Positions 1-64,000 of a stretch of 64,000 bases of DNA are shown piece after piece (positions within the stretch are counted from its first letter, which is position 1; the number at the start of each line of letters is the position of its first letter). The stretch comes from Schmidtea nova (Eukaryota). A model generated the notes under the pieces. It had not been told where the DNA came from. It saw nothing but the letters and a program-made list of their open reading frames with translations, and made no database searches. The stretch lies in NCBI GenBank assembly GCA_044892505.1, contig CM097884.1, forward strand, positions 95,976,001 through 96,040,000, given 5' to 3'. A program made the position numbers and the translations under genes.

Positions 1-141
1 AATTTTAACATTATTTATTGTGCTTGGATTTTGTTTATTCATTTATAATTAAAATGGTAGAGTTTTCTCAATACATAAGATATATAAATAAATATAATTG
101 TAGAGTAAACACAATACCAATAATATAATAATAATTTATAC

Positions 142-2742
142 CAGTGGGAGAGGGCAATTTCATTTTTTAGGGGGACAATGGGAGATTTTTTTGCTTTAAG
201 GGGCTATTTCAAAATTAGCTATTAATAGATATTTGATTCCAAATTTACATGTAATGTATTATAATCAAAATACAAAAGTCCATTTCTACCTATTCTATGG
301 TTTCAAGTTTATGATTCAATGGCTAATCAATCTATAGATTGTCTTGAAATGCGTCAAATTGCATTTTGCGTCGATTTGTTGATAGTTTAAAATTGATAAT
401 ATTCACTGGTTACTAATGTAAATTAAAACCTAATTTGATATTCTAATTATCTACCATACTCGTTACTACCATAATTGTTTCAAAACTCTAAAACAACGGT
501 ATATTTTATTCAATTTTCATGATTCTTTTATGTTTATTTCATTCAGTAATGAACCCAATGCCTAACAGTAATATAATTAGTACGAGGAAGAAAGAAGTTT
601 GTCAATATTCAGAGGAATAGTTAAAATGGAGCTTCATAAAAGCTAACCATGATCACCGTTTACCTTTTTGCCTTTTACGCCAGCAATTTTTGACTAACGA
701 ATCAATGAAAAAAGGTCGTCTTCAGGCGCATTTAATGGCGAAACATAGTGCATATGTAAATTCAGATTTAAATTATTTCAAGTCTTTAAAGGATATGTTT
801 GAAAAGCAATCAACAATAAAGTCTCTGTTTACTGCACAAACTGTTTCTAACAGTCGTACTCTTGAGGCTAGCTATGAAATTTCCTTACTTATTGCTAAAT
901 CTGGGGAAATCATACCATAGGGGAAGAATTACTTAAGTCAGCAATATCTGTATAAGTTAAAACAGTTCTGGAAAAAGATGACAGAGATGTGAAAGCCATG
1001 CCACTTAGTAATGATATTGTCAGAAGAAGAATAGATGAAATGAGCGATGACATTAAAACACAACTTGTTGAAAAGCTGAAATCAAGAAAATTCTCACTAC
1101 AGCTGGATGAATCAACTGTAAGGGATAGTGAAGCCATATTGCTAACCTATGTAAGATATATTGATAAAGGTGAATTTACTGAAGAACTATTATTCTGCAA
1201 ATAATTAGAGACGATCACTACTGCCTCTGATAAATACAAAAAGTTCAAAGATCATTTAGATGCCAATAACATACCAATGGAAAACATAACATCTTGTGCA
1301 CCGGTTATGATGGGGAAGAAAACGGACTGCTTAAAATTAAAGAAAGATGCGAATCCTGAAATGCTTCTTGTACACTGTGTTATTCATAGAGAGAACTTAG
1401 TGGCCAAAAATGTTTCTCCTGTGCTTAATGATATTATGGAATCAGTAATAAAATGTATCAATGCCATAAAAGCCAATGACAAATGTGGGCGTTTCTTCAA
1501 GAAGTTTTCTGAAGATGAGAATGCAAAACATGTGAGACTTTTACTTCACACAGAGGTAAGGTGGCTGTAAAAGGGGAATTGCTTAAAGAGATTCATGGAA
1601 CTATTTGATGTTCTTGGTGAAATTTTAAGGGACCAGACTGAAATGAAAAATCTACTAGCCACTAATGGTAAAGCATTTGTAAGTTACTTGGCAGATATTT
1701 TCGAAAAACTGAATGCGTTGAATAAACAGCTTCAGGGTACAAACAAAACTCTTGTTGATGCAAAGACAAAGATATTTGGCTTCATCACATTGTTAGACTT
1801 ATATCAAAAACATATTTCTGAACGAAACTTTGAACTGTTTCATTGACTAAACGTGTGAGGTAACTGATGCTGCTGTACTTGTCATCGTGGATCATCTGAA
1901 AATATTGGCATCTGATTTCAATGAAAGATTTTCTGATTGATTTCCCATCATGGGTGATGCAACCAATGCTAGTGAATGTAACTAATGTTTCAATGCAGTA
2001 CCAAGAAGAATTTTCAGAGATGCAGAATGATGAATCAATGAAAACTTTGTTCAGTATTAAACGAACAATGGCACTGTTGTGTCATGAGACAGAGGTTAAA
2101 TATCCAAATTTAACCAACTTTTCAAGAAAATTGTTGTTGCTATTTCCATCTTCATATTTAGCTGAATGTGGCTTTAGTGCTGTTAATGATTTGCTACTGA
2201 AGAAAAGAAATCGACTGGATATCACTGAAAGGGGAGACTTAAGACTAAAATTGTCTAAACTGGTAGCTAATATAAGATCCTTGTGTAGCAAGCATCAAGC
2301 ACAAGTATCTCACTTGCTGTGTACAATTTAGTGAAGGATAATTAAAATTATGACGGGTTATTGAAATGTTTTTATTAAAACTGTTTTATATTTATGCAGT
2401 TTAGTTCTGTTTTGCATATTTTGAATGTGTAGTTCCCGTTTTTCATAAATTATTTTATTGGTACTGTCGTGTCTTATATTAGACATATTTGAAAAGTTAG
2501 AAGAATGATATTTAGATGAATGATATTTATTAAATATGACCATAGGAGAGAAAACCATCTTCTTAAATAGTTTTTCCAAAATAATATAAAAATAATATTA
2601 TAAAACCCTAGACAAAAACATTATTAAATATTTTTACGACAGGTACTATGATTATAGAAGTTTTACGATCTCTTCTATACATGGGGAACATCTGGATTTT
2701 AAAGAGACTTTGATGGGGCCTCGGAAAGGTTGAATACCACTG
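142..2742 (+). mobile_element. hAT transposon, Buster (ZBED5/SCAND3-like) type, degenerate
   Basis: 8-bp TSD ATTTATAC at 134-141 and 2743-2750 (nnnTAnnn, typical of Buster); termini CAGTGG...CCACTG; right TIR AGGTTGAATACCACTG is intact but the left end matches only 6 bp. Confidence 0.9.
549..2331 (+). pseudogene. Buster-type hAT transposase, fragmented by stops and frameshifts
   Basis: Fragments PLSNDIVRRRIDEMS, FSLQLDEST, HCVIHRE, LLHTEVRWL, YLADIFEKLN and FPSSYLAECGFS match Buster/ZBED5 transposase motifs. Confidence 0.9.
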
Positions 2743-3073
2743 ATTTATACAAATATCCTAGAGTAGTTATTATTGAATTTTCACATCGTGATAGCTGACA
2801 AATAACGGAAATCATACACACACACTATTAATTATAAAGCTATAAATTGTTTCAAATGTATATTTACATTGAAGATTTATAAATTTATTTATATGTTCAA
2901 AACCTTATTGCAAATATTAATCTAAAATCTTTGTAATTTTCAAAAAAAATTTTATATATTCTTGAAAATGCCTTTTTTTAAAGAATATCATAGAAAAAAA
3001 GAAAATAATAGATGATAGAAAATGAAACAGAATATAGAATTAGGGTTACGTTGTGAAATTCTCATGCTTATAA

Positions 3074-3292
3074 NNNNNNNNNNNNNNNNNNNNNNNNNNN
3101 NNNNNNNNNNNNNNNNNNNNNNNNNNNNNNNNNNNNNNNNNNNNNNNNNNNNNNNNNNNNNNNNNNNNNNNNNNNNNNNNNNNNNNNNNNNNNNNNNNNN
3201 NNNNNNNNNNNNNNNNNNNNNNNNNNNNNNNNNNNNNNNNNNNNNNNNNNNNNNNNNNNNNNNNNNNNNNNNNNNNNNNNNNNNNNNNNNNN
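3074..3292. other. Assembly gap (N run)
   Basis: Run of N; ORF calls spanning it are artefacts. Confidence 1.
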
Positions 3293-4292
3293 TTTGGAAT
3301 TGGAATTTTGTTTTCTTGGACCTTTCTGTTTTATTTTTTTATTTCTTTTATTTTGTTATCCTTTCCTCATTTCTCAATTTTTAGTTTTCCGTTTTCTTCT
3401 CCAAGTTCCTGAAAGCTAGCTTAATCACCTATCAGCTTTTCCCTCAAGTTATTCAAATTATTTATAATATTATTTATTATTTAGGTATTCTCAACAAATT
3501 TATCTGGTTAAATATTTATATATAACTTACATACTACGATTTTTGTGTGTTCATCATTTGAAAATTCCACTCAATGATCCGATTGTGATGAATATTTTGC
3601 TTGAATTTGTTTAAATAAAAGATTTTACTTAATGATTTGATACTATCACAATCATGGCAATACAAAAACTCGACTTTTGAATTATGGTTTGTTAATGAAA
3701 AAAATGAAATTTAAATTAGAATTCAATGAAGACAAAAATTCATACTAAATTATAAAAATAAAATAATTTTCAAATTCTAAAATTAATCGGGCTAGTTTGA
3801 GAGTTAGAGATTTCAGTAAATATTTTCATTAAAAAGAGATAATATGCTAACCTAACGGCATTGACTCGTACTCCTTTTGAAGCCAAATCTGCTTAAATGT
3901 AAATATTTAGAAAAAAAAATAACTATTACCCAAAGCAGCGCATTTGGTGAATTGCTCTAATGCTGCTTTACTTATACAGTAACTCATTACATTCGGGAAC
4001 TAAATTTAAAAAATTAATCAAAAGTGCTAATTATAATTTCCATTTAGATATTCCAATGTGTTGAGACTAATAAAGTGAGAAAAAATATCGATGAAACATA
4101 ATCTGATTTCATTATTGAAATAACAAAACTTGAGCTAATAATAATATAAATTTTATTAATTAAGAAATATATCAGTGCTGCGATTTTCTTGTGTTGATTG
4201 AATTCCACCTTGATTTGCATTTTGTTTTTCGAATTTGTGCCAGTGCATTTGGTTATTAAAGCAACCCTACTTTTATATATAACTATCATTAA

Positions 4293-4832
4293 TCAGCAGC
4301 CTGGCCACTTTGTAATCGTAGCTTCGCAATATCAATCATAATCTGAGCAACAATTTATATAATATATCAATCCAATTAACATATAAATAGTTATATTTAT
4401 GACGGAGGCACTACAATAGCTCCCGCCGAAGTACGCAGAGCGTATGGGAAAAGGATAAAATGATATTCAAGGTCGGCGTAAAAAAATTTAGAAGGCGAAA
4501 CTCAATTGTTCTTGTACCGGAGAGCAGTATGTGTGTATCTTTTGCGGCTAGGGCGGAGGATAAGCAAGGTGTGTCTGCGATGAAGGTGGTAGGTAGTGTT
4601 GAATATGACGAGCCTGTGTCTATAAAAAGTGTTATGATGCGTTGCTTGAGCTGGCCGTATTCTTCCAACAGATCGGCGTTGATCGTGAAGTTTCCGGGAG
4701 TTCTGGGTAAAATTAGTGTAGTTAAGGTTTATGGTGACGATGGGTGTTGGTGAGAGTAGTGACGGAGATGCGGTTTGTGGCGGCTGTGGTAGAATGTGTG
4801 TGCAGTCTGTATATATCAATATATCAATCCAA
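4293..4832 (-). mobile_element. Rearranged Gypsy-like LTR retrotransposon fragment with aspartic protease
   Basis: ORF 4411-4668 contains LFIDTGSSYS (retropepsin DTG motif); 4293-4355 is identical to 19504-19566; 4420-4490 resembles 21067-21141; LTR-start-like repeat AATATATCAATCCAATT at about 4360 and 4817. Confidence 0.7.
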
Positions 4833-5958
4833 TTTAGGGCTTCCGATACCGGGATCCCGGGATATTGATGTTTTTTGCAATCCCGGGATTATGGTACAGA
4901 AATCCCAGGATTTACATACTTTACGAAGATTTATCAAATAGTATGAGAATTCTAATCTTTCAAAATATTGTATATATAAAATTTTTACGTTAAATCAGAA
5001 TTATTGTCGACAAGTAAGTCAGGACTATTTTTGTTGCTAAACTGTAGAAATTTTAAATTTCAATAATTATTTTGAAAATATTAATATTTTTAGTGTGTTT
5101 TCTAATTTGTGAACAAAAAGTTAAAGTTAGTCGAATTTACAAAGTGAAAATTGTATTTAAAATAAAATAGTTTTTTAAGTATTCTTTGTGCAATTATAAA
5201 GTAATTCGTAAATATTATATTGAAAAGGTAATGCGATATAATTAATATTTTTTGAAATAATATTTTATATTTACAGTGCCTTTTTGAGTGTTTTAAATTA
5301 AAATATTTTTTTCTATTTCTATCGTATAGTCTTATTTCTAAATTGCATTGCAATACGCTGTAAGTATATTGAAAAAATAATGTTAGTTGGATGCGGTATT
5401 TTTAATTAATATTATTTTATATTTAAGGCTTTAATATAATGGCTGTCTACAAAGAATATTTCACAGGAAGTAATTCAGCCGTATGGAAACATTTCCTACG
5501 CGATGAGAAAGGTGACACAGCAATGTGTAAGGTGAGCGATTGCAAAAAGGTTTTTTAAATTGATGGTGGAATGACAAGAGGTCTACACACTCACTAATTT
5601 TCGATACACAAAATTCAACTTAAGAATAAGAACTACTCAGATGCCGCAAGTACAGCAGGTGAACCTCTGAAGAAAAGAGTCACAAAATTAACTAATTTTT
5701 TTCCAGCTTTGAATCGTAAACAAAAATCTCTTCCTGCAACTCTGTCGCGTTTAATTGCACTAAATGGACTTTCATTTAATGTTTTACGCCATTCTTTGGA
5801 TCTGCGTGCACCCTTACTGCCACGTGATTTGGAAAACTTCCTTCGTCACCAAGCACGATTTGTAAAATAAGAAATGAAATAAGAAATTCGGTTAAAGTTG
5901 AAATTACTATCCAACGAAAATCAGGAGAACGATTTTCTGTCATTCGATGAGTTGACAT

Positions 5959-6794
5959 TATAAAGGTTATATCTTGTTATTATTTTTATTTTTTTTACTA
6001 TTGTAATTATCATTATCATTATTGCTAACGCCATCATGATTATGATGGGTGACCATGTGGACACCGGATAACCCCCTTGTGGTTTTTTGTATTATTGTTA
6101 TTATAATAATTAAAGAATTCCAAATTTGAATTAGAATAAAAAAATCGATAAAGAAAATTACAAATAACTATAGTAAGAAATAAAAAATCAATAAAATTAC
6201 AAATAACTATAGTAAGAAATAAAAAATCAATAAAATTACAAATAACTATAGTAAGAAATAAAAAATCAATAAAATTACAAATAACTATAGTAAGAAATAA
6301 AAAATCAATAATCAAAATCCGAATAAAACATTATCATACAAGCCTTTCAAAAATAAACAAGATTCAACCTAAATTTGCAAAAGTCCCAGCGCACGAAATA
6401 AAGATAATAAAGCAGAAAACCGATTTTTTATATGTCAAAAGAAAATTTAATCAAAAGAAAATTTGATCTTTAAGAAAATTTGATCCCGAAAAAACACTAA
6501 TCACCTATTCTATTTACTACGTGATTAACATTCTTGTTTTTTTTAAATACAGTTTTATTGTTTGGAATTTGTTATTGTTTATTTTTTTATGATCATATAA
6601 ATCGTTTCAAAACTCAAATACATTACACACTTAATTATATAAGCACAAACCCCGAGTGTCTCCACACGATATTTGGAAGACTCTCTCGGGCTCTACAACT
6701 TCTCCCACACAACATCATTCTATCGCATAAAATACATTCATTCACTACATAAAAATTAAAATAAATATCAAAAACATATTATCAGTACATAATA
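5959..6794 (-). mobile_element. Repeat family A copy 1, probable solo LTR inserted in the hAT transposase
   Basis: 5-bp TSD GACAT (5954-5958, 6795-6799); removing the insert restores the hAT frame FDELT-SLRNRRYMN; shares a hairpin and a GGGGGTTA motif with copies at 8.6, 15.2 and 60.4 kb. Confidence 0.65.
6154..6310. repeat. 39-bp tandem repeat x4
   Basis: Unit AAAATTACAAATAACTATAGTAAGAAATAAAAAATCAAT. Confidence 0.95.
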
Positions 6795-8515
6795 GACATC
6801 GTTACGGAATAGACGATACATGAATATAAACGTACATGCTGAAGAATCAAAATTCTGGAGCTTGGGTCTTGCTCGTATTAGTGGTATAATGCCTGCAGAA
6901 AAGTGTATTGAATTGTTAGTATAAAAGTTAAATGAACATGGACTAAGGATATTATATATATTATGACAGATGGAGCCAGTGTTATGACAAAAGTTGGAAA
7001 GTTATTATCAGTATATCAACAATTATGTTTGGCATACGGTATACAGCTTTCAGTTATTGACGTGTTATACAAAAAGTCAGATGAAAGAGCCGAATCAGAA
7101 GAAGATACTCTAGTGGATAACCTGTCAGAAAGCGAGACTGAACCTGAAATATGTGGGGAGTTGGAATATAACGGAGCAGAATTAGTAGATCGTACCTGTT
7201 TGCAGCCATGTGAAGTAAATGATGCTTCGTTTGGGCCACTAATAAAGAAAGTTCGGAGAATAGTATCTTTGTTTAAACGCTCACCCACTAAAAATGATTA
7301 TTTGCAAAAATAGGTCCGAGAAGATTTCGTGAAAGAAATTCCGTTAGTAAAGGATTGCAAGACTAGATGAAGTAGTCTATTGGCTATGTTAGAACGTTTT
7401 TTACTTATTAAGAAACTGTGTCCAGAAAGCTCTTATAGATGTAAAACTATATATATCTATAGATATTTCTGAAAATGAAATCCAAGCGATTTCTAAAATT
7501 GTTGGTGCTTTAACACCTATCAAGGCTACTGTTGAAGCTCTTTGTCGCCAGGACGCTAATCTTATTACGGCCGATATCGCTATTAGCATTACGTTGAATA
7601 AACTGTAGGACGCTGATAATATTATTAGTAAAAAGCTGTTTACAGCTTTTACTATTCAATTGAAGCAACGTCGTACGAATTTAAGCGGGCTTTTGTATTG
7701 CCTACATAATGGCTTGAACGGAATCTCTCACTCCGATAAAGAGTTCATTATAGTACCAACACAAACTAAGTACCGTAAATTAATTGTAGATCTTCTTGAA
7801 AGATTGAATGCAACTTCCATTACAGGATGTTCTACAATAGTTACGGAAGTTGATGAATTTCAAGATGTTTCTGTACAGGAGGAAATTGCTAAAGTTATTT
7901 CTGTACAACCGTTAACTACAGCCGAAGAAATTAATAAAGCAATAAATTACAACATGTCACGTCCACAAGTGATACCACATCGATGTGAATCGTTAGTCTC
8001 TAAACTTCGAAAGGAGATGGCTCCATTTGAAAATGGAGACTCACATAGCGATTATTTGAAGTGTGCATATAAATATTTAAAAACGATAAAACCAACCATC
8101 ATGGAGTCAGAAAGAGCCTTTTCTTCTGCAGGTTTATTTTGTAATAAATTACGATGTTCTTTGGGTGATAAGGTTCTAGGCGAGCTCTGTTTCCTCAGAT
8201 GCCACTTCCAACAATAAAAAAGACTTAATCAAGAATTTTAATATGAATTACTTAATATATGAATTTAATAATTACTAACGGATAACTCCATATAATATGA
8301 CTTCCTAATAACATGACTATTCCTAATAATATGATCATTTCTTTTTTATAAAAAGTCATACTAATAAATAGTATGACCATTATTATTTAATGATTTTTTA
8401 AAATTCTTTTATATCAATAATACAATTTCTAAAATAAATTTTTCTGTAAATCACCCAGTGAAAAAAAAGAACATTTACAATTGCTTTTAAGAAATAAGTG
8501 ATTTCATATATGGAG

Positions 8516-8518
<3 letters not shown>

Positions 8519-8597
<79 letters not shown>
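8519..8597. repeat. (TA)n microsatellite
   Basis: Perfect AT dinucleotide run; similar runs near 10255, 16425, 16681 and 19040. Confidence 0.98.
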
Positions 8598-8601
<4 letters not shown>

Positions 8602-9510
8602 GTGATAGACTTATAGTAAAATGCTTTAATATTAATATTTGTGTCGATAATGAATGGGAGTTGTGTGAGGGAGATACTGAAGAGCCCGAGAGAGTCACTG
8701 ATTTATGTTGGGACACTCTGGGTGCTTGCTGTGTATTTGTATGCCTGTAGGTGTGATTGGGTGCGTGAGTATATTGTGTATGCTACTTACCGTAAAAATA
8801 AAACAATAACAAAATAATAAAAAATTAACACTTTTATTAAGAATTTACAAAGTATGACAACTCACTATTTTGTAAAAAAATTTTGATTAGGGATTAAAGT
8901 TTCTTTCGTGAATAGAATACTTTTACAATAGTTCGTTTCGTTTACTTTTGGTTGTTTATTTCTTTAATTTAGCCGGCTTAGTTATTTTTGATTAGAAAGT
9001 TCATAAATTCTTTTGCATTCATCAATTTTTGTTTTTCTTCGTATTTCTTCTGTTAAATAATTTCTCTTCTTATTTCTCTTTTGATATTTCTTCTGATATA
9101 GTTTTAAATTGCCTGTTTCGGATTTTCGGATTTAATAATTTTTAATGTCATTGGTAATTTATATTAATCTCATATTTTAATTTTTTATAAAAAAATCCAT
9201 TTTCCCTTTTCTATGGTTATTTTTCGCAATCTTAATATTTGTTAATTTCAATTATTCGTTTATTTCATTATTGTCAAGGGCTATTGATTTCTTTTTAATA
9301 TTCATAATTTAAATTTTTATTTGACTTTTATTATTTCAAGGCATAATTGCCGTCATATACACAATAATAAAAAGGGGGTTCCCTGTGACCGCAATTATCT
9401 AAGCGGTGACAATATTAATAGTAACAACAATAAAGATAATAAAAATGACAATACTAATAATAATCATAATCAAAACAATAGAATTGTACAACATTAACAT
9501 AACTTCACCC
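8598..9510 (+). mobile_element. Repeat family A copy 2
   Basis: AGAGCCCGAGAGAGTC hairpin at 8681-8722 and AAAAGGGGGTTCCC near 9370, in the same order as copy 3. Confidence 0.6.
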
Positions 9511-10251
9511 TTTTTTTTACACTATTTACAAAAATTCAAACGTGTTCAATATACATATTTCAATTTATGAGTTGTGTTATATGTTTATGTATTGTCTTTA
9601 ACAATTCACGATAAAAATATAAAAATATACAAAGATCATATGTTTGCATGTGGTGGTTTGTTGATCGTCAATATGACCTTGACGTTTCTATGGCTCTCAG
9701 CAACAACTCAACACATAAAACATTGAAATAACCATCTTGTTACCCGTCACTATGTAACATTGGTACTGTAACAAGTGGGTGGGTATTCGCAATCAGTGAG
9801 CGTCGTCAATACGAAACTATGATTGACCGAATATCTCCTGGGTCCAAGGGCTACCGATAGAAGGTTTAATGCCCATTTTTGTCCCTTCTTCAACGATTTA
9901 TCTATAAGCATTCAACAAAATTTCATCGGAAATTCAACATAAACATTCTACATAACTATAAATTTATTATTGCATCCAAATATATTATTCCGAGCATCAA
10001 AAACACTAATTATTCATGAAATTTCACTAATATTACAATTTACGGCACATAACAAATAATATTACAAAACAAAAAAATATAAATAGAGGAAATTTTCCTA
10101 AAATAAAATTTCTTTCCGTATTTTAAAATTAAAAAAAAAAACTTTAATTTTTATCTCATAAATAAGAAAAGTTTTATAAACCATTGTTTAAGTCTGTTAA
10201 TAATTATATTCAAACCGAATATAATTCAAATATATATATATCATGTAATTA

Positions 10252-10300
<49 letters not shown>

Positions 10301-10439
10301 CATTTACAAGAAACAAAAATCCCAATGAGGTCTTAATGGTAAGTTCGGGTTTTTTATAAAATTTTTATAAATTAGCCCTTTTAGAGATCCGGAGTATAAT
10401 AGCTATTAGTACTGAATTCAATAGGAAATTCCCCGAGAA

Positions 10440-12000
10440 ATAAAATCGGTAATATTCATTTTGAAGAATGTATTCTATTTTTTTTGATTTATCTTTTCAG
10501 GTAAATTTTGTTACTTTTCACCGCAAGATCACCCTCTACAAACTCTGGCATCAAAGATTGGAGGGCATGTCCCAATATGTCGAAATTTCTTCTAACGATT
10601 GGGATTTTTATCATTATCTCATATGCAGAGAAAGATTTATGGACAGTTTGGTACTGTCTTATCTTTACAAGAAGCTATGCAGTTGGACTATTTGATTATT
10701 GAATTATGCAGATGAACTATTTGATTTTGAATAAAATAATTTCACAATTATGGGTTTTGTTGGTTTTTAATCATGATTATGAGTTTTGTTGGATTTTAAT
10801 CAAAATTATAAGTTTTGTTGGGTTTTAAAAAAATCTTTTCTGTTTATGCGGCAGTGTTGGATCAGATTTACTTAGACCTCCGTCCGGTAAATTATTTTGC
10901 TTTACGGATTTCTTATGTACCCTCGCCGTATAATAGGAGATTTTTGTATGATTTCCATAGATTGTTATGAAAAGGTTTTGGCAGAACTTGTTGATTCGTC
11001 AAAAAAAATGCAATTAAATGATATTAAGGGTGATTGTATGAGTTGAATGCAATGGTATGTTGAGTAGAGTGAGATAGAATGATGATGTGTAATATTGTTT
11101 TAGATTTGTATGATTTTATTATTATCGTGTTTGCGTGCGATTTGTGGATAGGTGATGGGAACAATTGAGTGTTTGTGCGTGTGGTTGGACGTACGATGCT
11201 AACTAGCATGTCTGTGTGGAATTTTTGGTATGGTTTGCTTGTGTGTATATAATTGTTGAATGTTATTGAATGATACGGTGTATGTGTGTATATTGTGTTT
11301 TAATTAGAGGCTGCTTGTGTATTAGTATGGATGATGCTATTGAATGAAAAGGGTGTAATTTTTTGCAATCAGAGATGCCTTATGATTTTGAGCTATCGTG
11401 GGGGTAGTTATAATATATTATATACAAATTATATAAAATATTTTTAAAATTAAAATAATAATACTAATTTTTATAATACTTTTCACGGATTTCTAATTTA
11501 TAATTTTATGAAAATTAAATAACGATAAAATTTATAATTTTTACAATATAGGTTTTTGAATTTAAATTTTTATATTTTAGAATATATATATTAATCATAA
11601 AATTTTTCTATAAAATCTCGAATTCAGATTTTTATAAAATGATAAAAATTATTAATATAATAATAAAATTTCAATTTATAATTTTTCTGGGTTTGGATAT
11701 AATTCTTGATTTATAAATTCTTTTGAATTTTATAAAATGACAAAATCTTTTGTAGAATAACAATATTGGGAAGATCTTTGGTTTACAGCTTTTCATTTTA
11801 AAATTTTTGCATTATGATAAAAAGTAAATTTTATTTTTATCCAAATGAAATCCACATAACAAAATTTTATCTACAAATTTTTCGATCCAAATAAGAATTT
11901 GATCTAAAAGGTTTTATATACTGAATAAAAATAAAATGAAATAAGTTATTAATTCCTCAAGAATATTTTCGACATCGAGTAAAATCAAATCAATACTTGT
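10440..12000 (+). repeat. Unclassified dispersed repeat family B copy 1
   Basis: Visible similarity to 31200-34100, e.g. TATCGTGGGGGTA followed by a long AT-rich tract at 11395 and 33434. Confidence 0.6.
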
Positions 12001-12299
12001 TTCGCAATTCGTTTCATTTCGCGATCATTATACTAGCTTTGAGCATTATCTCGAACAATTTTCTTTTCGACATTAGCTTCCATTTTTCTTGCGTTTCGGA
12101 TAAGATGACAGTTGTTGCGAGAGTGAAGGCGACGACGAGTAAAATGTTCTTGTACTGTTATGTTCATAATGGAAAAGACATTGCTGGAGAGAATCGTCTT
12201 TACGTTTTCATGTGGTATTAATTTTTAAATGATAAATATGTCGGAAATTATAAATTCAAATAAACTACATTTATTATAATTTAAATATCATTAATATAA

Positions 12300-12497
12300 C
12301 AACTTGCCTTTGGCCAAGCCACTGTTCCCCAGTTGGGATGAAGTGATCATGGATGGTTAGGCTATTCACCTGGACTCGGAAATATGGGCTGATCAATTTA
12401 CGTATCGAACCAGCGATCCGCTCAGGCTACTTCCACCCGATCGGCACAAGGCCAGACACAGGCTTCAGGGGGTACGGGAGCAAAAAGAAAAAAAAAT
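12300..12497. repeat. GC-richer short interspersed element with B-box-like motif; possible SINE
   Basis: GGTTCGATAC on the minus strand at 12402-12411; A-rich flank at 12482-12498; a homologous copy is split by the large Gypsy at 34136-34155/49836-49890. Confidence 0.4.
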
Positions 12498-12503
12498 TAA
12501 TTA

Positions 12504-14224
12504 CCGTATATTTCGGCGTATAAGGCGACCGTCAGATAAGACGAGGTACAAAATTAGAGCAAATTTTTATGATTTATCATATATCGGTTGTATAAGACGA
12601 CTGCTAAATAACGAAACCATGTTTGTTTAGCCTAGGCTAGAGATTGCAACACCCGGTATCTTATGAAATATTGGTTATGTAAAGATGATTTATTAGTATA
12701 GATTCAGTATAGATTGGTATAGATTGAAAAAAAAAATTCATTTTATTATTAAACCCATATCAGGAATGGAACCGCCAACAAAAAGAAGAAAATATGAGGC
12801 AAGTTTCAAGTTGAAAGTCGTAGACGTAGCCAAGGGTTCAAACAACTGCGCTGCTGCAAGACAATTTGATGTTACTGAAAAGATGGTACGAGAATGGAGA
12901 AAGAAGGAGAATGATATAAGACAAATGCCCAAAAACAAATGTGCAATGCGGTGAGGAATCACATGTTGGTCGAAATTGGAAGACGACGTTGCAGAATGGG
13001 TACTCCAGCAGAGACAAGATGGCTACATTGTGACCAGAAATAAAATAAGATCTCATGCTTTGAAATGGGCCAAGGCAAACAAAGAATAAAGTAAAGACTT
13101 CAAAGCTACAGTGGGATGGTGCAGTAGGTTTATGAACAGAAGAAATTTAGTAATAAGAGAAAAAACAAAAATCGCTCAGAAACTACCAAAAGATCTCGAG
13201 CACAAAATAACAAACTTCCACCATTTCATAATTCAGCTAAGGAAAAGGCATAAATTTCCATTATCCCATATCGGAAATATGGATGAAACTCCAATGAATT
13301 TTGACATGCTTGGTAATAAAACAGTGGATTTTAAAGGTGTAAGAACAGTAAACGTGAAAAGTACAGGACACGAGAAGACAAGATTTACAGTGGTATTAGG
13401 GTGCATGGCAGATGGTACTAAATTGAAACCAATGGTTATCTTTAAACGTAAAACAAAACCTAAAATAACTTTTCCTCCTGGTGTTTTGGTTCACTTCCAC
13501 GAGAAAGGGTGGATGGACGAGAATGGTGTAAAGTTATGGATTGAAAATATTTGGAACAGACGGCCAGGTGGTATGCGAAAGGAACGCAGTTTGTTGGTCT
13601 GGGATATGTTTCGGAGCCATATAACGGCTAATTCTAAAACTCGTTTAGCGCGCAACAACACCGATATTGCGGTTATCCCAGGTGGTTTAACTTCTGTACT
13701 TCAGCCGCTTGACGTAAGCTTAAATAAGCCATTCAAGGATAATGCTAGAGCACAATGGAATGAGTGGATGATGAATGGTGAAAAGTCATTTACAAAAAAC
13801 GTAGCTATGCGTGGTGCCTCACTTGATGTTCTTTGCGAGTTTGTTATAAAAGCATGGGATAATGTTAAGGTAGAAAGTGTCATAAAATCCTTTAAAAATG
13901 TGGAATATCTAATGCCATGGATGGTAGTGAGGATGATTTATTGTATGAAAGCGAAGATGAAGCCGAAGTCGACTTGCCAGAACCACAATGGAATCCCTAC
14001 GATGATGGCATCTGTGATGAATCTCGTGATGTATTCGAAAAACTTTTCGAAACAGACGGTGATGATGGTGATGAATTTGATGGGTTTTAGATATGCATAA
14101 AAGTAGTATAAATACAACTACCTGTACTGTAATACTTTCTTTTATATCGGTTGTATAGGACGACCCACAATTTTCAAGGGTGATTTTTGACTTTAAGGGT
14201 CGTCTTATACGCCGAAATATACGG
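12504..14224 (+). mobile_element. pogo-superfamily DNA transposon (DD35D, Passer/POGK-like), full length
   Basis: About 27-bp TIRs CCGTATATTTCGGCGTATAAG(G/A)CGACC; TA TSD at 12502-12503 and 14225-14226. Confidence 0.95.
12764..14100 (+). pseudogene. pogo DD35D transposase with in-frame stops and a 3' frameshift
   Basis: Brinker-like DBD (RRKYEASFKLKVV...VREWRK); CENP-B HTH; GNMDETP, LVWDMF and LQPLDVS with 35 residues between the 2nd and 3rd Asp. Confidence 0.9.
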
Positions 14225-14409
14225 TAGTTTTATTTTGGTGCAATAAATATTAAAATGAACTTCAGTAAATTATGGGAACCTATGACGAGATTAAAATCAA
14301 AATAATAAAAAACAAAATAACTTTCATTAAATATATAATAATTAAAATTGATTGTGATACATATAGGCAATAAAATTTACAAATAATAAAATAATACCAG
14401 GTACGGGGT

Positions 14410-15175
14410 AACTGAAAGGGCATGCTGTTCAGTGACCCCGCACCGAACAAAAGAATGTTTCTTACCGAATTTTTCTTTTTTCCACAAATTCTTTAATTCA
14501 AAACAAAAATTTTTACTAAATTCTCCAAAAAATTCTGCTTATTGCCACTTTGATGGCGGTATATATACCATCGATTTTCGTCACCTTCACCAGTGTAATA
14601 AAACAAATTATTCTAGAAGTTTCCTTTTAATTTTTCTAATTTAATTCTAATGATTTTCCGAAAATTAAATCCATATTTTTGTGTAATAATTTTTTACAAA
14701 ACAAAATAATTTATTTTAATTCAAATTTTTTATTTTTGAATCGAAATTTGTTCGATTTGATTTAATTTACGATATTTCAATTAATATTAGTTCTTTTTAT
14801 TGTTAATGTGAAATATTTTGATAAAATCACAATCTTCGGCTAAAATTTTGCTAATTTTTTCTGCATGAAGGTTTTATAACACAATTTCGTTTTTTATGGG
14901 TATTTTCAATGGGTTTTCCGCCTATTCTAACTTTTAAACGTTCTTCTTTTGATGGCATTTGATTTTTCTCGAGGTTTCAATGTAAGGGCTTTCAGACTCA
15001 CAGCTAGCGCGTTCTCTACTGGTTGATGTGTTTTGAGTCCACTTCACCTTTTGGTGTTTTCCACTTAATCGTTTGGATTTTCAATGGATATTTGGGTTAA
15101 AACTGAATCTTGCGCGCTCTCTACCTATGGGGTTATCGCTTCACTAAAACAATTTGTGGTTTTTACCCAACACAT
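14410..15175 (+). repeat. Unclassified dispersed repeat family C copy 1
   Basis: Shares blocks with 50100-50937, e.g. GCGCG(C/T)TCTCTACCT, AAACAATTTG and CCCAACAC. Confidence 0.55.
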
Positions 15176-15176
15176 G

Positions 15177-16125
15177 CTATGTAGGGTTGTGTTGTTTTAT
15201 GGAGGTTAAGAATATTGTATTTAAGTTAATGTTTGCTGTAGAGGAATTGTAGAGCCCGAGAGAGTCTTCCAAATATCGTGTGGAGACACTTGGGGTGTGT
15301 GCTGTGTACGTTGTGTAATGTCTGCGTGTTTTTGAATTTGTAACAATACAGTTTAACACAAAATTAAATAATTGATAACTAAAACTTAAATCTAAGAAAT
15401 TTTATTCAATTAACAAAGCAGATGTAATACTCACGTTTTAAAGCTTTAGCTCAAACATAAAATTCATAAAATATTGTTTTCCTTGGTTGTTTTATTATTC
15501 ATGTCTTCTTTAACCCCTTTACCGGTAGACCCGAGGATACTCGTTTTATAGATTTATAGACAAAAAATTATACAAAAAAACATTTTTCATGAAATCTCAG
15601 AAAACGTTTCAAACCTCAATGTAGCTGCATTACATCATCGCTATAGACTACATAATCACAAGAACTGTCATTATGCTCGATTTCAAAAAAAAAGTTGACG
15701 GTAAAGGGGTTAATTAATCTTCCAATTTAGTTTTGAATTGTCAATCTTCTTTTTTAATAAATTTCTGTCTTTGTATTTCTTATAAGATTCTCGATTCTTC
15801 TGTTAATATTCTTTTTTCTAAGCGATTTCCTATTTTCTAACTTTATTTGTGGTTTTTTAATTCTTTGTAATTCTTTCAGTTATTTTTTTAATCAATTCCT
15901 AATTGTCAATCTTCCATAGTTTTTAGAATTTTCTGTTAATCTTTTCATTGATTTTTTATTTGAATTTTTATAATTTTATTTTATTATTGTTATAAGTTTT
16001 CCAAGGCCAAATTGTCGATCACAACAAAGCAGAAATCAAAAGGGGGGTTACCTGGTGTCCGCAAGGACATCCACCAATATAAATACGACAATAATATAAA
16101 TGCGACAATAATAAATACACACTTG
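15177..16125 (+). mobile_element. Repeat family A copy 3 (probable solo LTR)
   Basis: Starts TGCTATGTA; hairpin 15255-15295 nearly identical to the reverse complement of 6651-6690; AAAAGGGGGTTACC near 16040. Confidence 0.6.
15514..15709. mobile_element. piggyBac-like MITE (196 bp)
   Basis: TTAA TSD at 15510-15513 and 15710-15713; TIR CCCCTTTACCG / CGGTAAAGGGG. Confidence 0.9.
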
Positions 16126-16420
16126 ATAAAGGCTGTGTCGAAATATTGTGTTATTGTTTATAAAAAAAAATTGTGATCTATAGTCATTATTATGAGAATT
16201 ATTGATAATAATAATAAAAAAAGATCAAATGTGAAAAAAGATAATTATGATAATAATGTGTTATTGTTTATAAAAAAAATTATGATCTATAGTCATTATT
16301 ATGATAATTATTGATAATAATAATAAAAAAAGATCAAATGTGAAAAAAGATAATTATGATAATAATATGCATATTGATAATTACAATAAAAGTAACAAAT
16401 AATAAAAATATACAGCATTA

Positions 16421-16455
<35 letters not shown>

Positions 16456-16675
16456 CATAATTATCTTTTTTCACCTTTGATCTTTTTCTTTTTATTATTA
16501 TCAATAATTCTCATAATGATGACTATAGATCAAAATTTTTTTTATAAACAATAACACAATATTTCGGCACAGCCTTTATCAAATACAGACTTGATAAAGG
16601 CTGTGCCGAAATATTATGTTAATGTTTATAAAAAAAATTTTGATCTATAGTCATCATTATGGGAATTATTGATAA

Positions 16676-16680
<5 letters not shown>
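16120..16680. repeat. Tandem plus inverted duplication (fold-back) of a ~110-bp unit
   Basis: Two direct copies at 16146-16367, then an inverted copy and another direct copy forming a palindrome centred near 16585 (CCTTTATCAA atacagac TTGATAAAGG). Confidence 0.85.
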
Positions 16681-16733
<53 letters not shown>

Positions 16734-16738
<5 letters not shown>

Positions 16739-19035
16739 AATTCTGTTTTTACGCGAACTTATTTTACGCGAATTTGAATTAACGCGATTCAACAAAATTA
16801 TTTCGTTCTGTTTTTACGCGATTTGATTTGATTTAATGCGATGCAAAAAATTTCATTTTTAGCAAAAAAAATTCAAATATAAATTCAATTAAAGTTAAAG
16901 GTAATTTATAATTTTAAGTCCATTCATTTATTACATGCAAATAAATTTTTTTTATAGGAACCTCATTACAATTAATAATGTCAGCTAAAAACAAACGAAT
17001 TGAAAAGCTATTTCTTTGGAAATTAAAATCAAAATTTTGGATAGACTAGCCACTGGAGAAGGTGCTACTTCAGTAGGGAAATATTTTAATTTAAAAGAAT
17101 CAACCATAAGAACTATAAAAAAATGAAGAAGCTATCAGAAAATCTGTGATTGCTGGAACAAATATGAGTGCTCATACAACATCATACACAAGAGACACTG
17201 TAAAAGAGAAAATAGAGAAGGCTCTTGTAATATGGATGGAGGATTGCTCACAAAAACAGATACCTGTTGACGGAAATGGCATAAAGCAGATGGCATTACG
17301 AATTTATAAGCAGATGAAAGAAATGGAACCACAAACATCAGGCCAGAAAGATAAAAAATTTGAATTTTCTGCAAGTACAGGTTGGATGACAGGTTATCTG
17401 CAAAGGCACGCGCTTCATAATATAAAAATTAGGGGTGAAATTGCATCTGCAGATGAGGATGCAGCTAAAGCATTTCCCCAAAACTTGGCTAAAATAATTG
17501 AAGAACGTGGCTACACTCCGGATCAGGTATGGAATGCAGATGAAACAGGCCTTTTCTGGAAAAGAATGCCGAGCAGAACATACGTAGCCAAATCCCAGAA
17601 AATTTCAAGTGGGTTTAAAGTAGCCAAGGATCGCGTGACCTTTTTATTTTGTTCTAACGCTTCAGGAGATCGAATGCTGAAACCTTTACTTATAAATCAA
17701 GCACTAAAACCACGGTCAATGAAAGGTGTAAATTTTAGTAGATTGTAGTCCACTGAACAGCAAATAAAAAAGCCTGGGTGACTACTGAAACTTTTAAGAA
17801 ATGGTTCTTAAAATATTTTGTACCAGAAGTTCGGCGCTATATGAGCGATAAAGGTCTCAAATTCCAGGTTCTATTGATTATAGACAACGCACCAGGTCAT
17901 CCCTATATGGAGGACCCAAATGTCAAATTTTGTTTTTTGCCGCCTAATACGACTTCGTTGATACAACCACTGGATCAAGGAATCATAGCAACCTTTAAGA
18001 CCTATTATGTAAAGCAAACATTCCGATAAATTTTAGATAAATTAATGAATGATGAAAATTTAAAAGTCATGGACGCGTGGAAGAAATTTTTTATTAATGA
18101 CTGCATCAAACATGCTGGATTGGCACTATCAGAACTAAAACCATCAACTTTAAACGCATGTTGGAAGTCCCTTTGGCCAGAATGCGTCAAAAATAAAGAT
18201 CCAATGCCTTCTAATACAGTCGAGTATACCAATATTATAAAATAGCCTTAGCTCGTGAAGTAGGCGGAGAAGGTTTTGATGATCTCTCGTCTGCAGATAT
18301 CGAAGAATTATTAGTGGATAAGGGACTTAGCACTGATGAAATCATTGAAACGCCTGATGCCCAAGAAATAAGTGAAGATGACGTAGAGATTCCTACCTTC
18401 ACCCCAGATCTAATCAAAGAAGGACTGCAACTAGCAGCTAAATTGAGCGATCATTTTAGCAAGCATGATCATATTGAGGAAAGAGCTCGGAAATTTGAAC
18501 GTGACATGAAATTATTAATGGGTAATTATCGTGAATTATATAACAGCATTATCAAACCGAGAACATAACGATTGATAACTGAATTTGTGACTAAACTCAA
18601 AACAAATGAAACATCAACACCACTTGAACATGAAAATGAAGTTGCAAATATTTCTAGTGATGACAGTGACGTTCAAGTCTCACATAAACGAATGCATATA
18701 TCATCAGGAAGTGACAGCAATTAAAAAATATGTTTTATAATATATTTTGCCATTTTTGTTTTATTAAAATGAATTTTTTGTGATATTTTGATAAATAATG
18801 AATTTTTTTGTTAAATTAGTATTTCTTATCATTTTTTCGTTTGTCCTTTAATATTATACTTATAAATATATCTTTTAATAAATATGAAATTTGTAAAACA
18901 CCTAAAAATATAAATTTGTATATTTTAATCACATTATTTTGGTTGATTTTGAAAATTCGGAACCAATCCTATACTTTTTTTCTTTTTTTACGCGAATTTT
19001 CGAGGAACGTATCTATCGCGTAAAAACAGAATTAG

Positions 19036-19038
<3 letters not shown>
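16734..19038 (+). mobile_element. Tigger (pogo superfamily) transposon, full length, in a TA repeat
   Basis: TIR CCTAATTCTGTTTTTACGCGA / TCGCGTAAAAACAGAATTAGG; flanked by TA runs. Confidence 0.9.
16978..18600 (+). pseudogene. Tigger transposase, fragmented
   Basis: CENP-B HTH (FSASTGWMTGY); WNADETGLFWK, LLIIDNAPGH, IQPLDQG (DD29D spacing). Confidence 0.9.
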
Positions 19039-19077
<39 letters not shown>

Positions 19078-19429
19078 TAATTGAATGAATATATTATACT
19101 TATTATATCATATATTATATTATATTATAAATTAAATTAAATTAAATATACAGTTATTTACAAAATAAATGCTGTTGTTTAAAAAAGATAAAGCACTTGC
19201 AGAAATTAAAATTACGAAAATTACGAACATTTACAAGATGGATATAAATAAAGATATGAAATCTCCTACTGCAGAAACACAACGCAAGCACAGAAGTTTG
19301 AGAAAATTATTTTAAAAAAAGAAACAATTTTACCCGATAATAAATATTTCAATCGCGTTTTATTTGTATTTTATCTTTCCTCATTAAGGGAAACTCAGAA
19401 CGGGGTTCTGAAATCCAGAGCCCCATAAT

Positions 19430-19440
19430 TGGTGTCAGAA
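19430..19440 (+). promoter_or_regulatory. Primer-binding site, tRNA-Leu-like
   Basis: TGGTGTCAGAA 2 nt after the LTR end; complementary to the 3' end of eukaryotic tRNA-Leu(CAA) as I recall it. Confidence 0.65.
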
Positions 19441-21141
19441 CTGGCCACTACAGTAAAATGTTTCAGTCAGATCAAAATTCTATGCCTACTCAATCAATGA
19501 TTAATCAGCAGCCTGGCCACTTTGTAATCGTAGCTTCGCAATATCAATCATAATCTGAGCAACAATTGTCCATTAATACTACCAATAAGAGGCCTATACA
19601 ACCGAATAATATTATGTTTACCGATGTAAATAACATGACAATACGTATTATTTATTATATTTATATTCATAAAATTTTATTTATATTTATCATAATTTTA
19701 TATATATTATTTAATAAATTTATTTATAAAATTACCCTTCCGGATTTCTCTACCCCGCCTTTCTTCCGCCCTTTAACTACAAACCGCACCCATTATCCTA
19801 ATCAAGATCCAACACACGATAATGAGTCTTTCACCAAAACCACACCGATACTACCAGTCTATATCTTCACGCGATTTAATAACAGAATACGGGAAATCGC
19901 TGTTACCTCCGATCTAAACACCGACATTGCCACATCGCTTCGCATTGACAAGACCTCGTTCTATGTGTCGTGCAATGGTTTTTTAGTCTCAGCTGCAGTC
20001 TAATTCAATCCTAGACATCCACTTTTGCATGCTAGGATGCGATAGAATCACAACAGAATCATCTTCCTCATTCGGATTCCGCTCCATTCTGTTTTTATGG
20101 ACCCAGGCGGTACACCTTCGTGGTTTCGGATCTTTGAAGCGCATACGTCTTCCTCTCCAAAAACACGAACGGATTACCTCCTCAACAGTTTACCTGCCGA
20201 ATTGATAACCAAACTAGCCCCGAAAATCGCTGATGCTCTTGGCACAGGAAATCAATATGAAAGCCTAAAAAATGTCATTACAACCAAATACACTTCTTCA
20301 CAGACCCAAGCTTTGCTAAAACTATTGGCACCACAGATTTACTCAGGCCAATAGCCTAGTCTCTTTTTGCAGAGATAGTTCGTTCAAACGACACGACAGT
20401 ACCCGGTCTTTCTAAAAACGCACATCTATTGATCCACCAATTCTTTTCTGCACTCCCACAATCTACAAACTTCTCTAGAACTAGTCGACTCTGAAGACCC
20501 ATATCACCTCGCTAAGATCGCTGACCGCATTCACGCACTCCAACCACATAAACCATTCGCAGATATTTACGCAGAACCTCCACTAGCCCCACCGTTAACG
20601 CAACTCATACACTTCACAACTCTTTCCCTCAGAACATCGAAAGATATCCCAACAACACATCTCCATCACATAATGCACAACATCCATATCACCCACCAAC
20701 AACACACGAACAAAACATACAACCAATTATAGCTCCCCACTAATCATCTTTTATCATAGCTGATTTAGACAGCATGTACAGAAATGTTGCATCGGTTGTA
20801 TATCAGAATTTCGCTCCCAAGTCCAACCTTTCCAGTTTGTATCCATTATCACCTCTTCCAGAATGATGCCAGATCGTGCCATGACGGATGCACTTAAGCA
20901 CAAGCGACAACCTTCCACCAAAAAACTAGTCAAGTCATCGGATATTCCTGGACGCTCCGATGACTCCCCCCAGTGAAGTCTCTTCCTCACAGACAACCAT
21001 GTTCAACGCGCACACGATCAACTCCGTCAGCTAGCACTATCTCAGAAACAATTGCTACTTTCTCCACAGTACTATTTTTTTACTCCGACCCTTGAATCAC
21101 GTTTGCTCCTTTTCCCATACTCTCCGCGTACTTCGGCGTGG

Positions 21142-21377
21142 NNNNNNNNNNNNNNNNNNNNNNNNNNNNNNNNNNNNNNNNNNNNNNNNNNNNNNNNNNN
21201 NNNNNNNNNNNNNNNNNNNNNNNNNNNNNNNNNNNNNNNNNNNNNNNNNNNNNNNNNNNNNNNNNNNNNNNNNNNNNNNNNNNNNNNNNNNNNNNNNNNN
21301 NNNNNNNNNNNNNNNNNNNNNNNNNNNNNNNNNNNNNNNNNNNNNNNNNNNNNNNNNNNNNNNNNNNNNNNNNNNNN
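21142..21377. other. Assembly gap (N run) flanked by ~65-bp inverted repeats
   Basis: N run; 21075-21141 is the near-perfect reverse complement of 21378-21445. Confidence 1.
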
Positions 21378-22329
21378 CCACGACGAAGTACGAGGAGAGT
21401 ATGGGAAAAGGAGCAAACGTGATTCAAGGGTCGGAGTAAAAAATATTACTGTATATATATATATATCAATGTGTGTATATATATTTATATGTTAATTGAA
21501 TGAATATATTAAACTTATTATATTATATATTATATTATAAATTAAATTAAATATATAGTTATTTATAAAATAAATGCTGCAGAAATTAAAATTACAAAAA
21601 TTACGAACATTTACAAGATGGATACAAATAAAGATATTAAATCTCTTACTGCAGAAAGTCAACGCAAGCTCAGAAGTTTTGGAAAATTATTTAAAGAGAA
21701 GAAACAATTTTACACGATAATAAATATTTCACTCGCGTTTTATTTGTATTTTATCTTTTACCTGATTAAGGGAAACGCAGAACGGGGTACTGAAATCCAT
21801 AGCCCCACAGACAACATGAATTATAAAACAAATTGTTTATCTTTGAATATTCTAGTGGGAATTCAAATAGCGTAAATAACTAAAAAAAATACTATAGAAA
21901 TATTTTGCGAAATTTAAAATGCTGTAAGTGATAAAACAAGGCTTTAATTCGTAACACATATACGAAAGTGCATTTACTACAAGGGTGAAATTGGAAAAAG
22001 TAGTGTAACTTTTTTGACATTATTAATTGACAGTTGACACTACATCTTTCTCATTCAGTTATATCCGATACATGATAGCTAAATTGAATGTGAATAACAT
22101 AAATTCCCTTATATATTATTTATATTTGTGTCCAATGTTGGAGCGATCGAACCATATTGCTTTTATTACCCATAAAACATTGTTTGCAAGCTTTATAAAG
22201 TATTTAGCATTGTTAGAAAGATTTTTTAAATTTCCATTTTGTTAGTATCACTTGCAAATTATATTATTGATCGTTATTTATGTAATTTATGTTAACTTTT
22301 TGTTTCTATTTTGTTTGTAATAAAGTAAA

Positions 22330-22965
22330 ATGATCAGTTTAAAACCAGGAACTCGATTTAGAATTCAACGTAAGAATAAACAATTCAATTATAAAGGAAA
22401 AGATACACCAATCGTTGATCCTTATAAAAATATTAAAGTGAAATTTTTTAATTATTTAGCTGGCATTTGCTACAAAAGAAAGATTTTCGCAATTGGAACA
22501 CTACAGGAATATATTTAAATTTTTATATGATATTCCATCATTAGCTGACGAATCATAATCAATTAAAAAAAACTTTTAAGATCTACATATAGCATTACAG
22601 TTAGTAATGATTCCGATATACCCATTAAATTTATATAACAAACTTTTTACACTTAAAACTTTTTTTAAAAAGGTATGTCGCCATTGGAAGTTTTGAATTA
22701 TGTAAATGAAGATCATTTGACTTAAAAATTTCCTAATTCGTTTATATCACTGTGAATTCTGTTAAACTTCCTGAGTCTGTTACTAGTGCAGAACGATCAT
22801 TTTAAAACTTATTAAAATTATTTAAGGTATTCAATGGCCCAAGAAAAGATTGCCAGATTTAGTAATTTTAGCGATAGAATACAACATTTCAATAAATACA
22901 AATTTTGACGAAAATGTTGATAATTTTGTAAAACAAAAAGTTCGTAGAGTTCATACTAAATAACT
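22330..22965 (+). pseudogene. hAT (ZMYM1-like) transposase C-terminal relic
   Basis: Degenerate SVTSAERSF...QEKI..DLVILAIEY dimerisation-domain motif at 22770-22890. Confidence 0.6.
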
Positions 22966-23529
22966 TGTTATTTTTTTTTATTTAAGACACTATAAATTTA
23001 CGTTTATATTATTGGAACAAATAACCAAATATCAATAAATTTTAATTCGATAAGTTTTTAGTTTCGAAAATTTTAATTTTGTCGTGTGTTCACTGTTTGC
23101 CTTAGGTAAAAAGTTATATTCATATTATCTTCAATATATTATCACTATTTTTTTGCTGATTGTTTTAAATGATAATTTATTATTTTACTTAAATGTATTT
23201 ATATTTGGTACTTTGTTATTGTAAAGGTTATTATTTTTTGTTGTTGGTGTGTTGGTAGATGTTTTTCAACGTGGGATTTACTTGATGTAAGAATTAGGGT
23301 AATCCCGCCAACATAAAAACGATAACCTTGCGCTAGTACCCGTGACTCGTCCCTAATTGCTTATCACGCTGGTAATGTACTGGCCTGTTGAAGTCAAAAT
23401 GGTAGGTGAGTTATTTCGCAATAACTATTCCCCTATCGCCCATACGGATTCATTCTGACCGATAGAAGATCTTGGTAACTTTCTTATTGTGTCCCATTAT
23501 ATTATACTTTAATTAGTTTTAAACTTCAT

Positions 23530-24822
23530 CATATTCCACATGCAAAAATGTAGCAAGCAATTGGATAAACTATATTGAAACCACTTATTCGGATCTACAA
23601 TGAAAATGATATTTTTAATGAGGATGAAACCGGTCTTTTTTTAAATGCCTTCCGGGTAAATCATTTGTGTTACAAGGAGATAGCTGTCAAAAAGGCAAGA
23701 ACAGTAAGGAAAGAATAACCATATTGCTTTGTGCTAATATGTCAGGGACCGAAAAAATTAAATCGTTGGTTATTGGCAAGTCAAGACGTCCACATTGTTT
23801 TAAAAATGTCAATTCACTGCCAGTGGATTATGATTATAACTTAAAGGCGTGGATGAATTCATCCATTTTTGCTAAATGGTAGAATTTGGGAAGCAAAATC
23901 GGAAAGTTTTGTTTTTCTTCGATAATTGCTCAGCCCAAGGAAAAGATGATCTTATATCCAAACTAAATAATATCCGATTGGAATTCTTTCCTCCTAACTT
24001 AACAGCGCTTCTTCAACCAATGGATATGGGTATTATCAGATGCTTAAAAGTGCACTACAGAAATGGAGTAATAAAAGAAATATTTAGGTTTATTGAGAAA
24101 AAAGAAAATTGGCCCCAAATTACCTTATTAGATTGCATAAAACGAATTTCAAAAATATGGGATGTATACATCTCTCCTACAACAATCAAAAACTGTTTTA
24201 GGAAGTCTGGATTCTATGATGACGATGATAATATTCCGCTAATAAATATTATTGAAGCAACGGAAACAAATTATATTTCCCTACGGCTAATATCCAATTT
24301 CGTAGAGGAGTTTACGGATTATCTGGATTGTGATGTTAATGTTGTGTGTGGGGATATTATGACGGATGATGATATCATTGAAAATGTACAGAATCAATCA
24401 ATGTCTATCAGTAATATATCTGAGGATAGGATTGGTGGGGAAGTGGATGAAACGAATTAGTCTTCTGGATTCTCATTTGTGACAAATTCAGAAATGAGCG
24501 ACTGTATTCAAAAGTTAAGAAATGGAATGTTATAGCGATCTTCTGTACCACAAAGATTTTTCAATACGCTCAATGAAATGGATGTTTTTTTAGAAATGGA
24601 TTAAATGTTTGTTCTGCGGCAAATTATTTTTAATTATGTACTTTTAATAAATTTGTTTTAAAATGTAACATGTTTTTGAAATTTTTCTACTTCGGTCTAA
24701 TAATATTATTAAACTTAGTAATCACAAATATAAGAATATTTCCCTGTTTAATTCGATTTCCTGGGTTATTCGATTAATCTTTAAGGTCTCTTGGAGAATC
24801 GAATTAAACAAGTTATACCCGT
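23530..24822 (+). mobile_element. 5'-truncated Tigger-like (TIGD4/6-like) transposon
   Basis: FNEDETGLF, KERITILLCANMSGTEK, FFFDNCSA, LQPMDMGII; 3' terminal structure TCGAATTAAACAAGTTATACCCG-TA. Confidence 0.8.
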
Positions 24823-26996
24823 ATAAAGTGTAGTTTTATTAATTTACCAGTTATTAGGGTTTAGTGTGGTTGAGTTTATGTTTAAACTGTAGTTGAAATA
24901 AGTTAGGTTAAATAATAAAAGCATCAAAAGCTCCTGACGAAAATAGTTTAGTAACGAATTAGGGAATTTGGTAGGGTTAATAATCGAAATAATTAAAGGA
25001 GACAAGGCTCACATGTTTGATAGACAGGGAGGGGGTTACCGCGACGTAGATATAAAGAAAAGAGTCCGAAACCACGAGTGATGGTACAGCGAGATTGGCT
25101 AACCATCTTACAAAACTTCGATAGTTGTTATGTTAAATTGCACTCAATATTTATTTTTTTTTAAATGAGTCCATTCAACACGGAGGGAGGTAAAGCTCAA
25201 TATATTACGTTCTCTTACGGAGACTATAGGAAGATTAAAGAGAAGGATAATCGATCTAGAGAACAGTTATTTCTCGCCGGCTGAGATGAAGGCGGTGAAA
25301 GATAAGCTATTGCGAGCTATGCAAACGACAGAAGACCAAAAGCTGGAATTGGAAACAGTTAGAATCGAGGTGAAGAACTGTAGGAAAATCATTACACAGA
25401 GATTCGTGTCAGATAGTTTGAAAGACCTGATCAGGCCGATGACATTAACCGATTGGTTCCAACAGAGAACAAGGTAGAGGAGAATGCCAGTAGTATGGCC
25501 GATGACGTAAGCAAGACAACGAGGAAGCGCCGTCGCACTCACGCCCAACGTCGACATAATGAGGCAACGCCAAGAAAAAGTGAAAACTAACCCATCGAAC
25601 GATCCTAGTTACAATATCTAATGTGAATAATTAAAGATTAATTTAAGCTTATGCAAATTGTGATAGCGATTAATTATATGTATAATCGATGTTAACTGTT
25701 GTTTTGTTTTGTCTTATTAATTAAAACTTAAACGGGGGAATTGATAAAATGATGTTCGACGAATAATTAAGAGAGAGTTAAAGTGTACAATAGGAGGAAA
25801 ACACCCGAAATGAGAGACCAGCGCAAGAGTGAGGAAGGGGAATAAAGTATGGACTTCTATCGGTCTTAGGGAACCCGAAAGTGTCGAATCGAGAGTAGTT
25901 CTTGTAAAGAAGCTCAATTGTCGGTTCACATTCGCCTGTCATGCACAGTACCAACATGAATAAGTAGGGTGTTTACGGATGCATGGACAGTAAGCTTTTT
26001 ATGTGTGTGTGTTGTGACCCAGAATGCAAGAATGAACGGCGGTTAAGTTTATTGTAAGTTTAAGAAACAAGACACCAACACTGAAAATAAAATTTAATGA
26101 TTAAAACGAAAAATAATAGTATTTTTCAATAAATTAAATTTGATCCTTGATCGGTGAGACTGGATTTACTTAAACGTCAATCATTAAAATATAATAAACA
26201 AATCAAATTAACAACGAAAACGACGGATGAGCAAATTCTGATTGGTTAAGAGAGATCGAAAACCGGTATATATACCGACTTGAAATTCATTCAAAAAAAA
26301 TCATCATACATCAATTAATTAAGCACACATCAATCAATCATCATCAGTAGAAAACAGCACATTTTCAACAACTTTGTATTATTACTATCACTTTGGTATT
26401 AATCTATTGGGTATTGTCAAGAATTTTTGACTTCATTGGAACTCAATTAGAATATTAGATAGCAGGTATATTTTTGATTAGTTACCAGTTTTTATTCAAT
26501 TCCTTAATAAATCTGGCCTGCGACCAGGTCTTGGTTTTCCACAAGTTTTAGGAGAGACCGACTTGACTCTATGAGTTATGCGGTTGAAATTTAATCAATT
26601 CAATTTTTGAAGTCAATAGAGAATAGGGTTATAAATTTTAGGGAAAATTAGCTAAATTATCCGGGGATGGGGTTGCACATGGGACTAGGTGATGGTCGAC
26701 GACATAATGATGTGTTAGGCTCGTCTGATTTAAGTTGTGAAATTTCATAAAACCACAAACCCAAAACCACAGTGATTCAACCCAGACGAAGCGATGATCT
26801 TGATACCTGTGGACAAAACAAAAATCGCTCATTCTACAATCCAAAGTCCACACTAAACGAGGCGAGATGTTAAATCAAATGGATTAGACAAAGTTCATTT
26901 CCGTCTACTTGGCAAAATGGAATATGACTTTTAGATTATCAAAATACTCGATGAATATGTAAGAAATCAGAACTGAAATAAAAAGCCTCAAACGTC

Positions 26997-27326
26997 TTAT
27001 GATGTTTCGTAACCAGTTTTGCATTTAAATCGTGCAGCTTCCATTTGTGCACGGCATACTTGCGATCCGCAATCAGGAATCATTCCGGTCCTAACGCAAC
27101 CGGTACTTTCAGTTATGTTAAATAATCTTGTAGCTGAACTCTTTTCATTCATTTTATCTGGGACTTTTCTTTGTGTAGCGACTACGCCACAATCATTACC
27201 TTGAACACCAACAGAAAGTAATCCATCTAACGCAATCGCTTTAAATGCATATTCGACCTGAAATAATCTGCCTCCGGTTGAGAAAATAGTCATATAACGA
27301 TCAAAAACACTCGAGCATGATGACAT
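26997..27326 (-). pseudogene. PSMA6: Proteasome subunit alpha type-6 (alpha1) N-terminal fragment, truncated pseudogene
   Basis: [24 protein letters not shown]...TQRKVPDK...TGMIPD matches PSMA6; a stop follows GYETS and similarity ends soon after. Confidence 0.85.
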
Positions 27327-27574
27327 TTTTATTAAATTGTAAATCAAGAATCAAAATAATAATAAAATTAGACATGGTAAGTCAAAATTCAAAAAAATTA
27401 CTACTTCCCAATCGAACGAAACAAAATCAAAAAACCCACATTAATCTTTAAACCAAATAGTCCAGTTAAACAATTCAATAAAAAGTCACTTTTAAATCAA
27501 ACAACCCCAAAATGATTGATAAAAAAATAGATCAGTAAAACAACAACTGATCAAGTATCAAAGTTTTTTCTTCA

Positions 27575-28097
27575 TTAGCCATATTGATTTGTTGACCATA
27601 AATTCTCGTCATCATTCCTATTTAATATATTTACTCTGAAATCTGTTTCGTCTAAATCGATATCATTGAATTTATCCACATTTGTCTGGCTATTTGTATC
27701 CAATTTCAAATCATTTCCGCTAGTATTATAATGTTCATCTACAGCATTATTTTGTATTATCTTCATCAAGATTTTCAGTTTGATTTTCTAAATTATTAAC
27801 ACTGATTTCGATTTCATTGGTGCTTTCATTGATATTGGGCAACTGAAAATCAATTAATGTAATAGGATAGCTTGTCATTGTTGGATGTTCAGTAGATATT
27901 TCACAACATTCATTGTCCAAATCAATCTTTTCCATACTGATTGGAGTTGTACTATCGCTTTCGACAATATCTTCAATGTTATTTGATTTTTGATCAATAA
28001 AATTATCGAATTTATTAATTATTCAATCGGATTCTTTAATTACGTTAGCTCTGTCGGCATTAGAAAATAAATTATCAGAATTTGAATTATCTGACAT
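27575..28097 (-). pseudogene. Acidic, Asn-rich ORF relic of unknown origin
   Basis: Consecutive reading-frame fragments (MSDNSNSDNLFS..., MEKIDLDNECCE..., DDENLWSTNQYG) interrupted by stops. Confidence 0.35.
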
Positions 28098-28509
28098 TTT
28101 CAGGTTTCATATAAGATTTATAAAGATTTCGATAAGACCGTCTAACGGCTTCCGGCTTCCAGGCTCGCTCCACCATCTCTCACAGTAATCAAGCCCCACA
28201 ATTAATTATTTTAGATATTATTTAATTATTTTTAAAAACATTTTAAAAGCGGGCGCGACCAACAGTACTAGGAGGACTGGTATTTTTTCATGGTACGTAA
28301 CCGGCACAGGATGAAGAGAAAGGTTTTTTTTATCCAAAATACTGCTAATATTATGGGTAATGTCTTATATATTTTGATCGAAATTTTTACTATCAAGTAC
28401 AGTGGCTGAAGGCTTAAAACTCGTTGAAGAGGAGAAACCGCTTCAATACATAGAAATGCACACAGAATAAAAGCAAACTTTGATGTGTAAATTATGGATG
28501 AAAACTAAA

Positions 28510-28640
28510 TGCAAATACAGAACTGGCTGGAAAATACCGAAAATGGATTGCAAACGAATTGTGATTCTTGGTGGTACTGGAATTGTAAAAACCAATTTTG
28601 CATTATCACACTTTGATGATCCCTGTTATGTGATCAAATT
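28510..28640 (+). pseudogene. CRESS-virus-like Rep SF3 helicase relic (Walker A region)
   Basis: GWKIPKMDCKRIVILGGTGIVKTNFALSHFDDP aligns by eye with HIFVGSSGIGKTNFALPHFKKP at 57285. Confidence 0.7.
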
Positions 28641-29314
28641 AATATTGTAGTTATTATTTTTTGTTGTTACTGTTATATTTTTTATTTATTAGCTATACCT
28701 TTTTATTCCCGCCTCCTACTCCCTAATTCTTGTCATCGCATGGTCGTTTATTCCATATAGTAAGTACTTTGCCAACTTACTATAGGGAATTCAAAAATTA
28801 AAAATCAATAAAAAGTCAAAATTACAATTAAAAATCCTACTCGGGAAAGCCTGAAAAAAGGGAATAAATTCCGAAGCAAGAGACTACAATAATTATATTA
28901 AAAAGCAATTATAAGAAGAATCTTACAAATAAAATACGCGTATAAAAGTCGACATAGTCACGATAGAAAATAATTAGAAGATAAAATTACTACAGATAAC
29001 TTCAAATCCAAGAGCAAAGCTCGAACCGACAATTGTCTAGTGATTTCAATCCATCCACATTCCATCCACTCCAATCTATCTACAAAGTATTATTTAATAT
29101 TAACGATCCGATACGACAGTGAGTATCCAATTTTCAGTTTTTGTTGTGGTTCGATAAATAAAATTGTATAAAGTTATTATTTAATATTTTGTTATTAATT
29201 GTTAGCAATCAAAACAACAACATACACCGGCACGCAGTCACCCGCATTACATACTCAACACAATATTCACCCCAGCTGTCCCAAAACAGATTTTTATCGG
29301 AGACTCGGCTGAGC

Positions 29315-29448
29315 NNNNNNNNNNNNNNNNNNNNNNNNNNNNNNNNNNNNNNNNNNNNNNNNNNNNNNNNNNNNNNNNNNNNNNNNNNNNNNNNNNNNNN
29401 NNNNNNNNNNNNNNNNNNNNNNNNNNNNNNNNNNNNNNNNNNNNNNNN
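29315..29448. other. Assembly gap (N run)
   Basis: Run of N. Confidence 1.
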
Positions 29449-29800
29449 AGTATAACTTTCCCAATAATCTCCTTCATGTCACAATTAGACAGGATTTCGA
29501 CAAAATGGGACCCGAGAAATACAAGTATGATGGAGTCGTAATAGATTATGTTGCACTATCAATATGGGACGCAGAGGAAGTGATAAACCTTTGTGGTAGA
29601 AATATGATGCCAGTATTAATGTGAAATACGGAACTGGAGTCATAACGAGTAATAATTTGTTGCAAAAGTTTAACAGACATAATTAATTCAAATTGGAATG
29701 CGAAGCGTATCGCAGGTATCGACAGAAAATATTCTATCTTTAATTTAGGAGATGACCCATTATATGAATTTGATAATACAGATAAAGATAATAGTGATAT
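29449..29800 (+). pseudogene. CRESS-virus-like Rep SF3 helicase relic (Walker B region)
   Basis: YDGVVIDYVALSIWDAEEVINLC then, after a frameshift, YDASINVKYGT; parallels CDGEVFNDL...FLSLID*TYENAVNIEY at 57400. Confidence 0.6.
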
Positions 29801-31199
29801 TGGACAACAATACTATGTTTTGCAGAAGAACGGAGATTTCAAGAAAATGTATAATTAATCAGATTTTACATTATTCTTTGGATTATCTACCTTTAAATTT
29901 ATTGGAATCGAATTTGTAAAGAGAATTTGTTATTTGTCAAATAAAATTTTAATTTTTTGGGTTTTGATTTGTTAAGGACACGAGTAGTTAGAACCAAAAT
30001 TAATTCTTGCCGAAACTCTAATGAAAATAGATGATATTAAAATAACTTAATTGTATAAAATTAGTAATTAATTTTTATAGCAGCACGAAATATAGAAAAT
30101 GTTAAAATAAAAAAAGTAATTACTCATATAATTTTTTATTAATAAACATTATCTCATGTTGCAAAAAAAGTTGTACTGGTAATATAATTAGCGTATAATT
30201 GGTTAAATTACTATCACTATTTCCATTTAAAAAATTTATTTTAAAAAATTTGATTTAAATATTTATATACTAGTTGTATATAAAGCCGAATTTTTTTAAA
30301 TTTATTTTTAAAAAAAGATTGAGCTCAAAAGCAAATATTGACGTGTATCACATATCGACAAGAATTAAAATGTCTTAGGGAAAGTCAGTTGCACGATAAA
30401 ACATTACACTACAAGACTACCATTAAAGACAAACACCATCTTTTATAAGGAGGACCTCGTCGAAGAGCAACTATCCAACACTGAAGTGGGTACTGTAAGC
30501 ATAGTAGAGGGGTATTCACAGCGATTTAGGCAAGCCTTAATATTTAGCGATTCATATTTCATTTCTGTAGTAAAAAATTTCAAATTTGATTCTTGATTGA
30601 AGGCATTAAGTAATTTTGAAAACTTATTGAGTGCATCGTGGATTTTAATTTATTTTTCTACTTTAGTGGCTTTGGTCAATTTATGACTATTATTTTACTA
30701 AAATACTCGTGAACAATCATAGACGTATAATTTTAAAAGTAAGTTGTTTGTTTATAAATTAATATGTTAATTAAGGTTTTAACATAAAGAATAGCAGTGA
30801 TCAACTTTTAATTAAAAAAGTATTTGCATTATTATAATATTTAAATAAATAGTTTTTGTCTAAATTTGAATTAAGAAGAGTTAAGTTTGAAATTTGGATT
30901 GAATAAACTTTTGTATTTTTATGCCATCTTTTTTAGGTCTAATTATAATATTTATTTTGATTCAAACATTTATCTATCAACGCTCAATAAAATTTTATCG
31001 GAAAATAAATATTCTACATCCATACAAATTTACCTTTGCATCAAAAGGAATTATTCCGAGCGCCAAAGCACTGACAAAACATTATATTTTGCTAATATTG
31101 CAATTTATGATAATGAATAGATTAAAAAACTTTAAATCTGCATTTAAAACTTAAGAAAAACTTTAAATTTCTTTTTCTTTTTACCAACAGTAATTTTAT

Positions 31200-34135
31200 T
31201 ATCAAATTCAAAAAAAAATTTATTTGTTTAAATTCACTAACATAAATCCAAAAGAAACTAACTTAATTCGAAGAATGTATCAAAGATAAAGTAAGTATTA
31301 TCTATAAAAAATTTATCCTTAGACACTTAGATTTTCCAAACCTCGTTTTCCGACCTCCAAAAACTCTCTCGGGGAATCTCTAAGGGCCTCATTCAAGTCC
31401 AATTTTTGTTATTATGGTAAGTATCAGATTACGTATAGGTTTCACAAATTCTACATTTTAGTTTCAGAAACTTAACTCAATTTTTCAAACCACTTCGGAG
31501 TTAGAAAATCACAGTTAGAAAATCCCGGAAAATCACCAACTTGGATTTTTATTAACTCAATTGCAGAGGAGTACTCTGTAACCTGTTTTTCGAATTTGAT
31601 TCTTATTTTAATTTAAATTGTAATAAATTTTTATTTCTTTTTTTCAAATATACACTTATCTATTAACTTCTTTTGTAAGCTGTGATTGTTGCGTTATATT
31701 GTATGGGGGAATTGTATTTAACCAATGCAAAATAAAATTGAGTTTTACGAATGGATGTTGAGTTTGTTGGGAATCATAATGATGAAATGTCGAATCCTGT
31801 AAATAGGTAAACTCGATATCGGGGTTCCGGCAATAACTAAACATATATATAGGAGGTTGTGAATTGAAATGAATTCAGGTTATGATAGGTAGTGGTTGCA
31901 AATGGATCAGTATCTATACTCTTATAAATTAATTATAGATTTTCCGTTGTAGTGATTGTATGTGACTGTATGTTGGATAACATATCAATGCAATAGGTAA
32001 TTTAAATAATGGATGTGATGGTGAGAGTGCTTGTGAGATTTTTTGGATGTATGATGTAGACCAGGGGTCTCAAACTCAAACTAGCCTGCGGGCCGCATTA
32101 GACTAGTATCATAAGCCGGCGGGCCGCAGCATAATTTTTTATGAAAATAAATACTCAAGAATGTATCATAATTGCAATTTATTAGAAAGAGGAAAATAAC
32201 ATTATTATGAACATAAAAATGTAACACAAAATTATTTAAATAAAGACAAACAAAGTGTCAAATATATTATTTTTATTTCTGGCTACTTAGTTGGCAACGT
32301 TTAGCAGCCACAAGAGCATCAATATTAGGAACAATCTTTTGAGATGTGGCCAGTCTTAGTGTTGCTTGCAAATTTTCGTCACTTAACTTTGTTCTTCTTG
32401 AAGATTTGTTGAATTTCATCAATGAAAAGAAATGTTCACAAAGATAGGTGCTTCCAAACATTGCAATTATTTTTACTGCCTGAGAATGCAAACTTGGAAA
32501 TCTTTCTTGTTGGAGACATGAATATATGAATGATTTTAACTGAATAATTTTCTCTTCTCTTAATTTTCGTGGAATTTGTTGCCATGAAGTGTGTTATAGT
32601 GGCGACTAAGATTGAACTCTTTTGCTACCGCAATTGTTTGATTACAAATAAGACACACAATTCGGTCCTTTGTTTCAATAAAAAATACATATCTTCCCAC
32701 TTGTCTTGAAACTTTCTGTTTTCATCTTCAATTTTTCTTTTTAATGTCACCATATCTGTTTCCAACTCAACATCCATTTTTGATTTATTTTTGATAGGCA
32801 TTTTATATATTATTTATTTTATTTGGAGCTGTTGAAAAAATTAAGTAAAAATTATTGAATAATTCGTTAAAATTTACCACAATGATCAAATTCTTTTATT
32901 ATAACGTTTGATTATGTTTTGTTTGAGTCAAATTTTAAACAAAAAATATTATAATTTTCTTAAATAAGCATTTTTTTAGTAATAATAATAAGTTTTTAAT
33001 AAGTTTAATAATAAGTTTTAATAAGTTTTTCTTTAATAAGCATTAATAAAAATATTGAAGTCATGCTTTTAATTTAAAAAAATCAATTTAAAAACTTATG
33101 CAGTTTTTGTTATTTAATTAATTTGAATTTGAAATTATAAACTTATTTTGGTAATTTATGAAAAAGTCTTCGCGGGCCGCATTGGTACCTCTCGCGAGCC
33201 GCATGCGGCCCGCGGGCCGCGTGTTTGAGACGTCTGATGTAGACACATGTTATTAAATGAATTATGGGTGTGTATTTTATGGGTTTTGATGCATATAGGT
33301 ACTATTGAGTGAAACGATATAGTATGTGTTTTGATGTTTGAATGAATTTGTGTATGGTATTATATATTGATGTTACTAATGAATGAAATGGATGTAAGGT
33401 TTTGCAAATATTGATGTATCATGATTTTCGCGATATCGTGGGGGTATTTATAAAAATAATATATATTTATATATAAAATATTTTTAAAATTAATAATTTT
33501 TATAATACTCTACAAACTTTAAATTTATAATTTTAAAAAAATTATATAATAATATAATTTCTAATTTCTATAATACGATAATAAAATTTTGGATTCTAAT
33601 TTTTATATTTTAAAGATGCATATATAAAATAATCATTTTAATTGTAAATTTTTCCACAAAATTTCAAATGTAGAATTTTATAAAATAATAAAATTTTAAT
33701 ATAATAATACATTTTTTGACTTATAATTTTTCACGTTTGATATAAGAATTTCTAGGAAAAATTTTTATTTATAATTTTTATATTATAATTTTTACTATTA
33801 TAATTTTTACTATTATAATTTACTATTATAATTTTACTATTATAATTTTTTCTATAAAAGAATAAATTTATTTTTATAACCAAATCTAAAAAATTTTACA
33901 AAATTTATATAATAATAAAATTGTATTCACAAATTTCACAAATCTAATTAATAAAAAAAATTATATATTAGCTTTGAAAATAGATTATAAATTTTTACAC
34001 AAGTCTTCGGTTTGATGAAGTTCAGATAGATGGAATCAATTTTTATTCACATGTTCGAGCATTTCTAATAATCATTGAGCTGTTTTTTGAAAAAATCTTT
34101 GTAATTTTATAATTCTATGAGGTTTTGTTTTTAAC
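31200..34135 (+). repeat. Repeat family B copy 2, interrupted by a Buster element
   Basis: Homology to 10440-12000 continues on both sides of the 32062-33236 insertion. Confidence 0.55.
32062..33236 (-). mobile_element. Internally deleted hAT Buster/SPIN (GTF2IRD2-like) element
   Basis: 8-bp TSD ATGTAGAC (32054-32061, 33237-33244); TIR CAGGGGTCTCAAAC / GTTTGAGACGTCTG; transposase C-terminus AMFGSTYLCEHFFSLMK...LQATLRLA at 32273-32491 and an N-terminal remnant near 32600-32800. Confidence 0.92.
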
Positions 34136-34155
34136 CAGCGATCCGCTCAGACTAC

Positions 34156-35023
34156 TGTTGGGTATTTGTTTAAAGTCGGTTCTAATTTCTGACTCCTGGT
34201 GTTCTTTTAACAAATAACTGACCCAACACAATAACTTTTATTTCAATATCACAATTTATCACAACGATTGCACAATATAAGAACTGTCTTTTACACTTAA
34301 CTTGAACTGCTTTCAAGTCACTTGCTGCGAGGGATAAGTCTCCCGAAGGAAGATCTCCCTTTCTGGTGCGCAAACAAATGAATTACGTTTTACTCTACGA
34401 CACTACCTTTTCTGACTCTTCTTCTAATTTCAATCTGTTTGCTGAAATTTTATCTCTTCGACCAACTGGCGACACATTGCAATTCGCTTCTGTTTTTATA
34501 TTGCTCCCTCCTTAATGCTTGCTTGTTCTGCCTCCCAATTTGACATTTGAATCCGCGATTCAAATTAAACTGTCATATTGTAATTTAGTAGCTCTCGCCG
34601 TTTCCATATCCTTCAAATTAACTGTCATAGTGTAATTTAGTAGCTCTCGCCGTTTCCACATCCTTGGAGCAAATTGAACTGTCACTTTGCTTGAGCGGGT
34701 TTCTCTCATCTCTCGGGCTCTCCATTGGCTCGGGCTTCCCATTGTCTCGGGCTTTCCATTAGCCAATTAATTCTTAATTAATATTTTAATTTTTTAATTA
34801 TTTCTTTCTAGGGACCCCCCATCGATTTTATTTTTTATTTATTTGAATTCGTCTCATAATTTGGCACACACCCATACCAATTTCCCCCATGATATATTGA
34901 TTTTAAATTTTATTAATTTTTTAATTAATGTTTTAATATTTTAATTAATTTGGTGATTTTTGCAATTTTACTAATTTTATTTAATTACTTTTAAATTTTG
35001 AGTCACTTTGACAAACCCCAACA
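34156..35023 (-). repeat. 3' LTR (868 bp)
   Basis: TGTTGGG...CCCAACA; differs from the 5' LTR at 34485/49297 and 34810/49622 by eye. Confidence 0.97.
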
Positions 35024-35025
35024 TA

Positions 35026-35037
35026 TCTCCCCCCTTT
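35026..35037 (-). promoter_or_regulatory. Polypurine tract
   Basis: AAAGGGGGGAGA on the minus strand, 2 nt before the 3' LTR. Confidence 0.9.
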
Positions 35038-35459
35038 AATTAAGATTCGTCCTCGAATCTATCTTATAATTCAATATATAAATATGAGAGCGCCCCGAAA
35101 GGCAACGTTTACTGCTACTAATAATAATAATTATACTAAATAGATAAATAACAATAACAATAATATTTTGCCCGTCTAAATCTAAATTTACTTTTTCAAA
35201 ATATTTAACACCTCTTTAAAACGAGAAGGGGTGTCAATGACCGGAGACTGTGTTTAGTTTTAAACATACGAATAATTGTATGAAATGTATCAACAAAGTT
35301 GATAATAATAATTATAATATACTTTAAAAAAATAATAATAATAAGTTTACACTAATAATATTGATAATCTTAATTGATAATAATAATTATACTAAAATAA
35401 TAGCAATCTTTACAATAATAATATACAATTTAAAAATAATAATTAATAACAATAATAAT

Positions 35460-35510
35460 ATTGATGATAATAATAATAGTAATATTGATAATAATAATAA
35501 TCTTAATAAT

Positions 35511-35598
<88 letters not shown>
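35460..35598. repeat. (AAT)n microsatellite in the element's 3' non-coding region
   Basis: Long AAT run; a second run at 36216-36260; explains the poly-I, poly-N and poly-L pseudo-ORFs. Confidence 0.97.
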
Positions 35599-35599
<1 letters not shown>

Positions 35600-35916
35600 T
35601 TAATTTGTTTTTGTCGATAATTCGACATTTATTTTTTTCAAGCCAGTGAACTGGCAAATAGAAGAAATAAAATGAGTTTCAAACTCATTCTCGCAGAAGT
35701 ATAAAAAGTAAGTTTTTCATTTTAATTCATTTATTAAATTTTTATATTTTTATTTTATATTTTTATTTTATATTTTTTTTTTATATATATATTTTTTTTT
35801 TTATAATAATTTTTAGATATTGCTATAATCCACGATAACGTTTAACTTTAGATATTTATTGCATTTCTATTGATGTGATTTCACAAATGCATGTTGAATG
35901 TATAATGAAAATGTGT

Positions 35917-36165
35917 NNNNNNNNNNNNNNNNNNNNNNNNNNNNNNNNNNNNNNNNNNNNNNNNNNNNNNNNNNNNNNNNNNNNNNNNNNNNNNNNNNNN
36001 NNNNNNNNNNNNNNNNNNNNNNNNNNNNNNNNNNNNNNNNNNNNNNNNNNNNNNNNNNNNNNNNNNNNNNNNNNNNNNNNNNNNNNNNNNNNNNNNNNNN
36101 NNNNNNNNNNNNNNNNNNNNNNNNNNNNNNNNNNNNNNNNNNNNNNNNNNNNNNNNNNNNNNNNN
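35917..36165. other. Assembly gap (N run) inside the LTR element
   Basis: Run of N. Confidence 1.
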
Positions 36166-36216
36166 AATTAAATATTTATTAGCAACTGTTGTAGTGTGTT
36201 CGAGAAAAATTCCATG

Positions 36217-36261
<45 letters not shown>

Positions 36262-36668
36262 TACCTGAATCTACCTCCTTATCTCTTACTAATAATAAGT
36301 GACGGTCACCTTCTTCAGTCCCTGTCCAGGGATCCAAGCCCCAGTGACTGAAATTGGACACTTTCATTTTATTATTATGTCCATATAAATAATAATATGA
36401 TTCTGATGCTAATAATAATAATAAATTCTAAATTTTAAATTATTGATAATTTTGATTTATTTTCATAATTTTTATTATTGATTTTTATATTTCATTACAT
36501 TTTGCATTTGAAATTTTTATTAATAATTTGGGGTTGCCATAAACTTTGAATTTTATTATTTTATTATTTATTTATTTTTTTTTAATTGGTGGGATGCCAT
36601 AATAAAGGAGACAAAATTCACAAAATGTTTTATTTATAATTGTATCAATATATATATATATATAAAGT

Positions 36669-38075
36669 TTAATTAAATTTTAATTCCAAGCTCTCTTCTC
36701 CACACCAATATTGGACGATTGTTCCTTTTCGCACATATGTCTTTCCTGCATATGTTATCGAATTTTCAATTTGCAAATTTGAACCCACTTTTCTTTTCCT
36801 AGTTTCTTTGGCTGTTGAACCCTTTATAAGTGTTGACTTTGCTCTTCCAATAATTGAGCTTGTAAATATTGCCAAACTTTCTTCAATGGGCTCCAGAATA
36901 GTTTCCTCTGCCAACTTCAATTGTATTTCAATTTCCATTATTGATGGTTCTTCTATTGTCAGGTCCACTGTTGTTGTCATTTCCGATGTGCTCTGTGTTG
37001 CTCGTAAATTTCTGTATTCCTCCAGCGAATATATTTTTGAGGGCTGTTTCCTGGGAATCATCACATCATCGATCCATTGACTCTCCACTTTCAAATAAAC
37101 TTTTCTAATGCTTTTCACATCTTCCAACGCGGTGTGGATGCCTGTTTGTGTTTTTTCTCCGCATAATTCTTCAGTGATTGTTTTTAACTTAAACCATTCT
37201 CCTTTTCGGCTTACATTCATTGATTTTAACACTTGCGCTGCTGCCAAATCTCGAATGCCATATAATTTATTGATCCAAATTCCAAGATTATTCAATTCCG
37301 CTTGGAGATCATGACCAATCAGTATTTTTCCTATGGTCAACCTCTGAATATCTTTCATCTCCTGATATTGATCTGCCTGATTTCTACTGGCCACTTCCGT
37401 TATTCCGTGGATTTTGGAATTAAAATGTCTTACTTTCCCTCTTGGTGTAATGTATGTATTTTTTATAATTTTTCCATAATAATTTAGGATTGCGATTGAC
37501 AACGGAATCATTTTTCCGCTTTCGGAGCTTCCATATTCCGCATCGATAAACAAAATTCGATTACGGATTTCTTCTAGATCCATCTCCTTTCTAACAAATG
37601 AGAGCTTCCGTTTTAACATTTCATCTGAAATTGCCATCAAATCCTCCTCATTAGCTTCTGTCGGATGTGTACTTGGAATTTCTCCAACTTCATTTTCAAT
37701 TCTGGTTTCGATAACCATTATGGCATCCTCGTTTGCGGCTCGCAACAAATTGAACATTATTTCCCTCTGCAGTTTCCACGTAGTAAATTTTTTTAATTCC
37801 TTCCGAATCTGATTCCTTTCGTTTAGCATTTCTACCGTGCCTTTTATTATGTGGAGATAATATTGTTCTTTTCTTGCCAATTGCATTTCCTCTGATAACT
37901 TCATTTTGGTGTTTCTGTGCAATTTTAGAATTTGTATTTTCATTCTTCTGTCATCACTTCGAAGGTAGTTGGGAATTTGCAGATTGTTGTTGATCTGGAA
38001 TTTTTGTCCGGCATGGCTTCTGCTGAGTCTGGCGTAACTGTCGTGTACCGATCTTGGCCATTGTAATTGTTCCAT
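36669..38075 (-). CDS. 468-aa protein with an ISG20/REX4-like DEDDh 3'-5' exonuclease domain (about 37090-37560)
   Basis: ExoI ILFIDAEYG; SIAILNYYGKII..TYITP..V..FNSKIHGIT; ExoII GKILIGHDLQAEL; IRDLA; ExoIII HTALED; intact ORF inside the LTR element. Confidence 0.88.
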   Translation of the reverse strand: MEQLQWPRSVHDSYARLSRSHAGQKFQINNNLQIPNYLRSDDRRMKIQILKLHRNTKMKLSEEMQLARKEQYYLHIIKGTVEMLNERNQIRKELKKFTTWKLQREIMFNLLRAANEDAIMVIETRIENEVGEIPSTHPTEANEEDLMAISDEMLKRKLSFVRKEMDLEEIRNRILFIDAEYGSSESGKMIPLSIAILNYYGKIIKNTYITPRGKVRHFNSKIHGITEVASRNQADQYQEMKDIQRLTIGKILIGHDLQAELNNLGIWINKLYGIRDLAAAQVLKSMNVSRKGEWFKLKTITEELCGEKTQTGIHTALEDVKSIRKVYLKVESQWIDDVMIPRKQPSKIYSLEEYRNLRATQSTSEMTTTVDLTIEEPSIMEIEIQLKLAEETILEPIEESLAIFTSSIIGRAKSTLIKGSTAKETRKRKVGSNLQIENSITYAGKTYVRKGTIVQYWCGEESLELKFN

Positions 38076-38491
38076 TTGCTAAAATTATTGAATTTTAATT
38101 TATGTTAATTTTAGAATTTGAAACTATGATCGAGGTTGGGTATCCAAAGGATATCGTCTCAATCAATAGTTGTATAAATAAAAATATTTAATTAATTACC
38201 TATCTATTTGAATTTGAAAAATTCGGACTTTAAAAAAAATTTGAAATTCAATGAGTTTTTGAAATTTTAAATCTAACGGTTTAACCCTTATCCTATATAC
38301 CCTCTTAAATTTCCTTCCCCTATTCAATTTCCTCTTTTTATCCAATCAAATTCATTTGCCAAGCGATCCTTGAAAGCAGTTTTACACCAAAAATAAAAAG
38401 TGTTCCATAAAATGTAATGTTATCAATGAATAAATAAATAATAAATTCTACACTACTGTTACTTATATTGCATGCAGAAATCATTGTCTTA

Positions 38492-39680
38492 CTACACAAA
38501 TGTCTCATCGAAGACAAACCAAGGTCTCGAAGGTTCGGATTGATTTGCCGGAGATTGAAATGATTTTTCGAATATGCACAATACGATAGCCATGATAACT
38601 GTTAGAATTACTGCAAAAGAAATGATGATTATAATCAATGTTATGCACATTTTTTCATTATTCGTTTTCAGGAACAATTTAGTTTGATTATTTACAATTG
38701 ATTTATTGATAGGAATGTTATTAAGAAATGTTGTGGTTTGATATTGGTGTGAATCGTTTGGGTATGCTTCATCATATGAGACTTGAATGAGTTTATTTTC
38801 GACAAACGTTATCTGCCATTGATTTGAATATCGAGTACGACGATGATATTTGATTTTTACGAGAACTAATTTCGACATTGGGTTTGATTGCGATTGTTGA
38901 AAAATTATTGTTTGAGATTGTCTTTTGCTGTCTAGAATTGCTTGCATTTTCCCATAACAATATATAACCGCCTTTTGATTAGGGTCTGTTTGCCTGGTGA
39001 CTTTTATTGCTTGATGGTAGATGTGAAATTGAACTCTATTCGTTTCATTAATTAATGTTATCGTTTGTTGACTGGTGTGAACTTTAACCCATTGATTCTC
39101 CGTATCGGTGCCATTTTCATATAAAGTCTTCTCATAATAGTGAATCACAACATTATAAGTCTGAAATAACTTTAAATTAATATAATTTATGAAGGGTTTT
39201 CTACTATTCAATGTGTCTATTGCATAATTTTGGAAAATCGTTTTTACTTGTTGGGATTCTTGGGGTTCCCAATATACATTAATACTATTTATCGAAGGTT
39301 CAATTGATACCAAATTTTCCCACTTTTTTGTCCAAATTTCTAGGCGTATTATATTACGTATTTCCGTAGTATTCTTTTTAGGATCTAGCTGTGCTACCCG
39401 CCAGGGATATTTGTAATTCATTGTCAGATGACGTGCAACATGATAATTATTATTATAATCCAATTTCACCGGGGGTTCAAAATAATTTAATAAATTATTT
39501 ATTTCTACTTCCTCATCTTTTTCACAGAAATAAATCCACACAATCTGAGTACATGTTGCAAATGTATTGATTCTCTCTAACAATGGGATTCGTTTTGTTG
39601 CAACCGATGGAAGAAATCGTACTGCATTCGTACACAAAACATTCAACATCATTACTGTAGAAATTAGTAAAATTTTATTA
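38492..39680 (-). CDS. Putative second type-I membrane glycoprotein fused behind the integrase
   Basis: Signal-like KILLISTVMMLNVLCTNA; ~330-aa ectodomain with sequons NTT, NGT, NET, NKS, NQT; TM ITLIIIIISFAVILTVIMAIVLCIF; short tail; family unrecognised. Confidence 0.7.
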
Positions 39681-42600
39681 ATGTAGCTTGATGGGGCTGG
39701 GTTTCTATTATACCTCTGTTTGATTGCTTCATCTTCCTTCCGTTTTGATCGTAATGGATATTGTTTTAACTCTTCCACCGGCACCTTTTTACAGCGGTTT
39801 ACATGAACAACTATTGTTCCAGCTTTTTTATTATTCTGTGGACGCAACTTTAGATTAGTCTCTGTAGCATCACATACTACATATGGTCCTTTAAAAGGTC
39901 TTTGCAGTTTCACTGACAATCCTTTAGTCGGCTCTGGCTTATTTACATACACTAAATCTCCAATTTTAATATCATGCGCATGTGCGCGTTTATCATAGCA
40001 CTCTTTATAAGCTTCTTGATGGTGTTTTATTTTAAGACCTGCTTGAACCCATACTGACTGCAATCTCTCTTGCATAATTACTTTATAATCGGATACATCC
40101 ATATATTGGGAAATAGGTGACTGAAATTTCAAATCAATTGGCATATTATTACGTCGTAAATACATAAGGTAGAAAGGTGTTTCACCGGTACTTTCATTAC
40201 CTGCATTCCGATATGCAAATAGGCATGGTTTAATATACAAATCCCAATCTTTTTGCTTTCTATTTACATAAGAAGATATCATATTTATTAGTGTTCCATT
40301 GAATCTTTCCACTAAGCCATCTGTTTGTGGATGATAAGGTGATGTACTTATTTTCATTATTCCGAATAATTCTGTGATCGATTTGAATAAATCACTTTGA
40401 AAATTTGTTCCTTGATCTGTAAGTAATTTTTTTGGTGCTCCATATCGAAAGATTATGTTTTCAACAAATATTTTTGCTACTGTCTCTGCTTTTTGATTTG
40501 GCATAGGATAAGCTTCTGGCCATTTTGTTAAATAGTCACAAAAGACAATAATGTATTTATTTCCATTTGTCGTTTCTGGTAGTGGACCCACGATGTCCAT
40601 TGCCGTCATTTCCATCGGCGCTTGTGGTACTGGCATTGGCTTTAAAGGAACTTTAATTTTCTTTCCTGTATTTCTCCTGGTTAGACATATTTCACACGTA
40701 TGACACCACTGTTTGACATCTTGCTCCATCGTGTCCCAATAATATTTTTGCTTTAATCTCGATAATGTTTTACGTGCTGATAAATGTCCTCCCAATGCTC
40801 CATCATGATACAACAACAGTAATGATCTTCGATATTTTGTTGGAACGATAATTAATAAATTTTCATTTTTTACACATTTTAGCAAACCATCATGGACAAT
40901 ATATTTATGTTTTTCCTCAACAACATGTTTCCAGTCACTCTCCTTTTTGATGGTGACAGCATGTTGACGTAGCTGATTTAATTCAATATCATTTTCTTGA
41001 TCATTTTGTAATTCTTTTAGATTGTTTACAGTTTTAATTGCCATAAATATTGTATTTTCATAATTTATTTCACTTCTACCATCATTATTTTCGTCATTAA
41101 TTCTCGATAACGCATCGGCATTTGCATTTGACTTTCCTGAACGGTACTTTATTTCGAAATCATATTCTTGCAGCGCAATTGACCATCGGATTAATTTGCT
41201 GGCTGAATCTCTGTGCTTCATGAGCCATTGCAGTGGATTATGGTCCGTAAAAACAATAAACTTTCTACCGATTAGGTGTTGTCTGAAAGTAGTTATTCCA
41301 TATACCAACGCTAAAGTCTCTTTTTCGATTGTAGAATAATTCTTTTCATGTGGCTTTAATGTTCGACTAGCATAGGCAATTACATGATCTTTTTCACCTT
41401 CCACTTGTTGACCCAACACTGCTCCTAATGCGAAATTACTGGCATCTGTCATTAATATGAACTGTCTCTTAAAGTCTGGGCATCTCAAAATTGGTTGTTT
41501 TAATAAACTTTCTTTCAGAATATCAAATGCATTTTGTTGAGCCGTCATCCATTTAAATTTAGTTTGCTTTTTAAGCAGTATATTCAAAGGTTGTGCTACA
41601 TGCGAAAAATTTTTAATAAATTTTCTATAATAACCTGCTAAACCAAGAAATTGTCGAACTTGATCAACATCTTTTGGAATTGGATAATTTTTGATTTTCT
41701 CTACATTTTCGGGATTCGGCTGTAATCCACGTCTTGAAATAATATGACCCACATAAACAACTTCAGACTTTCCCCATTCGCATTTTGATGGTTTTATTTT
41801 TAAATTTGCTTTTAATAATCTTTTGAATACTGTTTCAACATCTTTTAAATGCTCTTGAAAACTGCCTGAAAATATTATTATGTCATCAATATAGACTAAT
41901 GCATGTGGAATGTCGCGTAATACGAAATTCATGCCTCTCTGAAAAGTAGCAGGTGCTCCTGTTAATCCAAATGGTAAAACGTTAAACTCGTATAGGCCTT
42001 TACCATCTGAAAATGCAGTTTTTCTCTTGTCATCCTCTTTTACTTTAAATTGGTTGTATCCTTTATTTAAATCAATTACTGTGAAAAATTGTACCTCGCC
42101 CATTTGATCAAACATTTCCTGTGGAACTGGAATAGGATATGTATCTTTTCTCGTGACCTGATTCAACTTTCGATAATCTACACAAAATCGCAAATCTCCA
42201 TCTTTCTTTTTAACAACCACTATCGATGATGAAAATGGTGATGAACTATCTCGTATAATATTGAACTCTTTCATTGCTTTAATTTGCCGATCACTTTCCT
42301 CTTGATGAACGTACGGAATCCTATACGGTCTCAATTTGATAGGAGTTTCATCAAGTAATGGTATCTCATGCTCAATTATTTGAGTAAGTCCCAAATCATA
42401 TTCATGCCTAGCAAATACACTTTTGTATTTCATTAATAGGGCTGTAAATTCTTCTCTTTGCTCATCTGTCAAATCCTTGCTTGTAACTTGAGGTTGTTTA
42501 TAAATTTTAATGTTCCTTGGTAACTTTTGAACTTCTTCAGCTTCAATTTTTATCAATTTCCCCAATTTTGTTTTGGGTTGCATCTGGATAGATTTTGTGC

Positions 42601-44158
42601 CACAATTTGCTATTCGTACTGGCACTAATTTATTTTTGACTCTCACTAACTCATCACACATAGGTAAATCATATTTTTCTATTAGTTTGTGATTTGGCTC
42701 AAATATGCATTCCTCATCTGGTGCATTTATAACATCTGCATAATATATTATTTCGCTTTTTGATGGTACTTCAACCATTTGATTTAGAAATACTTCTCCG
42801 ATCTCCTCAATAACTTCACCAGTTTGACCTTTCACTAATTTTCCGGTATTTAGATCGAGTGAGATTCCTTTTAACTGCTCCATAACGTCCATACCAATAA
42901 GGCATTTAACCGGGCTCTTTCTCATTACCACTACCCAGTGGGATATCTCTTGATCTCCAATCTTTAATTTGGCTTGTACTTTCCCTATGATATTCAGCAA
43001 ATTATGCGACATTGATTTAATACGCTTATTCGTTGGTTTCATTTCTTTAATTTCTTGATACATTAATAATTCCTCTGACACAATAGTATGACTTGAACCT
43101 GAATCTAATAAGGCTTGCACTTTTCGATCATTAAATAAGACATCAATCCGAGGTTGTTTTCCTCCCGTTACCATCGTCATTAGTGCATAGCTGCATGGTA
43201 ATCCGAGCATATTTTTGCGTTCAATTTCTGCACTCGTTGGTTCAATTTTCTCTGTTCCACTTTGAATATCATCTAATGGTTTCATCTCTTTTAACTTTTC
43301 TCCGGGATATACAGGTGCTGTCGGTACAAATGTTGGAGTATACCATCGAGTTAGTGTATCAATTCCGCTTAATTTTGGCATTGGTTCTAGTAAGAATCTA
43401 GTTTCTGGTTCTGTTTTATTTTTCAATATACCCTTCCGATAATATTTTGACTCGGTATTACCTCCATCATTATTATTGTTCTGACTATTGATCTCTTCCG
43501 ATTGACATAATGATTCCTCACTTTTTTGATCCTTTCTCAATTGTGCTCTTACATTTGCCATTTCTTTGTATTGATGATTTGTAATGAAAAATCTGGCCAA
43601 AAATGGGATACAACCGATTATTATTTTCCATGACCATCCGGAAATAGCGTATATTCTATGTGCTGACAACACTTGCGATACTATCACTTTCATTGTCACT
43701 GCAATTACGTAGATTCCAATTAAACCGGCACAAGCTTGTCCTAAGAACATAAATTTACCCCAAATCTTTTCCATTGTTTTATACGTGGCTCTTTTAAAAT
43801 GATCGGGCGTCAACAAATACTCATAATTCACTTTTCCCTCTCCATTGGGTAATATTGTATCAACCATTTCTGAAATTACCCTTTCCTTTTTCGATGGAAA
43901 TAACAAATTTCTTTGAGCCTCTTCGATATCTTCGCTTGCATACAAACCCGTTTGTGCCATTTTATTTAATGATGTGAAATTTACTAAATATTCTAAGTTC
44001 GTTAATTCTAATTTATCGGGTGTTTTTACTCCTCTGTAATCTGGTAACGCTATCCATGAATCTGGCGTTAAACGATACAACGGCGCAAGTAGTCGATTGC
44101 ATTGTAATATTTTCGGTTTCGTCTGTTCTTCAAGCAATATTCGAGTAATTGGTTCCAT
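38492..44158 (-). CDS. pol: 1888-aa polyprotein segment: env C-terminus/TM, PR, RT, RNase H, IN, second membrane protein
   Basis: LLDSGS (43105); LRFCVDYRKLN, LPFGL, YIDD (41890); TDAS RNase H; HHCC, MDIVGP, TDQG, VERFN, GPY integrase; in frame with both upstream ORFs. Confidence 0.97.
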   Translation of the reverse strand: MEPITRILLEEQTKPKILQCNRLLAPLYRLTPDSWIALPDYRGVKTPDKLELTNLEYLVNFTSLNKMAQTGLYASEDIEEAQRNLLFPSKKERVISEMVDTILPNGEGKVNYEYLLTPDHFKRATYKTMEKIWGKFMFLGQACAGLIGIYVIAVTMKVIVSQVLSAHRIYAISGWSWKIIIGCIPFLARFFITNHQYKEMANVRAQLRKDQKSEESLCQSEEINSQNNNNDGGNTESKYYRKGILKNKTEPETRFLLEPMPKLSGIDTLTRWYTPTFVPTAPVYPGEKLKEMKPLDDIQSGTEKIEPTSAEIERKNMLGLPCSYALMTMVTGGKQPRIDVLFNDRKVQALLDSGSSHTIVSEELLMYQEIKEMKPTNKRIKSMSHNLLNIIGKVQAKLKIGDQEISHWVVVMRKSPVKCLIGMDVMEQLKGISLDLNTGKLVKGQTGEVIEEIGEVFLNQMVEVPSKSEIIYYADVINAPDEECIFEPNHKLIEKYDLPMCDELVRVKNKLVPVRIANCGTKSIQMQPKTKLGKLIKIEAEEVQKLPRNIKIYKQPQVTSKDLTDEQREEFTALLMKYKSVFARHEYDLGLTQIIEHEIPLLDETPIKLRPYRIPYVHQEESDRQIKAMKEFNIIRDSSSPFSSSIVVVKKKDGDLRFCVDYRKLNQVTRKDTYPIPVPQEMFDQMGEVQFFTVIDLNKGYNQFKVKEDDKRKTAFSDGKGLYEFNVLPFGLTGAPATFQRGMNFVLRDIPHALVYIDDIIIFSGSFQEHLKDVETVFKRLLKANLKIKPSKCEWGKSEVVYVGHIISRRGLQPNPENVEKIKNYPIPKDVDQVRQFLGLAGYYRKFIKNFSHVAQPLNILLKKQTKFKWMTAQQNAFDILKESLLKQPILRCPDFKRQFILMTDASNFALGAVLGQQVEGEKDHVIAYASRTLKPHEKNYSTIEKETLALVYGITTFRQHLIGRKFIVFTDHNPLQWLMKHRDSASKLIRWSIALQEYDFEIKYRSGKSNANADALSRINDENNDGRSEINYENTIFMAIKTVNNLKELQNDQENDIELNQLRQHAVTIKKESDWKHVVEEKHKYIVHDGLLKCVKNENLLIIVPTKYRRSLLLLYHDGALGGHLSARKTLSRLKQKYYWDTMEQDVKQWCHTCEICLTRRNTGKKIKVPLKPMPVPQAPMEMTAMDIVGPLPETTNGNKYIIVFCDYLTKWPEAYPMPNQKAETVAKIFVENIIFRYGAPKKLLTDQGTNFQSDLFKSITELFGIMKISTSPYHPQTDGLVERFNGTLINMISSYVNRKQKDWDLYIKPCLFAYRNAGNESTGETPFYLMYLRRNNMPIDLKFQSPISQYMDVSDYKVIMQERLQSVWVQAGLKIKHHQEAYKECYDKRAHAHDIKIGDLVYVNKPEPTKGLSVKLQRPFKGPYVVCDATETNLKLRPQNNKKAGTIVVHVNRCKKVPVEELKQYPLRSKRKEDEAIKQRYNRNPAPSSYINKILLISTVMMLNVLCTNAVRFLPSVATKRIPLLERINTFATCTQIVWIYFCEKDEEVEINNLLNYFEPPVKLDYNNNYHVARHLTMNYKYPWRVAQLDPKKNTTEIRNIIRLEIWTKKWENLVSIEPSINSINVYWEPQESQQVKTIFQNYAIDTLNSRKPFINYINLKLFQTYNVVIHYYEKTLYENGTDTENQWVKVHTSQQTITLINETNRVQFHIYHQAIKVTRQTDPNQKAVIYCYGKMQAILDSKRQSQTIIFQQSQSNPMSKLVLVKIKYHRRTRYSNQWQITFVENKLIQVSYDEAYPNDSHQYQTTTFLNNIPINKSIVNNQTKLFLKTNNEKMCITLIIIIISFAVILTVIMAIVLCIFEKSFQSPANQSEPSRPWFVFDETFV
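39780..40830 (-). CDS. Integrase domain (HHCC, DDE, GPY/F)
   Basis: YHDGALGGH...CHTCEIC; AMDIVGP, LTDQGTNF, GLVERFN; FKGPY. Confidence 0.97.
41100..42400 (-). CDS. Reverse transcriptase and RNase H domains
   Basis: PYRIP, DLNKGYNQF, YIDDII, FLGLAGYYRKFI, FILMTDAS, EKETLA, TDHNPL, NADALSR. Confidence 0.98.
42850..43160 (-). CDS. Retropepsin protease domain
   Basis: VQALLDSGSSHTIV ... CLIGMDVM. Confidence 0.95.
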
Positions 44159-45450
44159 AAATCGTAGCTTACCCCCAACACTTACGGGTAACTCATTTGT
44201 GCATTTTTCATATTTTGCAATTTTTACAGCGATTTCCTTACATTTGTAACTATATAATGCTTCTCAAAAAATTCTCGCAAATACGCCATTTTCCGATATC
44301 AGCATAGGGGCTACTAAGTTCGGGTTTGTGACTGCCATTGCCATTCGATTCCGAAGAATGTCTTTATTCAATTTACAATCATTAAGAATCATTTCTCTAT
44401 AAACATTCTCCATGATGTCTTGACTAAAATGAAATAAATAATCGATTTTGTTATTGAAATAATGCGTTAATTTAATGTCGTTTACATGAATTTTAGTTTT
44501 TGCGTCTTCAACTATTCCTTTTGAAACATAGACGCCTTTATAATTTGTTGTATATAATATTCGCCCACATTTATTCGTAACTTCCTTTTTTATAAAACGC
44601 ATGCTATCCGTTGGCGATGTTGACATCAGAACTGCACTCATTTTCCTGGTCATTATTGGAGTTGATTTAATTGCTTCTTTTGATTTATAATTCATGCTAA
44701 AACTATCGGGTCTTTCCTGAAATTGTTCTCCGATTATTTCTTTAAAATTCATAGTTTTTAGAAAAGCCAAATTACATTCATTTACCTTTACATTATAAAC
44801 TAAAATCGACTCTCCTGTTTGACAATTTGTCTGTTTCATATTACAGAATGGATGTGTCTGTAATTTTCCCGTATCGTCATCAAATGCTCCTTCGAACTCT
44901 CTAAGTTCCGTAACGTACTCCTCAAATACTACCGTTTTATCCACCATTTTACCATTCATTTTATACGGTTCGCCTTCGCAATCTCCATTTGCTTTCATTA
45001 TCCCTTTCACAACTACTGTCTCTCGTATTCTGTGATTTAATTTAGCTTTCAATCGGATTTCCGAACTTATTTTTAATTCTCCTGTTTGAAATGCTGTCAA
45101 ACAATTTTCTGGAAAAATCTCAACTGGTCTCGGTATTGCATTTACTTTTATTAATGACGAGTGGCTCCACTTTCCACAATAAAACACAAACGTTGTATGT
45201 TTCACGCTACACTCTCTAACTTTAGTTCGTCGTAAATCTGATTCTTGATATACGTGGTATTTTACATCATTTTCAACTTTTAATTTACTCGGATAGGCAT
45301 CTGGGCATTCTGACATATCTACTACTGAATAAATTTTTCCCATTTCCGTTTGGGAGCAATCATATGCAACTAATGACGTCGCTTGTGCAATAACTGTACA
45401 CAGGATAATCATTGTAAACATCAACCATGGGAATATTCCTATTCTCTTCG
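43560..45450 (-). CDS. env: Envelope fusion glycoprotein, Chuviridae G-like (class III-like), with one in-frame TGA at 44264-44266
   Basis: Signal peptide then LVAYDC; YCG..SH; G.CEG..Y; YFNNKIDY; C..N...L.N.MA...P; ARIF[*]EALYSYKC...C.NELPV...FMEPITRIL; GLYASEDI; WGKFMFLGQACAGLIGIY TM; GWSWK. Confidence 0.85.
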
Positions 45451-47647
45451 TTTTCAGCCTGACTTTATCCCACAATTGTCTTGTTCCTTCCTCATTTTCT
45501 TTCGTATCTAGTGGTGGGCACAATGTCATCCAACCACCCTTTTCTTTTATCCATTTGCGCAAATATTCATTTAGCATTCTGGCTGCTATATCTATTAAAT
45601 CATCAAGCTTTTCCGGTTCTACAAACGCATGAGTTCCTATTTCCAAAATTGCATATGTCAGACTCATCAATACTACCTCCCTATTCACTTCCTTTTGGAT
45701 CAACTCTTCAAAAACCTTTCTCTCACAGAAATTATTTCCTCTACCAAATCGTTGTACTACTTCAGGAAGCCTATTTTTCAATTCTTTGACTATCTCTTCC
45801 ACATCTTCCTCCACTTGCAATTCTATCTCAAACATTGGATATATCGTTTTAAGCAGATGCTTTAATATCTGTTTTGTTTCATCTACTTCTTTTTCAACTC
45901 TTACCAAATTTCTCTTTATTTCATACAAAGTTCTAGGTTTACCATTTTTATTGCTAACTTCATTAAGCACATCTGATTTTTGTCTTTCCGCTTCCTGTAC
46001 CTGATCTCTCACTATTGGATTCTTCTGAAAACTGCCATCTATAATAGTCTCATTTTCTTCAGTTTCTTCGATTTCCTCCTCCCCTTCGTCTGACTCTGAA
46101 TTCTCTAATTCTTCCATTCTTCCTACTTGTACTTCCTTCACCGCTACTATTCGATTTTTTACATATCCATTACTTCCCTCCATACTTAAATATCCCTCTT
46201 CATTTACTTCTAACGGTAAACACCCGCAATCATATAGATACTCGTCATCATCTAACAGTTCCCCTTTATACCTCAACGTTATGATTCCATCCATTCCTAA
46301 CATTTTCGAAGCTCTTCTACGTACCCTTTTTACCTTTGTGCACCAATGCTCTTCAGTATATTCCGTCTTTCCACGCTCTTCATAATCTATTGCTATAACT
46401 AAACGATTCTGCTCGACTCTGTCTTTTCTAAGCTCTTTACCCATTTTCCTCAATAAGCTTTTAAGCTTTTTACTGTATCTAGTTCTCCCAGATAAATATG
46501 GTCGTATTAAATTCGCGATTTCTACTTTATCTTTAGATTCAAGCTCACATTCCTCGATCATTTTTAATTTGTCATTTATTTCATTTTCATCTCCACTATA
46601 TAATGCATCATTTAACTCTTTTATAATTTCTACTGGATCTCTTTTAATTGTCACACAATCTTTTTGTAGCGTAATTATTTGCAACTCGTTTTCATTACCT
46701 GGAATAAACCCACAATCTATTAAATATTCGTTATCTTCTAATTTTTGATTTTTAAATCTCAACTCTCTCATTAATCCATCTCGTTTGTCTGTTAATTTAT
46801 TTTTTAAATCTCTCACACAATCATTGACTTCACAACGTATACAATTTACACTTTTATCCCTCTCATCAACAACATCAATAAAAATAAAATCTAACCATTC
46901 CTTTTCTCGAAACATTTTCCCAAATATTTTCATCATATCTTTTATTTCGTCTCTATCCTTTGAATTCACTTCACAATAACTTGCACATACATTAATTACA
47001 CTTTTTAATTTCCTCATATTCAATGACATTTTACTCAATTCTTTTAGCGAACTCATTATTTTGGATGAATCTTCTCTTCTCGCTTCTATTAATTTTTCAA
47101 TTCTTGTTATAATCATTGTCGATAAGTCAATTCCTAGATCATCTTTGACACATTTTCTTTTCGTTTCAGTTTCCATCATTCCTTCTGAGTCATACATCAT
47201 TTGATTATTTACTTCCTCATCGGATTCAAATTTTGACATAAGCCGATCCAAACGTCGACCTATTTCTTTAACTTCGCTTTCAATTCTTTCTTTGAAATCA
47301 TCTGGCTGAACAAAAGCTACATTATCATGCATGGATTTATCAGTTTGGAATCTGATTGTTTTCTTTAGAATTGGTCTTTGAAATTTATCATTATTTCTGG
47401 GGCACGACCTGGCCATATGTCCATAACCTCTGCATGAGTGGCATTGGATTTGTCCTTGCAAATTGACTTTGTCCCTCTGCGGTGATGGTGATGTCGATGG
47501 AGATCTTGACTTGGCATAACAATTTCTCGATACATGTCCTTTCTTTCCGCAATTGAAACAATGCATATTATCATTTACTCGTGGAGTACTGTCATTAAAT
47601 TTGTTAAACATTTTATCATCATTACCTTTCATCCAATCCGGCCACAT
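44264..47647 (-). CDS. 1127-aa segment: 2 zinc knuckles, coiled coil, 2 ubiquitin-like domains, Bcl-2-like domain, env ectodomain
   Basis: CFNCGKKGHVSRNC and CHSCRGYGHMARSC; Ubl, BH1/BH2 and env motifs as listed in the separate features. Confidence 0.9.
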   Translation of the reverse strand: MWPDWMKGNDDKMFNKFNDSTPRVNDNMHCFNCGKKGHVSRNCYAKSRSPSTSPSPQRDKVNLQGQIQCHSCRGYGHMARSCPRNNDKFQRPILKKTIRFQTDKSMHDNVAFVQPDDFKERIESEVKEIGRRLDRLMSKFESDEEVNNQMMYDSEGMMETETKRKCVKDDLGIDLSTMIITRIEKLIEARREDSSKIMSSLKELSKMSLNMRKLKSVINVCASYCEVNSKDRDEIKDMMKIFGKMFREKEWLDFIFIDVVDERDKSVNCIRCEVNDCVRDLKNKLTDKRDGLMRELRFKNQKLEDNEYLIDCGFIPGNENELQIITLQKDCVTIKRDPVEIIKELNDALYSGDENEINDKLKMIEECELESKDKVEIANLIRPYLSGRTRYSKKLKSLLRKMGKELRKDRVEQNRLVIAIDYEERGKTEYTEEHWCTKVKRVRRRASKMLGMDGIITLRYKGELLDDDEYLYDCGCLPLEVNEEGYLSMEGSNGYVKNRIVAVKEVQVGRMEELENSESDEGEEEIEETEENETIIDGSFQKNPIVRDQVQEAERQKSDVLNEVSNKNGKPRTLYEIKRNLVRVEKEVDETKQILKHLLKTIYPMFEIELQVEEDVEEIVKELKNRLPEVVQRFGRGNNFCERKVFEELIQKEVNREVVLMSLTYAILEIGTHAFVEPEKLDDLIDIAARMLNEYLRKWIKEKGGWMTLCPPLDTKENEEGTRQLWDKVRLKTKRIGIFPWLMFTMIILCTVIAQATSLVAYDCSQTEMGKIYSVVDMSECPDAYPSKLKVENDVKYHVYQESDLRRTKVRECSVKHTTFVFYCGKWSHSSLIKVNAIPRPVEIFPENCLTAFQTGELKISSEIRLKAKLNHRIRETVVVKGIMKANGDCEGEPYKMNGKMVDKTVVFEEYVTELREFEGAFDDDTGKLQTHPFCNMKQTNCQTGESILVYNVKVNECNLAFLKTMNFKEIIGEQFQERPDSFSMNYKSKEAIKSTPIMTRKMSAVLMSTSPTDSMRFIKKEVTNKCGRILYTTNYKGVYVSKGIVEDAKTKIHVNDIKLTHYFNNKIDYLFHFSQDIMENVYREMILNDCKLNKDILRNRMAMAVTNPNLVAPMLISENGVFARIF
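45520..45930 (-). CDS. Bcl-2-family-like domain
   Basis: BH2-like YLRKWIKEKGGW; BH1-like VFEELIQKEVNREVVLMSLTY (NWGR degenerate) with plausible spacing; basic stretch and hydrophobic helix follow. Confidence 0.75.
46180..46405 (-). CDS. Ubiquitin-like domain 2
   Basis: TKVKRVRRRASKMLG...ITLRYKGELLDDDEYLYDCG resembles ubiquitin QRLIFAGKQLEDGRTLSDY. Confidence 0.6.
46665..46895 (-). CDS. Ubiquitin-like domain 1
   Basis: EVNDCVRDLKNKLTDKRDG...RELRFKNQKLEDNEYLIDCG...LQII resembles ubiquitin VEPSDTIENVKAKIQDKEG...RLIFAGKQLEDGRTLSDY...LHLV. Confidence 0.7.
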
Positions 47648-48577
47648 TCACTTTGGACTTCTCTGCATGTTCTCGTTGAACCAACATTGATTACTAGTAT
47701 GACCCATCTTTTGACAATTATTGCATTGAATTGGAGTTGGGCTTCTTTGGGATCTGTTTTTGAGCCAACATTGATTCACATGATGTCCCATTCTTTGACA
47801 ATGGCTGCATTGTATTGGCATTTCTTTCTCCTCCCTTGGAGCATTAGTTGTTTGACTTGATTGGAATTTGGCTTTGAATTTTGGCGAAGGACTGCTATAT
47901 TGTTGAAATCTGTTGTTCTTCTCAGGAGTTACTGATCGTTCTTGTTTTTGTTCCATCATTGCAAACGATTCTGAATTTGATTGTGTACTTTTCAAATTAA
48001 GCTCAATTTTCATGGCCTTTTTGATTAATTCATCGAAGTTGTTGAAATCGACATAGCATAAAGCCTTTTTGATTTCCTTTTTAACTCCCGATAAAAATTG
48101 ATCTTGCAACAGTTCCCTTACTTGCTTTGCCACTTCTGGTTGATCGGGTTTGGTTTCGAAAGCTTTTTCTGCAAGAGTCGTTAGATGATAAGCAAATTCA
48201 CTTACAGATTCATCAGATTTTTGCATTCGATTGTAAAATTTTTGGCGCATAATCCTTTTGATATCTCCTCCGATCAATTTAGCGGCTAATGAATCTTTAA
48301 GTCTCATCCAGTCATTTCCGATTGTCCTTTTGTCAATTTGTTGCCATACTTCTCTGGCTGCTCCCTTTAAATACAAGGGCAATCTTTGTATCATCGTGGC
48401 TTGGCTCCATCCATACGCATTGGCATACATATAATAGTCTGCCATGAAATCGACAAATTCAACTGGATCTCCTCCATATTGGTTAACTGGTAGCTTTTGA
48501 CAATTAGCGAGATCATTGCCATTTCCTGCGTGACTTGTCGACATCGGCGCTTCATCATTACTATTTGAATTGCTCAT
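47648..48577 (-). CDS. gag: Gag (capsid domain plus 2 CCHC zinc knuckles), 309 aa
   Basis: LPLYLKGAAREVW, FYNRMQKSDESVSEFAYHL, DQFLSG; CSHCQRMGHHVNQC and CNNCQKMGHTSNQC; its TGA is followed immediately by an in-frame ATG. Confidence 0.95.
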   Translation of the reverse strand: MSNSNSNDEAPMSTSHAGNGNDLANCQKLPVNQYGGDPVEFVDFMADYYMYANAYGWSQATMIQRLPLYLKGAAREVWQQIDKRTIGNDWMRLKDSLAAKLIGGDIKRIMRQKFYNRMQKSDESVSEFAYHLTTLAEKAFETKPDQPEVAKQVRELLQDQFLSGVKKEIKKALCYVDFNNFDELIKKAMKIELNLKSTQSNSESFAMMEQKQERSVTPEKNNRFQQYSSPSPKFKAKFQSSQTTNAPREEKEMPIQCSHCQRMGHHVNQCWLKNRSQRSPTPIQCNNCQKMGHTSNQCWFNENMQRSPK

Positions 48578-48946
48578 ATTATTCTGATATTTCGTTTGGC
48601 TTCTTAATTGATAAAATGGTCGAGTTGGTAACGTTTTCTCTCGTCTAAATTTTAAAATATCAATTATTAAATTTACCCTTTATTCGTCTTTGTTTTCTCA
48701 AACTTCAATTTTCACTTTTTCACGATTCAACTTTTATTCACACAAAAATTTCCAATTTATTTCTAGCAATCAATTTATTTTCACAATTCTTTTTCAACTT
48801 TTTTAATATTTTCAATTTATTTTCAATGCTTTCAGTTTCAAATTTCTCTCAATATATCCACTCTATTCACTAACGATATCACCGATTTTCACACCTTTTA
48901 TTGTAATTTATTCAATTAATTCTCCACCAATTCTTCACCGACTTTG

Positions 48947-48964
48947 ATCACGTCGGGCTCACCA
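48947..48964 (-). promoter_or_regulatory. 18-nt primer-binding site, tRNA-Trp-like
   Basis: TGGTGAGCCCGACGTGAT, 3 nt from the 5' LTR; one mismatch to the common metazoan tRNA-Trp end ATCACGTCGGGGTCACCA. Confidence 0.85.
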
Positions 48965-48967
48965 AAA

Positions 48968-49835
48968 TGTTGGGTATTTGTTTAAAGTCGGTTCTAATTT
49001 CTGACTCCTGGTGTTCTTTTAACAAATAACTGACCCAACACAATAACTTTTATTTCAATATCACAATTTATCACAACGATTGCACAATATAAGAACTGTC
49101 TTTTACACTTAACTTGAACTGCTTTCAAGTCACTTGCTGCGAGGGATAAGTCTCCCGAAGGAAGATCTCCCTTTCTGGTGCGCAAACAAATGAATTACGT
49201 TTTACTCTACGACACTACCTTTTCTGACTCTTCTTCTAATTTCAATCTGTTTGCTGAAATTTTATCTCTTCGACCAACTGGCGACACATTGCAATTTGCT
49301 TCTGTTTTTATATTGCTCCCTCCTTAATGCTTGCTTGTTCTGCCTCCCAATTTGACATTTGAATCCGCGATTCAAATTAAACTGTCATATTGTAATTTAG
49401 TAGCTCTCGCCGTTTCCATATCCTTCAAATTAACTGTCATAGTGTAATTTAGTAGCTCTCGCCGTTTCCACATCCTTGGAGCAAATTGAACTGTCACTTT
49501 GCTTGAGCGGGTTTCTCTCATCTCTCGGGCTCTCCATTGGCTCGGGCTTCCCATTGTCTCGGGCTTTCCATTAGCCAATTAATTCTTAATTAATATTTTA
49601 ATTTTTTAATTATTTCTTTCTGGGGACCCCCCATCGATTTTATTTTTTATTTATTTGAATTCGTCTCATAATTTGGCACACACCCATACCAATTTCCCCC
49701 ATGATATATTGATTTTAAATTTTATTAATTTTTTAATTAATGTTTTAATATTTTAATTAATTTGGTGATTTTTGCAATTTTACTAATTTTATTTAATTAC
49801 TTTTAAATTTTGAGTCACTTTGACAAACCCCAACA
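48968..49835 (-). repeat. 5' LTR (868 bp)
   Basis: Near-identical to 34156-35023. Confidence 0.97.
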
Positions 49836-50099
49836 CTACTTTCACCCGTACGGCTCAAAGCCTGAACAGATGTCAGAGGGTATGGAAGTGGTTTTAATGA
49901 AATACATAAAAAATATAAATATATACATGATAAATAACAATAAAATGATATTAGTAACTGAGAAAATGTGACGAAATTTAATAAAAATTTGAATATAAAA
50001 AATTATAATTTTCATAAAATAATACATAAAATATCATATAGTACACATAGCCTAAGGTTAAAATAAGGAAAAATACCTAGACCGCGTAGCGAGGACATG

Positions 50100-50937
50100 A
50101 TTTCGCGGGTCTTTATAATTAGGAAACAAAAATCAAGTTTCTTACGAATAATTCGATTCACGATCATAAATTATCTTCTTTCGTAATATTCTGGTAGAGT
50201 CACACTGGTATATTAGTAGTAAGAGATTCTTTGTTAAAATTTCCTTGCTAAAAACCTCAAAATTTTTAGCAACAAAATTTCCTCCGCAAATTTTTGCAAA
50301 ATAGCATTAAAAATTCTCCATTTTGATGTCGGTATTTATACAAATTTTCTGCATTTTTATTTCCATTGAGGTATTAAAACAAATCATTCTAGAAGGTGAT
50401 TCTAATTTTCTTGAAATTAATTTCAACAATTTTCCGCAAAACTAAATTAATAATTTTACATCAAATTTTCATAAAACTTTAAATAATTTCTTTTTAATCC
50501 AAAATTTTACTTTTGAAAAAAAGTTTATTCTAATTTGATTTAATTTGTTGCATTTTCGATCAAAATTATTTTCTTTTATATTTTAACGAATTTTTAAGAT
50601 AAAATCGCAATCTTCCTTCTAAAAACATGATAAATTTCCACCACTGAGGTTTTACAACGTAAATGCGTTCTCCAGGAGCATATTCAATGTGTTTTTCGCC
50701 TATGCTAGCTATTTAAATGTTCTTCTTTTAACCAATTTTTGTTCTACTTGATGTTTTGGTTTATGGGCCTGTAGATTAGAACTTCGCGCGTTCTCTACCT
50801 GTTAGTGTGCTTTGCCCGCTTTAATATTTAGGTGTGTTTTCACTTAACTACTTCGGTTTTACTTGATGTTTTGGTTAAATCTCTACTTGTGGTGTTACTG
50901 CTTCATTTAAACAATTTGCAGTTTTGGCCCAACACAG
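50100..50937 (+). repeat. Repeat family C copy 2
   Basis: Homologous blocks with 14410-15175. Confidence 0.55.
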
Positions 50938-53289
50938 GTGTGATATTAAATTTTTATTTATATTGATAGTTTTAAAAGATTGCCAGTACTTGAAAAAAAG
51001 ACCTTTTGAAGTTAAAGAGAAAAAATCATTGCTATAATTTATTCTTTATGCACAATCTGTTGCGGTAATTGTAACTTCAAAAATTATTTAAAACCCTACG
51101 ATTGAGTAAATAAAATTTCAGTACGACTGAAGATTATGAAGATGGTGGTAAAACATCAGAAAATCGATGACTTATCATGTATAATCTCATTGTTGTTTGA
51201 CGTCCCGATATTCTTAGTCTTCGAACACTTGCCAGACAAAGACAAGCTTAGGCGAAATGGGAAAGCTTATCCAGAATATGAAATGAAGAGTAAATGTCTG
51301 AAAAAATGGTGACAAATAGATGAACACCTACAATTATTGGATTTGCAGCAGCATGTAAGTATAAAACTTTCGAATTTCCAGAAAGTTAAATATTAAATCA
51401 AGATTGATGTAATCAGTCACATCGCAGACATTAAAATATTACCGGTGCAGGCTAAAGAATTTGGTAAACCCTGTCTCGAAGAATATCTGGCTGACGGCAA
51501 AGAGTCAAACGATGATTGGCAGTCGCAAAGGCTATTAAGTAATCGAAGAAGGCCTCTGTATCTTGATCAATACGAGCTGGAGAATTCGTACAGGTCAACG
51601 AGCAATGTGATATTAGATTTTTGTTTATATTTACAGTTCTAAACGATTTTCAGTAATTCAAAGAAAGATCGTCAAGTTTTTCAAAAGAAATAAATTAATG
51701 TTATAATGCTATGATAAAGATGACAAAACCTAACTAGCTCTTAACTTAAAAAGAATAAAAAAGAAGAAATATGAAAGATTTATTAACATCAACATTTTTT
51801 AAAACAGCTGATTCAAATAATTCTCCTGCTATGAATCCAATAAAAAACAAATCACAATCTCACTAAAATAAAGAGACCAAACAGATGCAGACATTATACG
51901 ACTGAAGAAACTCAAACAGGAACTGAAATTTTTATGATATAGAAATATATAAAATAAAATTTTTCAGAAAAACTAATTATTGAATGCAGATCTAAATTTA
52001 TTAGACGTGCTACACTTCTATCAAAGGGGCATATGCCTAAAGAAACATCAATAGAAACAGAGGCTTCAATGATAAGTAGAAATTAAGATAATTAAACATC
52101 AAAAAAAAATATTGTTAGGTGCACATGTGTTGGACGATGAGGGTAAACCAATAGACACATTTGTCCTATCGAAATACTACAGGACAGGGTCGGATTCATA
52201 CCGAGTGAATATAAACTCGGAAAAGTAAACAACCAAAAAACACCATCCATCAGTAATCTCTCATCAACCCTGCTAATTTGGATATATACTCGGAATAGCC
52301 ATCAAACATCAATATTATTCAATTTATCCTCAGTCAATCCCTTCGATCAATTCTAGTGCAAATAAACAATAATCTGACAATATTATGTGATTTATTAATT
52401 ATTATGACAATATGTATTTTATTTTTATTTTTATTATGTATATTTTATTGTAAATTATTAATTCATTAATTTTAATTATGTACTTTATTTTTATTTTATT
52501 TTTTGAGGTACGAATTATTGTGTAAATATTGGAAAAAAACATTAGAAATGAATTATTGTGTAAATATTGGTAAAAAAGCAAATAAAACAAACAGTTGAAT
52601 TATTTGAACATATGAGCATTAATAAATTTCACCAATAAAATAAATAAAAATATTTAATTAAACACATGAGCATTACAGAAAAATTAGTATATGAACATTC
52701 ACCACAATTTGATTTCACAAATTTTTGCGACTTATCAAATTGAATTGTCTTAGGGTAATCCTAAACAATTGTCAAACATTTAAGGAGCAGATTCATAAAG
52801 CTCAACAAGGGGACTTTTTGCATGCACTACATAGCATTCACCCATTAGGATACACAACATTGATTACATTCATACAAAAAAACAAAATTATTTGTCTGGA
52901 AATTGAATTCAAGAAAGTTATTTGTAATTGGACATTTATTGATTGATTGTAAAAATTGATTGTATTATAAATAAACTTAATTGAAGACTTTGGGCTTATT
53001 TATTTATATAAGAGCACACCCACGTAGGTTGGAGTTTCAAATAGAAATATTTGAGACCTCAACACATGCACTTTGAAACATTAAACGGGGATTTATCTTT
53101 CGTAATATTATATGTTGATAGATACGAAGAATCAAGCTAACATGGAATTTCTTGTGAAAATTGATTTAACTATAGAAATTCAGCTAATATTAACATACAG
53201 TAAATTATTAGTGTCGTGTTGTAATTTATAGTAGATAAAATTATAAAGCTTGCAATAAATAATTTACATTTCAGAACCCGCTGGATTAG

Positions 53290-53741
53290 ATATTTAAAAA
53301 ATTTTCTAGAAATATTTAAAATATTTTCTAGAAATATAGTTGACAATAATAGTTGACAATTTTACTATTAAAAGGTCAGCCAATTCACGTATAGATGATA
53401 TTTTTGATATTTCATCGTGTAGCATTGACTTTACCATAACCATTTGCAGCGGAAATTCAGTTGTTATATCTTCACTATATTTTCTCTGAATGGCTTCTGC
53501 ACTGCTTATGATCTCACGTTCTTTCATTACCATTAATTTATTTGGATGGATGCAGGAAAATAATTGTACCACTTCTTGCATTCCTTTAAATCTATTGTCG
53601 AGTTGGGGCCCACTAGACCTGCGGAAAAGAGTTTTATAGCATAAATATTATTGATAATATAATTTTTTTTATATGAGGGCCCCCTATAGCTGGTAGGCCC
53701 CCCCGCAACGCAGGGTCCTGCGTCCAGTAGTTCCGCCACTG
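53290..53741 (-). mobile_element. hAT (ZMYM1-like) relic with one terminus
   Basis: Terminus CAGTGGCGGA at 53741 with a GC-rich subterminal hairpin; transposase fragment KYSEDITTEFPLQM...SIRELADLL. Confidence 0.65.
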
Positions 53742-54038
53742 TATTGAATAGATAAGTTCGATTTCATAACAATAATAAAAGATATAACACAAGATTTATC
53801 AAATTCGATTGGATAAATATCGCATTAAGGTTTAAAAAAGATGAAAATGTGAAACAATTTCAAATGAAAATGTTTTTTATTAAAAATGTATATATGAAAT
53901 TATAAAAAATTATAATTTCAAAATGACTTAAATAATTACATAAGGTCTTATTTAATAAGTATAAATTCTGCTATTAATAATAACAAATTAACTTTAATTT
54001 TATAAATAAATTTTATTTGTTATTAATTCATTACTTAC

Positions 54039-54218
54039 AGCATTTGTGCCCGCTACACTAGAAACATTCACAATTGATCCTTTTGTATTAATCAAAGATG
54101 GCGATAGTAAATTGGTCAGTTGTATGATCGATCTTAAATTCATGTTCATTACAGAATCAAAGTTTTCCAATACAACATTTTCAATATTATCATTAGATAT
54201 AATACCGGCATTATTAAC
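54039..54218 (-). CDS. Single 180-nt exon of a short-chain dehydrogenase/reductase
   Basis: VNNAGI...FDSVMNMNLRS...TKGSIVNVSSVAG; AG acceptor (54219-54220) and GTAAGT donor; no stops. Confidence 0.85.
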
Positions 54219-54776
54219 CTAAATTAAATTGTTTTTAAATTGTATTTAAAAGATAAATACGTAAGTATGCTACTTTAATAATAAAAATGTACTCATTTAA
54301 TGTTCTTTCTTATTGTGAAACTATATAAGAAAATGGTAAATTTAATGTGCAAACATTGAAAAGTATTATCAACAAATTCAGTAGTGTATTAAGTTAAATA
54401 TTGATGTCATTAGTATCGTATTGTCATTTGATTAATTTTAGTTCTTTCAATCATTTTGAAGTATCTAAAGTATCCTTTTTATTACTGCCACTATTTTAAA
54501 CTTTTGTCAATTTTGAACGACCCCAAACTGAAGTAAGCATTAAAATTTAAGATTTTGGATTGTTCAGATCCCTGAAGTTGTATAGTTTTTTTAGCGAGAA
54601 GAAAGTATTAAAGACGAAAAATTTAATAGAGCACTTGAAATCTGCTCGAAGAAATGTAGCAAAATTCAAAAACTTCGATATATAAAATAATGAAAAAGTT
54701 ATTGATTTTACAAAACTAGAATGTAAATTGAAGCTAGCAAATTGAAAAATCAAATGATATTGAAATTTTTTATTAA

Positions 54777-56224
54777 CCCTTTGGCAGACAACGACGTGTT
54801 TATTGCGTCATGTGGTGGTTTTTTGTAGGACATGACGTGATATCACGTCAATATTTGCAAACGCAATAAAGCCATGACATCATGTCATTGACATGATATA
54901 ATGTCTTTGTTTTTATATGTTTACTTAGGAATTCAACATATTGTGTGTCCCATTAGAAGACATATAAGCAAAATGTGTGTCCCGTCAGAAATATTTATAA
55001 AGTATATTGTTTAACGTGAACATGTTTGGTCGTGAAATTCTTTGATATCACCATGACGTGATATGCCATCACAGATCCATATGAAAATTATTAATTATGC
55101 GACAAGTGTTCAACAAATAACATATTTTTGTGTTAGTCGTGAAAAACGTATTTTTAATTATTTTTATGTTTAAATTGATTTTATTTAAATTTATAAATAT
55201 CTAATATAATATAGATATAAATAAAAAATAACTAATTTACATTTATGAATAATAAAAAATTATAGAAATGGACCAATATGAAAAACAGAGACAAAATTTT
55301 AAAACTTTTTGAGGATGTTGGTGATGATTTGGATGAATCTGATATATCTGAAGCTGATGCATTCAGCGCAGGAAGTGAAGTGGACCCAAATTATGTACCG
55401 GAAGAAACTTCTGATGAAGATGATGATGATGAAAATATTCAAAATGGTGGAGCCGTTGTCCTTGATGTAGTTGTCATTCCAAATTTTAATTTTGACCATA
55501 CAACTGCAGGAATTCAGATACCAATTGAAGATAATGCCACACCGGTAGAAATATTCGAAAAGTAAATTACATCACAAATATTGTCAATGTTGGTACATTC
55601 AACTAATGAGTACGGGTCAAAAATATGCAAGACAGATAAACCTAAGTTAAGATATTCGAGAATGGCTGTTTTAACCCAGTTGATACTATTGAAATGAAGA
55701 AATTTTTTTGTCTATGTTTTCTACAAGGCCAAATCAAAACACAGAAGATTAGACATTTATTTTCATCAAATCCATTATACCATCATCCAATTTTTTCAAA
55801 AACAATACCTGGAAGGTGGTTTGAGCATATTCTGCGTTGTTTCAATATATTTCTGAATGGGGAGAAATATAAATGTAAAAATACCAACAAATTATTAAAT
55901 ATGTTGTGTCAGAACTTCAGAAAGATTAATAGTCCTGGTGAATGTTTGACTTTGGATGAATTCTTATTATTGTTCAAAGGTCGTCTTCGTTTTGAACAAT
56001 ATATACCATGCAAACAAGAACGATATGAAATTAAATTTTTTGAACTTTGTGATCTTAATGAATATGTTTATAGTATTGAAATGTATCAAGGAAGGTTTGT
56101 AGAAATTGACAACTCACAAAATGTTTCTTTATTTAAAATATATAGTATTGTTATGAAATTAATGAGCAATTTGTTACACAAAGGACATATATTATTTATG
56201 GATAATTTCTACAATAGTTTTTGA
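54777..56224 (+). mobile_element. piggyBac transposon, 3'-truncated and degenerate
   Basis: TTAA then CCCTTTGGC left end; acidic N-terminus; TLDEFLLLFKGRLRFEQYIP and FMDNFYNS (PGBD4-like); right TIR not found. Confidence 0.85.
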
Positions 56225-56240
56225 TATTGAAGGTATATTA

Positions 56241-56813
56241 TTGTTATATATAATTATTATTTACTTAAATTTTTTAGAAATTTTATACCATATAGACTAT
56301 TCTGAATCATGGAGTCAAATGACATTTCATGCATTAACTTGGGTGAAAACACCACACAGCGAATATATAAAGGATCTAATCAAGGGTCCACATATGCAAA
56401 TAATGCTAGACGACTTGGAGGTACTAGTAGACAGCGATCGCCCTACTTCGACGATGAGCCTATTTGTTATAAAGGAAGCGAATACAATATTCCTTCCCCA
56501 ATGCTTTAAGATGTTTTGCCCTCTTTGCGAGATCATAATGTTGTTAACCGAATATGTGTTCCTGCAATATTATGTTCGAAATCTGCACCCAGATGTACAA
56601 AAGAACGACGCATTGATGTTGGCGGCGATAATAACTCGATTACAATACACACTGATCAGGGGTCCGAAAAGAATAACGAAATTAGAAAACTTGATAGAAT
56701 CGGCCAAAGAAAATTTAACAGTTTTGCATTTCAAGTGTCTAAAAGAAAGTTTCTTGAACTGGAAGAACAGCTACTCACACTGGCTAAAGACACTAAATGA
56801 AGCAGATTCTTGA
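56241..56813 (+). CDS. ORF of unknown function overlapping the Rep N-terminal frame
   Basis: 190 stop-free codons in a frame different from Rep; its first ~12 codons lie in an intron-like GT...AG segment (about 56233-56276). Confidence 0.4.
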   Translation: MLYIIIIYLNFLEILYHIDYSESWSQMTFHALTWVKTPHSEYIKDLIKGPHMQIMLDDLEVLVDSDRPTSTMSLFVIKEANTIFLPQCFKMFCPLCEIIMLLTEYVFLQYYVRNLHPDVQKNDALMLAAIITRLQYTLIRGPKRITKLENLIESAKENLTVLHFKCLKESFLNWKNSYSHWLKTLNEADS

Positions 56814-57672
56814 TCGGACAGGAAAAAAAGGGTGCAGGTGGATTTGAACATAAGCAAATGTATTGGGAGGTAAGAAATTTTTAAATTGTAATTGTTTATT
56901 TCAATTTGAAAATTTAATTACAGATTTACAACAACATGTCCGTATTTGCCTTTAGGGAGAAGACTCACCTACCCTACATACGAGGAATATCTGGCGTTGA
57001 CAGACCTGCCACTCTTGCATACGCAACCAAATCAGAGACCAGAGTTCCCGGAGGAATCGCCATCCGAATAGGTAAGCCCAGTAAGTTTGGTTCTACTTCT
57101 AAAAACAGTTGTAATTTTAAAAGAGCTCTTGAAGCTCCAATAATGTCTGATGCGATAAAAATACTAGAAACTAGCGAATCTTTCCATTTTATCACTAAGC
57201 GCAAAACAATAATGGAGTCGCTAATACACCATTTCGGTGAATTTTCAAAGGAATTTATCGATTTACTCGATTGGAGGAGTCATATATTTGTTGGTTCAAG
57301 TGGGATTGGAAAGACAAATTTTGCTCTTCCACATTTTAAGAAGCCTGTACATGTAAAGCATCTACAAATGTTAAATATAATAACTTCCAATCGTGAACAA
57401 TGTGATGGTGAAGTATTCAATGATCTTTATTTTAATAAGGCTAGAATCGAAGAATTTTTATCGCTAATCGATTGAACTTATGAAAATGCGGTTAACATAG
57501 AGTATTCTGTTGCGATTGTATCAAAAGGCCTTCCCAGAAATTTTTGTGTTAATAATATTGATTTGTTTTATCCGGAAAACGTTACCAGTACTGTTATGGA
57601 AGCTATTAAACGATGTATAAACATACATAAATTTCATGGACAGAGTTTTAAATCATTTTTATCTGAAAAAGT
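56309..57672 (+). pseudogene. rep: CRESS-DNA-virus-like Rep (HUH endonuclease plus SF3 helicase), 3 in-frame stops, one 54-nt intron
   Basis: Motif I-like FAFQV (56723); motif II GQEK..GGFEHKQMY (56849); motif III YATKSETR (57020); Walker A GSSGIGKT; Walker B VFND; motif C FCVN; intron 56870-56923 GTAAGA...TTACAG. Confidence 0.8.
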
Positions 57673-57959
57673 ATAAAAGAAATATATTACTAATAATAAT
57701 ATATTTTTATTTAGACAATGAAGCCTCCGTACCAGAAGAAGAATTGGAGCAAAAAAGCAAATGTCAATTTATTAGTATTAGATGTGAAAAATGTAATAAG
57801 ATTAATCGGTTATTCATAGGAGTTTTGTAAAAATTAATTTTAGTAAAAAATAAAATAGTATTATTTATTTGAAATATTTATGAATTACACTAAAAGATCA
57901 TATTTAACATCGTTTAATATCTTTACATTACCAAATATATCCAAAGTACTATTAAACAC

Positions 57960-58530
57960 GTAAGGATTTTCACATTTGACATATAAACTGCGATTCCTTA
58001 ATGGCTGTTGATGTTCACTAGCGTATTTCTATATCGGATGATTGTTAGAAATTATACATTGAACACTTGGCAGATTTGCCTTTGAATTATTTTTACGAGA
58101 TACTCTTAAAAAGATATTTCCTTCACACATGAGTTTTATTAAATTAACATTTTTATAATCACAATATATTTCTTCTACTATTATCATCTGTTTAGCTACT
58201 AAATCATCAAAACAGAATTCACTTTGACATTGAGCACCTGTAAAAAATCCATGAGTCCAGTCGCCTCAACATATTGCTGTAAATAGATACTTTCCCGCAT
58301 TGCTACATCCTTCTAAAATAATGGTTTTGGTCTTTCCTGCTTGAGAAGTGAGTATCATATATATATCCCAAGCATACGACGTATATAGCTTTTATCTTTC
58401 TCATTAATATAGATACCATAATTAGAAATAATTCCATCAATTTATCGAGCGTGATCAAAGTTAAAATGAAAATCGTTAACGCGAACAAAATTCTCCATAA
58501 AATTTGATAATTCATTGTATAATAATAAAT
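57960..58530 (-). pseudogene. Parvovirus/densovirus NS1-like SF3 helicase relic
   Basis: KTKTIILEGCSNAGK; EFCFDDLVAKQMIIVEE (compare parvoviral NFPFNDCVDKMVIWWEE); IISNNHPI; LRNRS; multiple frameshifts. Confidence 0.7.
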
Positions 58531-58997
58531 CATTCATCTACAAATAATTAACTAAGTAATGTTTTGATGACTCATTTATAATATTTTTATATAAAGTAAA
58601 GTAACCTAACTGTAGAGACTTGACAAAGTTACTTTACTTTAATTAAATATGTTTAATCCCACGAAGTCTGTTACGAGGGGTGGGCTTTGAATTTAGACTT
58701 GGGGGGTAAGGGGGGACACCTACAGTTCAAGTACTATGCTCGATGTGAGCGGATCTATACGTAGTGCGCAAAACGATTTTACAGAAAATTTTAGAAACTC
58801 AACCAGTTCTAAGAAGCAACGTGCGAATAAGCTGTACCAATGGAACTCAAATACAAAGTCACGGTAAAATTTTGTTGTAAGTATAAAGTGGTGCTGAAAC
58901 TGTCAACCAATTTTCTGAAATAAATAATATATTTCCAAATATTTACATAGGATTACGACATATGAAAAGAAATGGTATTGTTATTAATCTTGTTCAC

Positions 58998-60380
58998 CAG
59001 CGGTCCTTAAACATTTTACTTCACGGACCACCGAATAAAGTTTCGATTAAACAAAAACTAAAATATTTATTTGATTCAATTTAAATAAAAAAAATTGATC
59101 TTTTTAAGAAAATATAAGTATATAAATTAAATCTATTTAATAATATAATGCTACTGATCTCTTAAATATAGTTTCACATTTCTAGAGTTATAATTAATAA
59201 CATGATTATAATAATAATGATTATTTAATGAGATGTCAATTTATTAATATCAGGTAAAATGCTTGATAATTGAATTCGAGATTCTGTTTCTACATTTAAT
59301 AATCTATTTCTATATTTATTTTTTAAATATACTAGTGCTGAAAATGCTTTTTCATATAAATATGTAGAAGGAAACGGCATTAAAATTTGTAATGCAATTT
59401 CTGATAAATAAGGATGATCTATACGTAAAGCCAGAAATTGGCAGTAGTATTTTCATTAAATTTAATTTTCAATGAATTATCATTAGAAATGACTATTAGT
59501 GAGTTTTTCTTGAACTGATATTAAACCATATTTTATCAATGTTGGTGTTAAATGGATATTTATTCCACAATTTCGTGCAATCTGGAATTGGAAAATATTC
59601 ACGAAAAGTCCATTGCATATCCTTCAGATGTTGGATGATGCATCAGATAAATTTTCATTGGGTGTATTAAGGAAAGGGTTCCAGAATTATACAGCAAAAC
59701 TTGAATCATCAAATTCCCAAAACTCAAAATCTGTTCCAAATTTAATTGAGAGACATCCGAATAAACCAAAGCAAAATTCCAGAATAATTCGATATAACCC
59801 AAAATTCGATTGCCAAAGATATCACTCCTTCCCACTAAGCCAAATTCAAAATACCACGAAAATTCAATTTCGAAATTGGATTGAACAAACAAAACCAGAT
59901 TTTAGAACAATCAATTCCAAAATCAAGAATTAATTCATATCACCTCCAAATTCCATATCAAACAATACACTGCGCACACAGACGCGAGACCACAATGAAA
60001 TTCAATGCGCATACAGACGCATACAAGACCACACATATTGCACACAAACAGCTGAAAACAATCAAATTTCGCACACAGACGCATCCGACATAAATGATAA
60101 AAATAATAAGGCGCACACATCGGCCGAAATAAGTGGTATGGATCAAACTGTGGCAAAATAATATGTCTCTAAATTTTGTGTTAGAAATCATACCTAACGG
60201 AACATGATAACCACGACTTATTATTACAGTCTGTACTTTTATCTAACTGTAAACTGTAATATTGGGATTTTAGAATTCGGTCTATTAATTGGTTTTTTAT
60301 TTTACCAGAAATGTAATCAATTCGTTTTTTTGTATTATTAGATAAAGCCACTAAATTTAATTCTTTTGCAGCATTTTCCC
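58998..60380 (-). mobile_element. Buster-type hAT relic interrupted by an unclassified repeat (about 59600-60180)
   Basis: LSNNTKKRI...YYSLQLDKSTD at 60200-60350; LSEIALQILMPFPSTYLYEKAFSAL at 59330-59420; TIR-like CAGCGGTCCTTAAAC near 58998. Confidence 0.7.
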
Positions 60381-60480
60381 CCGAGTGTCCCAACATTAAA
60401 TCGGAGACTCTCTCGGGCTCTTAAATAATTTCCTCTCATACACAAAAATACAAAAGAAATAACATTTTTTAACGAAAGTA
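60370..60480 (-). repeat. Repeat family A copy 4 (partial)
   Basis: CCCGAGTGTC...GACTCTCTCGGGCTC hairpin at 60380-60420. Confidence 0.55.
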
Positions 60481-61309
60481 ACCATACATAAATCGACAAA
60501 AAAAAACATAACAGTATAGAAATACATTTTATCTCGGAAACGTCCAACAGACTTTAAACTAAATTGTACAGCATTATTATGGCCTGCGTGCGAAAAACAA
60601 TGCTAAAACATTACGGAAATGCAGGTTATTGTGCCACAGACAGTGACTCTGACAGATGCCAGAGTATTTTATTCTGAGTGAAATTGTTGACGAGAGAGGT
60701 TTAAAGTGACATGTAAATGTGCCAAATTGTTTTTTATTGTAAATAAACAATATGGCGAAATGATAACTGATTGTTGGTGATTGTTAGACAAAAGTGGAAA
60801 AACTTACATGTTAGAAGCAAATTAGATTATATTGAAGGTGATTTCAACATTGATGTAGAGCGTGATAAAAAACAACACATAATGTTGGCAAAGCAAATAA
60901 ATAAAGAAGCTAAACCCGTTGAAAAAATATTAGAAAATTAAAAGAACGACGTTGATACAACGTATTCTTCATAAGAAAGATAGGCTTTTTTAAAAAAATC
61001 GGTAAATCATTTGATGAAAAACATATAGCCTTTAAACCCGGACGTATTCTAAAAGGTATTGAAGTAGAAAAAGGAAACTAGTTGAAATAGATGCTGGAAT
61101 CACGAATAATATTGCCTAGTAGATTGCAGTGGAATTTTCCAGTTCTAGGGGTAAAAAATAAAAATGGAGATATAAGAATACGCATTGATTACTGAGCGTT
61201 AAATACAAAAACAACTAGACTATTTGGGATATGTGCAGCATCCACGTCATTTCAGAACATTGTGACAATTTTTTTGCAAAATGATAACTGGAAGTCTTGT
61301 ATAATCCAT

Positions 61310-62045
61310 GGTGAGGGTTAGAATAGTCGAATATGGAAGCCAAAAAAATAGTCGCCAAAGAAAAAAAGCTTTAATTGGTTAAAATCGTCGCCAATGTTGA
61401 AACCCGAAAAAATTGTCGAAACTGTAGTACAAAAAAATAGCCGACAATATCGAATCCTAAAATAGTCGAAAAATTAGGGGCCAAAAATAATACAATTTTT
61501 TTAGAAGGGTTTTAGTTAACTGGGAGATAGCATTAATTATTACTGTAATAGGTAGTAAATATTCTAAATGTATTTATAATTAAACTACCGGGGGGAGTTT
61601 TTTTTGTCAAAAATTAGTGTTATGAACTCAGACCGTTGTTTAAATGCCACACAAATAATAATTTTCCAATTACAAATACAAAACTTTGTGAGGGTTAGAA
61701 TAGTCGAATATGGAAGCCAAAAAAATAGTCGCCAAATTAATAAACATAATTAAAACAGGACAGAATGAATATTAATTAATACTATATATATATATATATA
61801 CTATAATTAATGAAATTATTTACATAATGTGAAAAAACATAAAGTTATTTATTTTATTAACTTATTCCCAAAATTTATTTGAATTAAATTGTCGACGATT
61901 TTTTTGGGATTCTTATATCAAGTCATCGACTAATTTTTTGGCATTTGTTGGATGTCGGTTATTCTTTTGGGTTTGCAGTCGGCTAATTTTTCGCGATCTG
62001 TCGACTCTTTTTTGACTTCCATATTCGACTATTCTGACTTTTACC
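61310..62045. mobile_element. Non-autonomous TIR DNA element with ATAGTCG-like subterminal repeats
   Basis: ~40-bp imperfect TIR GG..AGAATAGTCGAATATGGAAG; internal direct copy near 61690; TSD-like TAATCCAT / TAGTCCAT. Confidence 0.7.
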
Positions 62046-62059
62046 TAGTCCATCTAGAT

Positions 62060-62110
62060 CAGAGGTTCTCAACCAGGAGTACGCATGTTAAAAAAGGTTG
62101 AGAACCCCTG
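62060..62110. mobile_element. 51-bp minimal hAT (Buster-type) element
   Basis: 15-bp TIR CAGAGGTTCTCAACC / GGTTGAGAACCCCTG; 8-bp TSD ATCTAGAT (62052-62059, 62111-62118). Confidence 0.9.
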
Positions 62111-62129
62111 ATCTAGATGATGTTTTGAT

Positions 62130-62900
62130 ATTTGAAAATCGTTAGAATATAATCAAAGCATCAATCATTTTATCTAAAATAAAGGAAGCAGGTTTGCGCC
62201 GGATAAATGCATTTTTATCAAAAAAATAAAGTACTTGGGTAATATTATTAGAGTTGCTGATATTAAAGTAGACCCGGGCAAAATTCTGTCAATAAGAAAA
62301 ATCAAAATTCTTAAATATATTCAGGAGTTACAAACGTTTCTTGGAATGTGCACATATTACAGACAGTTTATCAAAGATTATGCTAAATATGCGCAACCAC
62401 TATAAAAGATGTTGAGAATAGAAAACTAGTTTGTATGGAATACATAAAATGAAGAGGAAAAATTATTCTGAGTTTACCAGTGAAGATTTTTTTCAATGTA
62501 GATACTTCTTACGATTGCATTGGAGTAGTACTCTCTGAAATTTAAAATGGAAAAGAAAAAAATAATACTGTATGACTCAAAATGAATGGAAAAAGTCCAA
62601 TGCAAATATTGCATAAATCAAAAATAACTATTGATTATCTATACAATTCGTCTAAAATACAAACATTTTCTTTTGGTAGAAAATTTGTCGTTCGAACTGA
62701 TCATCAAGCATTAAAGTGGTTTTTAAACTGGGAATCTCCAAATACTTCACAATTGTGTTTTTGGAAATCAGAATAAGAAGTTTATGACTTTGAAATTCAA
62801 TACCGAATAGGAAACGAACATCTAAACACAAATGGACTGTAGAGACTACCATAATGTGAATAATGTCAATTATTGCACTTTAAACCACAAAAGAAGAGTA
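62130..62900 (+). pseudogene. Old Gypsy pol relic (RT thumb and RNase H)
   Basis: QTFLGMCTYYRQFIKDYAKYAQPL; GRKFVVRTDHQALKWF; YDFEIQYR; many disruptions. Confidence 0.85.
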
Positions 62901-64000
62901 ATGTAAAAATCTACAATGAATCATATTCAAGATCCTAGTCAAATTCAGACAGCCTTGCGTACATTGATGAAGTAGGGAATTAAAAGATTTGGAGAAATAG
63001 ATAAAATAATATAATATCTGAAGTGATAGGAAAACACACATAGTTTAGGACAGAACTGGTTTTTCGAATTAAAACACCTTTGGATGTAAATTACACATTC
63101 GCTGATTTATTTCAATAGCAGCGGAAGTTAGATATGAAGGAAATCCAAATAAAGCTTTTAGAAAACATCCAAAGCAATCAAGAGATTCAAAAGTTAATTT
63201 ATGATAAAGGAAGAATATATGATGAGATTAAAATCGGTGATTTGATATTGATTCGTAGAGAATATAATGTTGGGTTATAAAATCCGTAAAAATAGGATTA
63301 AATATTAAATATAAAAAATAATAAAAAGGTAAGTAGGAAATAAAAGAATTTTAATCAACAAAAGAAAAATAAAATGATAAATAAAATAAAAATGAATGAA
63401 TGGAAATATGAAATATATAATTAATGAGAATTCAAAAGAACAATTATCTACAAGAACCCTTCGAATTAAAAATTAGATGAAAAATAAAAACAAATTTATA
63501 ATAATTCAGAAAAATTATTGGACGAATAAGAAAACGAAAGAAAATAATTGGCCGAAAACTTAAATTTTAATTGGATGAATTTTTTCAATTCATCCAATCA
63601 GTTACGTGGACAAGTGAACGCTGATTGGCTGAAAAAATAGTATAAAAGGAATAGCCAATTTTTTTTCAAACTAACTTTTTTTCTTTTACGTTAACACTAT
63701 TTAATTAACTTTAACTCCTTTACGAGTCCGTAATTGTGAAGCAAAAGACCTTTGTAGTAGAAAAACTTTGTATCTGTGCTGAAAATATACATTGTAACAA
63801 GTAATTTTGTTTATTTTAATTATTGTTATTTCATGCAATCTTGGGAAATTTTTATTGCGAAAAATTATTGTTCATCAAAGATAATGTTAGCTAAATGTTT
63901 CTTTGGGCTGATGATCTTCGGTGGCTCGAATCATTGGTTCCGTAGAGGTGGAAAGGAGAGCTTAAGCTATAAGTAAAGTAGTAAACTAAATTTATGGGGT

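Follow-up and report, generated by a model that had tools for sequence, protein, structure and literature searches.

Nucleases with a DEDD active site are already known from retroelements. The rotifer elements Juno, Vesta and Athena/Terminon carry a DEDDy-type ORF3 (PMC5408684), and this ORF3 of rotifer LTR retrotransposons is cited again in PMC6338049. ORF3 encodes a DnaQ-like 3'-5' exonuclease in a reading frame of its own within an LTR retrotransposon; its DEDD set has changed to DEED, it groups more closely with copies from other elements than with host genes, and it has no assigned function (PMC5408684). The ORF reported here, from a planarian Gypsy element, resembles it in all these respects. 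Unlike the rotifer ORF3, which is RNase D-like and replaces env (PMC5408684), it is of the DEDDh type (His314) and ISG20/REX4-like, is joined to a beta-barrel, occurs alongside an envelope glycoprotein in the same element and has relatives that are catalytically dead and under selection.

The element itself can be compared with Burro, whose members are targets of piRNAs and PIWI proteins in planarians (PMC8532177). Burro/GYPSM1 encodes one polyprotein with Gag and zinc knuckles, a BCL2-like region and a mononegavirus-type Env in frame between Gag and Pol, and the PR-RT-RH-IN domains are followed by downstream accessory ORFs (PMC6431247). Our element shares this plan, and ankyrin repeats are found in its relative L102. 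Burro proper exceeds 30 kb (PMC6431247), whereas our element measures 15.7 kb with 868-nt LTRs and has no MATH, BIR, ankyrin or dUTPase match in Pfam. By its architecture, the element appears Burro-like; the description of Burro in section 7 of PMC6431247 names no exonuclease or barrel ORF. A further comparison is CERV, a nuclear protein made from a spliced mRNA of the C. elegans element Cer1 with a shown role in RNA export (PMC10309623). Our ORF would likewise be a candidate nuclear accessory protein of an LTR retrotransposon, a likeness of functional analogy, with no homology seen. In the literature searched, we found no cupin/AlkB-DEDDh ORF in retroelements and no earlier account of this two-domain DEDDh family.

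The element spans 15,680 nt of the window, the 64,000-nt stretch of Schmidtea nova DNA that was analyzed (Table 1). Its PR-RT-RH-IN order, LTRs, 4-bp target-site duplication (CTAC at both outer LTR ends), primer-binding site and polypurine tract identify it as a Ty3/Gypsy element. Gag, the BCL2-like region (a match below the Pfam cut-off), the glycoprotein and Pol all lie in one reading frame. The window copy has in-frame stops at 47648-50 and 44264-66, and sister copies are open across both points. These two stops occur despite LTRs that differ at only 2 of 868 positions, and the window copy may have been mobilized in trans by other copies. The roughly 390 residues after the integrase (38492-39650) have a hydrophobic stretch at each end and no Pfam match; they change fast (55-60% identity where RT retains 93%) and possibly form a second membrane protein.

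The accessory ORF lies between pol and the 3' LTR, from which it is separated by a long AT-rich spacer with (AAT)n arrays (35040-36668). We take the primer-binding site to be that of tRNA-Trp; there are no tRNA genes within the 64-kb window. Elsewhere in the window, the ORFs at 13132-14100, 17164-17748, 23876-24460 and 55694-56224 resemble DNA-transposase fragments by eye, presumably pogo/Tigger-like and piggyBac-like.

Table 1. Features of the Gypsy element and its accessory ORF, in window coordinates and in the direction of the element.
Feature	Position	Strand	Description
5' LTR	48968..49835	-	868 nt, TG...CA
Primer-binding site	48947..48964	-	
Gag	47648..48577	-	Retrotrans_gag, zinc knuckles; ends at in-frame stop in window copy
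Middle part of polyprotein	44264..47647	-	zinc knuckles, weak BCL2-like match, first half of Monjiviricetes-type fusion glycoprotein; ends at second stop
Last part of polyprotein	38492..44263	-	second glycoprotein half, PR, RT, RNase H, integrase, ~390-aa tail with hydrophobic segment
Candidate internal promoter	38292..38347	-	GATTGG (CCAAT reversed, 38342-47) and TATA-like GGGTATATAGG
Candidate leader intron	38079..38200	-	GGTAAT donor 38194-200, AG just before ATG
RNA hairpin	38122..38171	-	19 pairs, inside candidate intron, conserved
Accessory ORF	36669..38075	-	468 aa, comprising beta-barrel, linker, DEEDh exonuclease and a tail modeled with low confidence
Barrel	37671..38075	-	residues 1-135, predicted double-stranded beta-helix (cupin/AlkB-type 2OG-oxygenase fold)
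Exonuclease domain	37065..37562	-	residues 172-337, ISG20/ISG20L2-like
D178 codon	37542..37544	-	
E180 codon	37536..37538	-	
E260 codon	37296..37298	-	
H314 codon	37134..37136	-	
D319 codon	37119..37121	-	
C-terminal region	36672..36800	-	RKRK cluster (residues 426-429, candidate nuclear localization signal) and short beta-rich C-terminal motif
Polypurine tract	35026..35037	-	before 3' LTR
3' LTR	34156..35023	-	866/868 identical to 5' LTR

A first-pass annotation of this DNA had described an uninterrupted ORF for an ISG20/REX4-like DEDDh exonuclease carried by a retroelement, with all three Exo motifs recognizable. The frame is open over its full 468 codons, and the stretches FIDAEY, GHDLQAEL and HTALED are present, with D-x-E (D178, E180) in Exo I and H-x4-D (H314, D319) in Exo III. 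The Asp of motif II is, however, a Glu: E260 aligns to Asp in ISG20 and in 18 of 18 cellular-type rows, so that the window ORF is a DEEDh variant. The annotation stands as to nuclease type, motifs and the retroelement, here a complete LTR element, and needs correction in its catalytic set. In an alignment of 80 rows, the 62 element-type rows comprise 27 with E-H-D, 18 with D-H-D, 13 that have lost the catalytic residues and 4 that are partial. A like alternation of Glu and Asp at motif II has been described for nidovirus ExoN (PMC6693484), which by analogy would make Glu compatible with catalysis; E260 could nevertheless reduce activity in this scaffold.

Similarity searches placed the domain in the same group. 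With phmmer against solved structures, residues ~170-340 matched ISG20L2, ISG20 and SDN1 (E 2.6e-5 to 4.8e-4). The search for RNase_T suggested in the first-pass annotation gave a divided answer, the window ORF having no Pfam match of any kind and 53 of its 80 aligned relatives matching RNase_T. The best RNase_T match in the genome (L051, G000:C2:259.417 Mb) belongs to a single-frame cellular gene that we labeled ERI1-like by eye.

A first structural model, built from 9 sequences, reached an overall pLDDT of 54.5 and was confident over residues 1-130. With 80 sequences, the model of residues 1-345 reached pLDDT 95.9 and pTM 0.90, which predicts rigid packing of the barrel, the linker and the nuclease into a single unit. 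Residues 172-337 are predicted to adopt an RNase H-like DnaQ fold closest to ISG20 (Z 18.6, rmsd 2.0 Å over 159 residues), followed by PAN2 (Z 15.2), SDN1 (Z 14.4) and DnaQ epsilon (Z 13.9), with RNase D at Z 9.3. The best structural matches are human ISG20/ISG20L2, REXO4, PAN2 and Arabidopsis SDN1. The domain differs from ISG20 in its sequence (~18% identity), the Glu in motif II, the N-terminal barrel, its separate clade and its being encoded by a mobile element. With nidovirus nsp14 and arenavirus NP ExoN, it shares a DEDDh/DEEDh nuclease of the virus-borne kind whose motif II alternates between Glu and Asp (PMC6693484). Unlike these viral nucleases, its best matches are in the cellular ISG20 group, with a weak structural match to viral ExoN (Z 9.5), no Cys/His zinc-finger set among the conserved columns and a catalysis that is dispensable.

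The N-terminus had been read as a coiled coil at first pass. Both models, from 9 and from 80 sequences, give a beta-barrel instead, whose matches are cupins and AlkB-type proteins at Z 7.5-9.5. They include ALKBH6 (Z 9.0 over 133 residues) with plain cupins on a par (Z 9.0-9.5 over ~94 residues), viral AlkB-bearing polyproteins and the N-terminal domain of vaccinia C16, all double-stranded beta-helices; the scores are middling, and the modeled fold is tied between cupin and AlkB. We take the closterovirus polyproteins among these matches to represent AlkB domains. P35, N36, H75, S/T99 and E123 are conserved, H75 being the sole conserved His (48 of 53 rows). Unlike AlkB and other 2OG-Fe(II) oxygenases, the barrel lacks the HxD/E...H metal site, HxD/E occurring in 3 of 53 rows at scattered positions; no Arg column that could supply the 2OG-binding Arg exceeds 37% among the aligned rows, and Pfam gave no match to the barrel in any of the 80 rows.

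A search of the same genome with the nuclease domain returned at least 150 matches (150 of 2,242 candidates were scored and all matched), 62 of them at 90% identity or above. They fall into several families (A, A2, B, C, D, E and F, near 100, 90, 80, 73, 72, 70 and 53% identity), and the presence of the ORF in other copies is thus confirmed. RT or integrase lies upstream of the gene in 18 of 20 ten-kb stretches from families A2-E, one of the two misses coming from a stretch on the wrong side, and in 3 of 5 F-type stretches. LTR pairs that are 99.6-100% identical flank one copy each of families C, E and F. Of the 153 loci fetched, 9 contain the primer-binding 18-mer; among them are members of families B, C, F and G, the last of which is described below. 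Over the first half of the ORF, family A2 (L031, L032, G000:C1) is near-identical to the window family, but its tail is only ~72% identical, a pattern that suggests recombination inside the gene. A candidate fusion of the accessory ORF to the integrase (L002, G000:C1:92.18 Mb, a 2633-codon frame) was rejected: it seems to reflect an internal deletion confined to a single copy, which joins the integrase core in frame to residue 68 onward of the accessory ORF.

The catalytic residues are conserved among the near copies. The best 30 were ranked by score, so that the set is skewed to intact copies; of the 28 with a full start, 26 keep all five residues, as do all seven family representatives. For the nuclease domain, pairwise Nei-Gojobori estimates on real copies could be made in 10 of 21 family pairs and gave a dN/dS of 0.067-0.212; the other 11 were saturated at synonymous sites. 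The N-terminal domain gave 0.07-0.62 where estimable. These values are far below 1, so neutral evolution is not borne out and the accessory gene is kept by purifying selection. In three shared pairs, dN was 0.18, 0.20 and 0.41 for the nuclease vs 0.037, 0.043 and 0.087 for RT, about a five-fold difference. Such faster change than in RT is what would be expected of an accessory gene and not of a core replication enzyme.

Selection also acts on versions that have lost the active site. Searching with a dead relative, we identified family G, another large one, in which 63 of 97 matches have open frames of 711-726 aa. The family G ORF lacks equivalents of D178, E180 and H314. Its elements share the Gag-Env-Pol order and primer site of the window element, measure 14.6-14.9 kb, have LTR pairs 98.7-98.9% identical and carry a single barrel-nuclease ORF at the same position, the stretches fetched containing no other. 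The dN/dS in family G was 0.058-0.175 in 15 of 15 pairs from 6 copies. Because this dead family is under equally strong purifying selection, catalysis is dispensable in part of the lineage, whereas the protein itself is retained. Further dead types (H-K) are present in the same genome, and the tree described below requires two or more changes to account for the loss of catalysis.

Dead and active forms also occur together. In a metagenomic Gypsy element (L102, one of five loci taken from 495 pattern matches), two paralogues stand in tandem after a polyprotein with ankyrins, the dead one first and the active one second. The same locus (L102:1-11518) has a second protease-like domain and ankyrin repeats after the integrase and a tandem repeat between the paralogues; its last ORF is ubiquitin-like by eye and has no Pfam match. 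Two divergent dead barrel-nuclease ORFs of the planarian genome (L118/L143, G000:C1:264.55 Mb; L153, G000:C1:264.84 Mb) lie next to fetched sequence in which we saw neither a related RT nor a related integrase, and are possibly solitary or domesticated copies. The core that is shared and selected is the barrel together with the nuclease fold, and binding rather than cutting is therefore probably the common function.

Our preferred reading, put forward tentatively and as not quite probable in itself, is that the ORF encodes a nuclear RNA-binding, optionally RNA-trimming, anti-silencing factor. The anatomy of the protein would also fit a Rev/CERV-like handler of the element's own RNA; the link to silencing, which draws on analogy, is plausible. 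As a Rev/CERV-like regulator, the protein would bind a cis element such as the leader hairpin and promote the export of the ~14-kb genomic RNA, its 3'-end processing or the control of its splicing, with an optional nuclease. Such a role, for which CERV of Cer1 provides the precedent (PMC10309623), seems to us somewhat unlikely, if not far behind the preferred reading. The region upstream of the ORF has several features in its favor. One is the hairpin inside the gene's own candidate intron, in which 6 of 19 pairs are altered on both sides among seven copies; these seven sequences are related, which limits the power of the covariation. In the alignment, 93.8% of its cells are paired, vs 23-50% in slid controls, and 11 of 500 shuffles reach its pair count. 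The hairpin is absent in family F, which speaks against a regulator of this kind.

A candidate leader intron with a GGTAA donor ~125 nt upstream is found in families A-E and is absent from F; in families A-E, in G and in L102, the likely ATG is immediately preceded by an AG, which also fits such a regulator. The TATA-like sequence noted at first pass about 220 bp upstream is in place (38292-38302, 226 nt before the ATG), and in the 330 nt examined, all seven family representatives have a TATA-like motif and six of the seven a reversed CCAAT-like motif. In an RNA run from another organism, 195 of ~12 million records matched the element at 92% likeness and 137 matched a 4-kb stretch at 80%; they fall on both strands and show no splice joint or start site.

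The gene keeps its post-pol position in distant families, and its tails are rich in basic clusters, both of which fit a Rev/CERV-like protein. Such clusters are present in 27 of the 43 family tails, where shuffled tails average 10 (0 of 500 shuffles reach the count), in a test that treats related tails as independent; a stricter pattern occurs in 21 of 43 against 9.5 and misses the window ORF's own tail. A regulator of the element's own RNA does not, however, need the fast amino-acid change or the duplication into dead and active forms.

Alternatively, the protein could act on other host pathways, for example by competing with, or acting as a decoy for, host DEDDh nucleases, RNA-surveillance factors or dsRNA sensors, or by degrading host RNA. 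Other cargo in this lineage, BCL2-like and ankyrin (PMC6431247), and the maintenance of dead forms by selection are in keeping with such a target. So is the beta-rich C-terminal motif, which lies beyond a low-confidence linker and is common to families A-F; a profile of it, however, recovered only its own 6 seeds among 43 tails. Overall, we consider this improbable.

Proofreading, or the trimming of cDNA or RNA during reverse transcription in support of a large genome as in nidoviruses, is very unlikely. The DEEDh motif is that of coronavirus nsp14 (PMC6693484), and the active-type elements (the window element and four others measured) span 15.7-17.9 kb vs 14.6-14.9 kb for two dead-type elements. 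The nuclease is, however, a separate ORF outside the polyprotein, and its rate of change is about five-fold that of RT; in nidoviruses, by contrast, ExoN and the polymerase are equally conserved (PMC7968707). Dispensable catalysis also argues against proofreading: family G is young, abundant and of similar size, and has only the dead, still-selected version. The first-pass suggestions that the nuclease helps maintain a 15-kb genome or trims cDNA are both weakened by this family.

To place the family among cellular exonucleases, we built a nuclease-domain tree with IQ-TREE from 65 rows, hand-picked from a 144-row FastTree set with five dead types of the same genome added; the tree has no outgroup and no known root, and named vertebrate ISG20 sequences were left out. 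A branch with 100/99 support parts 41 element-type rows from 24 cellular-type rows, some named RNA exonuclease 4, that include the genome's own intron-bearing REXO4. The comparison with host REXO4 proposed at first pass thus sets the element-type clade apart, where genomic context is known for the rows of this genome and for L102/L103 and the other rows are assigned by tree and barrel. This split points to an old mobile clade and not to a recent capture. When 1.84 billion representatives were searched with a profile, 43 clusters scored at E up to 1e-30; the barrel was seen in 52 of the 150 matches listed, and none of 10 barrel-bearing clusters looked up had an informative name. Word-index searches recovered few relatives (1 match in one, 8, mostly cellular, in another). 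A recently captured host REXO4 carried as a passenger, which the REX4/ISG20 type of the domain might have suggested, is refuted by this clade and by a dN/dS far below 1; the barrel fusion, too, which is found in none of the cellular-type rows, speaks against it.

We return to the anti-silencing factor as the preferred reading. The protein would be expressed from the internal promoter through the short leader intron and imported into the nucleus via its basic cluster. There, it would bind RNA and optionally trim it, weakening host small-RNA silencing of the element. RNA 3'-end binding would be the function shared by active and dead forms, and trimming an add-on in families such as that of the window element. 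We favor small-RNA silencing as the target because the gene changes at an accessory-type rate, has its own candidate promoter and nuclear signals, and lies near host-regulatory cargo. It is also favored by the structural kinship to ISG20 and to SDN1, a nuclease that degrades small RNAs, by the PIWI control of Burro and by two analogues: arenavirus ExoN, which suppresses innate immune signaling, and Maelstrom, an RNA-binding derivative without the DEDD residues (PMC7968707). A more specific version, in which an old enveloped Gypsy lineage encodes its own piRNA/RNAi suppressor whose pseudo-AlkB barrel reads RNA ends or modified nucleotides while the ISG20-like nuclease trims them in some families and sequesters them in others, is possible, and we hold it as doubtful.

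Taken together, LTR elements have recruited DEDD nucleases at least twice, as DEDDy enzymes in rotifers and as DEDDh enzymes here, and the present family adds an undescribed barrel-nuclease fusion. The protein of this young and abundant element family is predicted to be soluble and well folded in two domains, and since active and dead variants occur naturally, under equal selection, the question of how animal retrotransposons evade PIWI silencing becomes testable on the isolated protein.

Follow-up and report, generated by a model that had tools for sequence, protein, structure and literature searches.

We consider it likely that the glycoprotein region G, at 45448-43559 of the window (the whole 64-kb stretch of Schmidtea nova DNA analysed here), is the class III, gB-like envelope domain of a Ty3/Gypsy element of the planarian GAG-ENV-POL type, and that in intact elements this domain is processed from a polyprotein with a single pass through the membrane. 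All features described below lie on the minus strand. The copy in the window, 15.7 kb long, is a recent insertion, now broken, and its LTRs are 99.8% identical. The 5' LTR (48968..49835, 868 bp, TG...CA) matches the 3' LTR (34156..35023) at 99.77%, with 2 mismatches, and a 4-bp target-site duplication, CTAC, is present on both flanks, one of which also holds a proteasome fragment. A polypurine tract lies upstream of the 3' LTR at about 35037-35025. The primer-binding site (48947..48964), probably for tRNA-Trp, begins 3 nt past the LTR, and 12 nt of it show one difference from the Trp_CCA 3' end given by Chary and Hayashi in supplement 1 (PMC13524379); no tRNA gene was found in the 64-kb window. 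The main frame of 3,396 codons is a single polyprotein frame apart from two TGA stops. It has the domain order Gag, Bcl-2-like, Env, PR, RT, the same as in the planarian element Burro, with G positioned between Gag and the protease and read in frame with Gag and Pol. The LTRs, the primer-binding site, the polypurine tract, the PR-RT-RH-IN order and the Ty3-type RT place the element in Ty3/Gypsy (Metaviridae). The Troyka element, as described in the available text of PMC12440569, is ruled out by the TG...CA termini and the 4-bp duplication.

G is a cysteine-rich viral fusion glycoprotein that matches the Pfam model PF24664 (Monjiviricetes_fusion) with an E value of 1.7e-87 (294 bits, cut-off 27). 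It begins with an internal signal peptide (45374..45448), which has a Kyte-Doolittle mean over 19 residues (KD19) of 2.3 and a predicted signal-peptidase cut after A-T-S; at this offset, 17 of 18 polyprotein members of the family and 68 of 96 other G proteins likewise have small residues at -1/-3. The ectodomain (43808..45373) contains 14 cysteines, each conserved in 110-117 of the 117 aligned sequences, and one N-glycosylation sequon, while no R-x-K/R-R site is present in it. The signal peptide, the ectodomain and a C-terminal anchor can thus all be recognized in the sequence of G.

The fold of G was modelled with a pLDDT of 88, as a monomer and without a membrane. Foldseek against the PDB gave herpesvirus gB in 34 of the 34 matches listed (best E 1.4e-15), and the 50 matches listed by VIA, 49 gB and one rhabdovirus G, were all of class III. 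A profile search against the PDB gave weak matches, which were gB in 31 of 31. The fold shared with gB (Z up to 10.5, rmsd 7.1 over 384 aligned residues, about 11% identity) spans the ectodomain, model residues about 24-507, and for the membrane helices the parallel is one of analogy. The sequence and the model support G being a member of the chuvirus-like family of class III fusogens, and in intact relatives it may be active in fusion. The preliminary description had read the cysteine and motif pattern as that of Chuviridae-like G proteins, which the Pfam match and the conserved cysteines bear out, and it had named best structural matches outside class III as the result that would speak against it; those listed by Foldseek and VIA all fall within the class.

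The ectodomain is split by an in-frame TGA at 44266-44264, and the whole protein therefore cannot be made from the copy in the window. This stop was not mentioned in the preliminary description. Gag is interrupted as well, by a second in-frame TGA (47650-47648) that lies between its knuckles 2 and 3. Both codons being TGA and in frame, in an element with just 2 differences over the 868 positions of its LTRs, one could see them as programmed read-through or regulatory stops that tune the amounts of Gag, Env and Pol, which a single ORF would otherwise deliver in equal amounts. We find this very improbable: the stop in G falls in a column that is gap-free in 116 relatives and holds one residue type in 112, the relatives read from Gag to G without a stop, and the LTR divergence alone predicts about 0.7 new stops (upper bound 2.5), with a probability of 0.16 for at least two. 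We thus take both stops as damage to this copy. Among the relatives, the protease domain lies in the same ORF as G in 9 of 10 long homologues, and G, PR, RT and RH share one stop-free ORF in 8 of the 22 proteins scanned, 7 of these with integrase. A continuous gag-env-pro-pol ORF has reportedly also been found in the nematode elements of Sacco and colleagues (2022).

The C-terminus of G had been described earlier as closing with two hydrophobic segments, only one of which should cross the membrane, with Pol having to end up in the cytosol. Both segments are present at the places proposed, at residues 563-594 (43762-43667) and 599-622 (43654-43583), with best KD19 values of 2.19 and 1.42. The first, however, is not a single unit and consists of a membrane-spanning part, residues about 566-586 (43691..43753), and an amphipathic continuation (587-603). 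A third helix, missing from the earlier account, precedes it at residues 548-565 (43754..43807); it is amphipathic and membrane-proximal, presumably on the luminal side (family mean KD -0.62, helical moment 1.03), and reaches a KD19 of at least 1.6 in 0/15 polyprotein members and 0/90 others. The region behind the transmembrane helix (43583..43690) is predicted to form cytosolic, membrane-associated helices, the amphipathic 587-603 followed by 604-622 with a Cys-x-Pro kink.

The family supports this division, with the topology scales used as heuristics and the polyprotein members forming one clade, so that their counts are not independent. An uncharged run of at least 18 residues is found in segment 1 in 17/17 polyprotein members and 80/99 others, and in segment 2 in only 2/17 members; the median longest run in the 17 members is 21 versus 10 residues (the C-terminal counts exclude P0013, which has a divergent end). 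Likewise, a KD19 of at least 1.6 is reached by segment 1 in 15/15 polyprotein members and 80/89 stand-alone proteins, versus 1/15 and 8/89 for segment 2 (P0017 and 9 proteins of more than 720 aa without a retroelement label are excluded here). The transmembrane helix is closed by K or R at residue 587 in 95 of 116 sequences. In the window frame, no other KD19 peak of at least 1.5 occurs between segment 1 and the signal that follows the integrase.

If both segments spanned the membrane as a hairpin, the Pol fused to G would end up in the lumen, where it is of no use, and working Pol would have to come from a spliced RNA or from polyproteins that skip the signal. Segment 2 is indeed fairly hydrophobic (KD19 1.42), and among the G proteins outside polyproteins, 32 of 98 have an uncharged run of at least 18 residues there; a turn glycine, conserved in 111 of 116 sequences, is followed by two helices in the model (a monomer without membrane), giving a helix-turn-helix. 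Chary and Hayashi (PMC13524379) also note that gB-type ectodomains can have two flanking transmembrane domains, but their wording suggests a domain at either end, not a pair at the C-terminus. On the other hand, K/R residues flank segment 2 at 608 and 619, positions that carry a charge in 82% and 88% of the polyprotein members, and a Pro interrupts it in 17/17 of them, with Cys in 14/17; a luminal Pol would leave the post-integrase signal inverted, and the fusion of G to Pol is retained in many stop-free relatives. A hairpin is therefore unlikely. As far as sequence can tell, G most likely crosses the membrane once and segment 2 does not span it, as had been foreseen. A single pass leaves Pol in the cytosol, in agreement with a second signal-ectodomain-anchor unit after the integrase. 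The two-segment end is also present in stand-alone G proteins without Pol behind them, and the topology puzzle is thus not peculiar to the element and mostly dissolves. In the available text of PMC12607583, herpesvirus gB combines a membrane-proximal region with one transmembrane helix and, on the cytosolic side, an amphipathic helix that binds the membrane.

Upstream of G, Gag (47402..48577) comprises a capsid domain (Retrotrans_gag, E 6.5e-7) and four CCHC zinc knuckles (zf-CCHC) starting at 47809, 47725, 47560 and 47443. A possible ubiquitin-like domain at 46199..46414 has a homologous segment in 6 relatives and no Pfam match; its sole PDB leads are weak, with E values of 0.37 and 0.69 (2daf, which we take to be a ubiquitin-like domain), and a motif resembling it recurs near 46735. 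Directly before the signal peptide of G lies a putative Bcl-2-like domain (45530..45796), which matches PF00452 with an E value of 6.4e-6 at 27.1 bits, below the cut-off of 31.4. The PDB matches listed for it are Bcl-xL/Bcl-2 in all 60, at E 0.035 or weaker, and its Atlas leads are Bcl-2-like 15 and BID (0.91-0.92). A fold model built from a 7-sequence alignment had a pLDDT of 38.5; none of its matches reached E 0.001, although many of the weak rows belong to the Bcl-2 family. The ubiquitin-like and Bcl-2-like region used as query returned 0 homologues among 6,880 candidates.

Downstream of G, the main frame continues with an aspartic protease (42866..43159; gag-asp_proteas E 2.6e-8; RVP), a Ty3/Gypsy-type reverse transcriptase with RNase H (41162..42214; RVT_1 E 3e-31; RT_RNaseH E 2e-38) and an integrase with zinc-binding domain, core and GPY motif at frame residue 2931 (39880..40846; Integrase_H2C2 E 2e-19; rve E 2e-11). 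The best PDB match of the RT is Ty3 RT (E 6.9e-90), in a database that may hold no BEL/Pao RT. Fused after the integrase is a predicted second type I membrane protein (38492..39676), with a signal at 39676-39620 (KD19 1.67), an ectodomain of about 320 aa with 6 sequons, an anchor at 38638-38582 (KD19 3.32) and a short tail. Of 6 relatives whose integrase is complete, 4 have a signal and anchor pair behind it; of the exceptions, P0006 has no post-integrase signal and P0021 has a partial pattern. The ectodomain matched no Pfam family and gave no significant PDB match; the Atlas suggested FN3 as a lead (0.90, low recognition). In a comparison with the corresponding part of the relatives, no significant similarity showed outside the anchor.

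Based on these features, we propose that the intact relatives make one long polyprotein, of which Gag would remain in the cytosol. Behind the Bcl-2-like domain, the internal signal would thread G into the ER and be cut by signal peptidase. The amphipathic helix 548-565 would rest on the luminal leaflet, and helix 566-586 would span the membrane, with transfer stopped at the conserved basic residue. The later amphipathic and Cys/Pro-kinked helices would be embedded in or attached to the cytosolic leaflet and not cross the membrane, their cysteines possibly palmitoylated. PR-RT-RH-IN would then emerge in the cytosol and be released by the element's own protease, and the signal after the integrase would start the second type I membrane protein. 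It is a rather doubtful extension of this scheme that the family is an enveloped, cell-to-cell transmissible planarian retroelement with a flavivirus-like polyprotein, in which the host's signal peptidase frees both the class III fusogen and a post-integrase type I protein, a partner that binds receptor or activates the fusogen, as gH/gL does for gB, and the cut signal peptide stays on as a tail anchor holding the Bcl-2-like domain.

The closest named relatives are Smed_errantivirus_1 and _2 of Schmidtea mediterranea, from the Platyhelminthes C1a GAG-ENV-POL group (Chary and Hayashi 2026, PMC13524379), which likewise combine a Ty3/Gypsy Pol with an ENV of gB type placed between it and Gag. Domains I-II of G are identical to them at 183/251 (73%) and 162/251 (65%) positions by hand count, in both cases gap-free and with the same 8 cysteines. 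The two published elements share 64% identity and have 45 and 215 intact copies; the 12 published pairs listed range over 31-64% in ENV domain I-II (PMC13524379). By the position of its ENV and by a domain I-II similarity and cysteines within the range of the group, the window element fits within C1a, as a family distinct from both at about 73%, in a copy that differs by its two stops. The main text of PMC13524379 does not mention Bcl, exonuclease or a single ORF, and reports that GAG-ENV-POL elements are not monophyletic.

In the available text of Arkhipova and Yushenova 2019 (PMC6431247), Burro/GYPSM1 encodes Gag, CCHC knuckles, ubiquitin/SUMO-like, BCL2-like, env, PR, RT, RH and IN in one ORF, the env being in frame between gag and pol and matching mononegavirus fusion glycoproteins. 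Compared by description, this is the domain order of the window element, including the position of its candidate Bcl-2-like segment directly before env (Pfam support below cut-off, PDB and Atlas leads weak). Burro, however, is more than 30 kb long and encodes about 4,900-5,100 aa; none of the MATH, BIR or ankyrin domains of giant Burro-like elements had a Pfam match in the window element, and a dUTPase-like insert was not confirmed by the Pfam scan. The nematode endogenous retroviruses, as far as they are cited in PMC13524379 (Sacco et al. 2022), are also metaviruses with ENV before POL. Anakin of mosquitoes, in the available text of Dezordi et al. 2020 (PMC7642597), is likewise an LTR element with a chuvirus-like glycoprotein of gB fold; it is an arthropod BEL/Pao element, whereas here G is fused inside a Ty3/Gypsy Gag-Pol. 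Membership in an Anakin-type group was rejected on the Gag, RNase H and integrase Pfam matches, which are Ty3/Gypsy-type, with no Pao-specific family in the scan.

The comparison with arthropod elements that captured a chuvirus glycoprotein had been suggested for this region, and such a capture is not supported as the immediate origin of G. Chu-like glycoproteins are its best viral structural matches (E 1e-40 in BFVD) and its Pfam model is named for Monjiviricetes, yet the top BFVD matches also include xinmo- and qin-related glycoproteins and share only 16-19% identity, across several virus groups. In a tree of the 116 of 156 proteins with enough coverage and the added P0157, the 18 G proteins of polyprotein type group together in a single clade without any of the 99 others (SH-like support 1.0, stem 0.455), in a sample picked by similarity to the query, which favours that clade, and with the others carrying no virus names. 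The identities of G and RT-RH correlate across 8 elements (rho 0.77, permutation p 0.015), and the RT is of Ty3/Gypsy type. With the closest named relative being planarian, a recent capture from a chuvirus by the lineage of the element, as in Anakin, has hardly any probability left. The profile search returned 10 proteins, none named as a virus, and two scans of prokaryotic genome contigs gave relatives in 0/49 and 0/21 candidate stretches.

The glycoprotein and its position within Gag-Pol were already known from published planarian elements. What is added here is a testable processing model for a fusogen inside Gag-Pol, with one membrane pass and a conserved non-spanning helix behind it; for the second membrane protein after the integrase, we found no treatment in the papers and listings examined. 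Should such planarian elements produce enveloped particles, retrovirus-like agents of invertebrates would gain a tractable model in stem cells.

Beyond the polyprotein frame, the element carries a separate ORF of 469 codons (36669..38078) with a DEDD-type 3'-5' exonuclease domain at 37550-37095, which matches RNase_T above the cut-off (E 2.8e-8) as well as ISG20L2 (E 2.6e-5) and ISG20 (E 1.1e-4).

The glycoprotein G (45448-43559, minus strand) is, as modelled, a class III fusogen. With its in-frame stop read as X, G scored 294 bits against PF24664 (Monjiviricetes_fusion), and a 91-sequence profile matched 31 PDB sequences (E 0.05-2.3), all 31 of them herpesvirus gB. For the predicted structure (mean pLDDT 88.3), all 34 Foldseek matches among those listed were gB (best E 1.4e-15), while the VIA matches listed comprised 49 gB structures and one Mokola virus G out of 50, the top match aligning 384 residues with a Z of 10.5 and an rmsd of 7.1. 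The predicted viral structures that most resembled G were chu-like, xinmo- and qin-related glycoproteins, at 16-19% identity. The class III assignment proposed in the preliminary description is thus borne out, all structural matches listed being of class III, and its chuvirus-type label holds at the family level and no more narrowly.

The two hydrophobic segments that close G (residues 563-594 and 599-622) occur across the family and are just as apparent in G proteins that stand alone. It had been suggested that only one of them crosses the membrane, and the hydrophobicity and charge patterns in the sequence, from which topology is read here, agree that G is likely a single-pass protein. The Kyte-Doolittle mean over 19 residues (KD19) reaches 1.6 for segment 1 in 15/15 polyprotein members (G fused to Pol) and 80/89 stand-alone proteins, and for segment 2 in 1/15 and 8/89, respectively. 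Likewise, an uncharged run of at least 18 residues occurs in segment 1 of 17/17 polyprotein members and 80/99 other G proteins, and in segment 2 of 2/17 and 32/98, the polyprotein members not being independent of one another in any of these counts. Segment 2 might also span the membrane, as its borderline KD19 of 1.42 in the window G and the long uncharged segment 2 in a third of the non-polyprotein proteins would suggest, but it mostly lacks the long hydrophobic and uncharged character of segment 1, which favours a single crossing. In the column-wise alignment, an amphipathic helix (548-565) precedes an uncharged stretch (566-586) that is ended by K or R in 95 of 116 sequences; beyond it, positions 587, 591 and 595 are polar, and a glycine turn follows. 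Segment 2 has basic residues on both sides, and a proline kink in 17/17 polyprotein members. A further limit on the single-pass reading is that the model of G is a monomer without membrane.

A signal-peptidase pattern lies upstream of G in 17 of the 18 polyprotein-type proteins, and a second signal and anchor follow the integrase in the window and in 4/6 relatives whose integrase is complete, an arrangement consistent with a cytosolic Pol. By its hydrophobicity pattern, this second unit is a signal-ectodomain-anchor protein fused behind the integrase (39676-38492, minus strand), also found in four numbered homologues of G (P0005, P0009, P0010 and P0012). Three of these four carry an L-x-P-x-T-x-Y motif that we take to be FN3-like, the FN3 identity of the ectodomain being a lead only. 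Herpes gB follows the same logic as the proposed single-pass G, with a membrane-proximal region, a single TM helix and, on the cytosolic side, a helix that binds the membrane (available text of PMC12607583). We found no paper treating the topology of G or the post-integrase protein; subscription papers, figures or supplements might.

Of 10 homologues obtained in a search of long proteins, nine have a protease in G's own ORF; G, protease, RT and RNase H lie within a single stop-free ORF in 8 of 22 proteins scanned. A representative library gave 1,491 matches to G at E 0.001, and the best 150 of these fall into two tiers: a near one, made up mostly of polyproteins or fragments, and a far one, mostly 600-720-aa proteins with about 21-29% identity. 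In a 117-sequence G tree, the 18 polyprotein-type proteins group in a single clade (SH-like support 1.0), an outcome favoured by choosing sequences on similarity to the query; three of the 18 lack a protease motif after G. The tree, envisaged earlier as a route to the donor virus, yielded this clade and no donor. G identity and RT-RH identity are correlated (rho 0.77, p 0.015, n=8 elements), though the two small trees disagree at weakly supported nodes. The clade and the correlation point to an old association between G and the retroelement rather than a fresh capture. Among the homologues, P0002-P0008, P0012 and P0018 have two to four protease-like motifs behind G, some also behind the integrase; P0004 has C-terminal ankyrin repeats, and P0005 and P0006 have C2H2 fingers. 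P0009, a G-PR-RT-RH-IN polyprotein labelled Flavobacteriaceae bacterium at NCBI, is probably animal DNA placed in a bacterial bin, and in P0022 and P0023, which are chimeric gene models, host genes (MRP-L47, an FAD oxidase) are fused to pieces of a close relative of G.

The retroelement that carries G is full-length and lies in minus-strand orientation. The two LTRs (34156-35023 and 48968-49835, 868 bp each) differ at 2 positions and have TG...CA ends, and the duplication on their outer flanks is CTAC; the primer-binding site 3' of the 5' LTR has 1 mismatch to a listed tRNA-Trp end. The main reading frame (48679 to 38492, minus strand, 3,396 codons) encodes capsid and four zinc knuckles, then a poorly characterised region and a Bcl-2-like domain, next the signal peptide and G, and after these protease, RT (nearest solved structure Ty3 in a PDB comparison), RNase H, integrase and the second signal-ectodomain-anchor unit. 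The Bcl-2-like domain (45796-45530, minus strand) has consistent sub-threshold support, a homologous segment in four relatives and a BH2-like motif shared with P0003, P0004, P0011, P0013 and P0017; a fold model of the domain (pLDDT 38.5) gave no match at E 0.001, though many of its weak matches are Bcl-2 family. The domain stops a short way upstream of the G signal peptide, so that this signal, once cut, could act as the domain's tail anchor. Sequence comparison also found two similar motifs within 46900-46199 (minus strand, near 46735 and 46249), which may be a duplicated ubiquitin-like domain. A separate ORF of 469 codons (38078-36669, minus strand) has an ISG20-like DEDD exonuclease domain by domain and structure-database matches, and such ORFs are already known from rotifer LTR elements (available text of PMC5408684). 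Upstream of the 3' LTR, at 36670-35024, lie some 1.6 kb that are AT-rich and non-coding; they contain long AAT repeats, and the assembly has a gap there at about 35917-36166.

Reading-frame analysis places two in-frame TGA stops in the main frame, at 47650-47648 and 44266-44264 (minus strand). The G noted in the preliminary description is real, and the second of these stops, inside it, had been overlooked. Two stops are unremarkable because about 0.7 are expected given the LTR divergence (P 0.16), and the more likely explanation is damage or an assembly error. The alignment column of the TGA in G is filled in 116/116 relatives, with a single residue type in 112. As it stands, this copy cannot produce anchored G or the G-Pol fusion.

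The single ORF of planarian Burro elements comprises Gag, zinc knuckles, ubiquitin/SUMO-like, BCL2-like, env and PR-RT-RH-IN; their env matches mononegavirus fusion glycoproteins, and the available text presents them as the first case of an env placed in frame between gag and pol (Arkhipova and Yushenova 2019, PMC6431247). From the accessible parts of Chary and Hayashi (2026, PMC13524379), gB-type GAG-ENV-POL Ty3/Gypsy elements occur in nematodes, bryozoans and flatworms, an ancient origin is argued for them, and supplement 2 gives ENV domains I-II for six elements from Schmidtea. Counted by hand, residues 59-309 of the window G are identical to Smed_errantivirus_1 at 183/251 positions and to Smed_errantivirus_2 at 162/251, in a gap-free match with the same 8 cysteines (PMC13524379), which makes a planarian host probable. 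By its sequence, the window element is a further member of this published planarian GAG-ENV-POL group. Anakin elements are BEL/Pao (PMC7642597), and a later survey reports no clear Gypsy capture in arthropods (PMC10084718).

In the flanking sequence, a fragment of proteasome subunit alpha 6 (27350-26997, minus strand, E 2e-35), diverged and lacking introns, is possibly a processed pseudogene. An ORF at 56918-57475 (plus strand) has a Walker A-like motif reminiscent of the Rep helicase of circular ssDNA viruses, for which Pfam gave no supporting match. Tc5/pogo-type DDE transposase fragments and a DDE_Tnp_1_7 transposase lie at 13090-14100, 17119-18029, 23876-24460 and 55646-56224, and the ORFs at 621-2331 and 6936-8217 look hAT-like on inspection by eye.

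What the first reader, a model, noticed from the sequence alone, without database searches (positions are those of the whole stretch)
45380..45930. Bcl-2-like domain in a retroelement, whose tail anchor would double as the env signal peptide
WIKEKGGW is a close BH2 match and a BH1-like helix lies at a plausible distance upstream. The NWGR signature is altered to NREV, as can happen in divergent viral Bcl-2 proteins. The next hydrophobic helix, preceded by KVRLKTKR, is both where a Bcl-2 tail anchor would sit and the env signal sequence. Cleavage would leave a membrane-anchored Gag-Ubl-Bcl-2 product. Viral Bcl-2 homologues are established in large DNA viruses; I do not know of one in an LTR element. 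It could block apoptosis or autophagy in germline or infected cells (inference).
Basis: partly seen in the sequence, partly recalled or inferred. Interest (0 to 1): 0.9.

Follow-up and report, generated by a model that had tools for sequence, protein, structure and literature searches.

The report
Bcl-2-like domain in an endogenous retrovirus
A young retrovirus-like element in this AT-rich animal genome carries, just ahead of its envelope gene's signal sequence, a divergent copy of the Bcl-2 cell-death-regulator fold, a host-like gene so far reported only in large DNA viruses.

Summary
Window 45512-45931 (minus strand) encodes a 140-residue helical domain.

- **Pfam:** it matches the Bcl-2 profile over nearly the whole profile (E 1.7e-5), but scores below Pfam's curated cut-off.
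- **Solved structures:** a profile built from five diverged relatives hits Bcl-xL and Bcl-2 (E 3.8e-5).
- **Predicted fold:** AlphaFold2 gives pLDDT 82 and pTM 0.78, and the top 50 Foldseek hits in the PDB are all Bcl-2 family proteins.

The BH2 motif is conserved. BH1 is degenerate and no BH3 core motif is present.

The domain lies inside a 15.7-kb Ty3/gypsy-type element with gag-env-pol order. Its LTRs are 868 bp with 2 mismatches, and it has a 4-bp target duplication. Twenty-nine residues after BH2 comes a basic cluster, then a 21-residue hydrophobic segment, then the N-terminus of a class III fusion glycoprotein.

Four diverged relatives from three metagenomes show the same layout. In one of them, 2558 codons running from the region upstream of the Bcl-2-like domain through env, protease and RT are a single open frame.

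The tail-anchor/signal-peptide double use is therefore topologically coherent, but it is inferred. An anti-death function is untested. I found no earlier report of a Bcl-2 homologue in a reverse-transcribing element.

The parts
49836..49839 (-). Target-site duplication, upstream copy (GTAG)
   Evidence: Read directly next to the LTR ends.
48968..49835 (-). 5' LTR, 868 bp, TG...CA ends
   Evidence: Alignments. Two mismatches to the 3' LTR.
48946..48964 (-). Putative primer-binding site (starts TGG, 3 nt after the LTR)
   Evidence: Sequence reading only. Not matched to a tRNA.
47648..48577 (-). gag ORF (309 aa): capsid-like domain and two CCHC zinc knuckles
   Evidence: Pfam Retrotrans_gag E 6.5e-7 and zf-CCHC.
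47399..47563 (-). Second pair of CCHC zinc knuckles, at the start of the frame that carries the Bcl-2-like domain
   Evidence: Pfam zf-CCHC E 4e-7.
46706..46858 (-). Possible ubiquitin-like domain (weak). A second similar stretch lies further downstream.
   Evidence: Pfam ubiquitin E 0.089 here and E 0.0046 at the equivalent place in L003. No PDB sequence hit.
45512..45931 (-). Bcl-2-fold domain, 140 aa, six to seven predicted helices
   Evidence: Pfam PF00452 E 1.7e-5. PDB profile search, Bcl-xL E 3.8e-5. AF2 pLDDT 81.8, pTM 0.78. Foldseek PDB top 50 all Bcl-2 family, TM 0.5-0.62.
45674..45685 (-). BH1-equivalent position (NREV), at the start of the central hydrophobic helix
   Evidence: HMMER alignment to Bcl-xL. 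Hydrophobic 19-mer at ORF residues 658-676.
45530..45553 (-). BH2 motif (W-x5-G-W core)
   Evidence: Aligned to BH2 of Bcl-xL. G and W are invariant in 5 of 5 relatives.
45443..45529 (-). 29-residue linker ending in a basic cluster (+6/-1 in the 15 residues before the best-scoring 17-residue hydrophobic window)
45380..45442 (-). 21-residue hydrophobic segment: internal signal sequence of env and presumed C-terminal membrane anchor of the Bcl-2-like product
   Evidence: Kyte-Doolittle 2.3. The Pfam glycoprotein profile starts inside it. A small-residue A-x-A ending lies three residues before the conserved glycoprotein N-terminus. An equivalent segment is present in relatives.
43439..45379 (-). 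Class III fusion glycoprotein gene (env), ectodomain to cytoplasmic tail. In this copy it is interrupted once by an in-frame stop, with no frameshift.
   Evidence: Pfam PF24664 Monjiviricetes_fusion, E 1e-39 and 6e-31 for the two pieces. Stop count. Membrane anchor at 43661-43756.
42866..43159 (-). Aspartic protease
   Evidence: Pfam gag-asp_proteas and RVP.
41738..42214 (-). Reverse transcriptase
   Evidence: Pfam RVT_1 E 3e-31.
41162..41551 (-). RNase H
   Evidence: Pfam RT_RNaseH E 2e-38.
40286..40846 (-). Integrase (zinc-binding domain and core)
   Evidence: Pfam Integrase_H2C2 and rve.
38495..39676 (-). Second membrane-protein-like region fused after integrase: hydrophobic segment, about 320 residues with 6 N-glycosylation sequons, strong C-terminal membrane anchor
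   Evidence: Hydropathy and sequon count. No Pfam or PDB relative.
36669..38075 (-). Accessory ORF (468 aa) with an ISG20/SDN1-like DEDDh 3'-5' exoribonuclease domain
   Evidence: PDB phmmer: ISG20L2 E 2.6e-5, ISG20 E 1.1e-4, SDN1 E 4.8e-4.
35917..36165 (.). Run of N inside the element (assembly gap or masked). Left as it is.
35026..35037 (-). Polypurine tract
   Evidence: Read directly.
34156..35023 (-). 3' LTR, 868 bp
34152..34155 (-). Target-site duplication, downstream copy (GTAG)

Best explanation
The region encodes a divergent Bcl-2-family domain that belongs to a lineage of Ty3/gypsy-type endogenous retroviruses with gag-env-pol gene order.

Shown: the domain is homologous to cellular Bcl-2/Bcl-xL and is predicted to adopt their helical bundle. 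It is conserved in position, together with its BH2 motif, in five diverged elements. It is always followed by a variable linker with net positive charge, a hydrophobic segment, and then the conserved N-terminus of a class III fusion glycoprotein. In one relative, everything from the region upstream of the domain through env, protease and RT is one uninterrupted reading frame.

Inferred: the element is translated as a membrane-threaded polyprotein. The hydrophobic segment acts as an internal signal sequence with its N-terminus in the cytosol, and the glycoprotein ectodomain enters the ER. Signal peptidase cuts just before the glycoprotein N-terminus. The upstream zinc-knuckle / ubiquitin-like / Bcl-2-like product then keeps the signal sequence as a C-terminal anchor. 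That is the topology of a cellular tail-anchored Bcl-2 protein.

Most likely function (inference): like the Bcl-2 homologues of large DNA viruses, it restrains a host death or autophagy response in cells that express the element. With BH1 degenerate and no BH3 core, its partners may differ from the canonical ones.
For: Sequence:
- Pfam Bcl-2 E 1.7e-5 over profile positions 3-100 of 100.
- Independent sub-threshold Bcl-2 matches in relatives L001 (E 0.012) and L002 (E 8.4e-4).
- The PDB search improves from E 0.07 (single sequence) to 0.0013 (2 sequences) to 3.8e-5 (5 sequences). Of the 60 hits listed, 58 are Bcl-xL or Bcl-2, including the first 57; ranks 58 and 59 are de novo designed helical proteins.

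Structure:
- AF2 on a 3-sequence alignment gives pLDDT 81.8 and pTM 0.78.
- All of the top 50 Foldseek PDB hits are Bcl-2 family proteins: BAK, BAX, Mcl-1, Bcl-2, Bcl-xL, Trichoplax Bcl-2L2, a Schistosoma Bcl-2 homologue and KSHV KsBcl-2. TM-scores are 0.46-0.62.
- In BFVD, most of the 20 best matches are named viral Bcl-2 proteins.

Architecture:
- The same order, Bcl-2-like then basic linker then hydrophobic segment then glycoprotein N-terminus, appears in L001-L004.
- L004 has 2558 codons with no stop, covering the Bcl-2-like domain, full-length env, protease, RT and RNase H.
- Hydrophobic segments along the window's long frame alternate so that gag, the Bcl-2-like domain and pol stay cytosolic while both glycoprotein-like parts are lumenal.
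- The element is young: 2 LTR mismatches in 868 bp, with a target-site duplication.
Against: - The Pfam score (25.7 bits) is below the curated cut-off of 31.4.
- The BH1 signature is not kept. The N survives in 2 of 5 sequences. The window has no basic residue at the position of the signature's arginine, while 3 of 5 relatives have lysine there.
- No L-x3-[GAS]-D BH3 core is present in any of the five sequences.
- Only one of the five AF2 models was confident, the alignment had 3 sequences, and Foldseek E-values are modest (4e-3 and above).
- In this copy an in-frame stop separates gag from the domain's frame and another interrupts env, so this copy may not make the full product.
- No expression, cleavage or binding data exist.
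- The host is unidentified, so no comparison with host Bcl-2 genes was possible.
Confidence: 0.72

Rival explanations
1. The domain has the Bcl-2 fold but serves as a structural, matrix-like adaptor. It would hold the Gag-side proteins at the membrane beside env for particle assembly, with no role in cell death or autophagy.
For: BH1 is degenerate and no BH3 core exists. The domain sits between the nucleocapsid-like part and env, anchored in the same membrane as env. It evolves faster than env: 18-26% identity to relatives, against 40% for the glycoprotein part.
Against: BH2 and the hydrophobic core pattern are kept across all five sequences. Many viral Bcl-2 proteins that act on cell death also lack recognisable BH motifs (review PMC11209288). 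A membrane tether would not need this particular fold.
Confidence: 0.2
2. The domain is a Bax/Bak-like membrane-permeabilising module used by the element, for example in release or entry, rather than a survival factor.
For: The best Foldseek hits are BAK and BAX. The central helix is strongly hydrophobic.
Against: Differences between subfamilies in Foldseek scores are small. The best sequence matches are the pro-survival Bcl-xL and Bcl-2. There is no BH3 core motif, which effector activity requires (plus established knowledge of Bax/Bak).
Confidence: 0.05
3. The resemblance is a chance match of an all-helical linker, or an exon of a host Bcl-2 gene that lies next to the element through insertion or misassembly.
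For: The Pfam score is below the curated cut-off. A search of 1.84 billion representative proteins gave no cellular Bcl-2 hit at E<=0.001.
Against: Three independent lines agree: Pfam, the PDB profile search and the fold search. The signal grows as relatives are added. The domain lies in frame inside the element, between intact LTRs. It recurs in the same place in four other elements from three other samples.
Confidence: 0.03

Closest known systems
Cellular multi-motif Bcl-2 proteins (Bcl-xL, Bcl-2, invertebrate homologues such as Trichoplax Bcl-2L2 and the Schistosoma Bcl-2 homologue)
   Same: Predicted helical bundle. BH2 motif. Conserved leucine and aromatic positions around the central helix. 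A hydrophobic membrane segment about 30 residues after BH2, preceded by basic residues.
   Different: It is not a free-standing gene but a domain inside a retroelement polyprotein. BH1 is degenerate and no BH3 core is present. The score is below Pfam's cut-off. The membrane segment is not at a translational C-terminus; it becomes one only after cleavage (inferred).
Viral Bcl-2 homologues of large dsDNA viruses (herpes-, pox-, irido-, asfar- and adenoviruses)
   Same: A Bcl-2 fold encoded by a virus-like agent, with weak or missing BH motifs. These proteins are the best named matches in the BFVD viral structure library. They are known to block apoptosis and Beclin-dependent autophagy (PMC11209288).
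   Different: All described carriers are dsDNA viruses with separate genes. Here the carrier is a reverse-transcribing LTR element, and the domain is fused in frame directly upstream of the env signal sequence.
GAG-ENV-POL Ty3/gypsy errantivirus-like elements with class III (gB/G-type) env, reported in Nematoda, Bryozoa and Platyhelminthes (eLife 2026, PMC13524379; Sacco et al. 2022, cited there)
   Same: LTR element with env between gag and pol, a class III fusogen, and recent copies.
   Different: That paper does not mention Bcl-2, ubiquitin or a polyprotein (0 occurrences). The Sacco paper is not in the held library and could not be read, so I cannot say whether it mentions the domain. The window's element also carries an exonuclease ORF and a second membrane-protein region after integrase. 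The host of the window is unidentified, so assignment to one of those phyla is not shown.
Internal signal sequences that become C-terminal anchors of the upstream protein in viral polyproteins (flavivirus capsid anchor, hepacivirus core-E1 signal). From my own knowledge; not tested here.
   Same: A cytosolic protein, then a hydrophobic signal, then a lumenal glycoprotein, with signal peptidase cutting on the lumenal side.
   Different: Those are RNA-virus polyproteins. Such threading has not, to my knowledge, been described for a gag-env-pol retroelement, and here the anchored protein has a Bcl-2 fold.

Membership tests
Bcl-2 family (Pfam PF00452) | Profile score at or above the curated gathering cut-off | tested here: not met
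   25.7 bits against a 31.4-bit cut-off. E 1.7e-5, covering profile positions 3-100 of 100. Relatives score 16.5 and 20.3 bits.
Bcl-2 family (Pfam PF00452) | Bcl-2 helical-bundle fold around a central hydrophobic helix | tested here: met
   AF2 pLDDT 81.8 and pTM 0.78. Foldseek PDB top 50 all Bcl-2 family, TM up to 0.62. This is a prediction, not an experimental structure.
Bcl-2 family (Pfam PF00452) | BH2 motif (W ... G-G-W) | tested here: met
   Aligned to Bcl-xL BH2. G-W is invariant in 5 of 5 sequences, and the preceding G in 4 of 5.
Bcl-2 family (Pfam PF00452) | BH1 motif (N-W-G-R) | tested here: not met
   The window has N-R-E-V at the aligned place. N is kept in 2 of 5 sequences, and lysine sits at the arginine position in 3 of 5.
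Bcl-2 family (Pfam PF00452) | BH3 core (L-x3-G/A/S-D) | tested here: not met
   No match in any of the five domains. Some pro-survival and viral members also lack it.
Bcl-2 family (Pfam PF00452) | C-terminal tail anchor | tested here: inconclusive
   A hydrophobic segment lies 29 residues after BH2, preceded by a basic cluster. It becomes C-terminal only if signal peptidase cleaves, which was not tested.
Bcl-2 family (Pfam PF00452) | Binds BH3 helices or regulates membrane permeabilisation or autophagy | not testable with these tools
   No binding or cell data are available.
Viral Bcl-2 homologues | Bcl-2 fold encoded by a virus or virus-like element and conserved within its lineage | tested here: met
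   The domain lies inside an LTR element and is present in five diverged elements. The best BFVD matches are viral Bcl-2 proteins.
Ty3/gypsy (Metaviridae) LTR retroelement | LTRs with TG..CA ends and a target duplication; gag with CCHC; PR-RT-RNase H-IN order | tested here: met
GAG-ENV-POL errantivirus-like elements | Class III fusion glycoprotein gene between gag and pol | tested here: met
   PF24664 matches between gag and protease. The same order is seen in L002 and L004. The arrangement is described in PMC13524379.

The most novel reading that the evidence does not exclude
A lineage of invertebrate endogenous retroviruses captured a host Bcl-2 gene and wired it into a membrane-threaded gag-env-pol polyprotein, so that the env signal peptide becomes the tail anchor of the Bcl-2-like protein. 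The anchored protein would then actively suppress host cell death or autophagy during replication. This would be the first Bcl-2 homologue of a reverse-transcribing element. With the ISG20/SDN1-like exonuclease ORF, it would form part of a set of host-derived counter-defence genes in a retroelement.
Probability: 0.35. Interest if true: 0.85.

Novelty: new variant of a known kind. Interest (0 to 1): 0.75.

Why it matters
Virus-encoded Bcl-2 homologues are a classic example of host-gene capture for controlling cell death. They have been described only in large dsDNA viruses, which have room for accessory genes.

Finding one conserved in a family of LTR retroelements would extend that strategy to reverse-transcribing agents of invertebrates. 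It suggests that these elements meet an apoptosis- or autophagy-based restriction in the cells where they replicate.

The layout is also unusual: a cytosolic Bcl-2-like domain, an internal signal sequence, a lumenal fusion glycoprotein, a membrane anchor and then cytosolic pol, all in one reading frame. This points to a flavivirus-like, membrane-threaded polyprotein in a retroelement, and offers an explanation of how gag-env-pol elements express env without splicing.

Both points can be checked with descriptive data: more genomes, transcriptomes, proteomes and a domain structure.

Tried and rejected
**Searches that found nothing or little**
- Word-indexed protein search with the frame's residues 540-745 found nothing.
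- The same search with the 5-sequence profile also found nothing. Its length window excluded the one known short relative, so that blank says little.
I corrected it and resent it.
- The full HMMER scan of 1.84 billion representatives gave only one hit, a fragment of a related element, and no cellular Bcl-2 at E<=0.001.
- The scan of IMG/VR viral contigs found nothing.
- Exact look-ups of three window proteins in public assemblies found nothing.
- Rfam and tRNA scans of the window found nothing. The host remains unidentified.

**Structure prediction**
- AF2 on the single sequence was uninformative, with pLDDT 44.
I did not send those rows anywhere else.

**Other checks**
- Ubiquitin-like domains could not be confirmed by a PDB sequence search.
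- The region after integrase has no detectable relative.
- The Sacco et al. 2022 paper and the supplements of the eLife paper are not held.
- I considered a non-standard genetic code as the reason for the in-frame stops and rejected it. Relatives have open frames at those places, and the stops sit in different places in different copies.

- Some of these coincide with places of interruptions in the window's env and in a relative.
- Consensus lines printed by the alignment tools were not used.
Full report
**1. What is at the coordinates**

The window is AT-rich (about 30% G+C) and full of transposons: pogo/Tc5 and piggyBac transposase fragments. The finding lies on the minus strand inside a long reading frame that starts at 47647.

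- the BH2-like octapeptide, 45530-45553;
- NREV, 45674-45685, 40 residues upstream;
- a basic cluster, 45443-45466;
- a 21-residue hydrophobic segment, 45380-45442 (Kyte-Doolittle 2.3);
- from 45373 on, the N-terminus of a glycoprotein.

**2. The element around it**

Two 868-bp direct repeats (48968-49835 and 34156-35023) differ at 2 positions. They start TG and end CA, and are flanked by a 4-bp duplication, GTAG. A TGG-initiated primer-binding-like site follows the 5' copy and a polypurine tract precedes the 3' copy. This is a 15.7-kb LTR element, inserted recently.

Pfam gives this order:
- gag (capsid-like domain, two CCHC knuckles);
- two more CCHC knuckles;
- a weak ubiquitin-like signal;
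- the Bcl-2 match;
- a class III fusion glycoprotein (PF24664 Monjiviricetes_fusion, E 1e-39 and 6e-31 for its two pieces);
- protease, reverse transcriptase, RNase H and integrase.

After integrase the same frame continues into a second membrane-protein-like region with no known relative. A separate 468-residue ORF follows, with an ISG20/SDN1-like DEDDh exoribonuclease domain. A run of N (35917-36165) lies between that ORF and the 3' LTR and was left as it is.

Everything from the gag start codon to the end of the integrase-bearing frame is in one reading frame with no frameshift. That frame has two internal in-frame stops, both TGA. One is at the end of gag. The other interrupts the glycoprotein gene once.

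Gag-env-pol order with a class III env has been described for Ty3/gypsy errantivirus-like elements of Nematoda, Bryozoa and Platyhelminthes (PMC13524379). That paper does not mention Bcl-2.

**3. Is the domain really Bcl-2-like?**

Sequence evidence:
- Pfam PF00452 matches residues 619-706 of the frame over profile positions 4-100 of 100 with E 1.3e-4. For the 184-residue piece alone, the match covers positions 3-100 with E 1.7e-5 and 25.7 bits. This is below Pfam's curated cut-off of 31.4 bits.
- A single-sequence search of PDB chains gives only Bcl-xL and Bcl-2 at the top. It is weak (E 0.07) and limited to BH2.
- With a two-sequence profile the E-value improves to 0.0013, and the alignment extends from the BH1 region to BH2.
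- With five sequences it reaches 3.8e-5 and 27 bits. Of the 60 hits listed, 58 are Bcl-xL or Bcl-2, including the first 57; two de novo designed helical proteins rank 58 and 59.
- A signal that grows as diverged relatives are added is the behaviour expected of true homology.
- Relatives L001 and L002 match the Pfam Bcl-2 profile on their own (E 0.012 and 8.4e-4).

Structure evidence:
- AlphaFold2 without an alignment was uninformative (pLDDT 44).
- With a three-sequence alignment the best model has pLDDT 81.8 and pTM 0.78, with six to seven helices. The other four models stayed at 45-55.
- Foldseek against the PDB returns Bcl-2 family proteins in all 50 top places, over 132-164 aligned columns, with TM-scores of 0.46-0.62 normalised to the query. 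They include BAK, BAX, Mcl-1, Bcl-2, Bcl-xL, Trichoplax Bcl-2L2, a Schistosoma homologue and KSHV KsBcl-2.
- Against BFVD, the best named matches are the Bcl-2 homologues of herpes-, pox-, irido-, asfar- and adenoviruses.

It is not met on either count.

**4. Which family features are kept**

Across the five domains, 98 columns are occupied in all sequences. Four columns are identical in 5 of 5:
- a leucine before the BH1 position;
- an aromatic residue in the central helix;
- the G-W of BH2.

Twenty-one columns are hydrophobic in 5 of 5.

BH1 is degenerate. The asparagine is kept in 2 of 5 sequences. The tryptophan and glycine are kept in none. A lysine stands at the arginine position in 3 of 5 sequences, but not in the window. 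No L-x3-[G/A/S]-D core of a BH3 motif occurs in any of the five.

I therefore file the domain as a divergent Bcl-2-fold homologue of the kind seen in viruses, not as a canonical multi-motif family member.

**5. Relatives and the conserved layout**

A HMMER scan of 1.84 billion representative proteins found a single relative. It lies on an ENA metagenome contig (L001) and is truncated by a nested insertion of an unrelated LTR element. A search with the glycoprotein part found L002. A pattern scan of JGI metagenomes found L003 and L004.

In all four relatives the order is the same:
- the Bcl-2-like domain;
- a linker with net positive charge before the hydrophobic segment. The distance from the G-W of BH2 to the best-scoring 17-residue hydrophobic window is 25-56 residues in L001, L002 and L004, and 31 in the window;
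- a hydrophobic segment;
- 5-10 residues later, the conserved glycoprotein N-terminus.

Identity to the window is 18-26% in the Bcl-2-like domain and 40% in the glycoprotein.

- L004: the whole 7675-nt locus is one open frame of 2558 codons with no stop. It holds the Bcl-2-like domain, a full-length glycoprotein (E 2e-94), three protease-like stretches, RT and RNase H.
- L003: gag, a zinc knuckle, a ubiquitin-like domain (Pfam E 0.0046) and the Bcl-2-like domain form one 997-codon ORF. One in-frame stop comes before the signal segment.
- L002: one frameshift within the Bcl-2-like domain, and gag in pieces. I used only the piece downstream of the frameshift.
- L001: cut by the nested insertion.

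**6. How it most likely works**

Shown: the domain, its conservation, its position and the single-frame organisation in L004.

Inferred from established rules of membrane-protein biogenesis:
- Positive charges before the hydrophobic segment keep the N-terminal side cytosolic.
- The segment acts as an internal signal and sends the glycoprotein ectodomain into the ER.
- The small residues at its end (an A-x-A ending in the window, three residues before the conserved glycoprotein N-terminus) fit signal-peptidase cleavage just before that N-terminus.
- The upstream product would then end in a membrane-spanning helix about 30 residues after BH2. That is the topology of tail-anchored cellular Bcl-2 proteins.

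The rest of the frame is consistent with this. The glycoprotein's own anchor (43661-43756) returns the chain to the cytosol for protease, RT and integrase. A further pair of hydrophobic segments brackets the second glycoprotein-like region. This resembles the membrane-threaded polyproteins of flaviviruses (my own knowledge).

Whether the hydrophobic segment descends from a captured Bcl-2 tail anchor or from the glycoprotein's signal peptide cannot be decided. The Pfam glycoprotein profile begins inside it (position 5), which weakly favours the latter.

Function is inference. By analogy with the Bcl-2 homologues of dsDNA viruses (PMC11209288), the likeliest role is to damp a host death or autophagy response. 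A purely structural membrane-adaptor role is the main rival.

**7. Novelty**

The held literature gave no report of a Bcl-2 homologue in a retrovirus or retrotransposon. The recent review treats viral Bcl-2 as a feature of dsDNA viruses. The BFVD matches all come from such viruses.

The nearest thematic link is that some gag-derived mammalian genes (PNMA4/MOAP-1) interact with the Bcl-2 machinery. That is a different thing.

I rate this a new variant of a known kind: a viral Bcl-2 homologue in a new class of carrier with a new way of being anchored.

**8. Limits and slips**

- The host is not identified.
- No comparison with host Bcl-2 genes was possible.
- The structure rests on one confident model from a three-sequence alignment.
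- The ubiquitin-like domains are weakly supported.
I did not route those rows elsewhere.
- My first two notebook entries repeat ORF bounds printed by the ORF listing that coincide with interruption sites. I note this as a slip.

Noticed in passing
window 36669-38075 (-): A 468-residue ORF inside the element, between the integrase-bearing frame and the 3' LTR. It has an ISG20/ISG20L2/SDN1-like DEDDh 3'-5' exoribonuclease domain (PDB E 2.6e-5 to 4.8e-4), which Pfam did not call. It could be a host-derived accessory gene, perhaps acting on small RNAs (inference).
   Followed up: partly
window 38495-39676 (-): After integrase the same frame continues into a hydrophobic segment, about 320 residues with 6 N-glycosylation sequons, and a strong C-terminal membrane anchor. 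This looks like a second putative membrane glycoprotein with no Pfam or PDB relative. L002's pol frame also ends with a strong hydrophobic segment.
   Followed up: partly
window 38492-48577 (-); L004 1-7675: gag, env and pol share one reading frame. In L004, 2558 consecutive codons are open from upstream of the Bcl-2-like domain into RNase H. Hydrophobic segments alternate so that the cytosolic and lumenal parts come out on the correct sides. This suggests a membrane-threaded polyprotein, which is unusual for a retroelement.
   Followed up: partly
window 46088-46930 (-); L003 about 2008-2163: Two stretches in the window resemble ubiquitin-like beta-grasp domains (Pfam ubiquitin E 0.089). The equivalent place in L003 scores E 0.0046. 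A PDB sequence search gave nothing convincing.
   Followed up: partly
window 47399-47563 and 47648-47850 (-): There are four CCHC zinc knuckles in all: two at the end of the gag ORF and two at the start of the next frame. Relatives have one or two.
   Followed up: no
window 35264-36300: Long (TAA)n-rich low-complexity DNA flanks a 249-base run of N (35917-36165) inside the element, upstream of the 3' LTR. The N run was left as it is.
   Followed up: no
window 13111-14100, 17146-17748, 23876-24460, 55694-56224 (+): Fragments of pogo/Tc5-type (DDE_1, HTH_Tnp_Tc5) and piggyBac-type (DDE_Tnp_1_7) transposases. The window is a transposon-rich region with no tRNA or Rfam hit.
   Followed up: partly
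L001 about 1161-7225: A different LTR element (gag 1254-2441, pol 2435-5824, repeated ends near 1161-1415 and 7010-7225) is inserted into the glycoprotein gene of the Bcl-2-bearing element on this metagenome contig.
   Followed up: partly
L004 residues about 1300-1940 of the open frame: Three aspartic-protease-like stretches and three extra hydrophobic segments lie between env and RT in this relative. The window has one protease.
   Followed up: no

What the first reader, a model, noticed from the sequence alone, without database searches (positions are those of the whole stretch)
56309..57830. CRESS-like Rep with a small spliceosomal-type intron inside the endonuclease domain
A 54-nt AT-rich GTAAGA...TTACAG segment containing a stop separates motif II from motif III. 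Removing it gives YWE-IYNNMSVF and restores normal spacing. A second candidate intron (about 57667-57714) precedes a CxxC-containing tail. Spliced Reps are known in mastreviruses and genomoviruses, usually at other positions. This may be an undescribed animal-infecting ssDNA virus or a Rep-based transposon.
Basis: partly seen in the sequence, partly recalled or inferred. Interest (0 to 1): 0.72.

Follow-up and report, generated by a model that had tools for sequence, protein, structure and literature searches.

The report
Intron-split fossil of planarian virus-like element
This is a decayed, genome-integrated relative of a little-studied flatworm virus-like DNA element, and its replication gene is split by a short intron inside the DNA-cutting domain, which suggests that this group of elements splices its replication gene.

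Summary
The Rep and the 54-nt intron (56870-56923) are real. Read through, the segment is an 18-residue insertion absent from 19 of 19 aligned homologues that span the site. It is 85% AT, GTAAG..CAG-bounded and holds two stops. The gene is a pseudogene: three more stops, a deletion, a decayed Walker B.

A parvovirus-NS1-type helicase gene lies tail to tail with the Rep, a second frame is overprinted on its 5' part, and a truncated piggyBac abuts it. The Rep groups with the Rep of the planarian element PEVE (Q910M2), for which a CRESS-type Rep plus an NS1-type helicase is the described gene pair. A second PEVE-like Rep remnant and a Burro-like retroelement in the window point to a planarian host.

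Three relatives show signs of an intron at another site, just before motif II. The annotated PEVE Rep starts at that site and lacks motif I, so it is probably spliced too (inference).

The second intron is 57671-57714; its phase does not lead into the CxxC frame. No capsid, terminal repeats or canonical origin were found. Verdict: new variant of a known, neglected kind.

The parts
56309..56869 (+). Rep exon 1: about 130-codon N-terminal extension, then HUH motif I region (56723) and motif II (His 56849, HxQ type); stops at 56507 and 56798
56870..56923 (+). 54-nt phase-0 GT-AG intron between motifs II and III; 85% AT; two in-frame stops
56924..57670 (+). Rep exon 2: motif III YxxK (Tyr 57020), oligomerisation region, SF3 helicase (Walker A Lys 57311, Walker B about 57419-57424, decayed); stop at 57473; about 10-codon deletion
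57671..57714 (+). Second candidate intron, 44 nt, 91% AT, phase 0; no homologue test possible
57715..57830 (+). Putative last exon; two open frames (ending 57819 and 57830, the latter with CxxC); true frame unresolved
56278..56813 (+). Stop-free 177-codon frame overprinted (+1) on Rep exon 1; no Pfam or PDB match
   Evidence: 0 of 20000 Rep-codon shuffles leave it open; over 56309-56700 both frames are more open than chance, 11 and 57 of 20000
56233..56277 (+). Candidate 45-nt GT-AG intron (91% AT) in front of the overprinted frame; may belong to the element or to the piggyBac
   Evidence: inference
57849..57869 (.). Back-to-back AATAAA signals (+ 57849, - 57869) between the convergent genes; AT-rich, so weak alone
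57885..58537 (-). Decayed parvovirus-NS1-type SF3 helicase gene, convergent with the Rep; stops at 58444, 58268, 58031 and a frame break in an (AT)n run near 58370; no HUH domain detected
   Evidence: Parvo_NS1 E 6.8e-10, above cut-off; AAV2 Rep40 E 0.007
58592..58641 (.). 14-bp perfect stem upstream of the NS1-type gene; candidate origin or terminal hairpin; no canonical nonamer
   Evidence: z -3.8 and -4.35 on a stretch chosen after seeing it; 2 of 200 block shuffles give a stem of 13 bp or more; one of 4 non-microsatellite stems of 12 bp or more in the window
54773..56224 (+). Neighbour: piggyBac left end (TTAA then CCC, 54773-54787) and 5' part of its transposase (55266-56224, frameshifted); 3' part and right end not in the window
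   Evidence: DDE_Tnp_1_7 E 9.5e-35
28381..29804 (+). Second, different decayed Rep remnant in two pieces (28381-28632, 29472-29804) split by about 840 nt that include an N gap; best match PEVE Rep
   Evidence: HMM iE 2.8e-14 and 2e-7; 36% and 38% identity to P0020, top hit for both pieces among 152 homologues

Best explanation
The locus (about 56.2-59.1 kb) is one dead, integrated copy of a PEVE/PIVE-like ssDNA virus-like replicon, probably in a planarian. In the active element, host RNA polymerase II transcribed two convergent genes. One was a spliced Rep mRNA: the host spliceosome removed the 54-nt intron, bringing motif II and motif III to their working distance, so that the Y1 HUH nuclease could nick the origin and the SF3 domain could unwind DNA for rolling-circle or rolling-hairpin replication. 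The other was a stand-alone NS1/Rep40-type helicase. The unspliced mRNA stops inside the intron, so splicing also gated Rep output and left the overprinted 5' frame, which ends before the intron, translatable. After integration the copy decayed neutrally. Shown: domains, intron anatomy, decay, gene adjacency, kinship to the PEVE Rep. Inferred: splicing, single-element status, host, replication mode and the regulatory role.
For: Intron. Rep identity. P0020 is 100% identical over 272 columns to Q910M2, the PEVE type 2 Rep. The query sits in a 7-row group (94/91) with P0020 next to it (89/69), inside an 11-row group (98/98). With the query, P0013, P0028 and three distant rows left out, P0020 still joins the query's nearest relatives at 96/91. 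The NS1-type gene ends 55 nt from the Rep's last open frame. Liu et al. 2011 place the PEVE small-segment protein and PIVE_1p with parvoviral NS1, and list the PEVE large-segment protein and PIVE_3p apart from them (PMC3198968). A second PEVE-like Rep and a Gag-Bcl2-Env-Pol retroelement with the planarian Burro order (PMC6431247) lie in the window. Relatives P0003, P0004 and P0152 carry non-homologous sequence ending at one shared site just before motif II.
Against: No RNA evidence. The query and P0020 are long branches (1.78, 1.95) and only 28% identical; support for their joint group with the query included is below the starred level. The NS1-type protein could not be compared with the PEVE small-segment protein, and its one homologue search was run in the wrong frame. 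No terminal inverted repeats, capsid or canonical nonamer stem-loop were found. The relatives' introns rest on protein sequence only. P0005 and P0006 show no insertion at either site. The element's left boundary against the piggyBac is undefined.
Confidence: 0.7

Rival explanations
1. Two independent insertions side by side: an ordinary capsid-encoding CRESS virus Rep (capsid gene lost) and a separate parvovirus-like NS1 fragment, in a repeat-rich region.
For: The window is dense in decayed elements and holds another Rep remnant with no NS1 beside it. No shared termini were found. Eight Reps, most labelled as unclassified CRESS viruses, rank above PEVE in Foldseek.
Against: Only one significant NS1-type gene occurs in 64 kb (tblastn), and it ends 55 nt from the Rep with paired poly(A) signals between them. 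The only named element in the Rep's close group, PEVE, is known for this gene pair.
Confidence: 0.15
2. A Teratorn-like fusion: a piggyBac transposon that carries the Rep and NS1-type genes and moves them by DDE transposition.
For: The piggyBac left end and transposase lie on the same strand directly upstream, and a GT-AG segment (56233-56277) links the end of the transposase frame to the overprinted frame. Precedents: Teratorn (PMC6431247) and a fungal Rep-plus-transposase element with TIRs (PMC3198968).
Against: The transposase match stops at profile position 219 of 349, so its 3' part is absent. No right end in the window (2 matches at up to 3 mismatches against 1.4 expected) and no 3' part downstream. 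A deletion joining two dead elements explains this equally well.
Confidence: 0.08
3. The 54-nt segment is not an intron of the element but a later AT-rich insertion in the dead copy, or a coding GRS-like insert as in gemini- and genomoviruses.
For: The copy is decayed and the genome is rich in insertions. The GRS motif lies between motifs II and III in gemini- and genomoviruses (PMC5399927). No relative shows an insertion at this same site.
Against: Consensus AG|GTAAG donor and TTACAG acceptor, whose removal gives the relatives' spacing exactly (chance about 0.002). Two stops and 85% AT exclude coding. Motif II is HxQ, not HxH. Two more short AT-rich GT-AG segments flank the gene.
Confidence: 0.05
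4. A non-viral Rep transposon (Replitron or Helitron type) or a domesticated host gene.
For: Introns, no capsid, chromosomal location; the Replitron-1 gene has two introns (PMC10288648).
Against: Replitrons lack a helicase, and Helitrons have a Y2 Rep with an SF1B helicase; this protein is Y1 with an SF3 helicase. Stops and substituted invariant residues exclude a working host gene.
Confidence: 0.02

Closest known systems
[quoted passage not shown]
   Same: Rep in the same group; same 39-residue motif II-III spacing once the segment is discounted; a second, NS1-type SF3 helicase; probable planarian host.
   Different: Only 28% Rep identity; intron between motifs II and III, where the PEVE Rep has no insertion; no terminal inverted repeats seen; integrated and decayed. 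PEVE's two segments and repeat layout are recalled, not read (paper not held).
Unnamed Reps P0002, P0003, P0004, P0005, P0028, P0152 (P0003, P0004, P0152 from Logan contigs of 3.0-4.3 kb)
   Same: Nearest relatives (30-34% identity over exon 2 for the five listed); shared helicase signature; signs of introns in the nuclease domain in three of six.
   Different: Their inferred intron lies before motif II, not after it; their DNA and neighbours could not be read.
Spliced Reps of Mastrevirus, Becurtovirus, Capulavirus, Grablovirus and Genomoviridae; porcine circovirus Rep intron
   Same: Rep mRNA spliced by the host; two separate intron origins already proposed (10.1101/687855). Intron-marked Reps are also listed for some cycloviruses and unclassified arthropod CRESS genomes (PMC6186406 Table 3).
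   Different: HxQ motif II and nano/circovirus-like nuclease here; different lineage. That the gemini/genomovirus intron lies downstream of the nuclease domain is recalled, not read.
Parvoviridae NS1 / AAV Rep40
   Same: The second gene matches Parvo_NS1 and, weakly, AAV Rep40; an overprinted 5' frame as with densovirus NS1/NS2 (recalled).
   Different: No HUH domain or capsid detected for the NS1-type gene; the nuclease is on the CRESS-type Rep.
Teratorn (piggyBac-herpesvirus fusion)
   Same: piggyBac transposase next to viral replication genes.
   Different: Transposase truncated, only one piggyBac end present; fusion not shown.

Membership tests
CRESS-type Rep (HUH Y1 + SF3) | Motifs I, II and III (YxxK, single Tyr) | tested here: met
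   Aligned to homologue columns; motif II is HxQ with an atypical middle residue, motif I is divergent
CRESS-type Rep (HUH Y1 + SF3) | Fused SF3 helicase with Walker A, B and motif C | tested here: met
   PCV2 ATPase domain Z 10.4, rmsd 3.0 over 119 residues; Walker B decayed
CRESS-type Rep (HUH Y1 + SF3) | HUH nuclease fold | tested here: met
   FBNYV Rep nuclease Z 12.4, rmsd 2.3, 95 aligned
CRESS DNA virus (Cressdnaviricota) | Capsid gene | tested here: inconclusive
   No capsid family in six-frame Pfam scans of 48700-55300 and 58400-64000; decayed DNA and an unassigned overprinted frame leave it open
CRESS DNA virus (Cressdnaviricota) | Nonanucleotide in a stem-loop origin | tested here: inconclusive
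   21 loose nonamer matches in 54700-59300, best stem 7 bp; the one at 57856 does not fold better than shuffles (z 0.5); the hairpin at 58592-58641 has no canonical nonamer
CRESS DNA virus (Cressdnaviricota) | Circular ssDNA genome | not testable with these tools
   Integrated copy only; viral and metagenome contig collections closed
PEVE/PIVE | Rep related to the PEVE Rep | tested here: met
   E 9e-27, 28%; trees; identity of P0020
PEVE/PIVE | Second, parvovirus-NS1-type helicase | tested here: met
   Parvo_NS1 E 6.8e-10; direct comparison with the PEVE small-segment protein not possible
PEVE/PIVE | Flanking inverted repeats | tested here: inconclusive
   None above AT-rich background in 54600-59500; the left end may be deleted
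PEVE/PIVE | Planarian host | tested here: inconclusive
   Indirect: Burro-type domain order, second PEVE-like Rep
PEVE/PIVE | Extrachromosomal form | not testable with these tools
   Needs DNA from the animal
Geminiviridae / Genomoviridae Rep | HxH motif II and GRS motif | tested here: not met
   HxQ; the stretch between motifs II and III is non-coding (definition)
Replitron | Y1 Rep without helicase | tested here: not met
   SF3 helicase present (definition)
Helitron | Y2 Rep fused to SF1B helicase | tested here: not met
   Y1 and SF3 (definition)
Teratorn-like piggyBac-virus fusion | Complete transposase and paired TIRs around the viral genes | tested here: inconclusive
   Left end and 5' transposase only; no right end within the window
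Spliceosomal (U2-type) intron | GT-AG ends, AT-rich body, removal restores homology | tested here: met
Spliceosomal (U2-type) intron | Spliced transcript | not testable with these tools
   No RNA data

The most novel reading that the evidence does not exclude
PEVE-like replicons form a flatworm lineage of two-helicase, possibly capsid-less ssDNA elements whose Rep genes gained spliceosomal introns several times at different sites inside the HUH domain, independently of gemini-, genomo- and circoviruses; and this copy belongs to a family that fused with a piggyBac transposase (an ssDNA counterpart of Teratorn), with a splice linking the transposase to the overprinted frame. The intron half alone has a probability of about 0.6; the piggyBac fusion is the unlikely half.
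Probability: 0.08. Interest if true: 0.8.

Novelty: new variant of a known kind. Interest (0 to 1): 0.5.

Why it matters
PEVE has stayed an orphan since 2002: only 2-4 papers per search in the held library mention it. This locus ties it to a wider group of Reps and shows the Rep plus NS1-helicase pair in one integrated stretch. It gives a cheap test: the annotated PEVE Rep lacks motif I and starts where three relatives appear to end an intron, so an upstream exon should exist. If so, Rep introns arose at least a third time in CRESS evolution (two origins in 10.1101/687855), at two sites within one small group and inside the catalytic domain. ORF-based mining would then truncate or miss these Reps; the window's own Rep has no Pfam hit. 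The copy itself is dead and has no evident function.

Tried and rejected
Pfam and PHROGs gave no family for the window's Rep. phmmer against PDB, tblastn against phages and the word-indexed homologue search gave nothing significant; only the full phmmer search reached relatives. P0003 against plasmids: no match. P0024 against phages: 1 weak record. GTDB scans: 0 of 193 and 1 of 17 candidate stretches confirmed; the one locus (L001, 976 nt) is a helicase fragment with no bearing on the intron. The homologue search for the NS1-type gene was sent in the wrong frame and is void, so its relatives are unchecked. The ESM Atlas gave no result for any query. Names and sources of the cluster members could not be looked up. 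A weak NS1 match at 59766-59563 (E 0.059) lies in low-complexity DNA and was dismissed. TAGTATTAT at 57856 was dismissed as an origin. The idea that the frames after 56277 or the CxxC tail continue the piggyBac transposase found no Pfam support in the frames scanned. The tail-frame test was inconclusive. The first tree run did not finish. 15 of 153 short rows were left out of the FastTree run; the IQ-TREE runs used 30 and 24 hand-picked rows. The original PEVE paper is not held; Repbase reports were not seen.

Full report
Observation. The segment 56870-56923 is as described: 54 nt, GTAAGA to TTACAG, 85% AT, phase 0 in the Rep frame. It holds two in-frame stops. I read the frame through with X at stops and searched 1.84 billion representatives: 500 proteins at E<=0.001, best 8.5e-38. 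Of the 30 hits scanned, 20 carry Viral_Rep or Gemini_AL1_M. A profile built from the 150 listed hits alone scores the query at 3e-63 across nuclease and helicase.

In a 21-row alignment all 19 homologues that span the site lack exactly 18 residues. The distance from the motif II His to the motif III Tyr is 57 with the segment and 39 without it. The 120 of 150 homologues with both residues in register span 36-53, and P0003-P0006 all have 39. Among 45 possible starts only one 54-nt segment has GT..AG ends. The chance of GTRAG..YAG ends by window background is about 0.002, and none of 1200 coding 54-mers reaches this AT content. The AlphaFold model is confident on both sides (pLDDT 86-95) and not over the segment (63, 47). 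It matches FBNYV and circovirus Rep nucleases (Z 11-12) and the PCV2 ATPase (Z 10.4). Splicing itself is inferred.

Corrections. The gene is dead: stops at 56507, 56798 and 57473, about 10 codons missing, and 4 of 18 nearly invariant columns changed, Walker B among them. The second candidate intron is 57671-57714 (44 nt). Its phase leads to a frame other than the CxxC one, and neither tail resembles relatives' tails above chance.

Surroundings. On the minus strand, 58537-57885 encodes a decayed parvovirus-NS1-type SF3 helicase (Parvo_NS1 E 6.8e-10; AAV Rep40 E 0.007). It ends 55 nt from the Rep's last open frame, with AATAAA on each strand between them. A stop-free frame of 177 codons (56280-56810) is overprinted on Rep exon 1; both frames are more open than codon shuffles allow, and it has no Pfam or PDB match. 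A 14-bp hairpin lies upstream of the NS1-type gene; I picked it after seeing it, so its z-score is optimistic, and 2 of 200 shuffles give a comparable stem. Directly upstream of the Rep are a piggyBac left end and the 5' part of its transposase, without a right end or 3' part in the window. No capsid or terminal repeat was found.

Identity. [quoted passage not shown] Hit P0020 has the same length; folded and searched, it is 100% identical to Q910M2. In IQ-TREE the query lies in a 7-row group (94/91) with P0020 next to it (89/69), inside an 11-row group (98/98). Both are long branches. With the query, P0013, P0028 and three distant rows removed, P0020 still joins the five nearest relatives at 96/91. 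FastTree on 138 of 153 rows gave the same 7-row group at 99, with P0020 in the enclosing 14-row group. Pairwise identity is only 28%. Liu et al. (PMC3198968; section 8 and supplement part 13 read) group the PEVE small-segment protein and PIVE_1p with parvoviral NS1, and list the large-segment protein and PIVE_3p separately. That PEVE encodes a circovirus-like Rep plus a second helicase in about 7.5 kb with inverted repeats is recalled from Rebrikov 2002, which is not held. The window holds a second, different Rep remnant at 28381-29804 whose best match is P0020 (36-38%). It also holds a Ty3 element with Gag, Bcl-2, a mononegaviral fusion glycoprotein and Pol in one frame, the order described for planarian Burro (PMC6431247 passages). 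A planarian host is likely but indirect.

Introns in the group. P0003 has its own 17-residue insertion just before motif II; its end residues are compatible with a read-through 51-nt GT-AG intron. P0004 and P0152 begin with non-homologous sequence ending at the same point. The PEVE Rep begins seven residues before the motif II His and has no motif I. I infer an intron at this second site in these relatives and in PEVE. This rests on proteins alone; their DNA was out of reach. P0005 and P0006 show no insertion at either site, and none of the relatives has one at the query's site. P0002 and P0028 start downstream of both sites and say nothing on position.

Mechanism. Most likely a PEVE-like replicon with two convergent Pol II genes. 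Splicing of the Rep mRNA builds the Y1 HUH active site, the Rep nicks an origin and unwinds DNA, and the NS1/Rep40-type protein is a second motor. Unspliced RNA would stop in the intron and yield only the overprinted protein, whose frame ends at 56813. The copy integrated, lost its ends and decayed. Rivals: two separate insertions (0.15), piggyBac fusion (0.08), non-intron insertion or GRS (0.05), Rep transposon or host gene (0.02).

Comparison and novelty. It works like a CRESS Rep and passes those tests. It fails the gemini/genomovirus, Replitron and Helitron tests (definitions from passages of PMC5399927 and PMC10288648; motif definitions from passages of PMC6668415). Membership of Cressdnaviricota as a virus is open (no capsid, no origin). 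Spliced Reps are known: Zhao et al. propose one origin for gemini/genomoviruses and another for circoviruses (10.1101/687855, abstract and passages), and Table 3 of PMC6186406 marks introns in cycloviruses and unclassified genomes without positions (section 10 read). So an intron in a Rep is not new in itself. Nine answered searches (one search failed) turned up no report of introns in PEVE/PIVE-type Reps, and PMC3198968 has no occurrence of 'intron' in its main text. The two Rebrikov papers, the Repbase reports and bioRxiv supplements were not seen and could hold such a note. I also saw single passages of PMC9241645, 10.1101/551184 and 10.1101/001727, which only cite or list PEVE.

Verdict. 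A real intron in a real but dead Rep, part of a new, distant variant of the PEVE/PIVE kind. Interest 0.5: not a new class, but it reopens an orphan element with a direct, cheap prediction.

Noticed in passing
window 36669-48679, minus strand: Near-intact Ty3/gypsy element with Gag, CCHC knuckles, Bcl-2 domain, Monjiviricetes-type fusion glycoprotein and PR-RT-RH-IN in one frame broken by two single stops, plus a downstream 469-aa ORF without a clear Pfam match; a compact relative of planarian Burro.
   Followed up: partly
window 28381-29804, plus strand: Second PEVE-like Rep remnant, closer to the PEVE Rep than the focal gene; split by about 840 nt with an N gap.
   Followed up: partly
window 28100 to about 27400, minus strand: Decayed acidic, Asn-rich frame divergent from the second Rep remnant across a partly GC-rich spacer (28140-28270); no Pfam match; may be a partner gene.
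   Followed up: partly
window 26997-27350, minus strand: Proteasome alpha-subunit fragment directly after that frame; host gene or processed copy.
   Followed up: no
window 54000-54218, minus strand: Short-chain dehydrogenase exon with GT-AG ends; the piggyBac begins about 550 nt away and may sit in or beside this host gene.
   Followed up: no
window 58640-59050: GC-rich G-run region and short, partly open frames on both strands next to the hairpin; no Pfam match; may be the element's promoter or a further gene.
   Followed up: partly
window 59150-60600, minus strand: hAT-like transposase fragments (weak, E 0.038) interrupted by a low-complexity repeat at about 59460-60170.
   Followed up: no
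window 61300-62119: Small element with 38-42-nt inverted arms and internal repeats, followed by a 24-nt-armed hairpin at 62051-62119; MITE-like.
   Followed up: no
window 16558-16615: 25-bp perfect hairpin with an 8-nt loop.
   Followed up: no
P0020 (= Q910M2): The annotated PEVE Rep lacks motif I and starts at the inferred intron site of P0003, P0004 and P0152; its annotation may miss a first exon.
   Followed up: partly
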